NCBI GenBank assembly: GCA_040905365.1 | Contig: JBBDRQ010000080.1 | Location: 3,326 to 67,325, forward strand | DNA length: 64,000 nucleotides | DNA from: Actinomycetota bacterium | GTDB taxonomy: Bacteria; Actinomycetota; CADDZG01; JAHWKV01 | Reading direction: 5' to 3' | Part shown: positions 1 to 64,000 of the stretch, piece after piece | Numbering within the stretch: the first letter of the stretch is position 1 | Layout of the letters: every line of letters starts with the position of its first letter | Notes under the pieces: generated by a model | The model's database searches: none | What the model saw: only the letters and a program-made list of their open reading frames with translations | What the model was told of the DNA's origin: nothing | Position numbers and translations under genes: made by a program

Positions 1-179
1 CCCGGAGCCCAATTGCGTTAACTGACACCAAACACCATAACATGTATATTTTATAGCTCCAATAAATATTCCTTATACATGTCACATACGGTGCGGTGCT
101 TCCCGCCTAGAACGTGAGGCGAACAGCCGAGTTGCAGTAGAATGATGACTCTCTTAACCGCGTCGAAGGATCCCAAATC

Positions 180-851
180 GTGACCATTGCTCAAGTCGAC
201 GGCTCGCGCCCAACCAGGCTTGCCCGCCGCAAGGCTGTGGGAATCACGTTCGTGCTTATGGGTATCCTGGCCGCATGCTCTGAGTCGGGTTCCTCCCTGC
301 CCAGCCTGTCCAACACCGAAACCGTCACCAGCGAGGACGGCGGTCTGCAGATGCGCATCCCGAACTCGTGGCAGGCACGCAAAGACCTCAACCCCAGCGC
401 GGCGATGCAGGCGGGAAACCGGGAATCCGACGCCTACACATTGGTCGTCGTGGACCCGAGGGAGTTTTTTGGGAATCTGTCACTGGGCAAGTTCGCCGAT
501 ATCGAAATTCAGCAGTTCATTGATACGGTCGGCGACCCTACAGTGTCCGGTCCCGAGCTGGTAATCGTCGATGACCGCGAAGCCCTGCAGTACGAGGTAA
601 GGGGCGTGGTTGACGAGCAGAACGTCGTTTATCTGTACACCTTCGCCGAAACGCCGGACCGCTTCCTAAAGATCGTCACGTGGAGCATAGGCTCACGTTT
701 TGAGGAAAACCTCGACGACATGCAGATGGTGACCGAAAGCGTGCATCAATTGGAACCGCTTGGGGACGTGGAGCCCTCGCCCCTGGAATCTGCGGACATC
801 CCTACCGATCCCACTCCGGTGCCCTCGATCGACCGCGGCGACCAAGATTAG
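180..851 (+). CDS. putative secreted lipoprotein, function unknown
   Basis: 223-aa ORF with GTG start. The N-terminus has a basic n-region (RLARRK), a hydrophobic core and a lipobox-like ILAAC, followed by a Ser/Gly linker. No catalytic motif recognised. Confidence 0.55.
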   Translation: MTIAQVDGSRPTRLARRKAVGITFVLMGILAACSESGSSLPSLSNTETVTSEDGGLQMRIPNSWQARKDLNPSAAMQAGNRESDAYTLVVVDPREFFGNLSLGKFADIEIQQFIDTVGDPTVSGPELVIVDDREALQYEVRGVVDEQNVVYLYTFAETPDRFLKIVTWSIGSRFEENLDDMQMVTESVHQLEPLGDVEPSPLESADIPTDPTPVPSIDRGDQD

Positions 852-869
852 TAGCCGGCGCCCTTCGCG

Positions 870-1550
870 CTATTCGCCTAAGCCCGTGGGGACCAGTACC
901 AGGGTGATCTTGCCCGCCGCCTCCGCTTGCGCCAACGCCTCGGCCTGGTCGGGCATGACCAGCAGGGTTACCGCCCGGTCTCTGCCGGAGCTTACAAGTG
1001 AGGATCCGGCACCGGCGTCGTTTGTCGATCCGCCGGAGGAGGCCACCTGCACCGACGTTAGGATCGTTACCGTTTTAGCGCGCCCATCCTCGCCCGCCAG
1101 GGTCGCCAGTACGTCGACACGATCGCCCGAGCGCGGAACCAGAGCCATACCGTCCAGCGATTGAGGGTTCAGCCCGTACGCCCGCATCCCCTCCGGCACG
1201 GCACCGGACGCACCAGCGTTGCGTCCGATCTTGCGGCCGGTCACCGGTTCCCCCGCCAGGATCGGATGGGTCGTCAGGCGGCCTACGGCTTCGTCGACTG
1301 CCGTCAGGGGTTCTTGCGGTAAGTATCGGCTGGGGTGCTCGACCATCTCGAGCATGCCGTCGGTTACCCGGATCCCAGGTTCGATATCCGTAGCAGCCAC
1401 CACGATAGGAACCAGCCGGCCGGCGACCGGGACCTGCGATCTAAGCCAAGACAGGTAGGAGTAAACGGCCAGTCCGGTCAGTACCGCGGCCAGTACCGCG
1501 ATCACTCCCCAACGAGACGTCCGGCGCCTGCCCAAAACCAGAGTGGTCAT
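870..1550 (-). CDS. cpaB: CpaB/RcpC-like SAF-domain protein (Flp pilus assembly protein CpaB family)
   Basis: N-terminal TM helix (WGVIAVLAAVLTGLAVYSYL). SAF-like segment (VPIVVAATDIEPGIRVTDGML...ILAGEPVTGRKI). C-terminal CpaB-like segment (GMRAYGL...GDRVDVLATL). Confidence 0.65.
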   Translation of the reverse strand: MTTLVLGRRRTSRWGVIAVLAAVLTGLAVYSYLSWLRSQVPVAGRLVPIVVAATDIEPGIRVTDGMLEMVEHPSRYLPQEPLTAVDEAVGRLTTHPILAGEPVTGRKIGRNAGASGAVPEGMRAYGLNPQSLDGMALVPRSGDRVDVLATLAGEDGRAKTVTILTSVQVASSGGSTNDAGAGSSLVSSGRDRAVTLLVMPDQAEALAQAEAAGKITLVLVPTGLGE

Positions 1551-1597
1551 GGCAGAACCGTACCAGATACTGCCACTTTCTGCCAGTATCTGGTCTG

Positions 1598-1960
1598 TTA
1601 TGCCGTCTTTTCGGCCTTCTTGGCTGCCGCGCCCTTAGTGGGCGATGCGCCGGACGAGGATGAATCCTTTTCCGCCGACTTGTCGGCGGAGCTCACCTTG
1701 GAGTCGTCCTTACCGGGCTCACCCGACGCGGAAGCGGTCTCTTTCTCCGAGTCCTTGCCCTTCGACTTGGACTGGGGACGAGCCGCGCGTCGGTCGGTGG
1801 AGTAAAAGCCGGAGCCTTTGAACAGGATGCCCGCGGCATGGATGACCCTCCTCAAAGCACCGCCGCACGCCTCACACGTCGTAAGAGGATCATCGTGAAA
1901 CGACTGCACCACCTCGACGTGCTGATCGCATGACCTACACGCGTATTCATACGTTGGCAT
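1598..1960 (-). CDS. FmdB-family zinc-ribbon protein with low-complexity Ser/Lys-rich tail
   Basis: Starts MPTYEYACRSCDQHVEVVQSFHDDPLTTCEACGG (CxxC...CxxC FmdB signature). I trimmed the 304-aa ORF to the ATG at 1960, because the upstream part has no protein-like character. Confidence 0.8.
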   Translation of the reverse strand: MPTYEYACRSCDQHVEVVQSFHDDPLTTCEACGGALRRVIHAAGILFKGSGFYSTDRRAARPQSKSKGKDSEKETASASGEPGKDDSKVSSADKSAEKDSSSSGASPTKGAAAKKAEKTA

Positions 1961-2104
1961 TACCGAATCCCATTCGTGTGAGAAGTCTTCGTGTCTCTTT
2001 ATTATGTCAGCCTTCATCTTGAAGGGCATAATGCGGTAGGTGGGCCGCCGCCCACCAGCCACAAGCGCCGAAGCGACGCTGGGGATGCGCCGGAAGGTTC
2101 GCGA

Positions 2105-3280
2105 ATGCCAGGGGCTGATTCGCCCGATGAACTGCAAAAACTCGCCGACTACGCCGAGGCGCTTTCGGCAGGCGCCGGCGCTCGGAACCGTCTTTCGTGC
2201 ACGGGGGACGCGGCCAGAGTCGCCGCCGCTCTGGAACGGCTCTCCGAACAACTCGCCGCCCGCAACCGGCAGATAGCGCAGTATCAAGCCGCGCTCGACA
2301 GAGCCCACACCCGCTTCGGCGAAGCGCTGCGCTCTACCCACGACCTGGACCGAATGCTCGAGATTGCCCTGGAGACTGGGATGGAGGCCATCCGCGCCCG
2401 CCGCGGCCTGCTGCTGGTGCTGAAGGGCCAGGGCACTTTGGTCGCCGGCGTCAGCCGCAACCTCGAGCTTGACTCGCTCAAGCTCGCACCCGGCCGGGGC
2501 ATCGCGGGCCACGTGGCCGCCACCGGCACCGCCGTAGTGGTGCCTTCGTCCGCCGCGCCCGAGCGGGACCCGCTCGAGCCGGAGTTCTCCACTCAGGTAT
2601 CGGTGCCGCTGTTCACGAACCAGCGCACCTTTGGGGTGCTGAACTTCTACGACAAGTCACAGGGGAACTTCACCGAAACCGACCTGCGCACCATCCTGTC
2701 GCTCAGCGACCAGGCCGGCGTTGCGATCGAGAACGTCCTGCTGCACGAGGATGCGCAGCGCATGGCGATCATGGACGGACTCACCGGTATCTGGAACCAC
2801 CGCTGGTTTCAGATACAGATGGCCCAGGAGCTCGACCGGGCCGAGCGCTTCGGAAGGCCCTTTTCTCTGTTGGTCATGGACATCGACGACTTCAAGTTGT
2901 TCAACGACACCTACGGGCACCAACTGGGGGATTTCGTACTGGTGGAGCTGGCCCGGAGGGTCAAGTCCTCGGTGCGTGACGTGGACATCTTCGCCCGCTA
3001 CGGTGGCGAGGAGTTTGCGTTGCTGCTGTCGGAAACCGACTCCTCGGGCAGCGCCAATGCGGCGGAGAAGCTCCGGCTGGCGATCTGCAGCACCCCCTTC
3101 GAAACCTCTATGGCGCCCGAGCCGTTGACGGTGACCGTCTCCATAGGCGTTGCCTCTTTCCCCGAGGCCGCGTCGGACGGCGCCGGCTTGTTCCGCGCCG
3201 CGGATACGGCGATGTACCGAGCCAAGGCGCTGGGGAAAAACCGGGTTGTGGTGTATGACCCTGCAGGGCATAGTAGTTAG
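2105..3280 (+). CDS. GAF-domain diguanylate cyclase (GGDEF)
   Basis: Central GAF-like region (MLEIALETGMEAIRARRGLLLV...FGVLNFYDK). C-terminal GGDEF domain with RYGGEEFALLL and the DDFKLFNDTYGH motif. The ATG at 2105 follows GGAAGG; the longest ORF starts at 1991. Confidence 0.85.
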   Translation: MPGADSPDELQKLADYAEALSAGAGARNRLSCTGDAARVAAALERLSEQLAARNRQIAQYQAALDRAHTRFGEALRSTHDLDRMLEIALETGMEAIRARRGLLLVLKGQGTLVAGVSRNLELDSLKLAPGRGIAGHVAATGTAVVVPSSAAPERDPLEPEFSTQVSVPLFTNQRTFGVLNFYDKSQGNFTETDLRTILSLSDQAGVAIENVLLHEDAQRMAIMDGLTGIWNHRWFQIQMAQELDRAERFGRPFSLLVMDIDDFKLFNDTYGHQLGDFVLVELARRVKSSVRDVDIFARYGGEEFALLLSETDSSGSANAAEKLRLAICSTPFETSMAPEPLTVTVSIGVASFPEAASDGAGLFRAADTAMYRAKALGKNRVVVYDPAGHSS

Positions 3281-4156
3281 ATGCCAGTGCGCAAAGCCAT
3301 CATCCCTGCGGCCGGGATGGGGACCCGGTTCCTGCCCGCCTCCAAAGCAGTGCCCAAGGAGATGGTTACCCTCGTCGACCGCCCGGTCATTCAGTACGCG
3401 GTGGAGGAGCTTGTACGGGCGGGTATCACCGACATCTGCATCGTCGACTCGGAGGGCAAGCAGGCTTTGGGCGACCATTTCCGGTCCAACGCCCAGCTGG
3501 AGGAACTACTCGCGAGGAAGAACAAGACGCAATTGCTCGACGACCTGAGATACCTGAGCACCCTGGCCGAGGTCAGTTTCGTCGCCCAAAACGATCCCAA
3601 GGGACTGGGGCACGCCGTATGGTTGGCCCGAGAGTACTCCGCGGGCGAACCGGTGGTGGTACTCCTGCCCGACGAGATCATCGATCCGGCCGAGAACCTG
3701 GTGGGCGAGATGATCGACACCTTCGACACCGCATCGGTCAGCGTAGTGGCCGTGGACCGGGTCCCGCACGCATCGATCGGCTCGTACGGGGCGATCGATC
3801 CCGAGGACCCGGAGGCCGACACCACCGTGGTGCGCTCGGTGGTGGAAAAACCCGACCCCGACGATGCTCCCTCCGACCTGGCCCTGATCGGCCGCTACGT
3901 ACTGGACCCATCGGTGTTCGACATTCTTGAAACGCTTCCCGCGGGGGCCGGAGGGGAGATCCAGCTGACCGATGCCCTGGCGGTGCTGGCCGGCAGCGGC
4001 CGGCTCATAGCCCGGCGTTTTCGCGGCCGCCGGTGGGATGCCGGGACCAAGCAAGGGTATCTGCAAGCGACCGTCAGCCTGGCGCTGGATCACCCCGAAC
4101 TCGGCGAGGACTTCCGCAGCTATCTGGAATGGGCACGGGCAGGCTCGCATGGCTGA
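3281..4156 (+). CDS. galU: UTP--glucose-1-phosphate uridylyltransferase
   Basis: N-terminus [28 protein letters not shown] and VEKP motif are typical of GalU. Confidence 0.9.
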
Positions 4157-4625
4157 GCACAAATCGCTGTCGCACGTCGACGCTGAGGGCAAGGCGGTCA
4201 TGGTAGACGTCTCCGCCAAAGACCCGACCATCCGGGAGGCGACGGCCGCGGCCTTCGTCGAGATGAATGCCGAGACCGTGCGGATCGTAAGCGAAGGCGG
4301 CCTCGGCAAGGGCGACGCTCTGGGAGTGGCCAAGATCGCAGGGGTGATGGCCGCCAAGAAGACTTCCGAGCTGATCCCGCTGTGCCATCCGCTGGCGCTA
4401 TCGAAAATCGACGTGCAGCTCAACCTTGTCGACGGCGGCGTGAGCATCACCTCCACCGTGCGTACGACCGACCGTACCGGGGTCGAGATGGAAGCCTTAA
4501 CCGCGGCGTCGGTCGCCGCTTTGACCGTCTACGACATGTGCAAAGCCGTCGACAAGGGCATCCGCATCACCTCGGTGGAGTTGGTGAAGAAAACGGGCGG
4601 CAAGAGCGGCCCGTGGAGCCGCTAG
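4149..4625 (+). CDS. moaC: cyclic pyranopterin monophosphate synthase MoaC
   Basis: LSHVD...MVDVSAK...[11 protein letters not shown]...[18 protein letters not shown] motifs. The ATG at 4149 overlaps the galU stop (ATGGCTGA). Confidence 0.9.
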
Positions 4626-4627
4626 TA

Positions 4628-4786
4628 CTAGTCATCCTTGGGCCGCTTGAAGTAAGCCACCACTCCGCCGACATCCGGCGGAGAAAACACGGTCACCAGC
4701 TCCCAGCCATCCTCACCCCAATTGTCTAGGATCTCCTTGGCGACGTGAGGCACAACCGGCACAGACGCGTATTCCCACTTGGTCAT
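4628..4786 (-). CDS. small DUF4177-like protein
   Basis: 52 aa, MTKWEYASVPVV...GEDGWELVTVF. I trimmed the 151-aa ORF to the internal ATG at 4786. Confidence 0.55.
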   Translation of the reverse strand: MTKWEYASVPVVPHVAKEILDNWGEDGWELVTVFSPPDVGGVVAYFKRPKDD

Positions 4787-4818
4787 GCAAACCCCTTTCT
4801 CGGTTCGGTCGAGCCGGC

Positions 4819-6291
4819 TCAACCGGCCCGGTTTAATATCCAGTCGATCAACAGCCTGGTGCCGAAACCCGTGGCTCCGGCGGGCAGGTAATGCTCGGGC
4901 TGCTCGGACCAGGCCGTAGCCGCGATGTCCAGGTGCGCCCAGGGCGTGGAGCCGCCGACGAACTCTCGCAAGAACAACGCCGCAGTAATCGCGCCCGCGT
5001 AGCGGCCTTTGCCGATGTTGCGCACGTCGGCCACCGGGCTCGCAATCAGGCTCCGGTACTCCTCGACGAGCGGCAGCTCCCAAATCCGCTCACCGGTCCT
5101 CTCCGACGCCGACCGCAACTCGGCGCAAAGGTCCCCGTTGTTGGAGAAGACCCCGGCCACCTTCTGGCCCAGCGCCGCCCCGACCGCTCCGGTGAGCGTC
5201 GCCGCGTCGACGATGGCGTCGGGTCCCTGCTCGCTCATCCAAGCCAGGGCGTCGGCAAGCACCAAACGACCCTCAGCGTCGGTGTTTAGCACCTCGGAGG
5301 TCTTGCCGCCGTAGTGGCGGATGACGTCACCGGGCTTGACCGCCCGGCTCGACGGCATGTTCTCGGCAAGCGCCACCGCAGCCTGGACCTTGATCTTGGG
5401 CATGAGCCTCGGCAACGCCGTAATCGCACCGAGAACCGCGGCTCCCCCGGAACAGTCCTTTTTCATGGTCTGCATGCCTTCGCCGCTTTTTAAGGACAGG
5501 CCGCCTGAGTCAAAGGTGATTCCCTTACCGACCAGCCCCACGAAACCCTCGGCGCCGCCGGGATCGTAGGTGAGCACGATCAGCCGGGGCCCCGACGCAC
5601 TGCCCTTGCCCACGGTCAAGATGCCGTCCATGCCCTCGTCGCTAAGGCGCGACTCGGAAAACACCTCAACCTGCAGACCGGCCTGCTCCGCGCGGGCACG
5701 GGCCAGGTCTGCGATAACCGCCGGACCCCGGTTGCTCGGCGGCTCATTGATCAGATCCCTAGCCCAGATGGCCGCCTCGGTAAGAGCTTCGACCTTGTCC
5801 AAGTCGGCTTGCGATGCGCCCAATACCTCCACGGTGGCGCTGGCCACCGGTTTGTCGCTGAGGTAGCGGTCAAAGGTGTAGCAGCCCAGCGCAAAGCCCT
5901 CGGCCGCGGCCGCCACGCCACCGGCGACCTCCTGTCCGATGTCGAGCACAACCGAGGCGTAGCCTCCCGAACAACGCGCGGCAAGCCCGCCGGCGCGCCG
6001 CACGTGCTCGGCGGTTACCGAGGACTCCTCACCCAGCCCCACCACCATCACCGCGTGCGCGGGCAGTCTGCCGAAACACGGCATCACCGTCGCCTGCCCC
6101 TCGGCCCCCTCGAACGAGGCGAACGAGCCCAACGACTTGGTGGCGGCCAAATGCCTGCCCAACTCGCCATCGAGGGCCCGGTCGACCCTGGCCGCCTCCG
6201 GGCGCAAGACGTTGCCTTTGACGGCCCCGACCACCAACAGGTCGCCCTCGGCGTCGGTAGAGGTGATCGCGCCGGGATTGAAGGTTGGCAT
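4819..6291 (-). CDS. pepA: leucyl aminopeptidase (M17)
   Basis: NTDAEGRLVLADAL signature, VGKGITFDSGG, 490 aa. Confidence 0.9.
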   Translation of the reverse strand: MPTFNPGAITSTDAEGDLLVVGAVKGNVLRPEAARVDRALDGELGRHLAATKSLGSFASFEGAEGQATVMPCFGRLPAHAVMVVGLGEESSVTAEHVRRAGGLAARCSGGYASVVLDIGQEVAGGVAAAAEGFALGCYTFDRYLSDKPVASATVEVLGASQADLDKVEALTEAAIWARDLINEPPSNRGPAVIADLARARAEQAGLQVEVFSESRLSDEGMDGILTVGKGSASGPRLIVLTYDPGGAEGFVGLVGKGITFDSGGLSLKSGEGMQTMKKDCSGGAAVLGAITALPRLMPKIKVQAAVALAENMPSSRAVKPGDVIRHYGGKTSEVLNTDAEGRLVLADALAWMSEQGPDAIVDAATLTGAVGAALGQKVAGVFSNNGDLCAELRSASERTGERIWELPLVEEYRSLIASPVADVRNIGKGRYAGAITAALFLREFVGGSTPWAHLDIAATAWSEQPEHYLPAGATGFGTRLLIDWILNRAG

Positions 6292-6753
6292 CTGGTGGGT
6301 CCCCCTAGTCTTGTAAGAGTTCGTCTTCCTGCAATATTGCCGCCAGTCTATCCATTGCTCGCCCCGAACCTCACCCGCAACAACCGTCGGCCGGGCGGAC
6401 GAGAAATGTTCCCGACCCGGGCGTTTCGGTCTTTCCCGGCACAGATTCGGTTGGTAGTGTCACCCCGGATCAAGTCGCTTCCCCGTGGGTCCCTGCTAGC
6501 CACACTTCCCACCGGCGGAAGGGCTGTCCATGCAAACCCCCGGCAGAGCAGGAATCACACCTGCGACCCCCCGGCCACCGCTTGCACGCCCAAAGCCTCC
6601 CAGCATGCGCACCAAATCCCGCTCGTCGAGACAATTCTGCGCGAAATTACATCGATGTAGTTTTTTAGCTCAAAATCCGTCAGGCACTACATATACGGTG
6701 TTATCTTGCCGCGGAGCATAGATATTGTGTGCTGGCATCGACTGAGGTAAGTC

Positions 6754-7488
6754 ATGACAGGTGTTCTCGTTGCTCTGTTGGCGATCCTGTGGGCGCTGGT
6801 TCTGATCCCTCCGCTTGTGAGGGTCAGGGACAACACCTCGCTGGGCTCCGTGGGCTCGTTCAACAGAGGGATGCGGGCGCTGGGTTCCGGCCAGGATCAA
6901 TCCTTTACAGGAGGAAGGTACGTTTTGACCCCTAAGACACCCCTGGACGCTCCCGACCCCCGCGAAATCATCTTCCGGCGCCGCCGGATATTCTCGGGCC
7001 TGGTCGCCGGACTGGGTTGCACGCTGGTGCTGGGCGCGATACCGGGCCTGCGGGTACTGTGGTGGGCCAGCTTCATCCTCGCTGTCGCCGTCGCAGGATT
7101 CGCCGCCTTTCTCGTTTCGGAGAAGAACCGCAACGACTACCTCAAGCTCAAAGGCGCCAACCGGCCGCCCTATCAACGCCAGGCTCCGCACCAGGCCGCT
7201 CCGTACCGGCAACAGGCTTGGTTCCAGCAGCAAGCTCCGTTGCGGCAGGCTTCGTTCCAGCAGGCTCCGTACCGGCAGCAGGCTCCGTACCGGCAGCAGG
7301 CTTCGTTCCAGCAGGCTCCGTACCGGCAGGTAACCGCTGGCGTCCCCTCCCTGCATCTGTATGAAAATAATTACGAGCCGGCCGTACGGACGATGAGCCG
7401 GCAGCAGCCGGTCTTTCGTATTCTCGATGAAGACGATGAGGACGACGGCCTGAGCGAGTTGGGCTGGGCGCGAGCCGGTCAACTGTAG
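6754..7488 (+). CDS. membrane protein with Gln-rich tandem hexapeptide repeats
   Basis: N-terminal TM (VLVALLAILWALVLIPPLV) and a second TM pair (aa ~85-125), then QAPYRQ/QASFQQ repeats and an acidic tail (DEDDEDD). GAGG sits 7 nt before the ATG. Confidence 0.6.
   Translation: MTGVLVALLAILWALVLIPPLVRVRDNTSLGSVGSFNRGMRALGSGQDQSFTGGRYVLTPKTPLDAPDPREIIFRRRRIFSGLVAGLGCTLVLGAIPGLRVLWWASFILAVAVAGFAAFLVSEKNRNDYLKLKGANRPPYQRQAPHQAAPYRQQAWFQQQAPLRQASFQQAPYRQQAPYRQQASFQQAPYRQVTAGVPSLHLYENNYEPAVRTMSRQQPVFRILDEDDEDDGLSELGWARAGQL
7174..7329 (+). repeat. imperfect 18-nt (hexapeptide) tandem repeat inside the CDS
   Basis: Units cag-gct-ccg-tac-cgg-cag and cag-gct-tcg-ttc-cag-cag alternate for about 8-9 copies. 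The block caggcttcgttccagcaggctccgtaccggcag occurs twice exactly. Confidence 0.85.
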
Positions 7489-7538
7489 CAACCAGACTTA
7501 CGCAACCTGTCGAAGCGCCCGCCTGATAGCCTTCAGTT

Positions 7539-8162
7539 GTGGATCTCGAACCCATCCGGCGATCGCTGCGCGATGAGCTGGACGCCAAGTACCAGGCCCG
7601 CGAGCAGGGCCTTACCTTGTCCCGCAAGACGATCAGGTTGTGCGCCAACTCCATCCGGGCCATACACCGAAGCAACCAGCGGGAAGCGTTGCGCCTACTG
7701 GGCGAGGCCAAGCTGCTTTTGGACGAGGCCGCCGCCGCAATGCGGTCGCACCCCGACGTCAAGAACGCCGGCTTCTACAACGACGCTGCCAAGGAGTATG
7801 CCGAGGGGCGGATAACCTACGCTCTTATTTTTGACGAGGAGCTCCCCGGCCCCAAGGAGCTCGAGGTGGAAGCGCCCGCCTACCTAAACGGGATGGGGGA
7901 AGCGGTAGGCGAGATCCGCCGTCACCTGCTGGACCTCATGCGCCGCGGAGATCTGGAGCGCTCGGAGCAGCTGATGGCCGTGATGGACGAGGTCTACTAC
8001 CTGTTGATCACCATGGATTACCCCGACGGCATGACGGGCGGCCTGCGCCGGACCACCGACGTCGCAAGATCGATCATAGAAAGGACCCGGGGCGACCTTT
8101 CCACGACGATCATCCAGAATGGTTTGCGCAACGCCATTGAAGGCATGCGCGACCCCGCCTGA
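7539..8162 (+). CDS. translin/TRAX-family protein
   Basis: 207 aa, all-helical. Matches the translin-family pattern AYLNGMGEAVGEIRRHLLDLMRRGDLERSEQLMAVMDEVYYLL...MDYPD. GTG start. Confidence 0.65.
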   Translation: MDLEPIRRSLRDELDAKYQAREQGLTLSRKTIRLCANSIRAIHRSNQREALRLLGEAKLLLDEAAAAMRSHPDVKNAGFYNDAAKEYAEGRITYALIFDEELPGPKELEVEAPAYLNGMGEAVGEIRRHLLDLMRRGDLERSEQLMAVMDEVYYLLITMDYPDGMTGGLRRTTDVARSIIERTRGDLSTTIIQNGLRNAIEGMRDPA

Positions 8163-8198
8163 CGGAAGCGCTCAGACCGCTACAATTGGCTGTACCGG

Positions 8199-8274
8199 GG
8201 GCCGTAGCTCAGTTGGTAGAGCGCTGCGTTCGCAATGCAGAGGTCAGGGGTTCGAATCCCCTCGGCTCCACCAA
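8199..8274 (+). tRNA. tRNA-Ala (anticodon CGC)
   Basis: Cloverleaf read by hand: acceptor GGGGCCG/CGGCTCC with G3:U70, D-arm GCTC AGTTGGTAG AGC, anticodon loop TTCGCAA, T-arm AGGGG TTCGAAT CCCCT, encoded CCA. Confidence 0.95.
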
Positions 8275-8284
8275 ATCGATACCC

Positions 8285-9634
8285 CTAGGGACGGGAGGCC
8301 GGGTCCTGCCGGGGACCGGCTACCCCCACCCCGGGTGGTAGATTCAGCAGGTCCGGCCCGACGAGCCCTTCCAGGAGCGAAAGCTGAGGAGCGCCGACGA
8401 CGGCCATCGCGTTGGCGACGGGGCGCTCGACGGGGCCCACCACCATGTCGCCGGCTCGTGGGAAGGCAACGACTTGTTCGCTGCCGCCCCTAAGCACTAG
8501 GCGATCGCTCGGTCGGTTCACCACGGCCCCGTTGAGGACGAGGGTCGAAGAGCCGCCGCCGTCTAGATTGATGCCCTCGGTAGCGCCCAGGCCGGCTAAA
8601 AAGTTTGCTGCCTCCACCAGTGTCAACCCAGTGCTGTAGCCGGGCTGCCGGCCGTCGACGGCGACCAGGAAGCTGTGGGTTTGGTTCCAGCCCACCATCG
8701 TCCTGGGATGGCGTCCCGCCACCAGGCTTGACCCGTCGGTGGGCACGGCAACCTGACCTCCTTTTAACAGAATCGGGCCGCCGCCGATGCTCTCGAACAG
8801 CGCAGGCGACGTCTGGAGCTGAAACAGCGCCGTCGAGCCGAGTAGGTTTCCCTTCGACCGCTGCCACAATTCCCGCACCGAAACCGTACCCGTTCCCTTC
8901 CCGGCCAGGACCACGCCGTCCGGCGGTATCGCGGTGCCGCCGGACCCGTCGTTCATGGTGACCAACTCAACCAGGCCGGTGCGAGCGGGGCCGAGGGAAA
9001 GCGGCAGATCGAGCGTGCGTAGGACGAGCTCGGCGCTCGAGGAAGTGGCCGGCGTAGCGGCGCCGTAGTCCGGCGTGTACAACGTCACCCCGTCGACCGC
9101 ACCCTTACGGTTGAGAGCATCGATCTTCAACTCGCCGAGGCCCGACAGCGACAAGCTTCCGGACCAGGTGACCGGGCCGGCGGCTAGCCCGCCTGCCGCG
9201 GAAACGCTGAGTTGATCGTGGTGCGGAACCGGAGAGAGCAGGGTTCGGCCGGCATGAGCGATTCCGCCCACAGGCTCACCCGTAGACGGCTGGTAGAAGT
9301 CACCGTTGATGGCGGCGATGCAGCCTACGCGCTGGCACATCTGGCTCGTTTGCTCGGATCGCCGGTTGGAAGGAACGGTCTGCTGCCGTACCGAGGGGCT
9401 TGATTGTTGTACCCGAACGACGTGGGCGACAACGGGTCCATCGCTTCTAACCAGCCTCTGGTACTCGACCCCGGGGGCCAGCACCCGAGCCTCGTCGAGC
9501 TGATAGCCGGCGGCACTTTGAGCATGAACCGGCGACCAAAGCGCCCCGCCTGCACCTAACAGCGAAGCGACCACGCCGACGAGCACCAAGCGCAGGCTTC
9601 TCCCGACGGACCGTAGGGGAGCTTCGGTTCTCAA
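8285..9634 (-). CDS. phosphodiester glycosidase family protein (secreted)
   Basis: Signal-like N-terminus, AINGDFY and INLDGGGSSTLV motifs of the NAGPA/DUF2233 family. Confidence 0.7.
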   Translation of the reverse strand: MRTEAPLRSVGRSLRLVLVGVVASLLGAGGALWSPVHAQSAAGYQLDEARVLAPGVEYQRLVRSDGPVVAHVVRVQQSSPSVRQQTVPSNRRSEQTSQMCQRVGCIAAINGDFYQPSTGEPVGGIAHAGRTLLSPVPHHDQLSVSAAGGLAAGPVTWSGSLSLSGLGELKIDALNRKGAVDGVTLYTPDYGAATPATSSSAELVLRTLDLPLSLGPARTGLVELVTMNDGSGGTAIPPDGVVLAGKGTGTVSVRELWQRSKGNLLGSTALFQLQTSPALFESIGGGPILLKGGQVAVPTDGSSLVAGRHPRTMVGWNQTHSFLVAVDGRQPGYSTGLTLVEAANFLAGLGATEGINLDGGGSSTLVLNGAVVNRPSDRLVLRGGSEQVVAFPRAGDMVVGPVERPVANAMAVVGAPQLSLLEGLVGPDLLNLPPGVGVAGPRQDPASRP

Positions 9635-9817
9635 GGCGACTCCGTTTCACTCAGTCACAGATCACGCGTCACGGGCTCGGGCCGGCCTTCGGGCCATGCA
9701 TGCCCGCCGACTTCACCTACCCCGGGGCGAGCAATTCAAACCAATAGTTAGGCGGTTGCAATACCACCAAGCAAAACTCGATCCTGACTTAGTAGGAAGC
9801 GAGGAAAGGAGCTGCTA

Positions 9818-10732
9818 TTGAACTCCCAGCAGTTCACCGAAACGCAGCAAGCGGACGGTACTCGAGCAGGATCCGGCCCGGCACCGTCCGCCGCAGACCC
9901 GCAAGAGCGCCAACGCAAGGTCTGGGGAGCCGGCGATTACCGCAAGATCGCCTGGCTGACCCCTGCGCTGGCCGATACGCTCTGTGAAGCCGTAGACGTA
10001 AAAGCGGGGTCCCGGGTACTGGATGTCGCTACCGGCACAGGTCATGTTGCGCTGGCTGCGGCCCGGCGTTTCTGCCACACGACCGGAGTCGACCTCATTG
10101 CCGACTTTCTCGAGATAGGGCGTCAGCGCGCCGAAAGCGAGGCCCTGCCGGTACGGTTGGTCGAAGCAAGCGCGGAGGACTTGCCGTTCGAGGATCAATC
10201 CTTCGACTTCGTACTGTCGGTGGTCGGTGTGATGTTCGCGGCCAACCAGCAGCAGGCCGCGGACGAGATGCTGCGGGTGGCCCGACCCGGCGGGACCATC
10301 GGCTTGATCAACTGGAAACCCGACGGCTACGTCGCCGAACTCTGGAAAACCATAGCCAAGTGGGCACCGCCTCCTCCCGGGGCCCAGTCCCCTGCCCTTT
10401 GGGGCAAACAAGAGCACGTCCGGCAGCTGCTGGGATCGGGAACATCAGATATTTCCTTCGAAACCGGCACGCTTACCCAACGGTTCCTGTCGCCGGCCCA
10501 CCACGCCGAATTCTTCCTGTCCAACTACGGCCCTACGCTGAAAGTGGCGGAGTCGCTAGAGGCCGATCAACGGGAGCGGTTCGCGCGCGACATCGAAGAC
10601 CTGGCCGCACGACACAACCGCGCCACCGACGGCAGCGCGGTCTTGGACTGGGACTATGTGGTGGTGAACGCCAAAGTGCGGTATGCCGAGGGTCGCGCTA
10701 AACGGCCGGCTCGATCTCGTCACGACCCATAG
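9818..10732 (+). CDS. class I SAM-dependent methyltransferase
   Basis: Motif I VLDVATGTGHVALAAA and post-I/II motifs. TTG start preceded by GGAAAGGAG. Confidence 0.8.
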   Translation: MNSQQFTETQQADGTRAGSGPAPSAADPQERQRKVWGAGDYRKIAWLTPALADTLCEAVDVKAGSRVLDVATGTGHVALAAARRFCHTTGVDLIADFLEIGRQRAESEALPVRLVEASAEDLPFEDQSFDFVLSVVGVMFAANQQQAADEMLRVARPGGTIGLINWKPDGYVAELWKTIAKWAPPPPGAQSPALWGKQEHVRQLLGSGTSDISFETGTLTQRFLSPAHHAEFFLSNYGPTLKVAESLEADQRERFARDIEDLAARHNRATDGSAVLDWDYVVVNAKVRYAEGRAKRPARSRHDP

Positions 10733-11637
10733 CCCACGGGCAACTCCACATCGCCGTCGATCGTCCGGTAAAAGACCTGCCAGTGGTAGTAACCGAGGTA
10801 GGTCCGCTCGTCCTGCATCATCTGGTCCGCATAGATCGAGATAGCCTTTACGTACCTGGGCGTCGGGTTGTAGGCGTGCAGGGCCCGGTCCATGTTGCCC
10901 GGGGCCCCCGAGGCCTTGAGATACCTTCCTGCAGCCCGGATGGAGTCCAGGGGATCGTTGATGTCCCCTTCGCCGTAGGCGGCCCAGGTCGGTGGAATGA
11001 ACTGCATCGGCCCCTGCGCGCCGGCGGTGCTGGTGCCCCGGATGCGGCCCATACGGGTTTCTACGAGGTGGATCGCGGCCAGGTACTCCCACCGCACGCC
11101 GAACTCGGTCTCCGCCTGACGGTAGTAGCCGAGCAGCTCCTCGGCCGGAGGCGGTTCAATTATCCGCCACGGCGGCAGCTGCGGTTGCGGGCGGGTAAGC
11201 GCCCTCAGCTCCGCGCCGGCCGTGATGTTGGCCTCGGCGGCGGCAATGAGCTCCTCAGGCAACTGGGCCAAAGCCTCGGGGCGCCACTGCGGGTTGGCCA
11301 CCAAGGTCCGGTAGGCGGCCTGCTGCACGCGGGCAAACTCGGCCGCCCTCTCCGGAGAGGTCTCGTCGGAGCGTATGCCCGCTTCGGCGGCGGCCAGCGA
11401 GCGGCCGGTGGCCTGCGGTCCCTCCAAAGAGGTAGGAACCGGCGGCGGACTGGGGCTGGCCGGCACCGGCGGCGGGGTGGGGCTCGGGTCCGGGCTCGGG
11501 CTCGAAGGTGGGCTCGGCGATACCGCCGGTGAAGGGTCCCGTCCCGGCGAGTTGGCCGGGTTGGGGCCTTCGGTGGCAGGGGCCGCGCAGGAGCTCATCA
11601 GCAAGACGGCGATCAAGGCGCCGAGGAGGTGATTCAC
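10720..11637 (-). CDS. lytic transglycosylase-domain lipoprotein with Pro/Ser-rich linker
   Basis: Lipobox LLMSSC, a long SPSPPSSPSPDPSPTPPPVPASPSPPPVP linker, and an SLT-like core LAAIHLVETRMGR...GAQGPMQFIPPTW. Confidence 0.8.
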   Translation of the reverse strand: MNHLLGALIAVLLMSSCAAPATEGPNPANSPGRDPSPAVSPSPPSSPSPDPSPTPPPVPASPSPPPVPTSLEGPQATGRSLAAAEAGIRSDETSPERAAEFARVQQAAYRTLVANPQWRPEALAQLPEELIAAAEANITAGAELRALTRPQPQLPPWRIIEPPPAEELLGYYRQAETEFGVRWEYLAAIHLVETRMGRIRGTSTAGAQGPMQFIPPTWAAYGEGDINDPLDSIRAAGRYLKASGAPGNMDRALHAYNPTPRYVKAISIYADQMMQDERTYLGYYHWQVFYRTIDGDVELPVGYGS

Positions 11638-11702
11638 GCCCCCAGTGTGCCCGCAAACCGGCTATCGGACAACACGACAAACGGAGAACCGCCCCGGATA
11701 AG

Positions 11703-13868
11703 TCAGCCGCCGCTGCACATGTCGTCGGTGGCGCCAAGCGGCGCTCGCGCGGCCCGGATCACCTCCAGCGGATCCGCCCCCGCCACGCTCACCTGCTGCC
11801 CATCGACGTCTACGGTTATGGAGCGGTCCCCCACCTGGATGCCCTCGACCCGCAGCCTGTGCATGGACGGCGGCAGGCTGGGCGCAACCCACAGCCGTTG
11901 CCGGCTAACCCATGGATCCAGCCGCAACAATGTCCGCAGCCAGGAAATCGGGGCGGAGGCGCCCCACGCCTGCGGCGAACAGGAGGCCGGGTAGGCGGCG
12001 GGGACGGAAACCTCGGAGCGGGAGAAGCCGGCGAACAGCTCCGGGATCCGCCCGCCGTCCTGCAGCGACGCCTGGATCTGGCCCTCGATGATGCGGTGAG
12101 CCGCGTCGATCAATCCGTACCTGGCCAGACCCGCAGCGCACAGCGCGTTGTCGTGCGGCCATACCGAGCCGTTGTGGTAGCTGACCGGGTTGTATGCGGC
12201 CATACTGGCGGCGAGCGTGCGCACCCCCCACCCGGTGAACATGTCGTCGCTCATCAGGCGATCGGCCACCGCCGCTACCCGATCGGCGTCGACAATGCCA
12301 GTCCACAGACAGTGGCCCACGTTGGACGTCACCGAGTCGATCTGGCGCTTGCCCGCGTCCAGCCCCAGCGCGTACGTCCCCTGGTCGGGCATCCAAAAGT
12401 CTTCGTTGAAATGGCGCCGAAGCGTCGCAGCCTTCGCCCGGTAGTGCTCGCACACCTGCCGATCCCCCGCCTCCTGCGCAAAATGAGCCCGAGCCAGATA
12501 GGCGGCGTAGACGTAACCCTGCACCTCGCATAGGGCGATGGGCGGCTCGGCCAGATCTCCGCCGGCGAAGCGGATGCCGTCCCACGAGTCCTTCCAGCCC
12601 TGGTTGGTCAGGCCGTCGGCCGATTGGCGCAGATACTCGACGTAACCATCGCCGTCCCGGTCGCCGTAGTCCTCGATCCACTGCAGGGCCCGGTCGGCGT
12701 GCGGCAGCAGCCGTTCGATCCATTCGTCGTCGGCTCCCCACCGGCGCGCCTCGCCCAGCAGCATCACGAACAACGGCGTGGCGTCGATCGCGCCGTAGTA
12801 GATGTCGCCGCCGCCCAGGGCCAGCCCGCCGGCGCCCCCGAAGCGCATCTCGTGCAGGATCTTGCCCGGCTCCTCCTCGGTGTCGGGATCCACCCTGGTG
12901 CCTTGAAAGCGCGCCAGCGTCTCGAGCACCCCGCGGGCCAAAGAGGGATCGGCCGGCATGGTCATCCACCCGGTCAGCAGCGAATCCCGTCCGAAGACCG
13001 TCATGAACCAAGGGGCCCCGGCCGCCAGGATCGGCACATCCGGGTACTCTGGGTCGAAGATCCTAAGCGCCCCCAGGTCCTGCCCGGAGGTCGCCACGGC
13101 CGCCGCCAAAGCCGGATCGTCGGTTTCCAAGGTAGGCAGACGGGCCCGCCAGGTGGCCAGCCTGCGACCAGGGGTGCCCACCTCGTCGGACTGCCCGCAC
13201 TTGAACAGCGGCTCCACCGGCCTGCCGTCGAGGGCCACGGTCACCTGTACGCAGATCTCCCAGGAGCTCTTGGGCGCCACGACGCGCTCGAAGGTAGCGC
13301 GGGTGGGCTCCAGCGCTCCGGGTTCGGAGAAACCGATCTCCACCTGCTTGGTACGGCCCTGCAGGCTGCGGTGCTCGAACAGAAGGGCCTGCTCCTGCGC
13401 CTCCTGGCTGTAGCGCCCCCGCAGTCGCACCCGCTCCTCCTTCACCTCGAACAGGTCGGCGAAGTCGGCGTCGCAGCGCAGCTCCACCGACACCCGCGCG
13501 GCGCTCTGAGCGTGGTTGGTGATCACCAGCCGCTCGCGCATGCCGTTGCCGATGTGCCGGAAGCGCATGACCACCAGGTCCGAGTCCGCCGCCCCGGAGG
13601 CCGGCAGGCCGCGACAAACATACGTAGCCGAAAACGGTTCCTGCACCGAGACCACCAGCGTCTCCACGCGGTGGCCGTTCAAGCGCATCTCGAACTTCGA
13701 AAGGATGCGGGTGTCCAGCACGAACAGTCCCTGCGGCAGGTCGGGGAACATGTCGCCCGAGCGCGTCGACAGGCAAAAGGTCTGCCCCTCGACCAGGGTG
13801 ACGTCCCCGCCGCCGCGCCCCACCGACGGCACCGCGGCCGCGCTGTCCCAGCCCGCCTGCCGGTTCAT
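11703..13868 (-). CDS. amylo-alpha-1,6-glucosidase / glycogen-debranching-enzyme-like (GDE N-terminal + GDE_C six-hairpin domains)
   Basis: 721 aa. N-terminal TLVEGQTFCLS...GLFVLDTR pattern and C-terminal GAPWFMTVFGRDSL...GKILHE...YYGAIDATPLF...NQGWKDSWD...YHNGSVWPHDN motifs. Confidence 0.85.
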   Translation of the reverse strand: MNRQAGWDSAAAVPSVGRGGGDVTLVEGQTFCLSTRSGDMFPDLPQGLFVLDTRILSKFEMRLNGHRVETLVVSVQEPFSATYVCRGLPASGAADSDLVVMRFRHIGNGMRERLVITNHAQSAARVSVELRCDADFADLFEVKEERVRLRGRYSQEAQEQALLFEHRSLQGRTKQVEIGFSEPGALEPTRATFERVVAPKSSWEICVQVTVALDGRPVEPLFKCGQSDEVGTPGRRLATWRARLPTLETDDPALAAAVATSGQDLGALRIFDPEYPDVPILAAGAPWFMTVFGRDSLLTGWMTMPADPSLARGVLETLARFQGTRVDPDTEEEPGKILHEMRFGGAGGLALGGGDIYYGAIDATPLFVMLLGEARRWGADDEWIERLLPHADRALQWIEDYGDRDGDGYVEYLRQSADGLTNQGWKDSWDGIRFAGGDLAEPPIALCEVQGYVYAAYLARAHFAQEAGDRQVCEHYRAKAATLRRHFNEDFWMPDQGTYALGLDAGKRQIDSVTSNVGHCLWTGIVDADRVAAVADRLMSDDMFTGWGVRTLAASMAAYNPVSYHNGSVWPHDNALCAAGLARYGLIDAAHRIIEGQIQASLQDGGRIPELFAGFSRSEVSVPAAYPASCSPQAWGASAPISWLRTLLRLDPWVSRQRLWVAPSLPPSMHRLRVEGIQVGDRSITVDVDGQQVSVAGADPLEVIRAARAPLGATDDMCSGG

Positions 13869-14911
13869 GTGCGGCGCGGCGCGGTTATCAACCGTTCAAA
13901 CAGATCCAGGTGGCCGGCAACCATACGTTCGGTGGCAAACTTGGTTTCGGCGGCCTTGCGGCAGCCGGAGCGATCCAAAGTGGGCACCATCGGGATCTGC
14001 TCGGCCAGTTCGGGCGTGCTCTCGGACAGAAAACCGGTCAGCCCGTGCTCTACGATCTCCGGCGCCGATCCCTGGCGAAACGCCAGCACCGGCGTACCGC
14101 AGGCCAGCGCCTCGATCATCACCAGGCCAAAGGGCTCGTCCCATCGAATCGGGTTGAGCAACGCCTTGGCCCCCTGCAGCAGCCTGATCCGCTCCGCCGG
14201 GCCCACCTCGCCCAAAAACACGATCCGGTCACTCAGCAGCGGCTCCACCTGCTCGGTGAAGAACTGATACTCCCAGGGCTCTTGCATCTTGGCCGCTATC
14301 AGCAGCCGGACCCCGGCCCGCTTGGCCGCCACCGCCGCCCGCCGAACGCCTTTCTCCGGCACCATGCGCCCCAGGAACAAGAAGTACTCGCCTTGCTCGT
14401 CGCCGCCCCCGTCGCCTACGGGGAACGCCTCCAGATCCAAACCGTGGTGGATCGTCGCAGCGATGGGCACGTCCACGGCGGTGGAAGCCTGGTGATGACT
14501 GATGGCGATGACCGCGGTGTCTTCGGACACCGTCTTATACAGGTCCATAAGGTCCTCGTTGAACGGACCGTGGTTGGTGGTGGCTACCGCCAGGTCCAGG
14601 AACCGGTTGGCGTAGACGGGGCCGATGAGGGTGTGATCGTGCACCACGTCGGCCCCCCACCTGCGCAACTCGTCGTAACCCCGGATCAAGTGGCGCAGCT
14701 CGATCGAAGCAATCCCCATACGTCCAAAAGCCGCATGGGGCAGCACATGACCCTTGGGCACCGGGCACGTGGAGTCGCCGGTAGTCCACAAGAAGACCTC
14801 GTGCCCGACCGCCTGGAAGCCTCTGGCCAGCCGGTCGATTACCGCCTCGGTCCCGCCGTACGCCCGGGGAGGCACAGTTACCCACGGCGGGGCCATCAAT
14901 CCAATTCGCAC
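13865..14911 (-). CDS. glycosyltransferase family 4
   Basis: GT-B fold with EPFGLVMIEALACGTPVLAFRQGSAPEIVEHGLTGF (E-x7-E). The stop overlaps the downstream start (ATGA at 13865-13868). Confidence 0.85.
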   Translation of the reverse strand: MRIGLMAPPWVTVPPRAYGGTEAVIDRLARGFQAVGHEVFLWTTGDSTCPVPKGHVLPHAAFGRMGIASIELRHLIRGYDELRRWGADVVHDHTLIGPVYANRFLDLAVATTNHGPFNEDLMDLYKTVSEDTAVIAISHHQASTAVDVPIAATIHHGLDLEAFPVGDGGGDEQGEYFLFLGRMVPEKGVRRAAVAAKRAGVRLLIAAKMQEPWEYQFFTEQVEPLLSDRIVFLGEVGPAERIRLLQGAKALLNPIRWDEPFGLVMIEALACGTPVLAFRQGSAPEIVEHGLTGFLSESTPELAEQIPMVPTLDRSGCRKAAETKFATERMVAGHLDLFERLITAPRRT

Positions 14912-14987
14912 TACCTATCAATAGGGCCAAGCCCAACAGTTGTCAACAACCGCCGGGTGGCGCCAGGCCCGGCGGTCGCCGCGGCTT

Positions 14988-16397
<1,410 letters not shown>

Positions 16398-16401
16398 TTG
16401 C

Positions 16402-16686
16402 CTAACCCTTCTTCTGGAACATGCCGAGCATGCGGTGGGTAACCATGAACCCTCCGACCACGTTGATGGTGGCAAAGATGAGCGCCGCTAACCCCAAGGC
16501 GGTAGTCAGCACGCTGAGGCCGAGCCCGGTGGACAAAAGTGCGCCGACGATAGTGATGCCGGAGATCGCGTTGGCTCCCGACATCAACGGCGTGTGCAGC
16601 GTCGGGGGCACTTTGGTGATGACCTCGAACCCCACGTAGACGGCCAGCACAAAGATCGTGAGCGATAAAATGAATGGTTGACTCAT
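16402..16686 (-). CDS. pntA: NAD(P) transhydrogenase subunit alpha part 2 (membrane dII segment)
   Basis: 94 aa, FVLAVYVGFEVITKVPPTLHTPLMSGANAISGITIVGAL. It ends 4 nt before pntB. AAGGGGGA lies upstream of the ATG at 16686. Confidence 0.85.
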   Translation of the reverse strand: MSQPFILSLTIFVLAVYVGFEVITKVPPTLHTPLMSGANAISGITIVGALLSTGLGLSVLTTALGLAALIFATINVVGGFMVTHRMLGMFQKKG

Positions 16687-16870
16687 GCGACCAGCATCCC
16701 CCTTAGTTTGCACACTCACCTACTCGGCGGCGGCCGGCCTGCTGGGCCGAGCGCGTCCTGCATTCGTGCCGACGTGCAGCCGTCGAGGAGCGACGGAAAG
16801 CCGAGGTTTGTGGTATCTAACCGCGTGCGGATACCAAGAGGCAAACCAGCTGTAATAAAGCCGGCTTGGG

Positions 16871-17293
16871 CTAGCCGGCCGGTTCCAAGGCCACTACCGG
16901 TATCTTGCGGCTGGTGCTTGCCTGGTACTCGACGAACTGCGGGTGCTGCTCGGCGTGCTTGGAGTAGACACGATCCCGCTCGTCACCTTTCAGCTCCACC
17001 GCAGTCACATCGAACTGATCGGAACCCACCTCGACTGTGGCTCGCGGGTTGGCCAGCAGGTTGTGATACCAGGAGGGGTGGGTGGGAGCGCCGCCCTTGG
17101 AGGCAAAGACTATTATCCGGTCCCCATCCGGCTGGTACACCAGCGGCGTCGTCCGCGGTTTTCCACTTTTGGCCCCGGTGGTGGTCAGCAGCACCAGCGG
17201 AGTGTCCTCGAAAATTCCACCAACCTTGCCGCCGTTGGAGCGGAACTCTTCGATAATCGCCCGGTTCCAATCGGTCGATCTAGCCATCAGCAT
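16871..17293 (-). CDS. deazaflavin (F420)-dependent nitroreductase family protein (Ddn-like)
   Basis: NRAIIEEFRSNGGKVGG...LLTTTGAKSGKPRTTPL...GGAPTHPSWYHNLLANP are hallmark motifs. Confidence 0.85.
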   Translation of the reverse strand: MLMARSTDWNRAIIEEFRSNGGKVGGIFEDTPLVLLTTTGAKSGKPRTTPLVYQPDGDRIIVFASKGGAPTHPSWYHNLLANPRATVEVGSDQFDVTAVELKGDERDRVYSKHAEQHPQFVEYQASTSRKIPVVALEPAG

Positions 17294-17416
17294 TTCCCTT
17301 CAAAAGGACCCCACATCAACCGGGGTACCGGCAAGGATACGGAACCCGGCCGGGTGGTGCAGAAACCTCGAGGCGGAGCCCCCACTGGTGCAAAGGTGGA
17401 CTAGCCTAATCAGGAT

Positions 17417-18247
17417 ATGAAAACAGCCGTATTGGGTCATGTCGAGTGGCTCGACTTCGTTCGGGTGCCGCACCTGCCGCGCTCGGGCGAGATTCTCCAC
17501 GCCACCGAGTTCTGGAGCGATCCGGCCGGCGGCGGCGCCGTAGCCGCGGTTCAGCTCGCCAAACTCGCCGGCTCAGCCGTATTCCTGACGGCGGTGGGCG
17601 GTGACGATTTGGGCGTCCGGACCCAGCGCAGGTTAAGCGAGCTGGGCTTGGAAGTCCACGCCGCAGTGAGGCCGGAGCCTCAGCGCCGAGCGATCACCCA
17701 CCTGGACGGCTCAGCCGAGCGCACCATTACCGTCCTGGGCACCCGCCTTTCCCCGAACCGCTTTGATCCGCTCCCCTATCAAGAGCTTGCCAAAGCCGAT
17801 GCGGTCTATCTCACGGCCGGCGACGCTGAGGTGGTCCGCCTGGCGCGCAAGGCCAAGGTGCTGGTGGCCACCGCGCGGGTCCTACCGTTGCTAGCCGAAG
17901 CGGGCGTGTACCTGGATGCCCTCGTGGGCAGCTCCTTGGATCCCTCCGAAGCCTACTCCGACGGCGACCTGAACCCCGCTCCGGGACTGGTTGTACGAAC
18001 CTGCGGCTCTTCCGGAGGTTGGTACCGGATCGACGGCGAGGAGTACTGCCGGTACCCGCCGACGCCCCTACCGGGTCCGGCCGTGGACTCCTACGGCTGC
18101 GGAGACAGCTTTGCCGCCGGGCTCACCTACGCCCTGGGGGCAAGATACGCTCCGGCCGAGGCGATCCGGCTGGCCGCCAACTGCGGCGCCGCAGTAGCCG
18201 CCGGCAAAGGCCCTTACTCCGCGCAGCTAACCAGCAACGAGCTCTAG
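17417..18247 (+). CDS. PfkB-family carbohydrate kinase
   Basis: Ribokinase-like fold with C-terminal GCGDSFAAGLTYAL anion-hole motif. Confidence 0.8.
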   Translation: MKTAVLGHVEWLDFVRVPHLPRSGEILHATEFWSDPAGGGAVAAVQLAKLAGSAVFLTAVGGDDLGVRTQRRLSELGLEVHAAVRPEPQRRAITHLDGSAERTITVLGTRLSPNRFDPLPYQELAKADAVYLTAGDAEVVRLARKAKVLVATARVLPLLAEAGVYLDALVGSSLDPSEAYSDGDLNPAPGLVVRTCGSSGGWYRIDGEEYCRYPPTPLPGPAVDSYGCGDSFAAGLTYALGARYAPAEAIRLAANCGAAVAAGKGPYSAQLTSNEL

Positions 18248-18300
18248 TGCCGTGACCACCCTCTCGCCCAGCTTGCCTGATCATCTTGGAGGCAGCGCCG

Positions 18301-19941
18301 CTAAATCCAACCGCAGGTTAGTCCTCCGCAGTCGAAGTTGCCTATCCACATCAGGCGCTGCCACACGTCGTAGGGCATCTCCACGGCGGTTAGGACCGGA
18401 TAGAAGATCAACAGCATCAATCCCACCCCTACGGCGAGGTAGAGCCAAACGAGCCGCTGGGCCACCCGACTTCTTCGGCGCAGAGCATTTAGTCCCGCGG
18501 CCAGGCCAATCATCATGAACGGCACCGCGGGTGTCATGTAGAACAGAAACAACGGGCGCGCTACCAGCAGCCAGGGCAGATACTGCACCGCCCAGGCCCC
18601 GGCCACGACCGTCTCGGGCCGCCATCCGCGCAAACTCCGCAAGACAAGCCACACAGCCGCAATAAGTGCTCCAATCCACACAATCGGGTTGCCCATAGCC
18701 ACGATGTGCTCTACCTGGGTGCCTTCGGGCTCGACCTCAACTGAGTCCCAGTGGTAGGCAACCGGCCTGAGCACCAAGGGCCAGGTCCAGGCTTGCGACT
18801 GATACGGGTGCGTTGCATCCAGGGTCAGGTGATAGTGCGCAACCCGGTCGTGCAGATCCATGAACCCTAGAGCGGCGCCTCCTACGCCGTCGACGCATTG
18901 GGCCTCCGTCAAACCCAGATTGCCGGCCGAGAGGATCCGACCGGAGTCGGACCCCGGCACGACAAAGCCACAGTCGGCTTTGGATTGCTGGACGAAGTAG
19001 TCGCCGTAGGATCCGAGGTAAACCGTCAAGGGCACCAGCCCAAAGGCGAGCGCCAAGACGGCTACCTCTTTTAGACCCGCGCGTCGCAGGTTCGGGCGAA
19101 CCCCCCGCTCGTCGGTGCGCCGGCGAAGTTTGAGCAGGCCCAACGACCACGCCAGGGCGAACAGCCCGGCTGCCGCCATGGGGTACACGGCCGACCACTT
19201 CACCGACAGAGCCAGACCGAAGGCTGCACCTGCCGCCATCCGCATGGACCATCCCCTGGACGGCGTTTCGCCCTCGCCGCCGGAGCGCAGGTGCCGGCGG
19301 ACCGCCAGGACGTTTTGCCTATCCAGGGCTATAAACCAGTAGCCCAGCACAACAAAGAACGCCAGGAAGATATCCAGCATCGCTATCCGGCTCTGCACTA
19401 TCAGCAGGAAGTCGGCAGCCACCAGCAGACCGGCGATCAACGCAGTGGGAGCGTCGAACAGGCTCTCGGTCAGGCGCCACACCAACACGACGAGCCCCAC
19501 ACCGAACAGCGCCGCCATAACCCGCCAGCCGACCGGAGTGAATCCGAACGCCTGTATTCCCACGGAAATGATCCACTTGCCCAATGGCGGGTGCACGTAC
19601 GACTGTTCCTGCGCCTGCTCCAGCTCGCATTCCTCGGCGGATCGCTCGAGGTAAACGCAGGCGTCCTTGGCGTAGTACGTCTCGTCGAATACAAACGAGT
19701 CGGGCTCGTCGAGGCGCACCAGGCGAACCGCTGAAGCCAGCACCAGAATCAACAGCAAAGCGATATGAACACGGCGGCGATTGGCCGCCGGCAACGGCTC
19801 GCGGCCGGCCGCACCGGTCGAGGCGCGCGGGGCTTCCTCAGACAAGATCGGGCAACTCGATGGCTGTGGCGCTAGCATCCATAGGGTTCGGGTCAGTATA
19901 GGAGCCCCGGTAACGGGGGCGCCCAAAGCTACCAAAAGCAT
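18301..19941 (-). CDS. phospholipid carrier-dependent (PMT-family) protein O-mannosyltransferase
   Basis: Polytopic membrane protein with FVFDETYYAKDA and HPPLGKW motifs. It sits in the conserved position next to rsmI. The start may be the internal Met at aa 22. Confidence 0.8.
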   Translation of the reverse strand: MLLVALGAPVTGAPILTRTLWMLAPQPSSCPILSEEAPRASTGAAGREPLPAANRRRVHIALLLILVLASAVRLVRLDEPDSFVFDETYYAKDACVYLERSAEECELEQAQEQSYVHPPLGKWIISVGIQAFGFTPVGWRVMAALFGVGLVVLVWRLTESLFDAPTALIAGLLVAADFLLIVQSRIAMLDIFLAFFVVLGYWFIALDRQNVLAVRRHLRSGGEGETPSRGWSMRMAAGAAFGLALSVKWSAVYPMAAAGLFALAWSLGLLKLRRRTDERGVRPNLRRAGLKEVAVLALAFGLVPLTVYLGSYGDYFVQQSKADCGFVVPGSDSGRILSAGNLGLTEAQCVDGVGGAALGFMDLHDRVAHYHLTLDATHPYQSQAWTWPLVLRPVAYHWDSVEVEPEGTQVEHIVAMGNPIVWIGALIAAVWLVLRSLRGWRPETVVAGAWAVQYLPWLLVARPLFLFYMTPAVPFMMIGLAAGLNALRRRSRVAQRLVWLYLAVGVGLMLLIFYPVLTAVEMPYDVWQRLMWIGNFDCGGLTCGWI

Positions 19942-19971
19942 TCAGCCATCAGCGGGCGAGCGCAGATAGCG

Positions 19972-20349
19972 GTGAGATTGTTCGAAAAAGCCGACAAAAG
20001 ACCGGGCCTGCAGTTGGTCGACCCCGCCCGGCCCTGGGTTGCTATCGATGCGTGGGAGGCTCGAGGCTTTCTCGAGAGGAGTCACGGACTGCTGGATGCG
20101 CCCGCGGTCGGAGCGGGCCGGGGATTGCTGCTGCGAACCCGGCAGGTGCACACTCTGGGCATGACCTTTCCAATCGACACCGTCTACCTGGCGTCCGACG
20201 GCACGGTCTTGAAGACCAAGACCCTCAAACCCTGGCGGATCGGACCTTTGGTGCTGCGCGCCCGGTGGATAATCGAGATGGATGCCGGAGAGGCCGCCCG
20301 CCGCGAGATCACCCCGGGGACGCGGCTGGTCAAAAGGTACCGCGCATGA
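19972..20349 (+). CDS. DUF192 domain protein
   Basis: GLL...VHTLGMTFPIDTVYL...VLK pattern. GTG start. The stop overlaps the rsmI ATG. Confidence 0.65.
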   Translation: MRLFEKADKRPGLQLVDPARPWVAIDAWEARGFLERSHGLLDAPAVGAGRGLLLRTRQVHTLGMTFPIDTVYLASDGTVLKTKTLKPWRIGPLVLRARWIIEMDAGEAARREITPGTRLVKRYRA

Positions 20350-21194
20350 AGGGCAAGCTGTACGTGTGCGCCACTCCGATCGGCAACCTAGAGGATGCCA
20401 GCTATCGACTTGTGCGCATCCTTGGGGAGGTCGACCTAGTCGCCGCCGAGGACACCCGCCGGACCCGCAAACTGCTCAACCACTACGGAGTAAAAGCAAG
20501 CCTGGCCGCATACCACGACGCCAACGAACGCAAACAGACCGGCTACCTGGTGGACAAGATGACGCGCGGCGCCCGCCTGGCACTGGTGACCGACGGCGGG
20601 ATGCCCGGCGTGTCCGACCCCGGATTCCGCCTTATCCGGGCCTGCATCGCCTCGAAGATCGACGTGGAGGTGATCCCGGGACCCTCGGCGGTGCTGACCG
20701 CACTGGTTCTGGCCGGTTTGCCGACCGCCCGCTTTTGCTTTGAGGGGTTCCTGCCCAAAACGGGCACGGCGAAACAACGCCGCCTCACCGATCTGGCCGG
20801 TGAGGAGCGCACGATGGTGTTCTTCGAATCACCCAAACGGGTTGTTGGGACTTTGACGGTGATGCGTGAGATCTGGGGGAACCGGTCAGTGGCCATCGCT
20901 CGCGAACTGACCAAGATGCACGAGGAGGTGCTAAGAGGCACGATCGACGAGGTCCTGGAGCAGCTACAGGCTCGAGTACTCGGAGAAGTCGTACTCGTCG
21001 TGTCCGGAACGGAAGCGACCCCTGGCGGGCTCAACGCTGCAATAACATACGCCCAGGACTTGGTGCGGGGTGGAACCCGCAAGTCCCAGGCGGCAGCTAC
21101 TGCAGCCGCCAGGTTCGACGCACCCAGACGTTCCGTCTACGATGGTCTGCTGGAACAATCTCCAAACCCCGGTGGTCCGGGGCCGGGAGGTTAG
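20346..21194 (+). CDS. rsmI: 16S rRNA (cytidine1402-2'-O)-methyltransferase
   Basis: MKGKLYVCATPIGNLEDASYR... and GMPGVSDPG motifs. The ATG at 20346 overlaps the upstream stop (ATGA). Confidence 0.9.
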   Translation: MKGKLYVCATPIGNLEDASYRLVRILGEVDLVAAEDTRRTRKLLNHYGVKASLAAYHDANERKQTGYLVDKMTRGARLALVTDGGMPGVSDPGFRLIRACIASKIDVEVIPGPSAVLTALVLAGLPTARFCFEGFLPKTGTAKQRRLTDLAGEERTMVFFESPKRVVGTLTVMREIWGNRSVAIARELTKMHEEVLRGTIDEVLEQLQARVLGEVVLVVSGTEATPGGLNAAITYAQDLVRGGTRKSQAAATAAARFDAPRRSVYDGLLEQSPNPGGPGPGG

Positions 21195-21463
21195 GCTGAA
21201 GCGGCCTCGCTCAAACCGGTAAAGCATGAGGAGCACACCATCCGACCGCCATACTCCTTGAGTTCGTCAGTCGAACCGCAGAATACGCAGGAGTCTTGCC
21301 GGGGGCTAAGAATGATGCGATCTTCTTCTAGCGAGATGTCCAGAACTCCGCCCTCTTTGAGGTCCAGAGACCGGCGAATCTCGGCGGGAATGACGATGCG
21401 GCCGAGCACATCCAGCTTCCGGCTCATACCCGTGTTTTTCATACCAGACGACATTATCCGCAC
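21191..21463 (-). CDS. AbrB/MazE/SpoVT-type DNA-binding protein with C-terminal CxxC...CxxC zinc ribbon
   Basis: MKNTGMSRKLDVLGRIVIPAEIRRSLDL (SpoVT-AbrB swapped hairpin) followed by CVFCGS...MVCSSCF. The GTG at 21463 lies 10 nt after AAGGAGG; an alternative ATG is at 21442. Confidence 0.75.
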   Translation of the reverse strand: MRIMSSGMKNTGMSRKLDVLGRIVIPAEIRRSLDLKEGGVLDISLEEDRIILSPRQDSCVFCGSTDELKEYGGRMVCSSCFTGLSEAASA

Positions 21464-21634
21464 TTGCGTTTAACCTCCTTCTTGGCTGCCACTAAGAGTG
21501 GGAAATAGTAGCAACTTGTGTAGAGATAGGACAATACCAGACTAACAGAAAGAGACAAGGAAATAGACACCAATTCCGACGCGGGCGTAATCCCCTCCAA
21601 AGACACCTTCTACATAACGACCCCTATCTACTAC

Positions 21635-23140
21635 GTGAACGACGTCCCGCACATCGGGCACGCATACACTACCGTGGCGGCTGATTTCGTCGCCCGCTAC
21701 CACCGCATGGCCGGCGAAGACGTCTTTTTTCTTACCGGGACCGACGAACACGGCCAAAAGATCGCCCAAGCGGCCGAGGCCAACAACGTCGATCCCCAGG
21801 CCTGGTGCGACGCAATGATCCCGCGCTGGAAGCAGGTCTGGGACCGGTTGGAGATCTCTTACGACGATTTCATTCGCACGACCGAGCCGCGCCACACCGA
21901 ACCCGTCCAGGAGTTGGTCAAACGCCTTTACGACCAGGGCGACATCTACCTGGACACTTACCGGGGGCCCTACTGTGTGGCCTGTGAAGCTTTCTACCAA
22001 GCCGGGGAGATCACCGACGATCTATGCCCAGTCCACGAGCGTCCGGTGCAGTGGCTGGAGGAGCAGAACTACTTCTTTCGGCTCAGCGCCTACGCGGACC
22101 GGCTACTGGAGCTGTACGAGCAGCATCCCGAGTTCGTCCAGCCCGATATCAGGCTCGCCGAGGTGGCCAGCTTCGTGAAGGCAGGACTGCAGGACCTGTC
22201 GATCTCGCGCACATCGTTCGCGTGGGGTGTGCCCATCCCGTGGGACCCCAAGCACGTCATGTACGTGTGGATCGACGCGCTGCAGAACTACACCACCGCA
22301 GCCGGCTACCTGAACGATCCGCAGCGATTCGGCCGCACCTGGCCGGCCGACGTCCACCTCATCGGCAAGGACATCCTGCGCCAGCACGCGATCATCTGGC
22401 CGGCTGTGTTGATGGCGGCCGGCCTGGATCTGCCCAACACCGTCTTTGCTCACGGCTTTCTGACCGTGGGCGGCAAGAAGATGTCCAAGACCAACCTGAC
22501 CGGAATTGCCCCGGAGCTGCTGCTGGACACCTTCGGCTCGGACGGATACCGGTACCACTTCCTGCGCGAAGGCACCTTCGGGCACGACGCCTCTTTCTCG
22601 TGGGAGGCCATGGTCGCCCGCTACAACGCCGACCTGGCCAACGACCTGGGCAACCTGGTCAGCCGCTCACTGGCCATGACCACCAACTACTTCGATGCGG
22701 TGATCCCCAAACCGGGCGAGGATACCGAGGCGGAGGTCAAGTTGCGGGAGACGGCGGCCGAAGCCGGCCGCCGCTTGGACGATGGGGTGCGCAACCTGGA
22801 TTTGGCGGGCGCCTTGTCCGCAGTGTTCGAGCTCGTAAGGGCCACCAACCACTACATCGACGACACAACGCCCTGGGCACTGGCCAAGCAGCCCGACCAG
22901 CGAGACCGGCTGGCCACCGTCTTGCACACCGTGTGCGAGGCGATCCGGCAAATCTCGCTTCTGATCTCCCCCGCCATGCCTGCCGCGTCGCGGCGCATCC
23001 GCGAACAGCTGGGCATCGACCTCGTCGACGACCGGCCGCTGGCCCAGAGCCTGCCGGCGGGCCGCTCCCTGGTGGGGACCACCATCGATCGGGGCAAGAG
23101 CATATTTCCCAGAATCGACCCGGCCGACAACGGCGAATAG
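21635..23140 (+). CDS. metG: methionine--tRNA ligase (coordinates use the first canonical start; the true N-terminus probably begins upstream, see findings)
   Basis: HIGH motif (VPHIGHAYT) and KMSKT (KMSKS-type) motif, 501 aa from the GTG at 21635. The conserved TFYITTPIYY strand is encoded in-frame just upstream. Confidence 0.9.
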   Translation: MNDVPHIGHAYTTVAADFVARYHRMAGEDVFFLTGTDEHGQKIAQAAEANNVDPQAWCDAMIPRWKQVWDRLEISYDDFIRTTEPRHTEPVQELVKRLYDQGDIYLDTYRGPYCVACEAFYQAGEITDDLCPVHERPVQWLEEQNYFFRLSAYADRLLELYEQHPEFVQPDIRLAEVASFVKAGLQDLSISRTSFAWGVPIPWDPKHVMYVWIDALQNYTTAAGYLNDPQRFGRTWPADVHLIGKDILRQHAIIWPAVLMAAGLDLPNTVFAHGFLTVGGKKMSKTNLTGIAPELLLDTFGSDGYRYHFLREGTFGHDASFSWEAMVARYNADLANDLGNLVSRSLAMTTNYFDAVIPKPGEDTEAEVKLRETAAEAGRRLDDGVRNLDLAGALSAVFELVRATNHYIDDTTPWALAKQPDQRDRLATVLHTVCEAIRQISLLISPAMPAASRRIREQLGIDLVDDRPLAQSLPAGRSLVGTTIDRGKSIFPRIDPADNGE

Positions 23141-23144
23141 ACGC

Positions 23145-23942
23145 ATGTGGTTCGATTCCCACTGCCACCTGGACCGCCTCGACGATCCGGCGGAGAAGGT
23201 GCTGGAACGAGCCGGGGCGGCCGGCGTCGAGGGGGTAATCACTATCGGCACGGATCTGCCCAGCAGCGCCCGCGCCATCGAGTACGCCAACCGGCACAGC
23301 CGGGTTTGGGCGACGGTAGGCGTACACCCCCACGACGCCGAGTCTTTCGACAGCTCCACGAGCGGCGAGGTGGAGCGGCTGGCTTCCAGCGGCAAGGTAG
23401 TGGCCATCGGCGAGGTCGGCATGGATTTCTTTAGGGACCACGCCCAACCGGCGGTTCAGCAGGCGGCGTTCGCGGCTCAGATAGACATAGCCAAGCGGCT
23501 CGGGCTGCCGCTGGTAATGCACATCCGGGAGGCGTTCGACGCGGCGGTGCAGGTCTTGGAAGAGGTGGGCCCCCCCGACACGCTGATCTTTCACTGCTTC
23601 TCCGGCGACCGGATTCAAGCCGCCCGCGCGCTGCAGATGGGAGGGTTTGTATCGTTCGCCGGCAACGTTTCGTTCAAAAGCGCCCAGAACCTACGGGATG
23701 CGGCCGCCACCGTGCCTGCGGACCGCCTGCTGGTAGAGACCGATTCCCCCTATCTGGCTCCGGTTCCCTACCGGGGCAAACCCAACGAGCCCAGCTACCT
23801 GCCCATGGTGGGCGCCGCGGTGGCTCAGGCAGTGGGCAAGCCGGTACAGAGCGTGGCCGACGCGACGGTGCGCAACACGGTTAGGGCGTTTGGGCTGCCG
23901 GCCGAACTATCCGGTGCTAATGCTCGGCGCTACCCGCTTTGA
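23145..23942 (+). CDS. tatD: TatD-family metal-dependent hydrolase
   Basis: MWFDSHCHLD..., GEVGMDF, HCFSG and ETDSPYL motifs. Confidence 0.9.
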   Translation: MWFDSHCHLDRLDDPAEKVLERAGAAGVEGVITIGTDLPSSARAIEYANRHSRVWATVGVHPHDAESFDSSTSGEVERLASSGKVVAIGEVGMDFFRDHAQPAVQQAAFAAQIDIAKRLGLPLVMHIREAFDAAVQVLEEVGPPDTLIFHCFSGDRIQAARALQMGGFVSFAGNVSFKSAQNLRDAAATVPADRLLVETDSPYLAPVPYRGKPNEPSYLPMVGAAVAQAVGKPVQSVADATVRNTVRAFGLPAELSGANARRYPL

Positions 23943-24201
23943 CATCGGATATCTTGCCCTCGACCTCCGCGGCGCGTTGCTCCAGCCGGTTGATCTCGGC
24001 CAACCGCGGGTCCAGGGATTCGTGCTTGACCCTGTCCTCGCGAACCAGCTTCAGGGTTTGCTCACCCAGGCTGGTCAACTCACTCTTGAGGTCGTCACGC
24101 ACGCCCTTTAGCTCCAAGCTCAGCTTGGCGATACCGGCTTGCTTCTGAGCCTCGGTGCCGGCGTCCTTGGCCGCCTTTTTCGCTTTGTCCAAAAAAGACA
24201 T
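23917..24201 (-). CDS. small coiled-coil protein, function unknown
   Basis: 94 aa, charged heptad-like sequence (AKKAAKDAGTEAQKQ...LEQRAAEVEGKI). Its tail overlaps tatD convergently by 26 nt. Confidence 0.45.
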   Translation of the reverse strand: MSFLDKAKKAAKDAGTEAQKQAGIAKLSLELKGVRDDLKSELTSLGEQTLKLVREDRVKHESLDPRLAEINRLEQRAAEVEGKISDVKAGSAEH

Positions 24202-24258
24202 ATCCGTCTCCTTTACGCGTCTACGCGTCTCTAGATTCTAGTCGAGCCCCTAACAAGC

Positions 24259-24660
24259 TCAGCCCTCGGCCGACTCCTCGAAGTTGAGAGAGCGGGAATT
24301 GATGCAGTAGCGCTGGCCCGTCGGCCCCGGGCCGTCGTCGAACACGTGGCCCAGGTGGGATCCGCAGTTGGCGCACAGCACCTCGGTACGGCGCATAAAC
24401 ATGGAGTTGTCCGGTTCCAGCCGCACCTTTCCGTCCGCAACCGGCTGGGTGAAGCTGGGCCACCCGGTGCCGGAATCGAACTTCACGTCGGAGTCGAACA
24501 GCTCCGCGTCGCACGCCGTGCACCGGTAGGTACCCGGTCGCTTGTTGTCGACATAGGCGCCGGTGAACGGCCGCTCGGTCCCTTTCTCCCTCAGCACGTG
24601 ATACTGCTCGGGGGTTAGCTTCTCCCGCCACTGTTGCTCGCTAAGCTCTTCGGCATCCAA
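24259..24660 (-). CDS. msrB: peptide-methionine (R)-S-oxide reductase
   Basis: [47 protein letters not shown] and RYCINS motifs. I prefer the TTG at 24660 because the longer ORF (to 24792) overlaps the upstream gene. Confidence 0.85.
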
Positions 24661-24686
24661 TTGGGTCTCCCCGTTGATCGGTGCTC

Positions 24687-24965
24687 CTACAACCGTCCCA
24701 GTCCGCCCAGCCTTGCCCTGGAATGGCCGTTTCGGTGCACGTCGGTAAGGATCATCTCGGGCTCGCGCGTGATGGTGACCTTCGGGATCCACTCCTTGAT
24801 CTTGTCGCCGTGCCTGGCGAACAGGTAGTAGCTAATCAACGCGGCTCCGAGCCCCAGCAGTGCGCCGCCCAGGGCTCTGCCCGCAACCACGCTGCCGGCG
24901 CCGGAGGAAAGCACCGTTGCCGGCGGCTTGGTGAGCAGAGTCAATCGGGTTGTTTTGCGCCTCAT
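24687..24965 (-). CDS. small membrane protein, function unknown
   Basis: 92-aa ORF with one clear TM helix ([21 protein letters not shown]). It is weakly supported. Confidence 0.35.
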
Positions 24966-25126
24966 CGGATACCCTCCTAACTGGGCCGGGCGGTCTCTAG
25001 TCTCGATAGTAGTTCAAAGGTTATTCGATTGCTCATACAGCCTTTTGCGCCCACCGCCCGTAGACTCCCGGAGCGACCGGAGTTAGATTGGTGCTGTGCC
25101 GGACGACATTGGAAGGAGTCTTAGCA

Positions 25127-25444
25127 ATGTTGGATGATCCGGAGTTCTTAGCAGCGGTCGAACGGGCTCAGCAAGAGATCAACGAAAAGCTCCAGACCGA
25201 GCTGTGCCGGCACGGCGAACGGGCCTACGACGACAACGGCCAGCCGTCTCCCTGTCCGCAGTGCCTGGAGACTTCGAGCGAGCGGGCCCAGAACTTCTGG
25301 GAAGGCGCCAAGCAGTACATGGACGGCGTCAAACCTGCCGACGAAGGCCGGCAGTCCGGTCCTAGCAACTCTCACTTCACCGAGACCCCCGGTTTTCCGG
25401 AGCCCGAGAAAAGCAGCGGCTACAAACAGAGTCCGGAGCGCTAA
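25127..25444 (+). CDS. hypothetical protein
   Basis: The ATG at 25127 is preceded by GGAAGGAG at proper spacing. 105 aa, with a possible Cys pair (CPQC). Confidence 0.45.
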   Translation: MLDDPEFLAAVERAQQEINEKLQTELCRHGERAYDDNGQPSPCPQCLETSSERAQNFWEGAKQYMDGVKPADEGRQSGPSNSHFTETPGFPEPEKSSGYKQSPER

Positions 25445-25860
25445 CGGGCTTTGCGGGCAGGCGGTGAACCGGCACGCACGATCGACCATGCCCACCAGAT
25501 CAACACCGGCTGCAGCGGCAGTCGCAGCCACAACAGCACCGCAGAACCGGTAAAGAAGCCGCCGTCGGGGTCCGCTCCGTCCAAAGCCATTTGGACGTTG
25601 GCCGGAAACACGGCGACCAACAAGGCAGCCGTGACCGCCCCTCCCCAGCGCCGGGTTCGCGGCACCAAAAGCAGCGCGGCCGCCGCAAGCTCCAGGATGC
25701 CGCTGGCCTGGACGAAAAACTCCTCGTGGCCCAACACCCGGGGAACGATCTTTTCGTAGGGCTCGGGCTTGATCAGGTGCAGTACGCCCGATCCTACCAA
25801 CAACAGCGCCAGGGCAACCGGCGACGCCCGCCGCAGCCACCCGCCCGCGTCGAGGCTCAC
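25441..25860 (-). CDS. DoxX-like membrane protein
   Basis: Four hydrophobic helices with GILELAAAALLLVP...VFPANVQMA pattern. The GTG start overlaps the upstream stop (GTGA). Confidence 0.65.
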   Translation of the reverse strand: MSLDAGGWLRRASPVALALLLVGSGVLHLIKPEPYEKIVPRVLGHEEFFVQASGILELAAAALLLVPRTRRWGGAVTAALLVAVFPANVQMALDGADPDGGFFTGSAVLLWLRLPLQPVLIWWAWSIVRAGSPPARKAR

Positions 25861-26306
25861 CGGGGTGCGGCCAAGTAACGTTGCAGGCCCCTGCGTCCCC
25901 TAAGCATCATCAGAACATGGTTGAGGCGGAATACCGGCCGGGCGATCGGGGCAAGCGCTCTGAGCAGGCGCTTGTTGACGACCACCTCCTGCTCGTAGGT
26001 GAGGCCGCACCCGGCGGAGTTTTCCTCGATGCGCCACGACGACCATCCCTGAAGATCTCCCACCAGTGACGCCCGCAAGATGCCGGATTCCGGATCGTCG
26101 ATCTGCTGCTCCAGCACGAACTCCAGGCAGTACGGAAGCACTCCCATGATCCGCACCACAGCCCGGGTAGCGCTGAGCGGAATGACGCTTTTGACCTCCG
26201 GCCACCATGACGAGTACGAGCCCAGGTCTCTAAGAGCAGCGTAGGTGCTTTGGCAATCGGCATCCACGGACCACCTCGCGTGAAACCGGTAGCGGTTCAG
26301 GTCCAT
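25857..26306 (-). CDS. SRPBCC (polyketide cyclase/START-like) family protein
   Basis: YSSWWPEVKSV and GDLQGWSSWRIEE patterns. I trimmed to the ATG at 26306 (MDLNRYRF). Confidence 0.65.
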   Translation of the reverse strand: MDLNRYRFHARWSVDADCQSTYAALRDLGSYSSWWPEVKSVIPLSATRAVVRIMGVLPYCLEFVLEQQIDDPESGILRASLVGDLQGWSSWRIEENSAGCGLTYEQEVVVNKRLLRALAPIARPVFRLNHVLMMLRGRRGLQRYLAAPR

Positions 26307-26460
26307 GACTTCAGATTCGGATCCACCGCGCCGGTTGGATTGCGCGCGTAGTGCCGTGACCACTAACGTTTGCGAGGTTTGGAGCGCGTGAGATGTTTCC
26401 TGGCAAGGCCGCGCTTCCGCTCACGCCGCCCAGCACCGTAAGGGCCGGCGCCGCCGTCGC

Positions 26461-29400
26461 CTAATCAAGACCCGACAGCGCGCTGTCGATCAGCAGCTTT
26501 TGCTCCGCAACGTGAGTCGCGGTGCTGCCCGTAGCCGGGCTGGCGCTTTCGACACGGCTAAACCTCGCCAGTGGAATCTTTAGATTCTGCGAGAACTTCT
26601 CATGAATGTAGCGCCAGGGACCCATGTTCTCCGGCTCCTCCTGTACCCAGAACACTTGATCAGGGTCGTAGTGCTCCAGCTGCTCGCCGATCGACTCCGC
26701 CGGGAACGGATAGAACTGCTCAATCCTTACCAGCGCTACGTCGTCGATGCTTCGCTTGGAACGCTCTTCGGCCAGGTCGTAATAGACCTTGCCCGAGCAC
26801 AGGATCAGCCGGCGAACTCTTGCGGGGTCGAGGTCGGCGGGGTCGGGCAGTACAGGATCGAAGTGCCGCCCCACCAGATCCCGAACCCCGCTCGATGCGG
26901 CCGGCAGTCTGAGCAGGGATTTAGGGGTGAACACCACCAAGGGCTTACGCACGGATTTGCGGCCCTGATCCAGCAGGATGTTGAAAAACTGCCCGGCCGT
27001 GGTGGGCATGACGATACGGGAGTTATCCTCGGCGGCCAGCGTCAAGAACCGCTCAATGCGTGCACTGGAGTGCTCCGGTCCCTGCCCCTCGAACCCGTGC
27101 GGCAGCAGCATGACCAGAGAGCTTTGCTGGTTCCATTTGTCCTCGCCCGCCAGGATGAACTGATCGATCACCACCTGGCCGCCGTTGGCAAAGTCGCCGA
27201 ACTGCGCCTCCCAGATCGTCAGGCAGTTCTCGGCGGCGGTCGAGTAGCCGTACTCGAAGCCCAAAACCGCAAACTCGGACAGCATCGAGTCGTAGATGAA
27301 GAACTTGCTGCCCTCGATCTGATCCAGCGGGGTGTACTCCTCGCCGTTGTTCTGATCGATCAGCACCGCGTGGCGTTGGGTGAACGTCCCCCGGCGGGAA
27401 TCCTGACCCGTCAGCCGCACCGACGTGCCGTCGCCGATCAGAACTCCCAGCGCCAGGGCCTCGCCCAGAGACCAGTCGATCGCGTCTTCGTCCAGCGCTT
27501 TGCGGCGCTCGGCCATCCACTTGACCAGTTTGGGATGCGCCGCAAACTGATCCGGGATGCTTGTCGCGGTTTCCAAGACCCGCCTCAGCCGGGGCAGGTC
27601 GACCTCCGCCGCGGATGCGGTAGGCAGCTTTTCGGGGGGTGACAGTAGCGGCCGGTACGGCTCCTGCTCGGCTTTTCGGACCCCGTCAAAAGCCGCTTGC
27701 AACTGGGCGCGATAGTCCTGGAGCTTCTCCTCCGCCTCCTCGATACTCAACCGGCCCCGGTGCACCAGCGACTCGGTGTAGAGCTTGCGAACGCTGCGGC
27801 GGTCGCCGATCCGGCGGTACATCAGAGGCTGCGTGAAGGCGGGCTCGTCGGCCTCGTTGTGCCCCCACCGCCGGTAGCACCACATGTCTATCACCACGTC
27901 CTTGTGAAACTCCTGGCGGTAGGCAAAGGCCAGCCTGGCTACCCGGACGCAGGCTTCCGGGTCGTCGCCGTTGACGTGGAAAACCGGCGCCTGGATCATC
28001 TTGGCCACATCGCTCGCATACACGCTCGAGCGCGTCTGCCCGGCTGTGGCGGTGAACCCGACCTGGTTGTTCACAATGATATGGACCGTGCCGCCGGTGC
28101 GGTACCCGCGCAGCAGCGACAGATTCAGCGTCTCCGCCACCACGCCCTGGCCGGAAAAAGCTGCGTCGCCGTGCACCAGTACGGGCAGCACGGAGTAGGT
28201 AAGAGGGCGGTCAATGCGGTCCTGCTTGGCCCGAACCACACCCTCCACCACCGGGTCCACGGACTCCAGATGGCTGGGGTTGGAGACGACCGACACATCC
28301 ATGAACGCCCCGTCGGATGACTCGTAGCGTCCCTTGGCCCCCAAGTGATACTTGACGTCTCCCGAGCCGTGCACCGTGCTGGGGTCGATGTCCCCCTCGA
28401 ACTGCTTGAAAATCTGCCGATGGCTCTTGCCGACGATGCTGGCCAGCACATTCAGACGCCCGCGGTGAGCCATTCCCATAACCGCTTCGTCGATCTGGTC
28501 CTTGGTAGCCGAATCCAACACCGCATCCAGCATAGGAATGAGACTGAGCGCCCCCTCCAGTGAGAACCGCTTGTGGCCTACGTACTTGGTGTGCAGGAAC
28601 GTCTCGAACGCCTCCGCCACGTTGAGCTTAGCCAGAATCCGATCGTGGTCCTCCGGCGGCAACTCGGGGTCGACGCCTTCCACCCGGCGCTGGATCCACG
28701 CCTTCTCGGCGGGCTCCGAGATGTGCATGTACTCGATGCCGACCGTCCCGCAGTAGGCGTCCCTCAGTACCGCCAGGATGTCGCTCAGCCGCTCGGCGCG
28801 CCCTACGTCGCTGGCGCGGCGCCCCCGCCTCGTTTCGGAAAGCGAAAAGTTTCCCGTGGCGAACCTTCGGTCCAGATCCCAGATGGTGAACCCGTAGGTG
28901 GCCGGATCCAGGTCCGGGTGCATACTCGGCGGCTTGGTGTCGAGCGGGTCCAGGTCCGCGATCAGGTGACCGCGGACACGGTAGATGTTGATCAGCTGCA
29001 GCGCCCTTGCCTGCTTGGCAGACGCCTTGAGGTGGCTCCCGCCCGGGTGGGAGTCGATCCGCCACTGCACCGGGACGTAGGGTACGCCCATGCTGGAGAA
29101 GATCTCCTCGTAGAACTGCTCCTCGCCCATCAGCAGCCTCTGCACCCCGGCCAAAAACTCGCCGCTGAGCGCTCCCTGGATTACCCGATGGTCGTAGGTG
29201 CTGGTGAGAGTCACCACCTTTCCGATACCCAGGTCGGCGATGACGTTGGGGTCGGCGCCCTGGTACTCGGCAGGAAAAGCTACCGATCCGATGCCCACGA
29301 TCGCGGCCTGCCCGCTCATCAGGCGCGGAACCGACTGCACCGTACCCAGCATGCCGGGGTTGGTTATGGTCACCGTAGTGCCCTCCAAGTCATCCGCGGT

Positions 29401-30060
29401 GATTCTGCGAGCCACTACCTTCCGGATGAGCTCCTCGTAAGCCGCAAAAAACTCCGCGAAGTTCATCTGGTCGACGGCTTTGATGTTGGGCACCCACAGG
29501 GTCCGACCGCCATCGGGTTGCTTGACGTCGACCGCCAAGCCGAGGTTCAGGTGTGCGTGGCGAAGAGCGGCCGGCTTGCCGTCCTTGAGGGCGTAGGAGG
29601 TGTTCATGCCCGGGTATATGGAGATCGCCCTTACGATCGCCCAGCCCAGAATGTGGGTCAGACTCACCTTTTTGCTGCGCGAGCGAGCCTGGTGGTTGTT
29701 CAGGACCGTCCGGTTAACCTCCAGGAGCTTGGCCGGGATGGCCCTAACCGAGGTGGCCGTGGGCACCTCCAGGCTCTGCTCCATCCGCTGGGCCAGCACA
29801 GCTTGTGTCCTGCTCAGGGCGGAACCCGAGGGGACCTCCATACGAATCGGCGAGGTGTCGGGGTCCGGTACGCTCAGTTCAGGCGGAGGCTCGGGGACTT
29901 GCGGAGAGGGCGGCCGGGCGTGTTGCGCGTGGGGATAGTAGTCCTCAAAGAATTCCCGCCACGCCTCGGAGACCGACTCCGGCTCGCGCAGGTAGCTTTC
30001 GTGCATCTCTTGTAGGAGCCACAAATTGGGGCCGAAAAGCGCGTCGTCGAGCTTGGGCAT
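26461..30060 (-). CDS. kgd: multifunctional 2-oxoglutarate dehydrogenase E1 / decarboxylase with fused E2 acyltransferase domain (Kgd/OdhA type)
   Basis: About 1200 aa. The N-terminal third has an E2 catalytic core (TYDHRVIQGA). The remainder is the E1o ThDP enzyme (GMAHRGRLNVL, HGDAAFSGQGVV, QFGDFANGGQV). Confidence 0.9.
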   Translation of the reverse strand: MPKLDDALFGPNLWLLQEMHESYLREPESVSEAWREFFEDYYPHAQHARPPSPQVPEPPPELSVPDPDTSPIRMEVPSGSALSRTQAVLAQRMEQSLEVPTATSVRAIPAKLLEVNRTVLNNHQARSRSKKVSLTHILGWAIVRAISIYPGMNTSYALKDGKPAALRHAHLNLGLAVDVKQPDGGRTLWVPNIKAVDQMNFAEFFAAYEELIRKVVARRITADDLEGTTVTITNPGMLGTVQSVPRLMSGQAAIVGIGSVAFPAEYQGADPNVIADLGIGKVVTLTSTYDHRVIQGALSGEFLAGVQRLLMGEEQFYEEIFSSMGVPYVPVQWRIDSHPGGSHLKASAKQARALQLINIYRVRGHLIADLDPLDTKPPSMHPDLDPATYGFTIWDLDRRFATGNFSLSETRRGRRASDVGRAERLSDILAVLRDAYCGTVGIEYMHISEPAEKAWIQRRVEGVDPELPPEDHDRILAKLNVAEAFETFLHTKYVGHKRFSLEGALSLIPMLDAVLDSATKDQIDEAVMGMAHRGRLNVLASIVGKSHRQIFKQFEGDIDPSTVHGSGDVKYHLGAKGRYESSDGAFMDVSVVSNPSHLESVDPVVEGVVRAKQDRIDRPLTYSVLPVLVHGDAAFSGQGVVAETLNLSLLRGYRTGGTVHIIVNNQVGFTATAGQTRSSVYASDVAKMIQAPVFHVNGDDPEACVRVARLAFAYRQEFHKDVVIDMWCYRRWGHNEADEPAFTQPLMYRRIGDRRSVRKLYTESLVHRGRLSIEEAEEKLQDYRAQLQAAFDGVRKAEQEPYRPLLSPPEKLPTASAAEVDLPRLRRVLETATSIPDQFAAHPKLVKWMAERRKALDEDAIDWSLGEALALGVLIGDGTSVRLTGQDSRRGTFTQRHAVLIDQNNGEEYTPLDQIEGSKFFIYDSMLSEFAVLGFEYGYSTAAENCLTIWEAQFGDFANGGQVVIDQFILAGEDKWNQQSSLVMLLPHGFEGQGPEHSSARIERFLTLAAEDNSRIVMPTTAGQFFNILLDQGRKSVRKPLVVFTPKSLLRLPAASSGVRDLVGRHFDPVLPDPADLDPARVRRLILCSGKVYYDLAEERSKRSIDDVALVRIEQFYPFPAESIGEQLEHYDPDQVFWVQEEPENMGPWRYIHEKFSQNLKIPLARFSRVESASPATGSTATHVAEQKLLIDSALSGLD

Positions 30061-30179
30061 GACCAACAGCAACGATACAGGCTGTTGCTACATTTTGGGG
30101 CCCACAACGTGCACTCTTCCACCTTTTGTGAAGCCGTAGACCTACCGGCGGCTTCTAGCCGGACCCACTAGTCCATAGG

Positions 30180-30488
30180 CTAGGACCTCTTTGGGCCCTC
30201 GACCACCTCGCCTTTGCGGTACGTGGTGAGCATGACGCCTTCCGGGCCTCCCGAGGCCTTGATCGTCGCTCCGTCGGCGGTCAGTTGGTAGGCTGCGTGA
30301 CCGGCTCGAACCACCAGGAAGCCGCCGGAGGTGGCGCCTATCCCGACCGGCTGTTCGTCGGGCAGTTCGCCGGGCGGCAGGTTGGATCTAAGGAGAGAAA
30401 CGTCGGCCCTTATCTCGTCCTTGATATCTTCGGGGAGCGCCTCGAAGGCTGTCTCGTCCTTGAGGGGGTCTCCGTGACCTTCCGCCAT
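30180..30488 (-). CDS. hypothetical protein
   Basis: 102-aa acidic ORF with coding-like composition. No motif recognised. Confidence 0.45.
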   Translation of the reverse strand: MAEGHGDPLKDETAFEALPEDIKDEIRADVSLLRSNLPPGELPDEQPVGIGATSGGFLVVRAGHAAYQLTADGATIKASGGPEGVMLTTYRKGEVVEGPKRS

Positions 30489-30654
30489 GGCTCCTCCACC
30501 GTCGTTATGTCACCAGATCCTTGCGCCCCCGCGGCTGCCGAGGACGCCGCGCTGGTGTCCGGGTCGCCCGCCGGACGCCCGAAGCAGGCGCCGCCCAACA
30601 CTTTGCCACGAACTCCGGCGCCGTGACCGTGAGGGCGTGAGGCGGTAGCACCGC

Positions 30655-31137
30655 CTACAAAGCCTGCATCTGCAGCGACGCGGTTGTCACTGTCACGATG
30701 ACAATGACAACACCCACCATAACCAACCACGTCAGCGAACCCACCGGCTCGGCTCGGCGCTGCGCGATCCAGATCTGCCGGGATGCAAGCACTCCGGCGG
30801 TCAGGGATCCCAAATGGAACAGGTCCTGGAACGGGAAGGCTTCACTGGGGGGAGGCGCCGCCGCCACCGCCAGAGCGCCGTTGAGCAGGACTGCCTCCAG
30901 GACCGTCAGCCAGAAAAGGGCCCGCAGTGCAAAGGTGTCGCCGGCCGCGGCGGCGGCGGCCAGAGCCAGCCAAAACGCGAACATGAGCGCCACGGACAGC
31001 ACCGCGGCACCCTGGTGCACCGACATCGACGCCGCGCGCTCACCCATCAGGCCCAGGTGATAGTCGATGAATGTATGGCCAAGGGTTGCGCCGAAGGCGA
31101 CGGCCGTCCACGGGAGCCAGCGAGGGGTTGCGTTCAC
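30655..31137 (-). CDS. hypothetical integral membrane protein
   Basis: 160 aa with about five hydrophobic helices. Confidence 0.5.
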   Translation of the reverse strand: MNATPRWLPWTAVAFGATLGHTFIDYHLGLMGERAASMSVHQGAAVLSVALMFAFWLALAAAAAAGDTFALRALFWLTVLEAVLLNGALAVAAAPPPSEAFPFQDLFHLGSLTAGVLASRQIWIAQRRAEPVGSLTWLVMVGVVIVIVTVTTASLQMQAL

Positions 31138-31179
31138 GCCCCCAGCTTACTGAACAGACCCGGGCGGGAGCGCTGCGCG

Positions 31180-31212
31180 CACCGGCTGCGGCCGTCTTGG
31201 CCGCAGCCGGTG
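31180..31212 (-). terminator. 14-bp perfect GC hairpin downstream of lon (candidate U-tract-less terminator)
   Basis: CACCGGCTGCGGCC-gtctt-GGCCGCAGCCGGTG lies 23 nt after the lon stop. No U-run follows. Confidence 0.45.
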
Positions 31213-31234
31213 TAAGCCGGAGAGGGGGTCCGGC

Positions 31235-33583
31235 CTAAGCCACCTTCTCCCGCTCGGCGGGCTCCAGAGCGATCTCGAGAACCTCGTCGATGCGCTTGAC
31301 CAGGTGCACCTCCAACTCCTCGAGCACGCTGGCCGGCACGTCCTCTATGTCCGCCTCGTTGCGGTACGGCAGGATCACATCCGTCATCCCCGCCCGGTGG
31401 GCCGCCAGCACCTTTTCCTTGACGCCGCCGATCGGAAGCACGTTGCCCTGCAGCGTGACCTCACCGGTCATGGCCACCGTGCCCTTGACCGGCCGACCGG
31501 TCAGCAGACTGATCAACGCGGTGGTCATGGCCGTCCCTGCGGACGGACCGTCCTTGGGAACCGCACCCGCCGGCACGTGCAGATGGAAGGCACGGTTGTC
31601 GAAGCCGCCTGCGATGCCCAGCTTGTCCGCGTGGGAGCGCACGTAGCTAAGCGCAATCTGCGCCGACTCCTTCATGACGTCCCCCAGCTGACCGGTCAGC
31701 GTCAGGCCTTCCTTACCGGCCATCTCGGTTGCCTCGATGAACAGCACGTCGCCGCCGTGACCGGTGACGGCCAGTCCGGTGGCCACACCGGGCTGCCCGG
31801 TACGCTCGGCACCCTCGAAGAAGTACTTGACCTTACCCAGATACTCCTTGACCTGGTCCCGGTCCACCTTCAACGGAGGTTCGGCCTTGCCGGAGGCGAT
31901 AGCGGTCGCCGCCTTGCGCAGCACCTTGCCGATCTCACGCTCGAGGTTACGAACGCCGGCCTCGCGGGTGTAGTCGCCGATGATCTTGCGCAGGGCGTCG
32001 TCGGTGATCTCCACCTCACCCATCCTCAACCCGTTGCGTTCGACCTGGCGCTGCAAAAGGTGATTGCGGGCGATATCGAGCTTCTCTTGTTCGGTGTAGC
32101 CATCCAGCCGCACAATCTCCATCCGGTCCAGCAAAGGCGCCGGGATGGTCTCCGAGACGTTGGCCGTCGGGATGAAAAGCACGTCGGACAGATCCAGATC
32201 CACGTCCAGATAGTGATCCCTGAAGGTCTGGTTCTGCGCCGGATCGAGCACCTCGAGCAAGGCCGAAGACGGATCGCCTCGCCAGTCGGCGCCGACCTTG
32301 TCAATCTCGTCGAGCATGATCACCGGGTTCTTGGTACCGGCCTCCTTTAGGGCCCGAACTATACGGCCCGGCATCGCCCCAACGTAGGTACGCCGGTGCC
32401 CGCGGATCTCGGCCTCGTCGTGGATGCCGCCCAGCGACACCCGGGCGAACTTGCGGCCCATGGCTCGGGCCACCGACTCGCCCAGCGAGGTCTTACCGAC
32501 GCCCGGGGGACCCACCAAAGTGATGATGGCGCCCATGCCCCGACCGCCCACTTCGGTGCCCAGCCCCCGCTCGTCGCGGAGCTTCTTCACCGACAGGAAC
32601 TCGATGATGCGGTCCTTTACGTCCTCCAACCCCGTGTGATCGGCATCGAGCACCTGCCGCGCCTGGGTGACGTCGAACTCGTCGTCGGACCGCTTGTCCC
32701 ACGGCAGCTCGACCATCCAATCGAGGTAGTTGCGGATGTAGCCCTGTTCCGGGTTCTGCGGGCTCGTGCGCTCCAGCCGGTCGAGCTCCTTGTTGACCTC
32801 CTTGCGGACGTCGTCGGGCATCTCGATCTTCTCGAAGCGAGCCCGGTACTCGGCGACCACGTCGTCGCCTTCCTCACCCAACTCCTTGCGGATAGCCTCC
32901 ATCTGCTGGCGCAGCAGGAAGTCGCGCTGCGTCTTCTCCATGCCCTCGGCAACGTCCGAGCGGATTTTGTCCTTCAGCGAGAAATCGGCCAGGGTCTCCC
33001 GGCTCCACTCGAGCAGCTTCTCGAGCCGCTCGGCGACGTCCACGCTTTCCAGGATCTCAAGCTTCTGCTCGAAGCTGAGGTAGGGAGCGTAGCCGGCCGT
33101 GTCGGCCATGTGCCCGGGGTTTTGGATTCCACGCAAAAAGCGCGCAACGCCGCGCTCGCCGCGCATCTCGAGAATGTTCTCCACCACCGCCCGGTACTCC
33201 TTGGCCAGCTCGTGAACCCGGTCATCGTAGGTAGCCGGATCCTGGACCGGCTCCGCCTGCACCCAGGTGGCCTTACCTTCGCCGGGCACGCCGGTGCCCA
33301 CAACCGCACGGTGAAGCCCGCGCACGATCAGTACGTCCTCGTTGTCGGGCAGTCCGGCCTTTTGGGAATCCTCGAGCTTGGCCACGGTTCCGATCCGCGC
33401 GTACTTGTCGTCGACCTTGGGCACGAGCAGAACGTAACCGTCGCCGCCGCGCGCCGCGGCGATAGCCTCGTAGGACTCCTCGCTGCTTTCGGAGTCCACC
33501 GAGATAGTGACCACCATGTGCGGCAGGATCACGCCCTCCTTCAACGGGAGAAGCGGCAGAATTTGCGTCGTTGTCTCAGGCAT
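31235..33583 (-). CDS. lon: endopeptidase La (Lon protease)
   Basis: LON N-domain (LPLLPLKEGVILPHMV), Walker A GPPGVGKTS, and proteolytic PKDGPSAG with the Ser-Lys dyad. Confidence 0.92.
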   Translation of the reverse strand: MPETTTQILPLLPLKEGVILPHMVVTISVDSESSEESYEAIAAARGGDGYVLLVPKVDDKYARIGTVAKLEDSQKAGLPDNEDVLIVRGLHRAVVGTGVPGEGKATWVQAEPVQDPATYDDRVHELAKEYRAVVENILEMRGERGVARFLRGIQNPGHMADTAGYAPYLSFEQKLEILESVDVAERLEKLLEWSRETLADFSLKDKIRSDVAEGMEKTQRDFLLRQQMEAIRKELGEEGDDVVAEYRARFEKIEMPDDVRKEVNKELDRLERTSPQNPEQGYIRNYLDWMVELPWDKRSDDEFDVTQARQVLDADHTGLEDVKDRIIEFLSVKKLRDERGLGTEVGGRGMGAIITLVGPPGVGKTSLGESVARAMGRKFARVSLGGIHDEAEIRGHRRTYVGAMPGRIVRALKEAGTKNPVIMLDEIDKVGADWRGDPSSALLEVLDPAQNQTFRDHYLDVDLDLSDVLFIPTANVSETIPAPLLDRMEIVRLDGYTEQEKLDIARNHLLQRQVERNGLRMGEVEITDDALRKIIGDYTREAGVRNLEREIGKVLRKAATAIASGKAEPPLKVDRDQVKEYLGKVKYFFEGAERTGQPGVATGLAVTGHGGDVLFIEATEMAGKEGLTLTGQLGDVMKESAQIALSYVRSHADKLGIAGGFDNRAFHLHVPAGAVPKDGPSAGTAMTTALISLLTGRPVKGTVAMTGEVTLQGNVLPIGGVKEKVLAAHRAGMTDVILPYRNEADIEDVPASVLEELEVHLVKRIDEVLEIALEPAEREKVA

Positions 33584-33656
33584 TGAAAATTCCTCTCTCA
33601 CGTCTGTAGGGGGTTCAACCGCTTAGCGGGCATGTATATTCCCGTCGTTATAAAAG

Positions 33657-34631
33657 TTGAGCGTACTCCTATCAGGAATCTTATGTTACCAACGGTCCTG
33701 CCATAATGCAGGGGTGAGTAGCTCCACGCGTGCCGCTAGCTGTTCGGCCCTGGCCCGTTCGGCTCGTGAGCCCCTCTACGGCACCGCGCCCGCCAGTCCC
33801 GCTTGGCTCTTGTTGGAGCAGCCCGGATCCTGGGCCGCCGACCCTATGGCCACGGCTGGTCTGCGCGGTGAGCTTGCCGACGACCTAACCTCCCGGTCCA
33901 CACAGCTGGGTTTTCGCATACTGCTCCTGCGCCGCAGTGCGGCCAAGACGCCACAGCAAGAGCGGCTGTGCTTTTTGGCCCGATCCACTCAGTCGGGCGC
34001 CTGGATTCGACGCCTGGGACTGAAAGACCCTGCGGAGCTGTTGGCCCTAGACCTAAGCGTACTAGCCTGCGACGAACCGCCGGCCCTGGGCGATCCGTGT
34101 GAGCCTATCTACACGATATGTACCCACGGGCGCCGGGATCCATGCTGCGCGGAGTACGGCCGGAGCCTGATACGGCAGCTCAACGGCGCCGACGAGCCCT
34201 CTCTCCACAAACGCGTATGGGAGTCCTCCCACCTGGGCGGCCACCGTTTTGCCGCCAACCTGGCCTGCTTTCCCGACGCCGTGTTCTACGGACAGGTGGA
34301 GCCGGAGGAGGTCGGGGGGGTGCTCGACGCCTGCCGGGATGGGCTCATCTACATGCCGCGTTACCGGGGCCGTTCAGCCTTTAGCCCGACGGTTCAGGCC
34401 GCCGACCACTACCTGCGGTCCCGGCTGGGGATAAGGAGCCTGGACGACCTGCAATTGGTGAGCGAGCAGGAGACGGGCGCAAACACCTTCGGGGTGAAGT
34501 TTACCGGCGCCGGAGGCGAGATCCACCGCGTTGAGGTCGAGATCCACGAAGGAAGGTTGCGGCCCGAAAGCTGCAACAAGGACAAGCTCACCCCGGTTAG
34601 GCGTTACGCGATGCGCTACGTGGACGGCTGA
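33657..34631 (+). CDS. sucrase-ferredoxin-like family protein
   Basis: LLLEQPGSW, CTHGRRDPCCAEYG and HLGGHRFAAN motifs. The start is uncertain (TTG 33657 or GTG 33714). Confidence 0.7.
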   Translation: MSVLLSGILCYQRSCHNAGVSSSTRAASCSALARSAREPLYGTAPASPAWLLLEQPGSWAADPMATAGLRGELADDLTSRSTQLGFRILLLRRSAAKTPQQERLCFLARSTQSGAWIRRLGLKDPAELLALDLSVLACDEPPALGDPCEPIYTICTHGRRDPCCAEYGRSLIRQLNGADEPSLHKRVWESSHLGGHRFAANLACFPDAVFYGQVEPEEVGGVLDACRDGLIYMPRYRGRSAFSPTVQAADHYLRSRLGIRSLDDLQLVSEQETGANTFGVKFTGAGGEIHRVEVEIHEGRLRPESCNKDKLTPVRRYAMRYVDG

Positions 34632-35514
34632 GCGCATTGAGTAGGCGGTTGACCGGCGTCGTCAACCCGTAGCGAGCGGCCAGTTGCTGTAGCGCTTCGT
34701 TGGAGTCGCCGCTCGGGCGCTGCATAGCAACCTCGCCGACCGGGGCATCGGCGGTGATTAGCGACACCTGCACTGCGCAGTCCAGGTAGTCGAGGCTGTT
34801 TCTCACCTTGCCCAGGGCTCCGGTACCGTCGCCCGTTAAGGCCGCCTCGATGATGGCGCTCAAGCTTCCGTGCTTGCGGATCAGCGCGGCGGCGGTCTTC
34901 TCACCCACGCCCATAACTCCGGGCAGCCCGTCGGAGGTATCCCCCCGCAGCACCGCATACTCGCCGTAGGCCCGGCCCGGAATCGAGTACTTACGCTCTA
35001 TGTAAGCCTCGTCGACCCGGGTCAACTGTGAGACGCCCCGCATCGGGTACAAGACGCATACTTCCGGATCGCGCACCAACTGGAACAGGTCCCGGTCGCC
35101 GGAGACGATCTCCACCGCACCCGGGCAGCGAGGGATCAGGGCACCGATAACATCCTCCGCCTCGTAGTCCGAAGCAGCCGCCACAGCTATCCCCGTGGCC
35201 TGCACAATCTCGAAGATCACAGGGAGCTGCGTGTCCAATTCCTCCAGCGGATCGCCCACCCGGTGCGCCTTGTAGGAATCGATCAGATCGACCCTCCAGG
35301 CCGGACGCCAACTGGCGTCGTCGGCGCAGACCAGCAGGTCCGGATCCCGGTCCTCTACCAGGCGGCTGAGCATGTTCAAAAAGCCGTAGGCCGCGTTGAC
35401 CAGCATGCCGTCGGGGGCCTTTAGCGACTCCGAGGCGGAGAAGTAAGCGCGGTAGATAAGGCTCGCCGAGTCGATCAGTAAGGCTAGCGGGCGGGAAGGA
35501 TCCGACTGGTTCAT
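34597..35514 (-). CDS. 5'-3' exonuclease (Pol I-like FEN/PIN + H3TH domains)
   Basis: LLIDSASLIYRAYF, DLIDSYKAHR, SGDRDLFQL and GLPGVMGVGEKTAA motifs. Confidence 0.85.
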   Translation of the reverse strand: MNQSDPSRPLALLIDSASLIYRAYFSASESLKAPDGMLVNAAYGFLNMLSRLVEDRDPDLLVCADDASWRPAWRVDLIDSYKAHRVGDPLEELDTQLPVIFEIVQATGIAVAAASDYEAEDVIGALIPRCPGAVEIVSGDRDLFQLVRDPEVCVLYPMRGVSQLTRVDEAYIERKYSIPGRAYGEYAVLRGDTSDGLPGVMGVGEKTAAALIRKHGSLSAIIEAALTGDGTGALGKVRNSLDYLDCAVQVSLITADAPVGEVAMQRPSGDSNEALQQLAARYGLTTPVNRLLNALSRPRSASRNA

Positions 35515-35595
35515 AACCAGTCGGAGTGTAGCTCAGGCGCCGCAAACGTCTGCCGTTTACGGCGGGGGTATCCGGGGGCTTGACGCCCCCGGAGG

Positions 35596-36603
35596 TTAAT
35601 CGTAGCGAATCCCTGAGAACTTCATCAGCTTGTTCCAGTTGTGATCCGCGGTGATCCAGCGCACCGTGCCGGTTCGTGAGCGCATGGCCAGAGACTCGGT
35701 GGTGGCGCCGTCTTTGCGGTACTTGACCTCCTTCAGCAGGTCTCCACCGGTGATGCCGGTAGCTGCGAAGTACGCGTCCCCCTGGACCAACTCTTCCAGC
35801 GATATCACCCGGCTGAGGTCATACCCGGCGTCGAGCACTTCCTGGCGCTCCTTGTCGCTTTGCGGGTCCAGCCTGCCGAGGAGGTTACCGCCGATGCACT
35901 TGAGGGCTGCTGCGCTGATTACGCCCTCGGGCGTACCACCGGTGCCGAGCATGAGGTCCACGCCGGTTCCCGGAGTGCAGGCCGAGATCGAAGCAGCCAC
36001 ATCGCCGTCGGTGATCAGCCGTATCCGGGCGCCCGCTTCGCGCACCTCGGCGATCAGACCCTTGTGCCGAGGCTTGTCCATGATGATGACGGTCACGTCA
36101 TCGACGTCGACGCCCTTAGCTTTGGCCACCTTCTTGACGTTGTCCGCCGGCGGGGCGTCCAGGTCGATGACGTCGGCTGCCTCGGGGCCGGTGGCTATCT
36201 TGTCCATGTAGTAACAGGGGCCGGGATCGAACATGGCCCCCCGACCGGCTACCGCTATGACCGAGAGGGCTCCGGGCATGCCCCGGGCCGTGATGGTCGT
36301 GCCTTCGACCGGGTCCACCGCGATGTCAACCTGCGGCGGCTCGCCGGTTCCCACCCGTTCCCCGTCGTAGAGCATGGGTGCGTCGTCCTTCCCACCTTCG
36401 CCGATCACCACAATCCCGTCCATGGAGCAGGTGGAGATCATCAGCCGCATCGCATCCACGGCGGCTTTGTCGGCGGCTTCCTTGTCTCCGCGACCCATCC
36501 ACCGGGCACCGGCCAGCGCAGCTGCCTCGGTTACCCGGACAAGCTCCATTCCGAGATTGCGGTCATCTTCGGTCAAACCTGAGGCGTGCTTATTTGCGTT
36601 CAT
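35596..36603 (-). CDS. glpX: class II fructose-1,6-bisphosphatase
   Basis: LVRVTEAAALA...GRGDK...DIAVDPVEGT...LGTGGTPEGV are GlpX motifs. Confidence 0.9.
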   Translation of the reverse strand: MNANKHASGLTEDDRNLGMELVRVTEAAALAGARWMGRGDKEAADKAAVDAMRLMISTCSMDGIVVIGEGGKDDAPMLYDGERVGTGEPPQVDIAVDPVEGTTITARGMPGALSVIAVAGRGAMFDPGPCYYMDKIATGPEAADVIDLDAPPADNVKKVAKAKGVDVDDVTVIIMDKPRHKGLIAEVREAGARIRLITDGDVAASISACTPGTGVDLMLGTGGTPEGVISAAALKCIGGNLLGRLDPQSDKERQEVLDAGYDLSRVISLEELVQGDAYFAATGITGGDLLKEVKYRKDGATTESLAMRSRTGTVRWITADHNWNKLMKFSGIRYD

Positions 36604-36707
36604 ACAATCCCCTTATTACTTGGTCGGGTCCGGTGGACCAATTCAGGTACCCGGGCAAATACTTTGCTGCTCAGCCGTGCAAGACACTCCCGTAACGCCT
36701 GTACACT

Positions 36708-36992
36708 TTGCCTATGGGCTTGGAAGACACGCACCAGTTCGACCGCCACCATACTCGCGAGCTTCCGCGCACGACCGCAGTGAAGCAAACCCGCCGGTTG
36801 GCGGTCCTGGTCGTGGGCGGCTCCCTGATTACCCTCGGCCTCGCCTTGATTGTCCTGCCCGGTCCATTCACCATTCCGCCCGTACTGCTGGGCTTGACGA
36901 TACTATCCTGGGAATTCGGCTGGGCCAAACGCCTGCGGTACCATCTGAAGGCCAAGGCCAAACAGCTACGGAATCAAAGCCTGAAGCGTTAG
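36708..36992 (+). CDS. PGPGW-type small transmembrane protein
   Basis: VVGGSLITLGLALIVLPGP...LLGLTILSWEFGWA pattern. Confidence 0.55.
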   Translation: MPMGLEDTHQFDRHHTRELPRTTAVKQTRRLAVLVVGGSLITLGLALIVLPGPFTIPPVLLGLTILSWEFGWAKRLRYHLKAKAKQLRNQSLKR

Positions 36993-37037
36993 GGAGGGTT
37001 CGCATAATGCCCCTGCACCAGCAGGTCTAAGGGTCCG

Positions 37038-38285
37038 ATGCAACCGGGCACCGGCGGTGCTTTCAAAGCGGTCAACGAGTTCTTCAACGCCGCCGCCGAC
37101 ATAGTCGAACTCTCCGATGCCAAGCGGGCGGTGCTTGGCGGAATCTACCGGGAGCTTAGGGTCCAGGTCCTTTTGTACAAGGACAACGGCGATGCGGAGG
37201 TGCTGACCGGCTATCGCATCCAGCACAACGGCGCCCGGGGGCCCTACAAGGGTGGCGTGCGCTTTCACCCCAGCGCCAACGTGGATGAGGTCCGCGCGCT
37301 CGCTTCTTTGATGACCTGGAAGACCGCCATCGTCGACGTTCCCTTCGGCGGCGCCAAGGGCGGTATCGAGGTGGATCCGCGCAGACTTTCGCACACCGAG
37401 AAAGAGCGCATGACCCGCGTCTACATCAATCGGATTAGCCACCTCCTGGGATCCCACCGCGACATCCCCGCCCCCGACGTAAACACCGACGCCCAGACGA
37501 TGGCGTGGATGATGGACGAGTACAGCAAGCTGCACGGATACACGCCGGAGATCGTCACCGGCAAACCGATCGCCTTGGGGGGATCCTTCGGGCGCGACGC
37601 CGCCACCGGCCGTGGCGCGGTCATCGTCATGAACGAAGCAGTCGAGTCCATGAAACTCGAGCCCTCCCAGTGCACGGTAGCGATCCAGGGATTCGGCAAC
37701 GTAGGCGGCTGGGCTGCCAGAGTGGCGCACGAGATGGGCTACAAGGTCGTTGCCGTCTCAGACTCGGAGGGGGGCGTCTACGACCCGTTGGGCCTGCAGG
37801 TAAGCCGATTGATCGGCCACCACCGGGAAACCAGGTTCGTCGGCGGATTCAGCGGGGCCGAGCCGGTCACCAACGACGAGTTGTTGCGACTTCCCGTGGA
37901 CATTCTGATACCCGCCGCGCTGGGCGAGGTGATCACCGCCGACAACGCCGACAAGCTGCAGTGCCGGATGGTGGTGGAGGGCGCCAACCACCCGGTAACC
38001 CCGGCGGCGGACGCCATCCTGTGGGATCGGGGAATTGTCGTGGTCCCCGACATCCTGGCCAACGCCGGAGGTGTCATAGTCAGCTACTTCGAGTGGACCC
38101 AGAACATTCAGCAGTTCCGCTGGGACGAGACCGAGGTCAACCGGCGGCTCACCGCCAGATTGGTAGAGGCGTACGACCGGGTTTGCACCTTCGCACAGCT
38201 CCAGGGCGTGTCGCTCAGGCTCGCCGCCTTCTGCATAGCAGTTCAACGGGTGGCCGAAGCCTCCCGCCTGCGCGGCTATATTTAA
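37038..38285 (+). CDS. gdhA: Glu/Leu/Phe/Val dehydrogenase (glutamate dehydrogenase)
   Basis: KGGVRFHP, PFGGAKGG and IQGFGNVG (Rossmann) motifs, 415 aa. Confidence 0.88.
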   Translation: MQPGTGGAFKAVNEFFNAAADIVELSDAKRAVLGGIYRELRVQVLLYKDNGDAEVLTGYRIQHNGARGPYKGGVRFHPSANVDEVRALASLMTWKTAIVDVPFGGAKGGIEVDPRRLSHTEKERMTRVYINRISHLLGSHRDIPAPDVNTDAQTMAWMMDEYSKLHGYTPEIVTGKPIALGGSFGRDAATGRGAVIVMNEAVESMKLEPSQCTVAIQGFGNVGGWAARVAHEMGYKVVAVSDSEGGVYDPLGLQVSRLIGHHRETRFVGGFSGAEPVTNDELLRLPVDILIPAALGEVITADNADKLQCRMVVEGANHPVTPAADAILWDRGIVVVPDILANAGGVIVSYFEWTQNIQQFRWDETEVNRRLTARLVEAYDRVCTFAQLQGVSLRLAAFCIAVQRVAEASRLRGYI

Positions 38286-38304
38286 AGGCCGGAAGGAGGC
38301 ACGG

Positions 38305-39516
38305 GTGGCGCGAAAGGCTGTTTCCGCGCGTATCGGGGCACTGGCCCAATCCATGGCAGGGCTCTTGGACTACCTGGACGATCCGGTCATGCAGGGCGTC
38401 TCCGACCCGGACGCGGCCGATTTCGTTTTCGGCAACCCGCACGACGGGGTGCTGCCGGAATTCTGGCAGGCACTGCAGCGGTGGAGCGAACCCCGCAACC
38501 AGGACTGGTTTGCGTACAAGCTGAACGAATCGGAGGCGACCGAACTGGTGGCCTCCTTTCTCACCCTGACACGCAGCCGGCCCTGGCCGGCAGAGCGGGT
38601 GCTGATGACCAACGGCACCTTCGCGGGCCTGGCGGTCAGCCTCAACGCCCTGGTGGACCCCACAGACGAGGTCATCTATGCCCGGCCTCCATGGTTTTTC
38701 TACGAAGCGCTGATCCGGTCCGTAGGGGCGCAACCGGTGGAGGTGGAACCGGCCGCCGATTTTGGGCTCGATCTCGACGCCATAGCCGGGGCCCTGACGT
38801 CCCAGACCCGGGCGATCATAGTCAACTCACCCAACAACCCGACCGGTCGGATCTACCCGGCGGAGGTGCTCGAGAACCTGGCCGAGGTGTTACGCGACGC
38901 AACGGTTCGCGCGGGGCGGCCTATCTACCTGCTGTCGGACGAGGCGTACAACCGAATTCTTTTCGATGGACGCGAGTTTCCCAGCCCCACCGACCATTAC
39001 GACCACTCGGTGCTGCTGTACACCTACGGCAAGACGCTGCTGGCCCCCGGGCAGCGCTTGGGCTACATAGCCCTGTCGCCGGCGATGCCGGATGCCGAGG
39101 AGGTTCGTCAAAGCCTGTTCCTGGCTCAGACGCTGTGCGGATGGGCTTTCCCCAGCGCACTGATGCAGCATGCGCTGGCCGACATTCAGTTGCTGTCAAT
39201 TGACGTCGACCGTCTCCAGCGCAGGCGGGATCGCGTGGTAGCCGGCTTGAGGCAAGCCGGCTACCAATCCAACCTGCCGGAGGGGACTTTCTACCTGCTG
39301 GTGAAAAGCCCGACGCCGGACGATGTCGCGTTCTGCAGGAAATTGGCCGAAAAAGGTGTATTCGTCCTACCGGGACGGGCCTTTGAGACGCCCGGTTACT
39401 TCCGTATCTCGCTTACCGCCAACGACCGCATGATCGACAAAGCCCTGCCGGTATTCGCCGAAGTGTTCGCTTCGGTTGCGACCACCTCACCGTCTCCCGA
39501 AGGCGACGGGCGGTAG
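38305..39516 (+). CDS. class I/II PLP-dependent aminotransferase
   Basis: NSPNNPTG and YTYGKTLLAPGQRLGY (PLP-Lys region). GTG start. Confidence 0.8.
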   Translation: MARKAVSARIGALAQSMAGLLDYLDDPVMQGVSDPDAADFVFGNPHDGVLPEFWQALQRWSEPRNQDWFAYKLNESEATELVASFLTLTRSRPWPAERVLMTNGTFAGLAVSLNALVDPTDEVIYARPPWFFYEALIRSVGAQPVEVEPAADFGLDLDAIAGALTSQTRAIIVNSPNNPTGRIYPAEVLENLAEVLRDATVRAGRPIYLLSDEAYNRILFDGREFPSPTDHYDHSVLLYTYGKTLLAPGQRLGYIALSPAMPDAEEVRQSLFLAQTLCGWAFPSALMQHALADIQLLSIDVDRLQRRRDRVVAGLRQAGYQSNLPEGTFYLLVKSPTPDDVAFCRKLAEKGVFVLPGRAFETPGYFRISLTANDRMIDKALPVFAEVFASVATTSPSPEGDGR

Positions 39517-39539
39517 GTCCGAAAGCGAATTCTCGAACG

Positions 39540-41513
39540 CTACCAACTGGCTACGAAAAGACCGCCCATCATTACCAGGGGGATGAGCGTCCACACCACC
39601 TCGAAGGCCAGCTCCCGCACCCGTCCGGGGGATTCGCTGCGCTGGCGATACCCGACCACCCGCACCACCACCGCCGAGGAGAACACCACAAACACGACGG
39701 CTGCCGCTATCAGTACCGGGGCGTACAAGAACTCCAGGGCCGGAGTGCCTATCAGCCGGTCCGCAGCCAGGGCAGAAAACAGAAGCACCAGATAGCTGAT
39801 CGAGAACTTGAACAGGCCCATCGCGCTCATCGGGTCGGGGTTGGCGCGCAGCCTGATCGAGTAAAAGGTGAATAATCCGCCCAGAATCACGGCCGAACCG
39901 AGATACAAAACGCCGAGCTGAGCCACCGGGTACATCAGCAGGCTGACGGCTAAGAGCACCACCGAGTACAGCACGATCTGCCGGGTAGTCTCGTCGACGC
40001 CCTGAACTACCGGCAGCATGGGTACACCGGCTTGCTCGTACTCGTCGGAGTACCTCAGCGCCAACGCCCAAAAGTGCGGAGGTGTCCAGTAAAAGATGAT
40101 CGCAAACAACACCCACGCCGCCGGGTGCAGCGAGTTGGTCACCGCCGCCCAGCCGACCAGTGCCGGCGCCGCACCGGCGGCTCCGCCGATCACGATGTTG
40201 GACGGAGTAGAGCGCTTCAGCCCGATCGTGTAGACGAACACGTAGAACAGGATCGCCGACGAGGCCAGCGCGGCCGCCAGGAAGTTGATGGCAACAGTCA
40301 TGAACACCAGGCTGACCACGCCCAGCACCACCCCGAAGACGGCTGCATTGCGGGGCTCCACCTGGTTGGTCGGCAACGGCCGGATCGCGGTACGCGCCAT
40401 CTTTTGATCGATGTCCCGGTCAAAGTAGCAGTTGATCGCATTAGCCGATCCCGCGGCCAGGCTTCCGCCCAGCAGGGTCGCCAGCACCAGCCAGCCCGGC
40501 GGCCAGCCGCCCTCGGCAACGATCATGGCGGGCACGGTCGTGATCAAAAGCAGCTCGATGATGCGAGGCTTGGTTAGCATGAAGTAGGCCTTGACGCGCC
40601 CCCCTTTCTTCGATGCCGGCCGAGGCGCCCTTTCCTGGGACGCCCCCAACTCCGCCCGCCGGTAGCTCAGTACGGCCAGGGCCACCACCGCAACCCACAA
40701 CAGCTCCCCGGTCAACACGTGGGCCACGATCGTCCACCGGGCACCCCCGCTGAGTACGTAGGTGCCTCCTACGGCTACCTGGACAATCCACAACGCAAAC
40801 GCGCCATGGCCAAGCATCAGGAGCTGAGGATCCTTCGGGTCGCGCTTTGCCAGGCGAAATCCCTGGTACGCCAAGACGCCTCCCAAAAGTGCGGCGAGGA
40901 TTCGGTGCAGGTAGTGGACCAGCGGCGGTCCCGGATCCGGAGGAACCACCGATCCGTCCATCAGCGGCCAGTCGGAAAACGCGAGGCCGGCCGAGCTCTG
41001 TACGACCGCCGCCCCGACCATCAGCACCAAAAACGTGGAGGCACCCGAGAACAACGCAAGCTTGGACGTGCGGTCCAAGCCGCCCCCGCGCGCGGTAAAA
41101 CTGCTCACCGTAGCGAAGGTAAGCAAACCTACCAGTGCAAGCGAAAGGAAAAAATGCAGCACTACCAGGTCGGCGTGCAGCTCGTCCAACACGACCTGGC
41201 GCCCGACCCCGGCCTGGATGATCACCGTCACCAGAGCGGCAAAAGCCGGCCAGAAGACCGGACCCACCGATCTGTATTTGAGCCAGGCGGTAATCGCCAA
41301 CGCCAGCACCAAGAAGCCGACGATCGAAGCGGCCAGCCGGTGGCTGTACTCGATGATCGCGGTCTGCTCCATCGGCGGGATCCACTGCCCGTGACACCTG
41401 GGCCAATCCGGGCAGCCCAAACCTGACCCGGTGGCTCGCACCAGGGCGCCGACAAAGACCAATACGATGGCCAGGACCGTCGTGGTCGAGGCCAGCTTCT
41501 GAAAACGATTCAT
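39540..41513 (-). CDS. ctaB: fused heme A synthase (CtaA/COX15, N-terminal) and protoheme IX farnesyltransferase (CtaB, central), with an extra C-terminal 2-TM tail
   Basis: aa 1-~290: RATGSGLGCPDWPRCHG, EYSHRL and HRILA (CtaA). aa ~305-590: MLTKPRIIELL...GSANAINCYFDRDID...RPLP...YWTPPHFWALA (CtaB). The last ~70 aa resemble the CoxII N-terminal hairpin. Confidence 0.85.
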   Translation of the reverse strand: MNRFQKLASTTTVLAIVLVFVGALVRATGSGLGCPDWPRCHGQWIPPMEQTAIIEYSHRLAASIVGFLVLALAITAWLKYRSVGPVFWPAFAALVTVIIQAGVGRQVVLDELHADLVVLHFFLSLALVGLLTFATVSSFTARGGGLDRTSKLALFSGASTFLVLMVGAAVVQSSAGLAFSDWPLMDGSVVPPDPGPPLVHYLHRILAALLGGVLAYQGFRLAKRDPKDPQLLMLGHGAFALWIVQVAVGGTYVLSGGARWTIVAHVLTGELLWVAVVALAVLSYRRAELGASQERAPRPASKKGGRVKAYFMLTKPRIIELLLITTVPAMIVAEGGWPPGWLVLATLLGGSLAAGSANAINCYFDRDIDQKMARTAIRPLPTNQVEPRNAAVFGVVLGVVSLVFMTVAINFLAAALASSAILFYVFVYTIGLKRSTPSNIVIGGAAGAAPALVGWAAVTNSLHPAAWVLFAIIFYWTPPHFWALALRYSDEYEQAGVPMLPVVQGVDETTRQIVLYSVVLLAVSLLMYPVAQLGVLYLGSAVILGGLFTFYSIRLRANPDPMSAMGLFKFSISYLVLLFSALAADRLIGTPALEFLYAPVLIAAAVVFVVFSSAVVVRVVGYRQRSESPGRVRELAFEVVWTLIPLVMMGGLFVASW

Positions 41514-41570
41514 CTAGGAGTGCTCACAGTATCGGACCAATCGCATGGGCTTTTGGCCCAGTGCGCCGAA

Positions 41571-42152
41571 TCATTCGACGATCGCGGTCCCGTTCATGTT
41601 CGGGTGCACGTCGCACAGGAAGTAGTACTCACCGGCCGGGATGGGTTCGACCTCCCACTCTCTGACCTCCGGCCCGGGAAAAAAGTCCTCCCGAAACACG
41701 GCTTCCGAGGCGCCCTCCTCTTCGAGAATTGTGACGTTGTGGGGCTGGGCCTCCTGATTTTCGAACCGGAGGATAAAGGGCGTGTCCGCCGGAATATTCA
41801 ATTCGTCTTTGTCGAACTGGAGGTTGTCGGCCGCGATCTCCACCACCGGCAGTTCCTCTTCTTCGGCGTGGTCATCCGGGAAATCGACCACGCCGGCAAC
41901 CGCGGCACCCCCTATTAGCAGCGGAACCAAAGCGATGCCCGCGAGCATGCTCATTGAGGCCTTTCCCAGCTTCTTCGCCGCGGCCGCCGCCGCAAAGCCC
42001 ATGAGCAGATTGAACGCCAGCAACAGGGCGATGCCCGTTGCAACCGTGTGGGGGACATTGAGCAGGATGTAGGACACCGACAAAGCCAAGAAACCTATGA
42101 ACGCCAGGGCGCCGACGGGTATCAAGATGGGCAGCAAAAGGCGGTCCCGCAT
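41571..42152 (-). CDS. membrane-anchored cupredoxin (type-1 copper) protein
   Basis: Three N-terminal TM helices, then a beta-rich domain with HNV...YYFLCDVHPNMNG (His...Cys-x2-His-x2-Met ligand set). The ATG at 42152 lies 8 nt after the ctaG stop. Confidence 0.75.
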   Translation of the reverse strand: MRDRLLLPILIPVGALAFIGFLALSVSYILLNVPHTVATGIALLLAFNLLMGFAAAAAAKKLGKASMSMLAGIALVPLLIGGAAVAGVVDFPDDHAEEEELPVVEIAADNLQFDKDELNIPADTPFILRFENQEAQPHNVTILEEEGASEAVFREDFFPGPEVREWEVEPIPAGEYYFLCDVHPNMNGTAIVE

Positions 42153-42160
42153 TTCATTGT

Positions 42161-43042
42161 TCACCGCACGACCTCCATCTTGTTGACCTCTCTTTCCAGC
42201 TCCTGCCAGGTTGTTTCGTCCGGGATCCCCGACTCTTCCCGGGCAGCCCACTTGAAGAACAGATAAGCGATTATCGCCCAGAGCAGCAACCCGCCACCCA
42301 GCTTCATAATCAGTCCGGAGACCTGAGCGTCGGCAACCGCGTCGAAGCCGGTGATCAGCCTCGGCATCTCAGCATACGCACCATACAGCGGGTGCTCGGC
42401 AAAGGTCAGAAACGACGCCGGGACCGTCGGCACGATGGTCTGCCCGAACAAGTAAAGCATCTGTCCGGGCGGGCTGATGCGCGGAAGCTCGGTCATCGGG
42501 CTAAACACCGGCCACCACATGATCAGCGCCGACGCCATCAGCACGAAGTGGACGCCGAAATGAAACAGCTCGTTGTTCACGCTGGTGTTGACCATCCACG
42601 GCAGGTGGGTAAACACCAGTAGTCCGTTGAACAGCAACAGGGCGGGCAGCGGCCTGGTGAGCCGCCGCATTGCGGCCATCAGCCACTCGGGCTTGAGCAG
42701 ACGCCTGGCCATCCAGTCGGGCGTGCCCAGCAACAGCAACGGCGCCGCTACCATGGTGAACAGCATGTGCTGCACCATGTGTACGCTGAACAGATAGTTC
42801 TCAGCCAGGTCGTGTACCGGCCAGTCCGCCCCGATCCACAGGGCGGCTATACCCAGGGCAAAGAACCAAACCTGCGCCTTGGTTGCCGCCGGTTCGGCCG
42901 GCGAGACGTGCTCCGGACCCCAGTAGCGAACTGCCAGGGCGTACAGACCCAGCGCCCCGATCATCACGGCCCACACCGACGGATACGGCGACCAGCGCAT
43001 CAGGTCTCCGTTTACGTGAGCTAGAAGCATCTCAGCTTGCAC
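42161..43042 (-). CDS. ctaG: cytochrome c oxidase assembly factor CtaG (Caa3_CtaG family)
   Basis: Polytopic membrane protein with SVHMVQHMLFTMVAAPLLLLG motif. Its operon position follows subunit IV. Confidence 0.78.
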   Translation of the reverse strand: MQAEMLLAHVNGDLMRWSPYPSVWAVMIGALGLYALAVRYWGPEHVSPAEPAATKAQVWFFALGIAALWIGADWPVHDLAENYLFSVHMVQHMLFTMVAAPLLLLGTPDWMARRLLKPEWLMAAMRRLTRPLPALLLFNGLLVFTHLPWMVNTSVNNELFHFGVHFVLMASALIMWWPVFSPMTELPRISPPGQMLYLFGQTIVPTVPASFLTFAEHPLYGAYAEMPRLITGFDAVADAQVSGLIMKLGGGLLLWAIIAYLFFKWAAREESGIPDETTWQELEREVNKMEVVR

Positions 43043-43060
43043 CGCCGGCTGGTTGGGCGC

Positions 43061-43372
43061 TCAAGCCGCCCCCGGCAACCGGGTGGCGAAGGTAAACGTC
43101 CACAGCACGACACCAAACACTGCGAGCGCCAAGACGATGCCGAGATAAAAAAAGCGCCGGAAAACCTTGCTGTCGAACTTCAGGTGCATGAAGTAGGCAG
43201 CCACCATGAAGAACTTGACCACCATCATCGTGCTCAGAATCAGGCGGAAGTACTCTTCCCAGACAGACACGTAGATCACCGCAACCTCAGCCGCGGTGAC
43301 GATCGCGAGGATTACCGCAATCTTGACGTACTGATATTCAGTTGGGTGATCGTGCAAGTGCTCTTCTGTCAC
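43061..43372 (-). CDS. ctaF: cytochrome c oxidase subunit IV (prokaryotic COX4 family)
   Basis: YVKIAVILAIVTAAEVA...VVKFFMVAAYFMHLKFD. The GTG at 43372 is preceded by GGAGAGAGG. Confidence 0.75.
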   Translation of the reverse strand: MTEEHLHDHPTEYQYVKIAVILAIVTAAEVAVIYVSVWEEYFRLILSTMMVVKFFMVAAYFMHLKFDSKVFRRFFYLGIVLALAVFGVVLWTFTFATRLPGAA

Positions 43373-43391
43373 AACCTCTCTCCGTATCGCT

Positions 43392-44000
43392 CTAGGGGAA
43401 CAGGTACACAACGGTGAAAATCAGGATCCACACGATGTCGACAAAGTGCCAGTACAAACCGACCATCTCCACCTTGCTGGCATCGGCCTGAGGCAGCCGG
43501 TCCAGCTTCGACAGCGAGTACATGCTCAACAGCATCATGATCCCCAGTGTCACGTGCGCCCCGTGGAACCCGGTCAGGACGAAAAAACTGGATGCGAACG
43601 GGCTCGTGGTCAGGGTCAGACCCTCCGCGTAGAAGGTCGTGAACTCGTACACCTGCCCTGCGATGAAGCTGGACCCCAGCAGTGCCGTGGCCATCAACCA
43701 GATCCTTAGCTTGCGGTGATCGCCCTTTTGGATGGAGGACAGAGCCAGCACCATGGTCAGCGAGCTCATCAGCAGTACGAATGAGCTGACCGAGGTGAAG
43801 GGAATATCGTAAATCTCGTGCCGAGTTGGCCCACTGCCGACCCGGTCCCGGTAGAGCAGGTGGGCGGAGATGAAGGCTCCGAAGAACAGGCACTCAGAAC
43901 CCAAAAAGGCCCACATGGCCATCTTGACGTTGTCCAAACCGGTGTAGGTCTGGTGCGCCCCGTGCTCGTGCTCGGTGGCTACCGCAGCTGAATCGGACAT
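43392..44000 (-). CDS. ctaE: cytochrome c oxidase subunit III
   Basis: MAMWAFLGSECLFFGAFI...VLTGFHGAHVTLG...YWHFVDIVW. The ATG shares one base with the ctaD stop (TGATG). Confidence 0.9.
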   Translation of the reverse strand: MSDSAAVATEHEHGAHQTYTGLDNVKMAMWAFLGSECLFFGAFISAHLLYRDRVGSGPTRHEIYDIPFTSVSSFVLLMSSLTMVLALSSIQKGDHRKLRIWLMATALLGSSFIAGQVYEFTTFYAEGLTLTTSPFASSFFVLTGFHGAHVTLGIMMLLSMYSLSKLDRLPQADASKVEMVGLYWHFVDIVWILIFTVVYLFP

Positions 44001-45928
44001 CAGTGACCCTCCCCCGCGGTCGCCGGCTCCAGTACCCAACCGTAGAATCCGCTCAAACACACAACGGCGCCGAGTATCCCGACCAACCAGGACGCCATGA
44101 TCACCCCGGCCGCCATCATCGGCATCCCGGCTGCAGCGACCAGCGGGAAGTAGGACGGAGAAGGTAGATGGATGCCGTGGCCTTCCTCGCCGTGGCCTTC
44201 CTCGCCGTGGCCTTCCTCGGCCGGAGCGTCATCTGAGGATTCGGCGTCGGCGCCACCGGTCGGCACGGGAACAGGCCGGCCCTTCTTGTCTTCCTTGTAC
44301 TTGCGATGCCAGAAATCGTCCCGCTCCTCGACCTGTGGAATCTCGGCAAAGTTGTACTCGGGCGGCGGGGACGGGATGGTCCACTCCAGCGTCCGGCCGT
44401 CCCAGGGATCCTCGATCGCCTTCTCGCCGGAGCGCTTGCTCTTGACCCAGTTGTACATGAAGACGATGGTGGACAGAGCGATTATGAAAGCCCCGATGGT
44501 GGAGACCATGTTCCACATCCCCCAGCCCAAACCCTCCTGGTAGGTGTAGTAGCGGCGGGGCATGCCCTTGAGGCCCAGGATGTGAAACGGGCCGAACGTC
44601 AGGTTGAAACCGATCATCATCATCCAAAAGTGCACTTTGCCCAAGGTCTCGTCCAAGAGCTTTCCGTAAACCTTTGGGAACCAGTAGTAAAGGCCGCCGA
44701 ACAGCCCGAGAATGGCTCCGCCGAACAGTACGTAGTGGAAGTGGGCCACGATGTAGTAGGTGTCCTGCTGCTGAGCGTCGTGCGGGACGATCGAGTGAGT
44801 CACACCCGAGAGCCCACCGATGATGAACATGGCTATGAAACCGATCGAAAACAGCATCGGCGTGTTGAACTTGAGTTTTCCGCCGGCCATTGTGGCCATC
44901 CAGTTGAAGATCTTCACGCCGGTCGGCACCGCGATGAACATCGTCGACACCGCGAAGGCGGCGTTGGCGGCCGGGCCCAGGCCAACGGTGAACATGTGGT
45001 GCGCCCACACGCCCCACCCCATGAAGCCGATGGCCGCTCCGGAGAACACGACGAAGCTGTAGCCGAACAGCGGCTTGCGGGAAAAAGTCGGCAAAATCTC
45101 GCTCACGATACCCATCGCGGGCAGGATCAGGATGTAGACCTCCGGGTGCCCGAACAGCCAGAACAGGTGCTGCCACAAGATCGGGTCACCGCCGCCGGAA
45201 GCGTCGAAGAACAGCGTCCCGAAGCTTCGGTCGAAGGTCATCATGAACAGCGCCACCGCGATGATCGGCATGGCGAACAACAGCAGGAAGTTCACGATCA
45301 GCGACATCCAGATGAACACGGGCATCTTCAGCAGCTTCATACCCGGCGCCCTCATATTCAAGATCGTCACGATGAAGTTGGCCGAGGCCACGATGGAGGC
45401 CACACCCAGGATCTGCAGACCCAAGGCGTAGAAGTCCATCCGGTTGCCGCCCGGCAAAAAGCCTTCAGCCGTGGTCAACGGCGCGTACCCGAACCAGCCG
45501 CCGTCGGGGGCGCCGCCGAAAAACCAACTCGAGTAGATGAACAGCCCGCCGAACAAGAAAACCCAGTAGCTTAGCGAGTTCAGCCTTGGAAAGGCCACGT
45601 CTCTGGCCCCGATCATCAACGGGATCATGTAGTTGAAAAACGCCGCGCCCATGGGCATGACGACCAGGAAGATCATCGTCACCCCGTGGGTGGTGAACAT
45701 TTGGTTGTATACGTCGGCGCTCAGCACCTGGCCGTCGGCTGTGGCCAGCTGCAAACGGATCAGCAGCGCCTCCAAACCGCCCAGGATGAAAAAAGCGAAG
45801 GCGGTGTAGCCGTACATGATGCCGATTCGTTTGTGGTCGACGGTCGTAACCCAGCTCCATATCCCGGTCTTTGCGCTGGGACGGCGCAAGAACCGGGGTG
45901 TGGCCGGGGTCGGCGTTGCAGACGTCAT
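44000..45928 (-). CDS. ctaD: cytochrome c oxidase subunit I with C-terminal 2-TM extension
   Basis: WVTTVDHKRIG, FFGHPEVYILILP, HHMF and HFHYVL heme/CuB ligand motifs. 642 aa including the tail ...HLPSPSYFPLV... and (EEGHG)3. Confidence 0.95.
   Translation of the reverse strand: MTSATPTPATPRFLRRPSAKTGIWSWVTTVDHKRIGIMYGYTAFAFFILGGLEALLIRLQLATADGQVLSADVYNQMFTTHGVTMIFLVVMPMGAAFFNYMIPLMIGARDVAFPRLNSLSYWVFLFGGLFIYSSWFFGGAPDGGWFGYAPLTTAEGFLPGGNRMDFYALGLQILGVASIVASANFIVTILNMRAPGMKLLKMPVFIWMSLIVNFLLLFAMPIIAVALFMMTFDRSFGTLFFDASGGGDPILWQHLFWLFGHPEVYILILPAMGIVSEILPTFSRKPLFGYSFVVFSGAAIGFMGWGVWAHHMFTVGLGPAANAAFAVSTMFIAVPTGVKIFNWMATMAGGKLKFNTPMLFSIGFIAMFIIGGLSGVTHSIVPHDAQQQDTYYIVAHFHYVLFGGAILGLFGGLYYWFPKVYGKLLDETLGKVHFWMMMIGFNLTFGPFHILGLKGMPRRYYTYQEGLGWGMWNMVSTIGAFIIALSTIVFMYNWVKSKRSGEKAIEDPWDGRTLEWTIPSPPPEYNFAEIPQVEERDDFWHRKYKEDKKGRPVPVPTGGADAESSDDAPAEEGHGEEGHGEEGHGIHLPSPSYFPLVAAAGMPMMAAGVIMASWLVGILGAVVCLSGFYGWVLEPATAGEGH
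44174..44218 (-). repeat. 3 x 15-nt perfect tandem repeat encoding (GHGEE)3 in the ctaD tail
   Basis: gccgtggccttcctc is repeated three times head-to-tail on the + strand. Confidence 0.9.
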
Positions 45929-45941
45929 CGGTGCTCTCCCA

Positions 45942-46979
45942 TCACTTCAAACTCAAAAGGTACTCGACCAGAGCGCTGATCTGGTCTTCGGTGAGCTCCA
46001 GGTCGGGCATCAGCGACCCCGGTTTCTGAGCCGGCGGATCCTCCAACCATGCTCGCAAGTTTTCTTCGTTCAGCTCAAACATGGAACTGGCAAACCGTTC
46101 CCGGCTGGCCAGATGGGTCAGGTTCGGCCCCACGATGCCGGCGGCATCGGTGCCCCCTATGGCGTGACAGGAAGCGCACATTTGCCCACCGGCGAACTGC
46201 TCGTTGTGGAAAAGCTCCCGCCCCTCGGCCACCGCGGGATCCTCGGCCGCGGGCTGTTGTTGATCGGCAACCCACTGTTCAAAGTCGGCCTGCTCGTGAG
46301 CAACGACCGTAAAGCGCATGTTGGCGTGGGAAAGGCCGCAGTACTCGGCACACTGGCCAAGATACTCTCCGGGTTCGGTCGCCTCTACGGTCATGGTGTT
46401 GACCCGCCCGGGCACCACATCGGTCTTGCCGGCCAGCTTGGGTACCCAGAAGCTGTGGATAACGTCGTTGGACTTAAGCGACAGGAACACCGGGCGGTTC
46501 ACGGGGATGTGCAGCTCATTGGCGGTTACCACCCCGTTGTCGTAGTTGACCGCCCACCACCACTGGTTTCCAACTATCTCGACCTGAAGCGCGTTGTCGG
46601 GCTCCTGCGCTTGGTCGAAGACCACCGGCACGGTCATAAACGCGATACCGGTCAAGATCACCGCTGGGATCGCCGTCCACAGCAACTCCAGCCGGGTGTG
46701 CCCGTGCAGCTGCTTGGGATCGGACTTGTTGTTGGATTCGCGGTACTTGACGAGGATGAATATCAAGGCACCCTCGACGATGACGAAGATAACCGCGGCG
46801 ATCAGGAAGGTTACATCCCAAAGACGGTCGGCTTCGATCGCCTGGGGTCCCTCCGGATACAGAAAGTTCATGGGAGCATCTTTGGAGATGCACCCGCTCA
46901 ACAACAGCGCGCTGGACAGCGCCACCATGCGTAGGAGGTATTTCGATTTGCTTAGAGCGCGAACGCGCAGTCGAGCCAC
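45942..46979 (-). CDS. ctaC: cytochrome c oxidase subunit II with fused C-terminal cytochrome c domain (caa3 type)
   Basis: CuA site HSFWVP...CAEYCGLSHANM and C-terminal CASCH heme-c motif. Lipoprotein-like signal RLRVRALSKSKYLLRMVALSSALLLSGC favours the GTG at 46979; an alternative ATG is at 46928. Confidence 0.9.
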   Translation of the reverse strand: MARLRVRALSKSKYLLRMVALSSALLLSGCISKDAPMNFLYPEGPQAIEADRLWDVTFLIAAVIFVIVEGALIFILVKYRESNNKSDPKQLHGHTRLELLWTAIPAVILTGIAFMTVPVVFDQAQEPDNALQVEIVGNQWWWAVNYDNGVVTANELHIPVNRPVFLSLKSNDVIHSFWVPKLAGKTDVVPGRVNTMTVEATEPGEYLGQCAEYCGLSHANMRFTVVAHEQADFEQWVADQQQPAAEDPAVAEGRELFHNEQFAGGQMCASCHAIGGTDAAGIVGPNLTHLASRERFASSMFELNEENLRAWLEDPPAQKPGSLMPDLELTEDQISALVEYLLSLK

Positions 46980-47030
46980 GAAAAGGGATGCTAGCAGATA
47001 CGTTGACCGCAACTCGTCGACAACCTCCCT

Positions 47031-48155
47031 GTGAACGCTAAAAAGTCCGATCCCCGCGCTAAAAGCCTGCTCGATTCGGCGAAGTCCAAGATTGACGACT
47101 GCCTCGAAGGTTGGCTGCGGAGCACGCAAGAAGACTTTGCTACCAACAACGGTGAGCAGATTGTAGCGGAGGTTGGCCGGAGCGCAATCGGCCGGGGCGG
47201 ACGGATACGTCCACTGCTGTGCTGTTGCGGGTACGCGATCGCCGGCGGCGAGGGTGGGCTGACCGACAAAAGAATCATCCGTGCCGCCGCCAGCATCGAG
47301 CTGCTGCACACCTTTGCGATCCTGCACGACGACGTAATGGACGGCTCCGAACTGCGGCGCGGCGAGCCGTCCCTGTTCAGGCGGATCGCCGACGAGCGCG
47401 AAGATCTCGGCGATGAAGAAGCCGTGCACTACGGCGTCTCGGTCGCCATCCTGGCCGGAGACCTGGCTTTGGTGCTCTCCGACCAGCTGTTCAGCCGCAG
47501 CGGGTTCGACGCGGACCGCCTGCTCCGAGCCTACGGCCCGCTGTCGCGGATGCGCCTGGACGCGGTAGCCGGCCAGTACCTGGACTTGACGCACAGCGGC
47601 CGTCCCGCCGGTGCCCAAGACCCCGACCTCGCGGTGAGGATCTCGCGCCTGAAAACCGGCAGCTACAGCGTGGAGGGGCCACTGCTCATAGGCGCAACAC
47701 TGGGGGGAGCCACCGAAGCCGCCGCGCGGGCGCTGCGAGAGTTTGCGCGCCCATTGGGCGAGGCTTTTCAGCTCACCGACGACCTGATGGGGCTGTTCGG
47801 CGACCCGGCCAGCACCGGCAAGGACGCCGAAAACGACATCCGCAAAGGCAAACCCACCCCGCTGATCAGCAGCAGCCTGGCTATGGCCACCGGCGGCCGG
47901 CGCAGCGACATCCTGGCCATCTGGGGAAACCCCAGGGCCTCCGCCGCGGACCTGGCCCGGCTGCGCGCGGCCGTGCGCGATTCGGGCGCGCTGGGCGTGA
48001 TGAGCGCCAGGATTCGGGCGCTGGTCGCAGCCTCCTGCGGTGCGCTCAACGACCCCGAGCGCAACGACCTCGACGAGCAGACCGCCGCGCTCTTACAGCA
48101 TCTCGCCCAGGGCATTTTGGCCCGCGCGGGCGAAACGGTCGAAGGCGGGATTTAG
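47031..48155 (+). CDS. polyprenyl diphosphate synthase (trans-IPPS family)
   Basis: First Asp-rich motif LLHTFAILHDDVMDG and second motif FQLTDDLMG. GTG start 51 nt from the divergent ctaC. Confidence 0.85.
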   Translation: MNAKKSDPRAKSLLDSAKSKIDDCLEGWLRSTQEDFATNNGEQIVAEVGRSAIGRGGRIRPLLCCCGYAIAGGEGGLTDKRIIRAAASIELLHTFAILHDDVMDGSELRRGEPSLFRRIADEREDLGDEEAVHYGVSVAILAGDLALVLSDQLFSRSGFDADRLLRAYGPLSRMRLDAVAGQYLDLTHSGRPAGAQDPDLAVRISRLKTGSYSVEGPLLIGATLGGATEAAARALREFARPLGEAFQLTDDLMGLFGDPASTGKDAENDIRKGKPTPLISSSLAMATGGRRSDILAIWGNPRASAADLARLRAAVRDSGALGVMSARIRALVAASCGALNDPERNDLDEQTAALLQHLAQGILARAGETVEGGI

Positions 48156-48703
48156 CTGGATGCAACCGGCTCGATGCCCAGACTCGAGTAAGTCAGCAGC
48201 GGCTCATAGTTGACACCGCGGGCCTCCAAAGCCTTGCCAGCCATATCAGAACGGTCGACCAGCGTCGTAACAAGCACTACCGAGGCCCCGGCCTCCTCCA
48301 CGGCGTCCAGGGCGCTCAGAGTCGATCCTCCGGTGGTTATGACGTCGTCGACTAGCAGCACCCTCGTATCCTCGGTAAGCTCGGCTCCTTCGATGCGCTT
48401 TAGCTTGCCGTGCTTCTTGGCCTCCTTGCGCACGGAAAACCACCAAGCGTCGGTTCTCACCGCTACGGCGACGGCGATGGGATCCGCCCCCATGGTCATA
48501 CCCCCGACGGCGTCAAACTCCACGCCGCGCTCGGCAGCCATGGCCACGATAGCCTCGGCTACCAGCTGGTAACGGCTGCCTTTGGCGATGGCCCGCTTGC
48601 CGTCGATGTAGTCGTGGCTGAGCCCGGCGTTGGCCAGCTGGAAGGGCTCCTCCCGCCACTCGTGACCGAATTTCATGACCAGATCCTTGACCTGCTCGCG
48701 CAA
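48152..48703 (-). CDS. pyrE: orotate phosphoribosyltransferase
   Basis: PRPP-binding loop VLLVDDVITTGGS, FDAVGGMTMGADPIA. The start is uncertain: TTG 48703, GTG 48793, ATG 48676, or ATC 48742 behind a strong SD. Confidence 0.85.
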   Translation of the reverse strand: MREQVKDLVMKFGHEWREEPFQLANAGLSHDYIDGKRAIAKGSRYQLVAEAIVAMAAERGVEFDAVGGMTMGADPIAVAVAVRTDAWWFSVRKEAKKHGKLKRIEGAELTEDTRVLLVDDVITTGGSTLSALDAVEEAGASVVLVTTLVDRSDMAGKALEARGVNYEPLLTYSSLGIEPVASS

Positions 48704-48814
48704 CTGCGCCGGCGATCGGTGTGGGGCTTGGGCCGTCTCGATGACTCCTCCTTGGGATTCAGGTGATCGGGTAAGCCAAGTTTGGCACAGCACCGGCTCG
48801 TCAATTACGGCAGC

Positions 48815-48845
48815 AAAAACCCCCCGGCTGAACCGGGGGGTTTTT
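48815..48845 (-). terminator. intrinsic terminator after groEL
   Basis: CCCCCCGG-ctgaa-CCGGGGGG stem flanked by an A5 run on one side and a T5 run on the other. On the minus strand the hairpin is followed by UUUUU, 25 nt after the groEL stop. Confidence 0.8.
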
Positions 48846-48869
48846 GTTTCGCATTCGCCACGAGCTGCC

Positions 48870-50510
48870 TTAGAAGTCCATGCCTCCCGACGGGTCCGGC
48901 ATACCACCGGGCATCCCTCCACCGGAGTGCTCCTCGGGCTTGTCGACGACCACCGCTTCGGTGGTGAGGAACAATGCCGCGATGGAAGCCGCGTTCTGCA
49001 GTGCGGAGCGGGTCACCTTCGCCGGGTCGACGATGCCGGCCTTCATCAGGTCCTCGTACTCACCGGTTGCGGCGTTGAGGCCGTGGCCGGACTTGAGGGT
49101 GCTGATCTTCTCCACCACGACGCCACCCTCGAGGCCGGCGTTCTGCGCAATCTGGCGAAGCGGTGCACCGAGCGCACGGCGCACCATGGTCACACCGGCC
49201 AGCTCGTCGTCCTTGAGGTCGATCTCGAGCTTCTCGAGCGCGGCCTGAGCGAGCACGAGCGTGGTACCTCCACCGGGAACGATGCCTTCCTCGACGGCTG
49301 CCTTGGTCGCCTGTACCGCGTCCTCGATGCGGTGCTTCTTCTCCTTGAGCTCGACCTCGGTCGCGGCTCCTACCTTGATTACTGCAACGCCGCCGGCCAG
49401 CTTGGCCAGACGCTCCTGCAGCTTCTCCTTGTCGTAGTCCGAGTCGCTCTTGTCGATCTCGGCACGAATCTGGTTGACGCGTCCTTTGATCTTGTCGGCG
49501 TCACCTGCACCCTCGACGATCGTGGTCTCGTCCTTGGTGACCACGACCTTGCGGGCCTGGCCCAACAGCGGCAGATCGGTGTTCTCCAGCTTGAGACCGA
49601 CTTCCTCAGAGATCAGCTCGCCGCCGGTGAGCACCGCGATGTCGCTCATCATGGCCTTGCGGCGGTCACCGAACCCGGGCGCCTTGACCGCAACGCTCTT
49701 GAACGTGCCGCGAATCTTGTTAACCACCAGTGTGGCCAGCGCTTCGCCTTCGACGTCCTCGGCGATGATCAGCAGAGGCTTGCTGTTTTGCATAACCTTC
49801 TCCAGGACCGGCAGAACGTCCTTGACCGCCGAGATCTTCGAGTTGGATATGAGGATGTAGGGGTCCTCCAGGACCGCCTCCATGCGCTCGGGGTCGGAGA
49901 CGAAGTACGGGGAGATGTAGCCCTTGTCAAAGCGCATTCCCTCGACCAGCTCCAACTCCAGCCCGAAGGTCTGGGACTCCTCTACGGTGATAACGCCGTC
50001 CTTGCCGACCTTGTCCATGGCCTCGGAGATGATCTCGCCGATCTCACGGTCGTTGTTGGCCGAGATGGCGCCGACGTGCGCTACCTGGTCCTTGCTCTCG
50101 ATTTCCTTGGACATGTTGCCGATGAACTCCACAACGGCACTTACGCCAGTTTCGATTCCCCTTTTAAGGGCGATGGGGTTGGCGCCGGCGGCGACCACGC
50201 GCAGGCCCTCCCGAGTAATGGCGTGGGCCAGAACCGTGGCGGTGGTGGTACCGTCACCCGCTACGTCGTCGGTCTTTTTGGCGACCTCCTTGACGAGTTC
50301 GGCGCCGATCCTCTCGAACGGGTCCTCGAGCTCGATCTCCTTGGCGATGGATACACCATCGTTGGTGATGGTGGGAGCTCCCCACTTCTTCTCTAGAACT
50401 ACGTTGCGTCCCTTGGGACCCAGGGTCACCCTTACCGCGCTGGCTAGGGTCTCCATACCCCTCTCCATAGCGCGCTTGGCTTCATCCCCAAATGCGAGCT
50501 GCTTTGCCAT
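48870..50510 (-). CDS. groEL: chaperonin GroEL (60 kDa)
   Basis: [18 protein letters not shown]...[33 protein letters not shown]..., C-terminal Gly/Met tail [16 protein letters not shown]. Confidence 0.97.
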
Positions 50511-50609
50511 TCATACCTCCTACGTGGGACACCGTGTCCAACACTGTGAAAAAATCTTGCCGGCCCGACAGGACTGCATGACCAACCTGGCACTCAGTCA
50601 AATCAAGCG

Positions 50610-50636
50610 TTAGCACTCTTGAGTCTAGAGTGCTAA
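50610..50636 (-). promoter_or_regulatory. CIRCE operator (HrcA binding site)
   Basis: Perfect TTAGCACTC-N9-GAGTGCTAA inverted repeat about 100 nt upstream of the groEL start. Confidence 0.9.
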
Positions 50637-50805
50637 ACCCTGGCTGGCAAATGAGTTACACCGGTAGCAGGGTCTCGGTGGGCCGACTAATGGGCAGGGA
50701 GCCCGCAACCGCGGTCTGCAGCGCTTCTACTTGTGTTTTCTCCTATTTCACCCTTAATATTGTTTTGAACCTTTCGACGGTGCAAAAGGTACTCAGGAGA
50801 ACAGC

Positions 50806-51246
50806 ATGGAAACCGGTGGTCGGGTTGATTCGGTAGTCCCCAGAGCCAAGGCGTTTTTTCACGCTCTGCTACCCGCGCTCGCCTACCTTGCAGGCTATCC
50901 GGCCGCGGCCTTCATCCTTGCCTTTACCGGTGCGGCGATGGCCGTGAGCGTGCTGGGCGGACCCCGCTACAGCCTGTTCGGTTTGGTGTTCAAGGCGATC
51001 AGGCCAGTTCTAAAACTCGGACCCGGACGCAACGAGGCCGTGGCACCGCATCGCTTCTCCGAGGCTACGGGAGCCGTCATGCTGCTGGCCGCCGCCTTGC
51101 TCTATCCGCTCGGCGCTCACGGTTTAGCCGAGGCTCTGGCTTTGCTGGTCATGGTCTTTGCAGCCCTCAACGCCGTCGCCGGGGTGTGCGTCGGGTGCCA
51201 GATGTACCTGCTGTTCAAGAGATTCCAACCCGGAGCTACCGGATGA
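50806..51246 (+). CDS. DUF4395 family membrane protein
   Basis: Four hydrophobic segments, C-terminal NAVAGVCVGCQMY motif typical of DUF4395. Confidence 0.65.
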   Translation: METGGRVDSVVPRAKAFFHALLPALAYLAGYPAAAFILAFTGAAMAVSVLGGPRYSLFGLVFKAIRPVLKLGPGRNEAVAPHRFSEATGAVMLLAAALLYPLGAHGLAEALALLVMVFAALNAVAGVCVGCQMYLLFKRFQPGATG

Positions 51247-51659
51247 TGACGGATCCGATAGTCCTTCGATTGCTGGTTCTCGGTGCGTTGCTGTTTGCGG
51301 CCGGGGGCGCAGGCGTAACTTTGCGGCGGTATTTCCGCAACGCTCAGCTTCCCCGCAACTTCGACCGCAGGGACGTGGCGCTTTCCCATCCGGGCCCCAT
51401 CCTGGTGGAGTTCACCTCGCCGTTTTGCCACGAGTGCCAGGTCGCCCTGCCGGTGCTGGAGGCGGTCTCGGCAAGCGACGGAGCGCCGCTGGCGGTGGTC
51501 GACGCCAAGTACCGCCCCGACCTTGCGACAAAGTATGCGATCCGCACCACACCCACCATCCTGGTGGTCAACGCCCAGGGCCGGGTCACCCACGGGTGGC
51601 TGGACAGCGCGCCGACGGCGCAGGATGTAACGGAAGCGCTGGCGCTGGCTTACGGCTAG
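51243..51659 (+). CDS. membrane-anchored thioredoxin-fold protein (CxxC)
   Basis: N-terminal TM, then ILVEFTSPFCHECQ...YAIRTTPTILVV (thioredoxin fold with CHEC). The ATG overlaps the upstream stop (ATGATGA). Confidence 0.72.
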   Translation: MMTDPIVLRLLVLGALLFAAGGAGVTLRRYFRNAQLPRNFDRRDVALSHPGPILVEFTSPFCHECQVALPVLEAVSASDGAPLAVVDAKYRPDLATKYAIRTTPTILVVNAQGRVTHGWLDSAPTAQDVTEALALAYG

Positions 51660-51678
51660 TGCCTCATCGAGCGGCCCT

Positions 51679-51951
51679 CTAACCTCCGGCCACCGCCGGC
51701 AGTATCGATATCAACGTCCCGTCGGGAACCTTGGTATCCAAGCCGTCGAGGAACCTCACGTCTTCCTCTCCAACGTATATGTTGACGAACCGGCGAACCT
51801 CGCCGTGATCGTCCAGCAGCCGCTCGGTGAGCTCCGGGTAGCTCCCGGCAAGCTGACCCAGCAGGTCGCGCAGGTCTACCGCTGAATCCACGGCCAACTC
51901 GGGCTGCCCGTCGGCCAGTTGGCGCAGTTGGGTTGGGATCTTCACTTTCAC
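51679..51951 (-). CDS. MoaD/ThiS/CysO-type sulfur-carrier protein (C-terminal Gly-Gly)
   Basis: 90 aa ending ...ILPAVAGG, with RFVNIYVGEEDVRF as in CysO-type carriers. The start overlaps the upstream stop (ATGA at 51948-51951). Confidence 0.85.
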   Translation of the reverse strand: MKVKIPTQLRQLADGQPELAVDSAVDLRDLLGQLAGSYPELTERLLDDHGEVRRFVNIYVGEEDVRFLDGLDTKVPDGTLISILPAVAGG

Positions 51952-53192
51952 GCTGATAGCAGCCTCATCTCCTCTTCAAACTTGTCAAGGTTGCCTGAAA
52001 TATGGAAGTTAGGGCCTACCCGGCCCGTCAGAGCCTCTGCCGTCTTAAGCCCCATACCCGTTATCAGGGCAACCACGGTCTCGGACTCAGCAAACACGCC
52101 GGCCTCGGCCATTTTCCTCAACGCGGCGATAGTCACACCTCCGGCCGTCTCGGCGAATATACCTTCGGTCGACGCCAGCAGGCGTATTCCGCTAACGATC
52201 TCCTCGTCGGTTACGTCTTCGCCGGTACCGCCCGTCTCGCCCACCGCAGCCGCGGCGTAGTAGCCGTCGGCGGGGTTACCTATGGCCAGGGACTTGGCGA
52301 TGGTGTCGGGTTTTACGGGGCGGATGACGTCCGTGCCTCCTTTGATCGCAGCAACTACCGGGTTGCACCCAACCGCCTGCGCCGCGTGCACCTTGGTGTG
52401 CGGCGCTTCGTCCAGAATCCCGACCTTGTGGTACTCCTGCAGCCCCTTGCGGAACTTGGTCAGAAGACTGCCGCTGGCCACCGGAACCACTACGTGATCG
52501 GGCGAGCGCCAGTCGAGCTGCTCGGCCACCTCGAACGCCAGCGTCTTGGAACCCTCCGAATAAAAGGGCCGCAGGTTGACGTTCACAAACCCCCACTCGC
52601 CCTTTTGGGCAATCTCCGAGCACAGCTTGTTCACGTGGTCGTAGTTGCCCTCCACCGCCACCAGGTTGCCCCCGTAAATGGCGGTTGTGATGACCTTGCC
52701 CTGCTCCAGGTTGGCCGGGATGAACACAAAGGAGCGCAGCCCTGCCTTGGCGGCGTGAGCGGCCACGGCGTTGGCCAGGTTACCGGTCGATGCGCAGGAA
52801 ACCGTGTCAAAACCCATCTCGCGAGCCACCGTGAGCGCCACACTTACCACCCGGTCCTTGAACGAGTGGGTCGGGTTGGCCGTGTCGTTTTTGATGTAGA
52901 GGGTGGAGATGCCCAACGCCTCAGCCAGACGGTCCGCCTTGAGCAGCGGCGTAAGGCCGGCACCGATATCTACCCGATCGGCCGCGGCGGCCACCGGAAG
53001 CAACTCCGAGTAGCGCCAGATCGAGGCCGGCCCCTGCTTGATCGATTCCCGAGAGATCCGCGTGGCAATGTCCTCGTAATCAAAGACCGGCTCCAGCGGG
53101 GCAAAGCAGAAGTCACAGACGTATATGGGTGCGGACTGGTATCTGCGTCCGCACTCCCTGCACTCAAGTTCGTCGATCTTGGCCACGGTCAC
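51948..53192 (-). CDS. threonine synthase-family PLP enzyme with N-terminal zinc ribbon (candidate MetM-type homocysteine synthase)
   Basis: CRECGRRY...CDFC ribbon, PLP-lysine region NPTHSFKDR, glycine loop STGNLA. The start is GTG 53192, or more likely GTG 53186, which is 5 nt after AGGGG. Confidence 0.88.
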   Translation of the reverse strand: MTVAKIDELECRECGRRYQSAPIYVCDFCFAPLEPVFDYEDIATRISRESIKQGPASIWRYSELLPVAAAADRVDIGAGLTPLLKADRLAEALGISTLYIKNDTANPTHSFKDRVVSVALTVAREMGFDTVSCASTGNLANAVAAHAAKAGLRSFVFIPANLEQGKVITTAIYGGNLVAVEGNYDHVNKLCSEIAQKGEWGFVNVNLRPFYSEGSKTLAFEVAEQLDWRSPDHVVVPVASGSLLTKFRKGLQEYHKVGILDEAPHTKVHAAQAVGCNPVVAAIKGGTDVIRPVKPDTIAKSLAIGNPADGYYAAAAVGETGGTGEDVTDEEIVSGIRLLASTEGIFAETAGGVTIAALRKMAEAGVFAESETVVALITGMGLKTAEALTGRVGPNFHISGNLDKFEEEMRLLSA

Positions 53193-53200
53193 CCCTAAAC

Positions 53201-53229
53201 AAAAAAATCGCCTGCCGATGGCAGGCGAT
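53201..53229 (-). terminator. riboswitch expression-platform terminator
   Basis: Minus strand reads AUCGCCUGCC-auc-GGCAGGCGAU followed by U7. It lies immediately upstream of the ThrC-like start. Confidence 0.8.
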
Positions 53230-53245
53230 CCATATGCTAGACCTG

Positions 53246-53359
53246 CTCATCTGCCCCGGTCCGGCCGGGCGGGATTTAGCACCTTTCAGTCGTCTTGCTA
53301 AGCCTGACTGAAGGCTGCCGAGGCGTCACAGGGCCCGTCCCTCTACCTCTCTTGATGAG
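53246..53359 (-). promoter_or_regulatory. SAM-I riboswitch (S-box) aptamer
   Basis: Minus strand reads CUCAUCAAGAGAGGUAGAGGGACGGGCCCUGUGACGCCUCGGCAGCC...GGUGCUAAAUCCCGCC...GGCAGAUGAG. P1 is CUCAUC/GAUGAG, and the GAGGGA, GGCCC and GGUGCUAAAUCC cores match the S-box consensus. Confidence 0.9.
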
Positions 53360-53448
53360 AATCTAACCATCGCATCCCCCCAAACGGCTGTCAAACAGCC
53401 GCGCCACCCGACAACGGCCCGAGCCGAGGCACGAAACGGCCCAGCCCG

Positions 53449-54768
53449 TCAACCGGCCACTCTCTGGCGGCTCTTGTCCTTCTTCCTGCTACCCCTCCGG
53501 AGGCCGCCTTTGGCGGGCGGAGCATCCCGCGACGATGCATCTGCCGCCGGCATTTCGTCTTGCTCGGCAGGCTCCGGGGGTCCGGGTCGGGGCTTACGGT
53601 CGCCGCTCAGGTAATTCCAATTGCCCAACACTCTGGTCTCGTAGAAGTGGACGAACACAATCTTGGCCACAGCCAAGCCCGGGACGGCCAGGAGCATCCC
53701 CCAGAGGCCGCCGGCCGACGCTCCCACTATCAACGCCACCATGATCGCGACCGGGTGCAGGCGTAGCGCCCAGCCGATAATTTTGGGAGAGATGAAATGA
53801 TTGTCGATTTGCTGCACGATCACCATCGCAATCACCGCCTGGATCGCCAGCGGCAAGCCGCCGGTGATACCGCCGACCACGGTAGCTATGGCGCCGCCGA
53901 CGAACGGGCCGATCAACGGAATGATGTTGAAGAAGCCGGCCAGCAGCCCGATCGGAAGCCAGTAGGGCAAATCGATGATGAGGAAGGCCAGGCAGGACAT
54001 AACCCCGACGATGGCCGCCACCAGCAGCTGCCCCCTGAAGAAGCTGCCCACTATCCTGCCGATTCGGTCCAGCAGCGGAACCCATTCCGGGCGGAGACTC
54101 GGCGGCATGTACTTGAGGCCCAACTGCTGGATCCTCGGCAGGTCAATTAACAGGTAAGCCGCGAAAACCGGGCCCAGGATGATGTTTAGCAACAGGTGAA
54201 ACGCTCCGCTCGCGAACCTGCTCGCACCTGCGAACAGGCTCTGGTACAGACCTTGCAGGATCGAAGGCTGCGAACTCTCGCTCGACGAGGATGGTGCGGT
54301 CCCTGACTGCGGTTCGGAGGACAGGTCGCCGAGTCCGACCGCATCCAAAGACAGGTTCATCTGCTCGGCCGCCCGTTGGGTAGTTGCTACCGCCTGCTCC
54401 TGGATCTGCGGCCCCCGGTCGACCAGGCCCTGAATCTGCCGGCCGAGCGGCGGCACCAGCCAGTAGACCGCCAGCAAGAGCATCACGAGCAAAATCACGT
54501 AGATAAGCGCCGTACTGAACCCCCGCCGGATCCCTCGCCGCTCCAGCGCGTTGACGAAAGGGTTGAGCAAGAAGATCAACACCACGGCAAGCGCCAACGG
54601 CGGAAAGATTTCCCGAACCAGGCTGAGCAGGTACAGGCCGATTCCGGCCAGGAGCAGAACGCCGAGCAGGGACCAGCTGATAATCCCGGCCCGGGCAAGG
54701 CTGTCGCCGGAAGTTTTTCGCGATGGCGGACGGCCCGTAGCAGTCACCGTCCAATTATACGGGCGCAT
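53449..54768 (-). CDS. AI-2E family transporter (PerM/UPF0118)
   Basis: Polytopic membrane protein with FFNIIPLIGPFVGG and VVQQIDNHFISPKI motifs. Basic, Pro-rich C-terminal tail. Confidence 0.82.
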   Translation of the reverse strand: MRPYNWTVTATGRPPSRKTSGDSLARAGIISWSLLGVLLLAGIGLYLLSLVREIFPPLALAVVLIFLLNPFVNALERRGIRRGFSTALIYVILLVMLLLAVYWLVPPLGRQIQGLVDRGPQIQEQAVATTQRAAEQMNLSLDAVGLGDLSSEPQSGTAPSSSSESSQPSILQGLYQSLFAGASRFASGAFHLLLNIILGPVFAAYLLIDLPRIQQLGLKYMPPSLRPEWVPLLDRIGRIVGSFFRGQLLVAAIVGVMSCLAFLIIDLPYWLPIGLLAGFFNIIPLIGPFVGGAIATVVGGITGGLPLAIQAVIAMVIVQQIDNHFISPKIIGWALRLHPVAIMVALIVGASAGGLWGMLLAVPGLAVAKIVFVHFYETRVLGNWNYLSGDRKPRPGPPEPAEQDEMPAADASSRDAPPAKGGLRRGSRKKDKSRQRVAG

Positions 54769-54872
54769 CCGGTAATCAGTGGGTGATTTTGGATGTGCCG
54801 CGCGGGCCCGCAGGACGGCTCGGTTGCTAGACTGGCTGTAGTGCTAGCCTCCCCGACCCCCACCGTGCTGCG

Positions 54873-56348
54873 ATGAGCCCGGTGGAGCAGACACTTGCCG
54901 GGCGCTCCTTGCTGGTCGCATCCAACCGGGGCCCGGTCACCTTCCAGGAGGACGATACCGGGCGGATAGTGGCAAGCCGTGGCGCCGGAGGCCTGGTCAC
55001 CGCGCTCACCGAGGTCATGAAGGACGCCTCCGGGCTGTGGGTGGCCTCGGCCATGTCGCCGGGCGACATGGAAATGGTCAAACGGCACCCCGGCGGCCCG
55101 CTCCGGACGCAGGTTGACGGGGCCGACCTGCGACTGCGCTACCTTGCTTTCGACGAGGACACGTTCGGCCGCTATTACAACGGGATTTCCAACTCCATAT
55201 TGTGGTTCATGAACCACAATATGTGGAACCTGCCCATGACCCCGGTTTTCGACGCCCAAACCGCCGGCGACTGGCGAGCTTACCAGCAGGTAAACCGTAC
55301 CTTTGCCGAGGCCCTCGCCGCCGAAGTTTCCGGTCGGGAGTCCACCTCGGAGGTGATGCTACAGGATTACCACCTGTTGCTGACCGCGCGGTACTTAAAG
55401 GACCTGGTGCCCGAGGCGTTCAGCTACCACTTCACGCACACGCCGTGGGCTCAGCCCTCAATGATGTCGGTGCTTCCGGGAACCATGGCCACGGAAATAC
55501 TCGAAGGAATGCTGGCCAACGACCTGCTCGGCTTCCAGTGCCCCCGCTGGTCAACGAACTTCATGTGGTGCTGCCGGCAAATATTAGGTGCGCAGGTCGA
55601 CCTCGAGCGGCAGACCGTCACTTATCGGGAAGCAACCACCGCAGTGCGCGACTACCCGATCTCCGTCGATGCCTCTGCGATGCAGTCGGTAGCTCATTCT
55701 AAGTCCTCCGCTCAGTATCTGGAATGGCTCGAAAAACTCCTCAACGGTCGCAAGCTGGTGCTCAGGATCGACCGGTTCGAGCTGTCCAAGAACATCCTGC
55801 GCGGTTTCACCGGCTTCGCTCAGATGCTAAAGGACCATCCCGAACTAACCGGCAAGGTAGTGCACCTGGCTTTGCTCTACCCTTCCCGAGAAGCCCTGGC
55901 CGAGTACCGGGAGTACGAGGCTCGGGCCGTCGAGCTGGCAGGGCAGATCAACGACGAGCTTGGGACCGACGACTGGCAGCCGATAGTGCTGATCAACGAA
56001 GCCAACTACGTGCGGGCAATCACCAGTTGCCGGCGCTACGACGTACTGATGGTCAACGCCATCAGCGACGGGATGAACCTGGTGGCCAAAGAGGGTCCGG
56101 CGGTCAACGAGGTCGGTGGCACAGTGGTGCTCTCCAGGACCACCGGGGCGTGGGACGAGCTGCGGGAGGGGGTGCTGGGGGTCAATCCCTACGACGTGCA
56201 AGAACTGGCCGATGCCCTGTACCGCGGATTGACCATGCCCGGCCCCGAGCGGCAGCGCCTGGCCGAGAACAATCGGCAGGTCGTCCACGCCAGCACCCCC
56301 CGCAGCTGGGTGCTGAGACAGTTGAGGGACATGGCCCTGCTGGCCTAA
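54873..56348 (+). CDS. otsA: alpha,alpha-trehalose-phosphate synthase (GT20)
   Basis: LLVASNRGP, NSILWFMNH, LQDYHLLL, RIDRFELSKNI and DGMNLVAKE motifs. Confidence 0.9.
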   Translation: MSPVEQTLAGRSLLVASNRGPVTFQEDDTGRIVASRGAGGLVTALTEVMKDASGLWVASAMSPGDMEMVKRHPGGPLRTQVDGADLRLRYLAFDEDTFGRYYNGISNSILWFMNHNMWNLPMTPVFDAQTAGDWRAYQQVNRTFAEALAAEVSGRESTSEVMLQDYHLLLTARYLKDLVPEAFSYHFTHTPWAQPSMMSVLPGTMATEILEGMLANDLLGFQCPRWSTNFMWCCRQILGAQVDLERQTVTYREATTAVRDYPISVDASAMQSVAHSKSSAQYLEWLEKLLNGRKLVLRIDRFELSKNILRGFTGFAQMLKDHPELTGKVVHLALLYPSREALAEYREYEARAVELAGQINDELGTDDWQPIVLINEANYVRAITSCRRYDVLMVNAISDGMNLVAKEGPAVNEVGGTVVLSRTTGAWDELREGVLGVNPYDVQELADALYRGLTMPGPERQRLAENNRQVVHASTPRSWVLRQLRDMALLA

Positions 56349-57229
56349 AGGAACCGCCGCAATAGCGCCACCAGCTCCTCTGGGGAACCCACCTGCAACT
56401 CCGTATTATCGTCCATGCCCTCGGGACTCTCGCTGGAGACGATCCCCACCCTTAACAGGCAGCCGTGGATCAGCCCTGAAGCAGCTCGCATCATCTCCAC
56501 GTCCGCCGAATCGTCCCCCGCCACTACCGCGTTGCGCACCAGGCTTTGGGCCGCCAAGCGCTCGAAAGCGACGGCTTTGGATACCGACCGAGGCTTGAGT
56601 TCCAGGACCTTGCGGCCCACGCCCACCCGAAAGTCGAGCTGCGCAGCACGACGCTGGGCCCACCCGTAAAGCTGCGCCGGCGGGTCGAGCTCGGGCCGGC
56701 GGCGGTAGTGGATGGATACCGCCAGGTCCTTGTACTCCACTTCGCAACCGTCGAGTCCGCTTTCCTCGATAAACCGGCCCGCCTCATCGGCCAGCCGGCG
56801 GGCGCCCCGGCGCCACTCGGCCGCCATGGGGGCCTGGATCAACCGGGAGTCGTGCATCTCTTCGGCGCCGTACAGACCGAAATAGCGAGGCCCGTCCGCA
56901 CCCACCCGGGAGTGAAGGTCCGAGGCGGCCCGGCCGGAGATCATCGCCACAATACGGTAACGAGCAGCCAGCGCCTCAAGAGCATGCGAGCCTCCCGGCA
57001 CTATGCAGGCGGCGGCTGGTTCGGGCACCACCCGGGCCAGCGTCCCGTCAAAATCCAAAAAGAACCCGGTTGCGTCGGGCTCCGCGCGCAGCGCAGCAAT
57101 CGTTCGGTCCAAATCCACACGCCTACGATAGCGCCGTCGCACGCAAGGCCGGCGCCATCCTTTAGACTCCCGAGCGATGAACAAGCTTGCCGGCGCCGCC
57201 TGCGCCCTGGTGATGGTGCTTACGGCCAC
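56345..57229 (-). CDS. otsB: trehalose-phosphatase (HAD)
   Basis: FLDFDGTLA (HAD motif I), ISGR and AGDDSADVEM motifs. These are the longest-ORF coordinates. The GTG at 57118 (VDLDRTIAAL) is a likelier start because the longer form overlaps the divergent gene at 57177. Confidence 0.82.
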   Translation of the reverse strand: MAVSTITRAQAAPASLFIARESKGWRRPCVRRRYRRRVDLDRTIAALRAEPDATGFFLDFDGTLARVVPEPAAACIVPGGSHALEALAARYRIVAMISGRAASDLHSRVGADGPRYFGLYGAEEMHDSRLIQAPMAAEWRRGARRLADEAGRFIEESGLDGCEVEYKDLAVSIHYRRRPELDPPAQLYGWAQRRAAQLDFRVGVGRKVLELKPRSVSKAVAFERLAAQSLVRNAVVAGDDSADVEMMRAASGLIHGCLLRVGIVSSESPEGMDDNTELQVGSPEELVALLRRFL

Positions 57230-57983
57230 CTCCTGCTCAGACGGGAAAATTCCCCTGACCTACTCCTTCGACGAGCCGGAGGGAACCCACTACCTCTGGA
57301 AGGTCGATTCGGCGACGACCATCAACTCCAGCACCGACCAGAGCTCGACGCGTCTGGAGATGGAGATCGAAGTTCACGAACGGATACTGGAGGAATCCGG
57401 CCACGACGACCCAGTTCTGGCCATTACTCTCACCCCTGAGCACCTGCGCCAGGACGGCCAGGAACTTGCGTTACCCGAACCCGTGACGGTTCGGTACCTA
57501 CTCAACCCCGAGGGCCACATCGTTGAGCTCGTCGACACAGACGTCTCCGCGTCGGCGGCGTCCGCTCTGGAGCTCGGCGGTCTGCTGGCACGCAGCCGGA
57601 TCCCGCTGCCGGAGAGTCCGGTAGGAATCGGGGGTACTTGGGACGCACCGCTGGTCCTGGAGGGGCAGACAGGATCGTTTGACATGGAAGGCCAAGGACG
57701 GCTGCTGGGATTCAGCCTGCAAGACCGGCGGCGGCTGGCCGAGATCGAGATAGACCGGTCGGGCGAGGTGACCGGCTTCGAGCAGCTCGCCGGAGTGTTG
57801 GTACAGCTCAGAGGCCGGTCGACCAGTACCACAACCTCCCGCCTGGACATCGACCGCGGGGTGCTGTTGTCCTCTTACTCGGAGTTCTCGACCAGTTTCG
57901 ACATGTCCCGGTTGGAAAGCGGCCAGCTCGCCGGGACTTTGGACGTAAGCCTGACCAGCGAGCTGGAGCTTCAGCCGGAGTAA
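57177..57983 (+). CDS. putative lipoprotein, function unknown
   Basis: MNKLAGAACALVMVLTATSCSDG signal/lipobox-like N-terminus, beta-rich remainder. Confidence 0.55.
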   Translation: MNKLAGAACALVMVLTATSCSDGKIPLTYSFDEPEGTHYLWKVDSATTINSSTDQSSTRLEMEIEVHERILEESGHDDPVLAITLTPEHLRQDGQELALPEPVTVRYLLNPEGHIVELVDTDVSASAASALELGGLLARSRIPLPESPVGIGGTWDAPLVLEGQTGSFDMEGQGRLLGFSLQDRRRLAEIEIDRSGEVTGFEQLAGVLVQLRGRSTSTTTSRLDIDRGVLLSSYSEFSTSFDMSRLESGQLAGTLDVSLTSELELQPE

Positions 57984-58471
57984 TCCTCGCCTACCGCCAC
58001 CGTCACCGGAATGGCCGGGTCCAGGTTCTCGGTTGCCTCCCTCAGCACCTCGGCCTTAAGCAGGCTGGCTATGGTGTTGCCGAGCGGCTCTTGGCCGGGT
58101 TGAAAAAACACAGTCGTCTTCTCGTAAGAACTGACGGCCGGCTCCTGGGCAACGATCTCGTACCCGCTAGCGGTCAGCTTCTGCGCCACGAGCGTGGGCT
58201 TTTCATCGGAAACCGTCCCGTTGAGAACCTGAACAGCCTCGCCCTGCCCGATAACCGGAGACGGGGACGGCTCCTGGGTCGACACCCCCGGCGAACCCTC
58301 GGCGCCGCCGGGCGCCTCCGGCTGACCGCCGGGAGCTTCATCGGCAAACACGAACCGGTAGATTCCAAAACCGACCGCGGCTATGGCCACGACTACCAGT
58401 AGATACCTGAACCCGGCAATGACGACGGCCCGCCAAAAGCCGGGGCTCTCAGGTGCAGAGTGCTTACCCAA
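57971..58471 (-). CDS. LytR_C (LytR cell-envelope-related C-terminal) domain protein
   Basis: N-terminal TM, Pro/Gly linker, then VQVLNGT...LVAQKLTASGYEI...TTVFF pattern. Confidence 0.68.
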   Translation of the reverse strand: MGKHSAPESPGFWRAVVIAGFRYLLVVVAIAAVGFGIYRFVFADEAPGGQPEAPGGAEGSPGVSTQEPSPSPVIGQGEAVQVLNGTVSDEKPTLVAQKLTASGYEIVAQEPAVSSYEKTTVFFQPGQEPLGNTIASLLKAEVLREATENLDPAIPVTVAVGEDYSG

Positions 58472-58483
58472 ATCGGCAGACTC

Positions 58484-58768
58484 TTAGCCGTTCTCGGTGA
58501 GACGAATCCCTAGCCGACGAGCCATCCGCTGCCGCTGCCTGAACGCCCGCAACCGCTGCAGTCGTTTCACCAGTATCGGGTCATGGGCCAGCGCCTCAGG
58601 CATGTCGAGAATCTCACTTAACAAGGTGTAGTAACGGGTGGCGGAAAACTCAAACGTCTCACGGATCGCCCTTTCCTTAGCACCCGCATACTTCCACCAG
58701 TTGCGCTCAAACTCAAGAACTTTCATCTCGCGCTCGCCAAACGCCGAAGCAGGCGCGGAGCTACTCAA
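58484..58768 (-). CDS. DUF3263 domain protein
   Basis: LEFERNWWKYAGAKERAIRETF..SATRYYTLL...DP.LVKRLQRLR is the DUF3263 signature. Confidence 0.75.
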   Translation of the reverse strand: MSSSAPASAFGEREMKVLEFERNWWKYAGAKERAIRETFEFSATRYYTLLSEILDMPEALAHDPILVKRLQRLRAFRQRQRMARRLGIRLTENG

Positions 58769-59065
58769 CGTACCGCCTCCATCGGCTGCGCAAGCGAACT
58801 GGGATAATCACATCGATGTAACTCATCCGGTTCACCTTACGAAAAGCCGACCCTGGAAGCAAGGATTCTCAGTTCCTGCGGGCACCGCGCGGGCCGCCGA
58901 GCTAGTCTGTACACGGAGGTCTACCGAGTTGCCGGGCAGGTCGCCCGGCAGGGCGACGCAGGCACCGTCAGGTGCATGCCGGGCCGCAGGCCCGCATAGG
59001 AACAACCGCCGCCGCAGGCGGCAGCAGTGCGGCGGGGACAGTCGGGGGCGCCAAGCCCCCGACAG

Positions 59066-59142
59066 GCTGGTGTGGCGCAATTCGGCAGCGCAACCGACTT
59101 GTAATCGGTAGGCTCCCGGTTCGAATCCGGGCACCAGCTCCA
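59066..59142 (+). tRNA. tRNA-Thr (anticodon TGT)
   Basis: Acceptor GCTGGTG/CACCAGC, D-arm GCGC AATTCGGCA GCGC, anticodon arm ACCGA CTTGTAA TCGGT, T-arm CCCGG TTCGAAT CCGGG, discriminator T, encoded CCA. Confidence 0.93.
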
Positions 59143-59260
59143 AAGGTCGGAAGCAACCCAGGTTCCAAAACTTCCGAAGAAACCACCGAAACTCCTGACG
59201 TTTCTGCCGATAAGAAAGGGGTTCAAGACCCTTCCTTATTCGCGGACCGGTGAGGAGAGC

Positions 59261-60451
59261 ATGAAAAGAACCCTTGCATACATCGCCCGACGACCGGGTT
59301 CGTACATAGCGCCCGGAGTAGCCCTATTTCTGTTTGGTTCCTTGATGCTGGTATCACTCACGGCTTTCCGCCACACCTCCGACAAACCGACAGCGACAGC
59401 CGATGATCCGGCCGATCGGCGGATAATCATCGTGGACAAAGTCGCCGACCACCTACCCACCCTGTTCCCCGCCGTTCGGGAGCTGCCCGGCGTAACCGCA
59501 ACCGTAGAGTTCAAAAAAGGGACACGATGGTTGTCCTCATGGGTAGCCGACGGATACGGTCCGGCCACGCCGCCGACCGGATACTTCGTTCCCGTCGACG
59601 TTGCCGCCGTCGACCCCAACTTTTACCGTGAGTTTCTGCCCGAGGGCGTCAAGCACCATGCCGACACGCTGGCCGGCGGCGGCGCCATTCTCTCGCAAAC
59701 CTCCTCGGAGCTGCGCGGCATCCCCTCGTCGGGCGGCATCAGCTTCAATAACGGGACCGGGGTCGGGGTCGGGGGCGTGGTGGACGACAGCCTGACCCGC
59801 AACCACGAGATCCTGGTTTCGACCGAGGTCGGGGCACAGCTGGGCCTTGCACAGCAGTACCTGGTGGTTGCGGTCTCCCCCGAGGCCGACGCCGGGGCAA
59901 TCGAAGCTCATATCGACGCGTCCGCACCCCCTGGGGCCGGGGTCCGGGTGCGCGGGTCCGCCGGCACGGGGCTCGAGCCGCTCAGTGCCCTGCTGAGTGT
60001 GGCCGAGCTAAAGCGTGAACTGGGCGAGTTCTCCGCCCGGCCTGCAGCCGGCAGGGCCATCCAGATCCACCAAGGCTGGATTGACAAAAACACTGTCGAG
60101 ACCACCGTGCCCGTGCTCGCCGAACAGTTCCGGTGCCACAAGGTAGTGGTCCGCCAGGTTGAGGCGGCTATGGCCGAGATCCAAAATCGCGGCCTGGGTC
60201 ATCTGGTCGACACAGGCGACTTCGGCGGATGCTTTACGGGCCGCTATATCAGCGCGGGCGGCGACTCCAATCTGTCGCGGCACTCCTGGGGAGCCGCCTT
60301 TGACCTCAACGTCCAAGGCAACCTGTACGGCCGGCAACCCACCATCGACCAGAGAATAGTTGAGATCATCGAGAGCTTTGGGTTCAGCTGGGGTGGGCAT
60401 TGGGACAAACCCGACGGCATGCACTTCGAATTCATCAAAAGGCACCCCTAA
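59261..60451 (+). CDS. M15-family D-Ala-D-Ala carboxypeptidase-like metallopeptidase
   Basis: N-terminal TM. The C-terminal domain has SRHSWGAAFDL...FGFSWGGHWDKPDGMHFEF (H-x6-D...H zinc site). GGAGAG lies upstream of the ATG. Confidence 0.8.
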   Translation: MKRTLAYIARRPGSYIAPGVALFLFGSLMLVSLTAFRHTSDKPTATADDPADRRIIIVDKVADHLPTLFPAVRELPGVTATVEFKKGTRWLSSWVADGYGPATPPTGYFVPVDVAAVDPNFYREFLPEGVKHHADTLAGGGAILSQTSSELRGIPSSGGISFNNGTGVGVGGVVDDSLTRNHEILVSTEVGAQLGLAQQYLVVAVSPEADAGAIEAHIDASAPPGAGVRVRGSAGTGLEPLSALLSVAELKRELGEFSARPAAGRAIQIHQGWIDKNTVETTVPVLAEQFRCHKVVVRQVEAAMAEIQNRGLGHLVDTGDFGGCFTGRYISAGGDSNLSRHSWGAAFDLNVQGNLYGRQPTIDQRIVEIIESFGFSWGGHWDKPDGMHFEFIKRHP

Positions 60452-60560
60452 GACAGCGCCGGCTCGACGGCACACCGCCGGCCGAGAGAGCTGTGACCGA
60501 TTCGTCGAATTCGTCTAGTGTCGACATTAACCAGTCGACTTCGGGGGACAACGCTAACCG

Positions 60561-61904
60561 GTGAACGAATGGATTCTTCTGGGCCTGGCCCTGCTTATGA
60601 TCGCGGCCAACGCCCTGTTCGTCGCTGCGGAATTCTCGCTGGTCACCGTGGACAGGCCGCTCGTGGCCAAAGCTGCAGAGTCGGGCGACACCCGCGCACG
60701 GGGCATCCTGGCGGCACTTAAGTCCCTGTCCACGCAGCTGTCCGGCGCACAGCTCGGCATCACCGTAACCAGCTTGGTCGTGGGTCTGGTCGCCGAGCCC
60801 TCCCTGGCCAGACTTATGCTGGGTCCGTTCCAGACCATTGCGGGCGAATCGGCGGCCGTCGGCTGGGCGTTTGGTGTCGCGCTGTTCATCGCCACGGTTC
60901 TTCAGATGGTGTTCGGCGAGCTGGTTCCCAAGAACCTGGCCATAGCCCGTCCGTACCCGGTCGCCCGAGCGGTATCGGGGCCTCAGCGCGCCTTTACAAC
61001 CGCAACCAAACCAGCCATCGACCTTTTCAACGGCATGGCCAACCGGCTGCTGCGGACGATGGGCGTTGAGCCGGTCGAGGAACTGGCCTCAGCCCGCTCT
61101 GCTCAGGAGCTTGTATCACTGGTACAGCGCTCCAGCGAGCAGGGCACCCTCGATCAGGGCACCGCACGCCTTTTGATTCGCTCGTTCAAGTTCGGCGACC
61201 TGACCGCAGCGGACGTCATGCAACCCCGCCGGCGGATTCGGACCCTCGAAGTGGAGTCGACGGTGGCAGAGTTGATCACCCTGACCCAGGCGACGGGTCA
61301 TTCGCGCTTTCCGGTGCTGGACGAGGGCGTCGACGACCCCGTAGGTCTCGTCCACATCAAACACGCCATCGCCGTACCGGTGGAGGAGCGGAGCAAACGC
61401 AAGGTCGCCGACGTGATGGTGCCACCGGTAATAGTGCTGGAATCCACCGAGTTGGATCCGCTGCTGGATCTGCTGCGCCGGAAGGGCCTGCAGATGGCCA
61501 TAGTCGTTGACGAGTACGGCGGGACCGCCGGTTTGGTGACCCTCGAGGATCTCGTCGAGGAGATAGTCGGAGACATCACCGATGAGCACGACCGCCCCAA
61601 CCCCCACGCCTACCGCCGGCGCGACGGATTGTGGTCCTTGTCCGGGCTGCTTCGGCCGGACGAGGCAAGCGAACTGAGCGGGGTGAGCCTGCCCGCGAGC
61701 GACGACTACGACACGATCGGCGGGCTGTTCACCAGTGAGTTGGGGCGGATACCAAAAGTAGGAGACCAGGTTTGGATCACCATCGACGGCGCCCACGTGG
61801 GCATAACCGTACAGCGCATGGACGCTCTGCGGGTGGACCGGCTGTTGATGGACGCCTCCGAAACCACCGGGCGCCCCGAGGATACGGAGCGCGCCGATGA
61901 ATGA
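60561..61904 (+). CDS. CNNM/hemolysin-family protein (DUF21 + CBS pair + CorC_HlyC)
   Basis: ANALFVAAEFSLV, GELVPKNLA, a CBS pair and a C-terminal CorC-like domain (DDYDTIGGLF). Confidence 0.85.
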   Translation: MNEWILLGLALLMIAANALFVAAEFSLVTVDRPLVAKAAESGDTRARGILAALKSLSTQLSGAQLGITVTSLVVGLVAEPSLARLMLGPFQTIAGESAAVGWAFGVALFIATVLQMVFGELVPKNLAIARPYPVARAVSGPQRAFTTATKPAIDLFNGMANRLLRTMGVEPVEELASARSAQELVSLVQRSSEQGTLDQGTARLLIRSFKFGDLTAADVMQPRRRIRTLEVESTVAELITLTQATGHSRFPVLDEGVDDPVGLVHIKHAIAVPVEERSKRKVADVMVPPVIVLESTELDPLLDLLRRKGLQMAIVVDEYGGTAGLVTLEDLVEEIVGDITDEHDRPNPHAYRRRDGLWSLSGLLRPDEASELSGVSLPASDDYDTIGGLFTSELGRIPKVGDQVWITIDGAHVGITVQRMDALRVDRLLMDASETTGRPEDTERADE

Positions 61905-62943
61905 TGTAACCGCTCTGTTCGTGGCGGTGCTGCTACTGGGGGGAAACGCATTTTTCGTGGGTGCAGAATTTGCTCTGATATCGGCCCGGCGCACCCAGAT
62001 TGAACCTCGAGCGGCGTCGGGGTCCAAGACCGCAAAGATTACGTTGCGAGCCATGGAGAACGTCTCATTGATGATGGCCGGAGCCCAGCTTGGAATCACC
62101 ATGTGCTCACTGGGCTTGGGCGCCGTCGGGGAGCCTGCGGTCGCTCATCTGATCGAAGGTCCGTTCACGGCTTTGGGCATGCCGGAAGCCTTTTTGCACC
62201 CCACCGCATTTGCGATCGCCCTGTCGATAGTCATCCTGCTGCACATGGTGCTGGGAGAGATGGTTCCCAAGAACCTGGCCCTGGCCGCCCCCACCCGTTC
62301 GGCTCTGCTGCTGGGGCCGCCGATCTACGCCATCGTCTTCGTGCTAAAACCCCTCATCCTGGCGCTGAATACCTTCTCCAACGGCGTGGTCCGGTTACTG
62401 AGAACCGAACCCAGAGCCGAAGTTGCCTCTGTTTTTACCCACGAGGAGGTGGCGGCGCTGATCGCCGAATCCCGGCGAGAAGGACTGCTCGGCGCCCGCG
62501 AGCACCAACTGCTCAAGGGAGCGCTGTCTCTTCCCGAGCTCACCGTACGTTCGGTTCTGATTCCGATGGACAAGCTGGTAACGGTTGAGCACGGCGCCAG
62601 CTTCGCCGACGTGGAGGCCAGGTCGTTAGAAACAGGCTTCTCCAGGTTTCCGGTTACCGGCTCCGGAGGCGAGTTGTTGGGTTACCTGCATGTCAAGGAC
62701 GTTCTGGAGATTCAGCAGACCAAGCGACTGCAACCCGTCCCCGAAGATCGCATCCGCCTCATGCCCACCCTGCTCGCCGACGACCTGCTGGACGCCGCGC
62801 TAAAGCAAATGCAGGAGCGGGGCACCCAGATGGCTCAGGTGCACGACGACACCGGTACGCCCTTGGGCGCCGTGGCCATGGAGGACGTTCTGGCCGAGCT
62901 GGTGGGAAGCATCCGCGACGCCATGCAGCACACCGGCAACTGA
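61897..62943 (+). CDS. CNNM/hemolysin-family protein (DUF21 + CBS pair, no CorC domain)
   Basis: GNAFFVGAEFALIS, GEMVPKNLA and a CBS pair. The start overlaps the upstream gene by 8 nt. Confidence 0.8.
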   Translation: MNDVTALFVAVLLLGGNAFFVGAEFALISARRTQIEPRAASGSKTAKITLRAMENVSLMMAGAQLGITMCSLGLGAVGEPAVAHLIEGPFTALGMPEAFLHPTAFAIALSIVILLHMVLGEMVPKNLALAAPTRSALLLGPPIYAIVFVLKPLILALNTFSNGVVRLLRTEPRAEVASVFTHEEVAALIAESRREGLLGAREHQLLKGALSLPELTVRSVLIPMDKLVTVEHGASFADVEARSLETGFSRFPVTGSGGELLGYLHVKDVLEIQQTKRLQPVPEDRIRLMPTLLADDLLDAALKQMQERGTQMAQVHDDTGTPLGAVAMEDVLAELVGSIRDAMQHTGN

Positions 62944-62994
62944 CTACTACCCTGGCCCAGAGTACTAACGGCCGATCGGCCACCGGCGGGGTCG

Positions 62995-64000
62995 CTACAC
63001 TATTCTCGTACCCTGGGGCGTATCTTCGATAACGACGCCCATATCTTTGAGCCGATCCCGGATGGCGTCTGCCCGGGCGAAATCCTTTTCTTGACGAGCC
63101 CGGTTGCGCTGCTCGATCAGCTCATCGATCTCATCCGTAGGCAGGTCCGGCCCTCCCCGGGGTTCGGGGCGCGCGACCGTCCCAATCAACACCGAGGTGA
63201 TCTGGTCCAGCGCTGCGACCAGACCGGCCAGCTGTGCATCATCAACGCCGTCGTCCGCCATCAGCGTGTTGCCGCGACGGATGATCTCCTGCATGATCCC
63301 AAGCGCCACCGGCGTGTTGAAATCGTCGTCCATGGCCTGGGTAAACCGCTCCAGAAACTGCCTGCCCTCCTCCGACAAGTCGCCCGGCCCCGGCGTATCC
63401 CTGCGGAAAGAGTCCAACCGGTCGCTCACCCGCGTAGCCTGCTCCAAAGACGCTTCCCCAAAGTCCACGCCGCTTCGGTAGTTGCCGGCAATCGCCATGA
63501 TGCGCACCACCTGAGGACCAACCTCGGCGATGAGGTCCTTGGCCAGCACCAGGTTGCCGAGCGACTTGGACATCTTCTCGGTGCCCATGTTCACCATGCC
63601 GTTGTGCAGCCAGTAGCGCACGAACGGCTTCTCGCCGGTGGCCGCCTCCGCCTGCGCGATCTCGTTTTCGTGATGCGGGAATACCAGATCGCTTCCGCCG
63701 CCGTGGATGTCGAACCCCATGCCCAGGTACCGCTTGGACATCGCGGAACACTCGATGTGCCATCCGGGCCTACCCGGTCCCCAGGGGCTGTCCCACGCCG
63801 GCTCACCCGGCTTGGCCGCCTTCCAAACCGCAAAATCCAAAGGTTGACGTTTGTTCGGGTCCGGTTCCACCCGTTCGCCGGCCCTCATGTCGGCAAGAGT
63901 CCGTCCGGAGAGCTTTCCGTAGTCGGGAAACTCATCGACCGAGAACCAAACGCTGCCCCCCGCCTCGTACGCAAATCCACGATCGATGAGGCTTTGGATC
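62995..64000 (-). CDS. cysS: cysteine--tRNA ligase (5' end lies outside the window)
   Basis: [18 protein letters not shown] and FNTP motifs. The frame stays open to base 64000 (...[28 protein letters not shown]). Confidence 0.92.

Follow-up and report, generated by a model that had tools for sequence, protein, structure and literature searches.

The locus described here raises the question of what a gene that reads as threonine synthase (thrC) is doing behind a SAM riboswitch and directly in front of a gene for a small sulfur carrier. It lies in a window of 64,000 nucleotides, by which we mean the whole stretch of DNA that was analysed, from an Actinomycetota bacterium (assembly GCA_040905365.1, contig JBBDRQ010000080.1). 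An initial annotation, made from the letters alone, had proposed that the pair specifies the MetM/MetO thiocarboxylate route to homocysteine and that automatic annotation as thrC would be wrong. We consider it probable (roughly 0.85) that the window holds a two-gene methionine-branch operon for MetM/MetO-type homocysteine synthesis under a SAM-I 'off' riboswitch, the orthology being argued from transitive identity and synteny. The proposal draws its support from the riboswitch, the separation of the enzyme's clade from ThrC, the motif changes that go with it, a CysO-like carrier, the recurrent pairing of the two genes and a paralogue in Nonomuraea. Against it count the absence of E1, JAMM, rhodanese and homoserine kinase genes from the window, a riboswitch-free intergenic region in the closest long-contig relative, the activities reported for a cyanobacterial clade member, and a promoter search upstream of the aptamer that found no sigma-70-like element.

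The riboswitch leader and the gene pair

Table 1. Position and basis of the features of the locus (coordinates are those of the window).
Feature	Coordinates	Strand	Basis
SAM-I (S-box) riboswitch aptamer	53361..53244	(-)	Rfam RF00162
Candidate antiterminator, GAUGAGCAGG paired with CCUGCCAUC	53215..53257	(-)	ViennaRNA fold, -14.8 kcal/mol
Intrinsic terminator, G+C-rich hairpin 53231-53205 and U7 tract 53207-53201	53201..53231	(-)	Terminator scan
Shine-Dalgarno-like element (AGGGG), 5 nt before the second GTG (53186)	53192..53196	(-)	Read from sequence
metM-like gene, ThrC-family fold-type II PLP enzyme, 412 aa (414 aa if the start is at 53192)	51948..53186	(-)	Pfam PALP, TIGR00260
metO-like gene, 90-aa ThiS/MoaD/CysO-family sulfur carrier, ends ILPAVAGG-stop	51679..51951	(-)	Pfam ThiS

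Searching the window with RF00162 gave a match of 78.9 bits, far over the gathering score of 44.4 (E 6.9e-17), that spans model positions 1-108 of 108 and is not truncated. P1 is formed by CUCAUC (53359-53354) pairing with GAUGAG (53251-53246). The initial annotation had seen a textbook S-box aptamer on the minus strand from 53359 to 53246, and this stands in full, with P1 as it was given and all of the quoted core strings present. The same is true of the hairpin and U7 terminator that it placed 3′ of the aptamer: an independent scan recovered the element at 53231-53201 as a stem-loop of 12 pairs including G-U, 7 of them G-C, with a loop of 3 and a T-rich tail. The energy of the hairpin is -19.0 kcal/mol (ViennaRNA).

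Folding of the leader also yields a candidate antiterminator. In the computed fold one arm, GAUGAGCAGG, is the 3′ strand of P1 extended by CAGG, and the other, CCUGCCAUC, corresponds to the terminator's 5′ arm together with its loop. By virtue of these shared strands the candidate is mutually exclusive both with P1 and with the terminator (ViennaRNA). The computed expression platform is that expected of a SAM-I leader, in which P1 and antiterminator exclude one another and a terminator lies downstream. As judged from sequence and fold, the leader is a SAM-I riboswitch with a terminator/antiterminator platform, and termination would depend on SAM. At high SAM, binding to the aptamer would lock P1, the hairpin and U7 tract would form, and transcription would end some 15 nt short of the coding sequence. 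At low SAM, the freed 3′ strand of P1 would pair with the terminator's 5′ arm and allow read-through into both genes. A sigma-70-like promoter was sought upstream of the aptamer and none was found; a perfect TTGACA occurs there at 53394-53389, without a convincing -10 partner.

The first gene encodes a protein with a Pfam PALP domain (E 2e-71), whose PLP lysine, K110 in NPTHSFKDR, aligns to K61 of Thermus thermophilus ThrC and whose N-terminal Cys4 ribbon, CxxC...CxxC, is invariant across 11 homologs. Family, lysine and ribbon are as initially annotated; the length of 414 aa given there is not. An enzyme of 412 aa is more likely, since the first GTG (53192) overlaps AGGGG, the sole Shine-Dalgarno-like element there, whereas the second GTG (53186) stands 5 nt after it and gives the 412-aa form found in the protein database (P0001). 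The second gene had been read as a 90-aa beta-grasp carrier ending in AVAGG, and its profile matches agree (Pfam ThiS, E 5e-13; NF041918 SAMP1, 58.4 bits). Its closest solved relative is CysO of Mycobacterium tuberculosis (3dwg_C, E 8.8e-17, full length), and the C-terminal ILPAVAGG is identical in the two. An overlap of 4 nt between the genes had likewise been seen; the letters, however, are GTGA rather than ATGA, the GTG start of the carrier running into the TGA stop of the enzyme (...TCA GCG TGA / GTG AAA GTG...). The two genes are probably translationally coupled through this overlap.

Besides the ThiS-like carrier gene, the neighbours of the enzyme gene are those for an AI-2E transporter, thioredoxin/DUF4395, groEL and otsA. 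Neither hom nor thrB lies beside it, and the 64-kb window contains no homoserine kinase gene and no separate canonical thrC. Among the about 45 window ORFs scanned there are no E1, JAMM or rhodanese genes, in keeping with the earlier remark that the MoeZ-like E1 and JAMM partners lie outside the window. Genes for a membrane-anchored thioredoxin and a DUF4395 protein adjoin the pair. We rejected them as part of the riboswitch unit: they are convergent with it, on the opposite strand, and restricted to the window's own lineage. The only nearby ATGA overlap is the one between these DUF4395 and thioredoxin genes.

Separation from canonical threonine synthases

The enzyme scores 289.3 bits against TIGR00260, the thrC equivalog, whose cutoff is 167.1, and therefore annotation pipelines call it thrC. 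Moreover, the named relatives returned by two large searches are all labelled 'threonine synthase', and the best PDB matches are ThrCs (E 1e-59 to 1e-37). The earlier warning that such a label would be wrong proved well founded. In an NJ tree of 27 ThiS-linked homologs and 6 canonical ThrCs (200 bootstraps) the window enzyme falls outside the ThrC clade, and the split between the two groups is recovered in 200/200 bootstraps. Its identity is 34-37% to ThrCs as against 55-59% within its own clade, with 54.7% to the SAM-I-linked copy of Nonomuraea and 58-59% to cyanobacterial and Nitrospirota members.

The active-site motifs divide in the same way. All 27 clade members carry L, N, R, Y and A-(S or G)-G-S where 6/6 ThrCs carry T88, S155, N157, R160 and G-N-A-G (T. 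thermophilus numbering). Of the ThrC-invariant residues T88, S155, N157, R160 and G187-N188-A-G-N191, the window enzyme shows T88L, S155N (with a 1-residue insertion), N157R, R160Y and GNAGN replaced by ASGSL; its clade-signature residues are L137, N204, Y209 and S238. T88, R160 and N188 we take to be residues of the ThrC phosphate pocket, as in the T. thermophilus ThrC structures. As discriminators between MetM-like enzymes and ThrC, the clade offers STGN-L-A versus STGN-T-S, VNVN-x-R-P-x-Y versus N-SVNP-x-R, and ASGS versus GNAG.

The complete genome of Nonomuraea gerenzanensis, a cultured actinomycete, holds both types of enzyme. At 11.81 Mb it carries otsA, a SAM-I leader (RF00162, 68.7 bits), a ThrC-like gene, a ThiS-like gene and groEL in the synteny of the window, and at 2.50 Mb, well apart from it, a canonical thrC-thrB-rho. 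Identity between the two paralogues is 33%.

Recurrence in other genomes and alternative functions

Conservation was sampled in the best 80 loci from a scan of species-representative genomes. A ThiS-like ORF comes after the enzyme gene in 72/80 of these genomes, and a SAM-I core motif stands directly upstream of it at 34/80 loci by regular expression. This core-motif survey was validated by Rfam on 19 loci, and RF00162 was confirmed in 18 of them, from Actinomycetota, Chloroflexota, Verrucomicrobiota and Ca. Acidulodesulfobacterium. Among the hits of the regular expression, three stand apart: L051, where the motif lies directly upstream without Rfam confirmation, L012, where it is distant and without an Rfam match, and L025, where it falls inside coding sequence on the minus strand.

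Fuller clusters also occur. At L056 and L028 a single SAM-I leader is followed, all on one strand, by genes for a ThrC-like enzyme, a ThiS-NIL fusion, a MoeB/MoeZ-type E1, a CysM-like enzyme and a JAMM. E1 and JAMM genes are both present in the ThrC-like cluster of these two loci and of L023 and L026, and a separate CysM/CysK-type enzyme is encoded beside the ThrC-like one at L023, L028 and L056.

Among the matches listed from species-representative genomes, identity to the window enzyme is at most 65%. The closest relative on a long contig (L002/L003), which shares the synteny and 67% identity, shows no riboswitch in an intergenic region of 77 nt, and its carrier (L002) bears a 14-residue C-terminal tail, whereas the window carrier is encoded with a GG end. 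In many Acidimicrobiia relatives 6-11 nt separate aptamer and start codon, unlike the window, where the platform is an intrinsic terminator. No Streptomyces copy is among the best 80 loci of the species-representative scan; tblastn against a plasmid collection returned only Nonomuraea and no Streptomyces copy, and a large protein search that started from the Nonomuraea enzyme only Streptosporangiales, again with no Streptomyces copy. By these Rfam and motif matches, the module of SAM-I, ThrC-like and ThiS genes is found far outside Streptomyces and comes with at least two predicted expression platforms.

A clade member from Microcystis aeruginosa with a metO-like neighbour was reported to act in vitro as both threonine synthase and threonine deaminase, and methionine was not raised on its induction in vivo (PMC12172450). 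The window enzyme, which shares about 58% identity with the cyanobacterial members of the clade and scores above the TIGR00260 cutoff, could likewise be a bifunctional or 'moonlighting' threonine synthase/threonine deaminase, with the carrier in an unrelated or accessory role. We regard this as improbable. The same study notes 51.6% identity between the M. aeruginosa protein and Streptomyces albulus MetM, and the sulfur donor that it assayed was Na2S only, not a thiocarboxylated carrier. Moreover, a SAM-repressed leader suits a gene of the methionine/SAM branch and not threonine metabolism, the ThrC-invariant residues are replaced clade-wide, and the tight pairing with the gene of a GG-ended carrier, often with an overlap, argues for sulfur transfer together with the E1/JAMM/CysM clustering.

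A second possibility is that the enzyme does depend on a thiocarboxylate and acts on another substrate, converting O-phosphoserine to cysteine in the manner of CysM/CysO or using some other sulfur metabolite of the SAM cycle. The closest solved relative of the carrier does belong to the M. tuberculosis cysteine pathway, SAM-I riboswitches of Firmicutes control cysteine-to-methionine genes too, and the ThrC family includes cysteate synthase. The NCBIfam model for the latter, however, matches only weakly here (60.7 bits, where the cutoff is 324.9), the CysM and CysK models match no more than a fragment, at about 46 bits, and the partner enzyme is of the ThrC family. The characterised family member acts on O-phosphohomoserine, and the CysM/CysK-type enzymes encoded beside ThrC-like ones suggest distinct roles in cysteine and homocysteine synthesis. 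We therefore hold a different substrate to be very unlikely. Scarcely credible is an ordinary threonine synthase behind a SAM riboswitch, splitting O-phosphohomoserine between threonine and methionine for example, which has on its side the TIGR00260 score, the names of all its database relatives and ThrCs as best structural relatives, and against it the fully supported clade split at 34-37% identity, the replacement of all of T88, S155, R160 and N188, the lack of hom or thrB context, the coexistence in Nonomuraea of canonical thrC-thrB-rho with a syntenic SAM-I-linked copy, and a repression at high SAM that would reverse the logic of plants, where SAM activates ThrC.

The motifs CASTGNLAN and W[AG]FVNVN[ILV]R occur in at least 600 species-representative genomes of at least 10 phyla, including Cyanobacteria, Nitrospirota, Chloroflexota and Aquificota. 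A wider conjecture, which we offer tentatively and think rather unlikely as a whole, is that MetM-type enzymes form a single ancient pan-bacterial clade in which T88L, R160Y and N188S switched the reaction from water at C-beta to thiocarboxylate at C-gamma. The actinobacterial pathway would then be a trimmed one, with a GG-ready carrier and with thioredoxin and DUF4395 standing in for dedicated helpers as a source of reducing or sulfur-relay capacity. If this were true, environmental bacteria would have in protein-thiocarboxylate homocysteine synthesis a major methionine route that is largely unannotated.

The MetM/MetO reading and known systems

On the preferred MetM/MetO reading, the first product would be a MetM-type PLP enzyme, a diverged threonine synthase paralogue, and the second a MetO/CysO-type carrier with a Gly-Gly end. 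A MoeZ/MoeB-type E1 encoded elsewhere would adenylate the C-terminus of the carrier and turn it into the thiocarboxylate. The enzyme would then eliminate phosphate from O-phospho-L-homoserine and add the sulfur of the carrier at C-gamma to give homocysteine, and a JAMM hydrolase may first need to free the carrier-homocysteine adduct. We infer substrate, sulfur donor and product from the characterised S. albulus system. The features of that pathway present in the window are a fold-type II ThrC homologue with its Schiff-base lysine, an overlapping GG-ended ThiS carrier, an upstream SAM-I riboswitch and membership of a distinct clade.

The S. albulus route was reportedly described by Hasebe et al. 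in 2024, in Appl Environ Microbiol 90:e01247-24. A preprint has MetM/MetO/MoeZ/Mec of S. albulus convert O-phosphohomoserine to homocysteine and remarks that MetM is often misannotated as ThrC (bioRxiv 10.1101/2024.10.14.618325). The pathway is now included in GapMind 2026. A SAM riboswitch upstream of S. albulus metM is mentioned in PMC12172450, which cites Hasebe 2024, and in S. lividans RF00162 precedes an operon of two genes assigned to 'threonine biosynthesis' (PMC8079986). The present finding is correct and not new, both the pathway and its SAM riboswitch being already published; to the latter the initial annotation may have given too little weight. The locus confirms the known pathway and widens its distribution and, because that pathway has been described, opens no new question. 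Its practical value is as an annotation fix. With TIGR00260 above cutoff and relatives labelled threonine synthase, a metabolic reconstruction built from such a MAG will contain a spurious or duplicated threonine step and lack the homocysteine route.

Amongst known systems, the leader resembles the S-box attenuation leaders of Bacillus met and cys genes in its four-way-junction aptamer and in the way that stabilisation of P1 would select the terminator over an antiterminator built on the 3′ strand of P1. It differs in its host, a high-G+C actinobacterium, and in its genes, a MetM/MetO pair rather than metI/metC, metE, metK and the like. Thiocarboxylate-dependent homocysteine synthesis is also said to have been described by Krishnamoorthy and Begley in 2011, for HcyS/HcyF/HcyD/MetY of Wolinella succinogenes. 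There, too, the sulfur of homocysteine comes from a ThiS-like thiocarboxylate with the help of a JAMM protease and an E1. The Wolinella system, however, uses a MetY-type fold-type I enzyme and O-acetylhomoserine, whereas the window enzyme is a fold-type II ThrC paralogue that would, by homology, use O-phosphohomoserine.

With canonical ThrC (PDB 6CGQ, 2ZSJ, 1UIM, 2D1F, 1E5X) the enzyme shares the fold, the SFKDR lysine motif, the CASTGN loop and the presumed substrate, O-phosphohomoserine. It is set apart by its low identity and separate clade, its active-site changes and an extra N-terminal Cys4 ribbon, and by a sulfur carrier as partner rather than hom or thrB. The CysO/CysM/Mec+ system of M. 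tuberculosis (PDB 3DWG/3DWM) is close on the side of the carrier, CysO being its nearest solved homolog with the same ILPAVAGG end. In both systems a PLP enzyme would take sulfur from the carrier thiocarboxylate and act on an O-phospho amino acid, in the window by homology, and in other phyla the ThrC-like pair clusters with CysM-like, E1 and JAMM genes. The differences are a partner of the ThrC rather than the CysM/CysK family, control by SAM-I, and an expected gamma-replacement on O-phosphohomoserine as against beta-replacement on O-phosphoserine.

The nearest likeness is to MetM/MetO of S. albulus: a ThrC-homologous PLP enzyme, annotated 'threonine synthase' by standard pipelines, followed by a ThiS/MoaD-type carrier, with a SAM riboswitch 5′ of the pair and an actinobacterial host. 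The otsA...groEL neighbourhood of the window is also that of the SAM-I-linked pair in Nonomuraea. The host of the window belongs to an uncultured Actinomycetota lineage, and its enzyme is likened to S. albulus MetM through synteny and transitive identities. Further differences are a carrier encoded with its GG end, which would therefore need no C-terminal trimming, an expression platform in the form of an intrinsic terminator, and the convergent membrane thioredoxin and DUF4395 genes beside the pair.

A SAM-I leader and the gene pair behind it

The RF00162 match upstream of the ThrC-like gene is the sole riboswitch match to Rfam within the 64-kb window. The initial annotation had read a SAM-I aptamer here, followed by a hairpin and U7 terminator. 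Rfam bears out the former over the whole model, an independent consensus scan recovers the latter, and the conserved core strings it had quoted are found in the window sequence. The terminator hairpin has a fold energy of -19.0 kcal/mol. Moreover, the 3′ strand of P1 with the next four bases (GAUGAGCAGG) is predicted to pair as an antiterminator with CCUGCCAUC (-14.8 kcal/mol), the latter forming the 5′ arm and loop of the terminator hairpin. P1 and the antiterminator would exclude each other, as in the classical S-box arrangement, and we consider the riboswitch component of the locus close to certain. About 28 nt before the aptamer stands a perfect TTGACA, resembling a -35 element. No convincing -10 hexamer was found at 16-18 nt from it and a consensus scan reports no promoter; the leader may be transcribed from an actinobacterial promoter that departs from the consensus, or by read-through from the AI-2E transporter gene.

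The two genes are as initially described apart from two small corrections. They do share a 4-nt overlap, but it reads GTGA rather than ATGA. The enzyme does belong to the ThrC family, and its ORF spans 414 aa from the first GTG (53192, minus strand); however, this codon overlaps AGGGG, the only Shine-Dalgarno-like element before the gene, whereas the second GTG (53186) lies 5 nt past it and agrees with the database form of the protein (P0001), making 412 aa the more likely length. A CxxC...CxxC ribbon, invariant among 11 homologues, lies N-terminal to the PALP domain (E 2e-71). The best solved relatives are threonine synthases (E 7e-59 to 1e-37). TIGR00260, the NCBI thrC equivalog, gives 289 bits (cutoff 167), and therefore all named relatives in two large protein searches are labelled 'threonine synthase'. 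The carrier, whose length and AVAGG terminus stand as first read, has M. tuberculosis CysO as its best solved relative (3dwg_C, E 8.8e-17, full length) and an identical C-terminus, ILPAVAGG. Ending exactly at GG, it should require no C-terminal maturation; freeing a carrier-homocysteine adduct may nonetheless take a JAMM hydrolase, by analogy with CysO and Mec.

Within the 64-kb window there is no other ThrC-family gene and no hom, thrB, ThiF, JAMM or rhodanese gene, in keeping with the initial view that the E1 and JAMM partners lie outside it. Convergent with the carrier gene, and ending 19 nt from it, is a DUF4395/thioredoxin-like gene pair translationally coupled via an ATGA overlap. This pair accompanies ThrC-like/ThiS genes in the lineage of the window (L001-L003) alone, being absent from the other 80 loci, and a link to the sulfur/redox supply of the pathway is possible. 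The window also holds methionyl-tRNA synthetase and MsrB genes, at neither of which Rfam finds a riboswitch, and an F420H2-dependent quinone reductase family protein, which agrees with an actinobacterial host.

Features of the window and of compared loci (L-numbers denote loci with homologues of the window enzyme)
Feature	Position	Strand	Description or evidence
TTGACA	53389-53394	-	-35-like
SAM-I aptamer	53361-53244	-	RF00162, full model length, 78.9 bits (gathering 44.4), E 6.9e-17
P1 helix	53359-53354/53251-53246	-	CUCAUC pairs with GAUGAG; part of aptamer
Intrinsic terminator	stem-loop 53231-53205, U7 53207-53201	-	G+C-rich stem-loop; consensus scan
AGGGG	53196-53192	-	Shine-Dalgarno-like
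Carrier gene	51679-51951	-	90 aa, ThiS family, AVAGG-stop; ORF and domain match
DUF4395 gene	50806-51246	+	146 aa, CVGC near C-terminus
Thioredoxin-like gene	51243-51659	+	about 138 aa, N-terminal hydrophobic segment, CHEC motif
AI-2E transporter gene	54768-53449	-
otsA	54873-56348
groEL	48870-50510
Methionyl-tRNA synthetase gene	21635-23140	+
MsrB (SelR) gene	24259-24792	-
tRNA genes	8198-8270, 59066-59139	+	Rfam 72.5, 69.6 bits
GAF-GGDEF diguanylate cyclase	1991-3280	+
F420H2-dependent quinone reductase family protein	16871-17293	-
L056, L028 clusters	5790-10338, 4844-9297		ThrC-like, ThiS-NIL fusion (171 aa), MoeB/MoeZ/UbaA-type E1, CysM-like, JAMM (desampylase-like) protease
L002/L003 pair	9924-11575
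L026 ThiS-ThiF fusion	11746-12996	+	416 aa, carrier domain N-terminal to E1 domain
N. gerenzanensis ThrC-like locus	11.81 Mb		otsA (divergent), SAM-I (68.7 bits), ThrC-like 408 aa, carrier 91 aa ending AVAGG, groEL
N. gerenzanensis thrC	2.50 Mb		canonical, 352 aa, then thrB, rho; 65% identity to M. tuberculosis ThrC

Separation from canonical threonine synthases

At least 600 stretches in species-representative genomes match the motifs CASTGNLAN and W[AG]FVNVN[ILV]R, and 80 such loci formed our homologue set. These come from Actinomycetota/Acidimicrobiia, Chloroflexota, Nitrospirota/Nitrospinota, Cyanobacteria, Planctomycetota, Verrucomicrobiota, Aquificota, Elusimicrobiota and other phyla; among the matches listed, no species-representative enzyme is more than 65% identical to that of the window. 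We aligned 27 of the 80 with six canonical ThrCs (B. subtilis, Aquifex, T. thermophilus, M. tuberculosis, Arabidopsis and Nonomuraea thrC). The two groups separated in 200/200 bootstrap replicates, and the window enzyme is 55-59% identical to clade members of other phyla against 34-37% to the ThrCs. Annotation as thrC, which the initial annotation had warned against, is probably misleading, the TIGR00260 score notwithstanding.

A clade-specific signature is a direct result of this alignment. The positions T88, S155, N157, R160 and G187-N188-A-G-N191 (T. thermophilus numbering), invariant in 6/6 ThrCs, read L, N (with a one-residue insertion), R, Y and A-(S/G)-G-S-(L/Q) in 27/27 clade members. 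We take T88, S155, R160 and N188 to line the pocket holding the substrate/product phosphate, which in ThrC steers water addition; a mechanistic reading of the signature is one that we infer.

Gene context and variation among loci

Among the matches listed, the enzyme gene is followed directly by a ThiS-like ORF in 72/80 loci, mostly with a 4-nt overlap or a gap of no more than a few tens of nt. The C-terminus of most copies is A(V/I)AGG-stop, with an extension of 1-14 residues or a fused NIL domain in others. In L056 and L028 one SAM-I leader precedes five same-strand genes, and in Nitrospirota the ThrC-like/ThiS pair clusters with ThiF, NIL and CysK/CysM genes. Together, the ThiS pairing and the E1/CysM/JAMM clusters tie the enzyme to protein-thiocarboxylate sulfur transfer. 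The ThiS-NIL fusion is unusual, with a further example in L082 and a free-standing NIL protein in L023; the ThiS-ThiF fusion of L026 (Dehalococcoidia) lies about 4.5 kb downstream of its ThrC-like/ThiS pair.

A regular expression for the SAM-I core motif matched immediately before the enzyme gene and on its strand in 34 of the 80 loci (among the matches listed), tying the enzyme to the methionine/SAM branch. Rfam confirmed 18/19 tested positives and matched 0/8 negative loci. Confirmed loci include Actinomycetota, Dehalococcoidia, Anaerolineae, Ardenticatenales, Methylacidiphilales, Chthoniobacteraceae and Ca. Acidulodesulfobacterium; among the 80, the riboswitch is generally absent from cyanobacterial and Nitrospirota loci. 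A hairpin and U-tract platform is found in the window and in L056, L028, L033, L024 and L021. In contrast, in six Acidimicrobiia loci (L060, L032, L022, L014, L013, L031) only 6-11 nt separate the end of the aptamer from the start codon, placing the ribosome-binding site within or beside the P1 3′ strand and pointing to translational control. The closest long-contig relatives, L002/L003, share the AI-2E...groEL synteny and an enzyme 67% identical to that of the window. Their 77-nt intergenic region holds no SAM riboswitch, and their carrier bears a 14-residue tail after GG (...AVAGG-EVGSSVCRFSPSGA). Close lineages therefore differ in how the pair is regulated and in whether its carrier needs maturation.

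As a complete-genome control we used the cultured actinomycete Nonomuraea gerenzanensis (NZ_LT559118.1; L084, L085). This 11.85-Mb record is filed in PLSDB as 'Nonomuraea gerenzanensis plasmid I'; carrying groEL, rho, thrC-thrB and otsA, it is evidently the chromosome. Three ThrC-family places were found by tblastn. The ThrC-like protein is 54.7% identical to the window enzyme and 33% to the canonical thrC product, which alone keeps the ThrC signature, so that the question of a second thrC, raised in the initial annotation, is answered by proxy. The otsA and groEL flanks match those of the window, where the AI-2E transporter and thioredoxin/DUF4395 pair are inserted between them.

Interpretation and the published MetM/MetO system

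We put at about 85% the probability that a SAM-I switch in the window controls, by transcription attenuation, a MetM/MetO-type pair that makes homocysteine with the help of a carrier thiocarboxylate, the enzyme chemistry being that predicted by homology. The tree split, the signature, the ThiS and SAM-I associations and the N. gerenzanensis synteny support this MetM/MetO interpretation, first proposed in the initial annotation. The chief rival interpretation in print, from PMC12172450, takes the clade members of Cyanobacteria to be bifunctional threonine synthase/deaminases. However, that study did not try a thiocarboxylated carrier, and SAM-repressed control in the window favours the methionine branch, so we find this reading improbable. 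The chance of another substrate, such as O-phosphoserine for cysteine synthesis, is slim because the larger clusters hold a separate CysM-type enzyme beside the ThrC-like one. A plain ThrC is scarcely credible, contradicted as it is by tree, signature, gene context and the Nonomuraea paralogue. The value of the MetM/MetO-type locus lies in an annotation correction, a simple clade-specific signature and a record of the spread of module and riboswitch.

For Streptomyces albulus, Hasebe et al. 2024 described a thiocarboxylate route from O-phosphohomoserine to homocysteine, comprising MetM (a ThrC homologue), MetO (carrier), MoeZ (E1) and Mec (JAMM hydrolase). The GapMind 2026 preprint (bioRxiv 10.1101/2024.10.14.618325) includes these steps and says of MetM that it 'is often misannotated' as threonine synthase. 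A SAM riboswitch upstream of S. albulus metM is reported in PMC12172450, and a Microcystis clade member has 51.6% identity to MetM and a metO-like neighbour (PMC12172450). Moreover, the S. lividans transcriptome places an RF00162 leader before an operon of two genes that bears the label 'threonine biosynthesis' (PMC8079986). From the S. albulus and S. lividans reports, enzyme, carrier and riboswitch all belong to a published system. Transitive identities, shared synteny and the regulatory and carrier context make a strong, but indirect, case that the window enzyme is orthologous to S. albulus MetM, and the window adds to this system a member from an uncultured Actinomycetota lineage.
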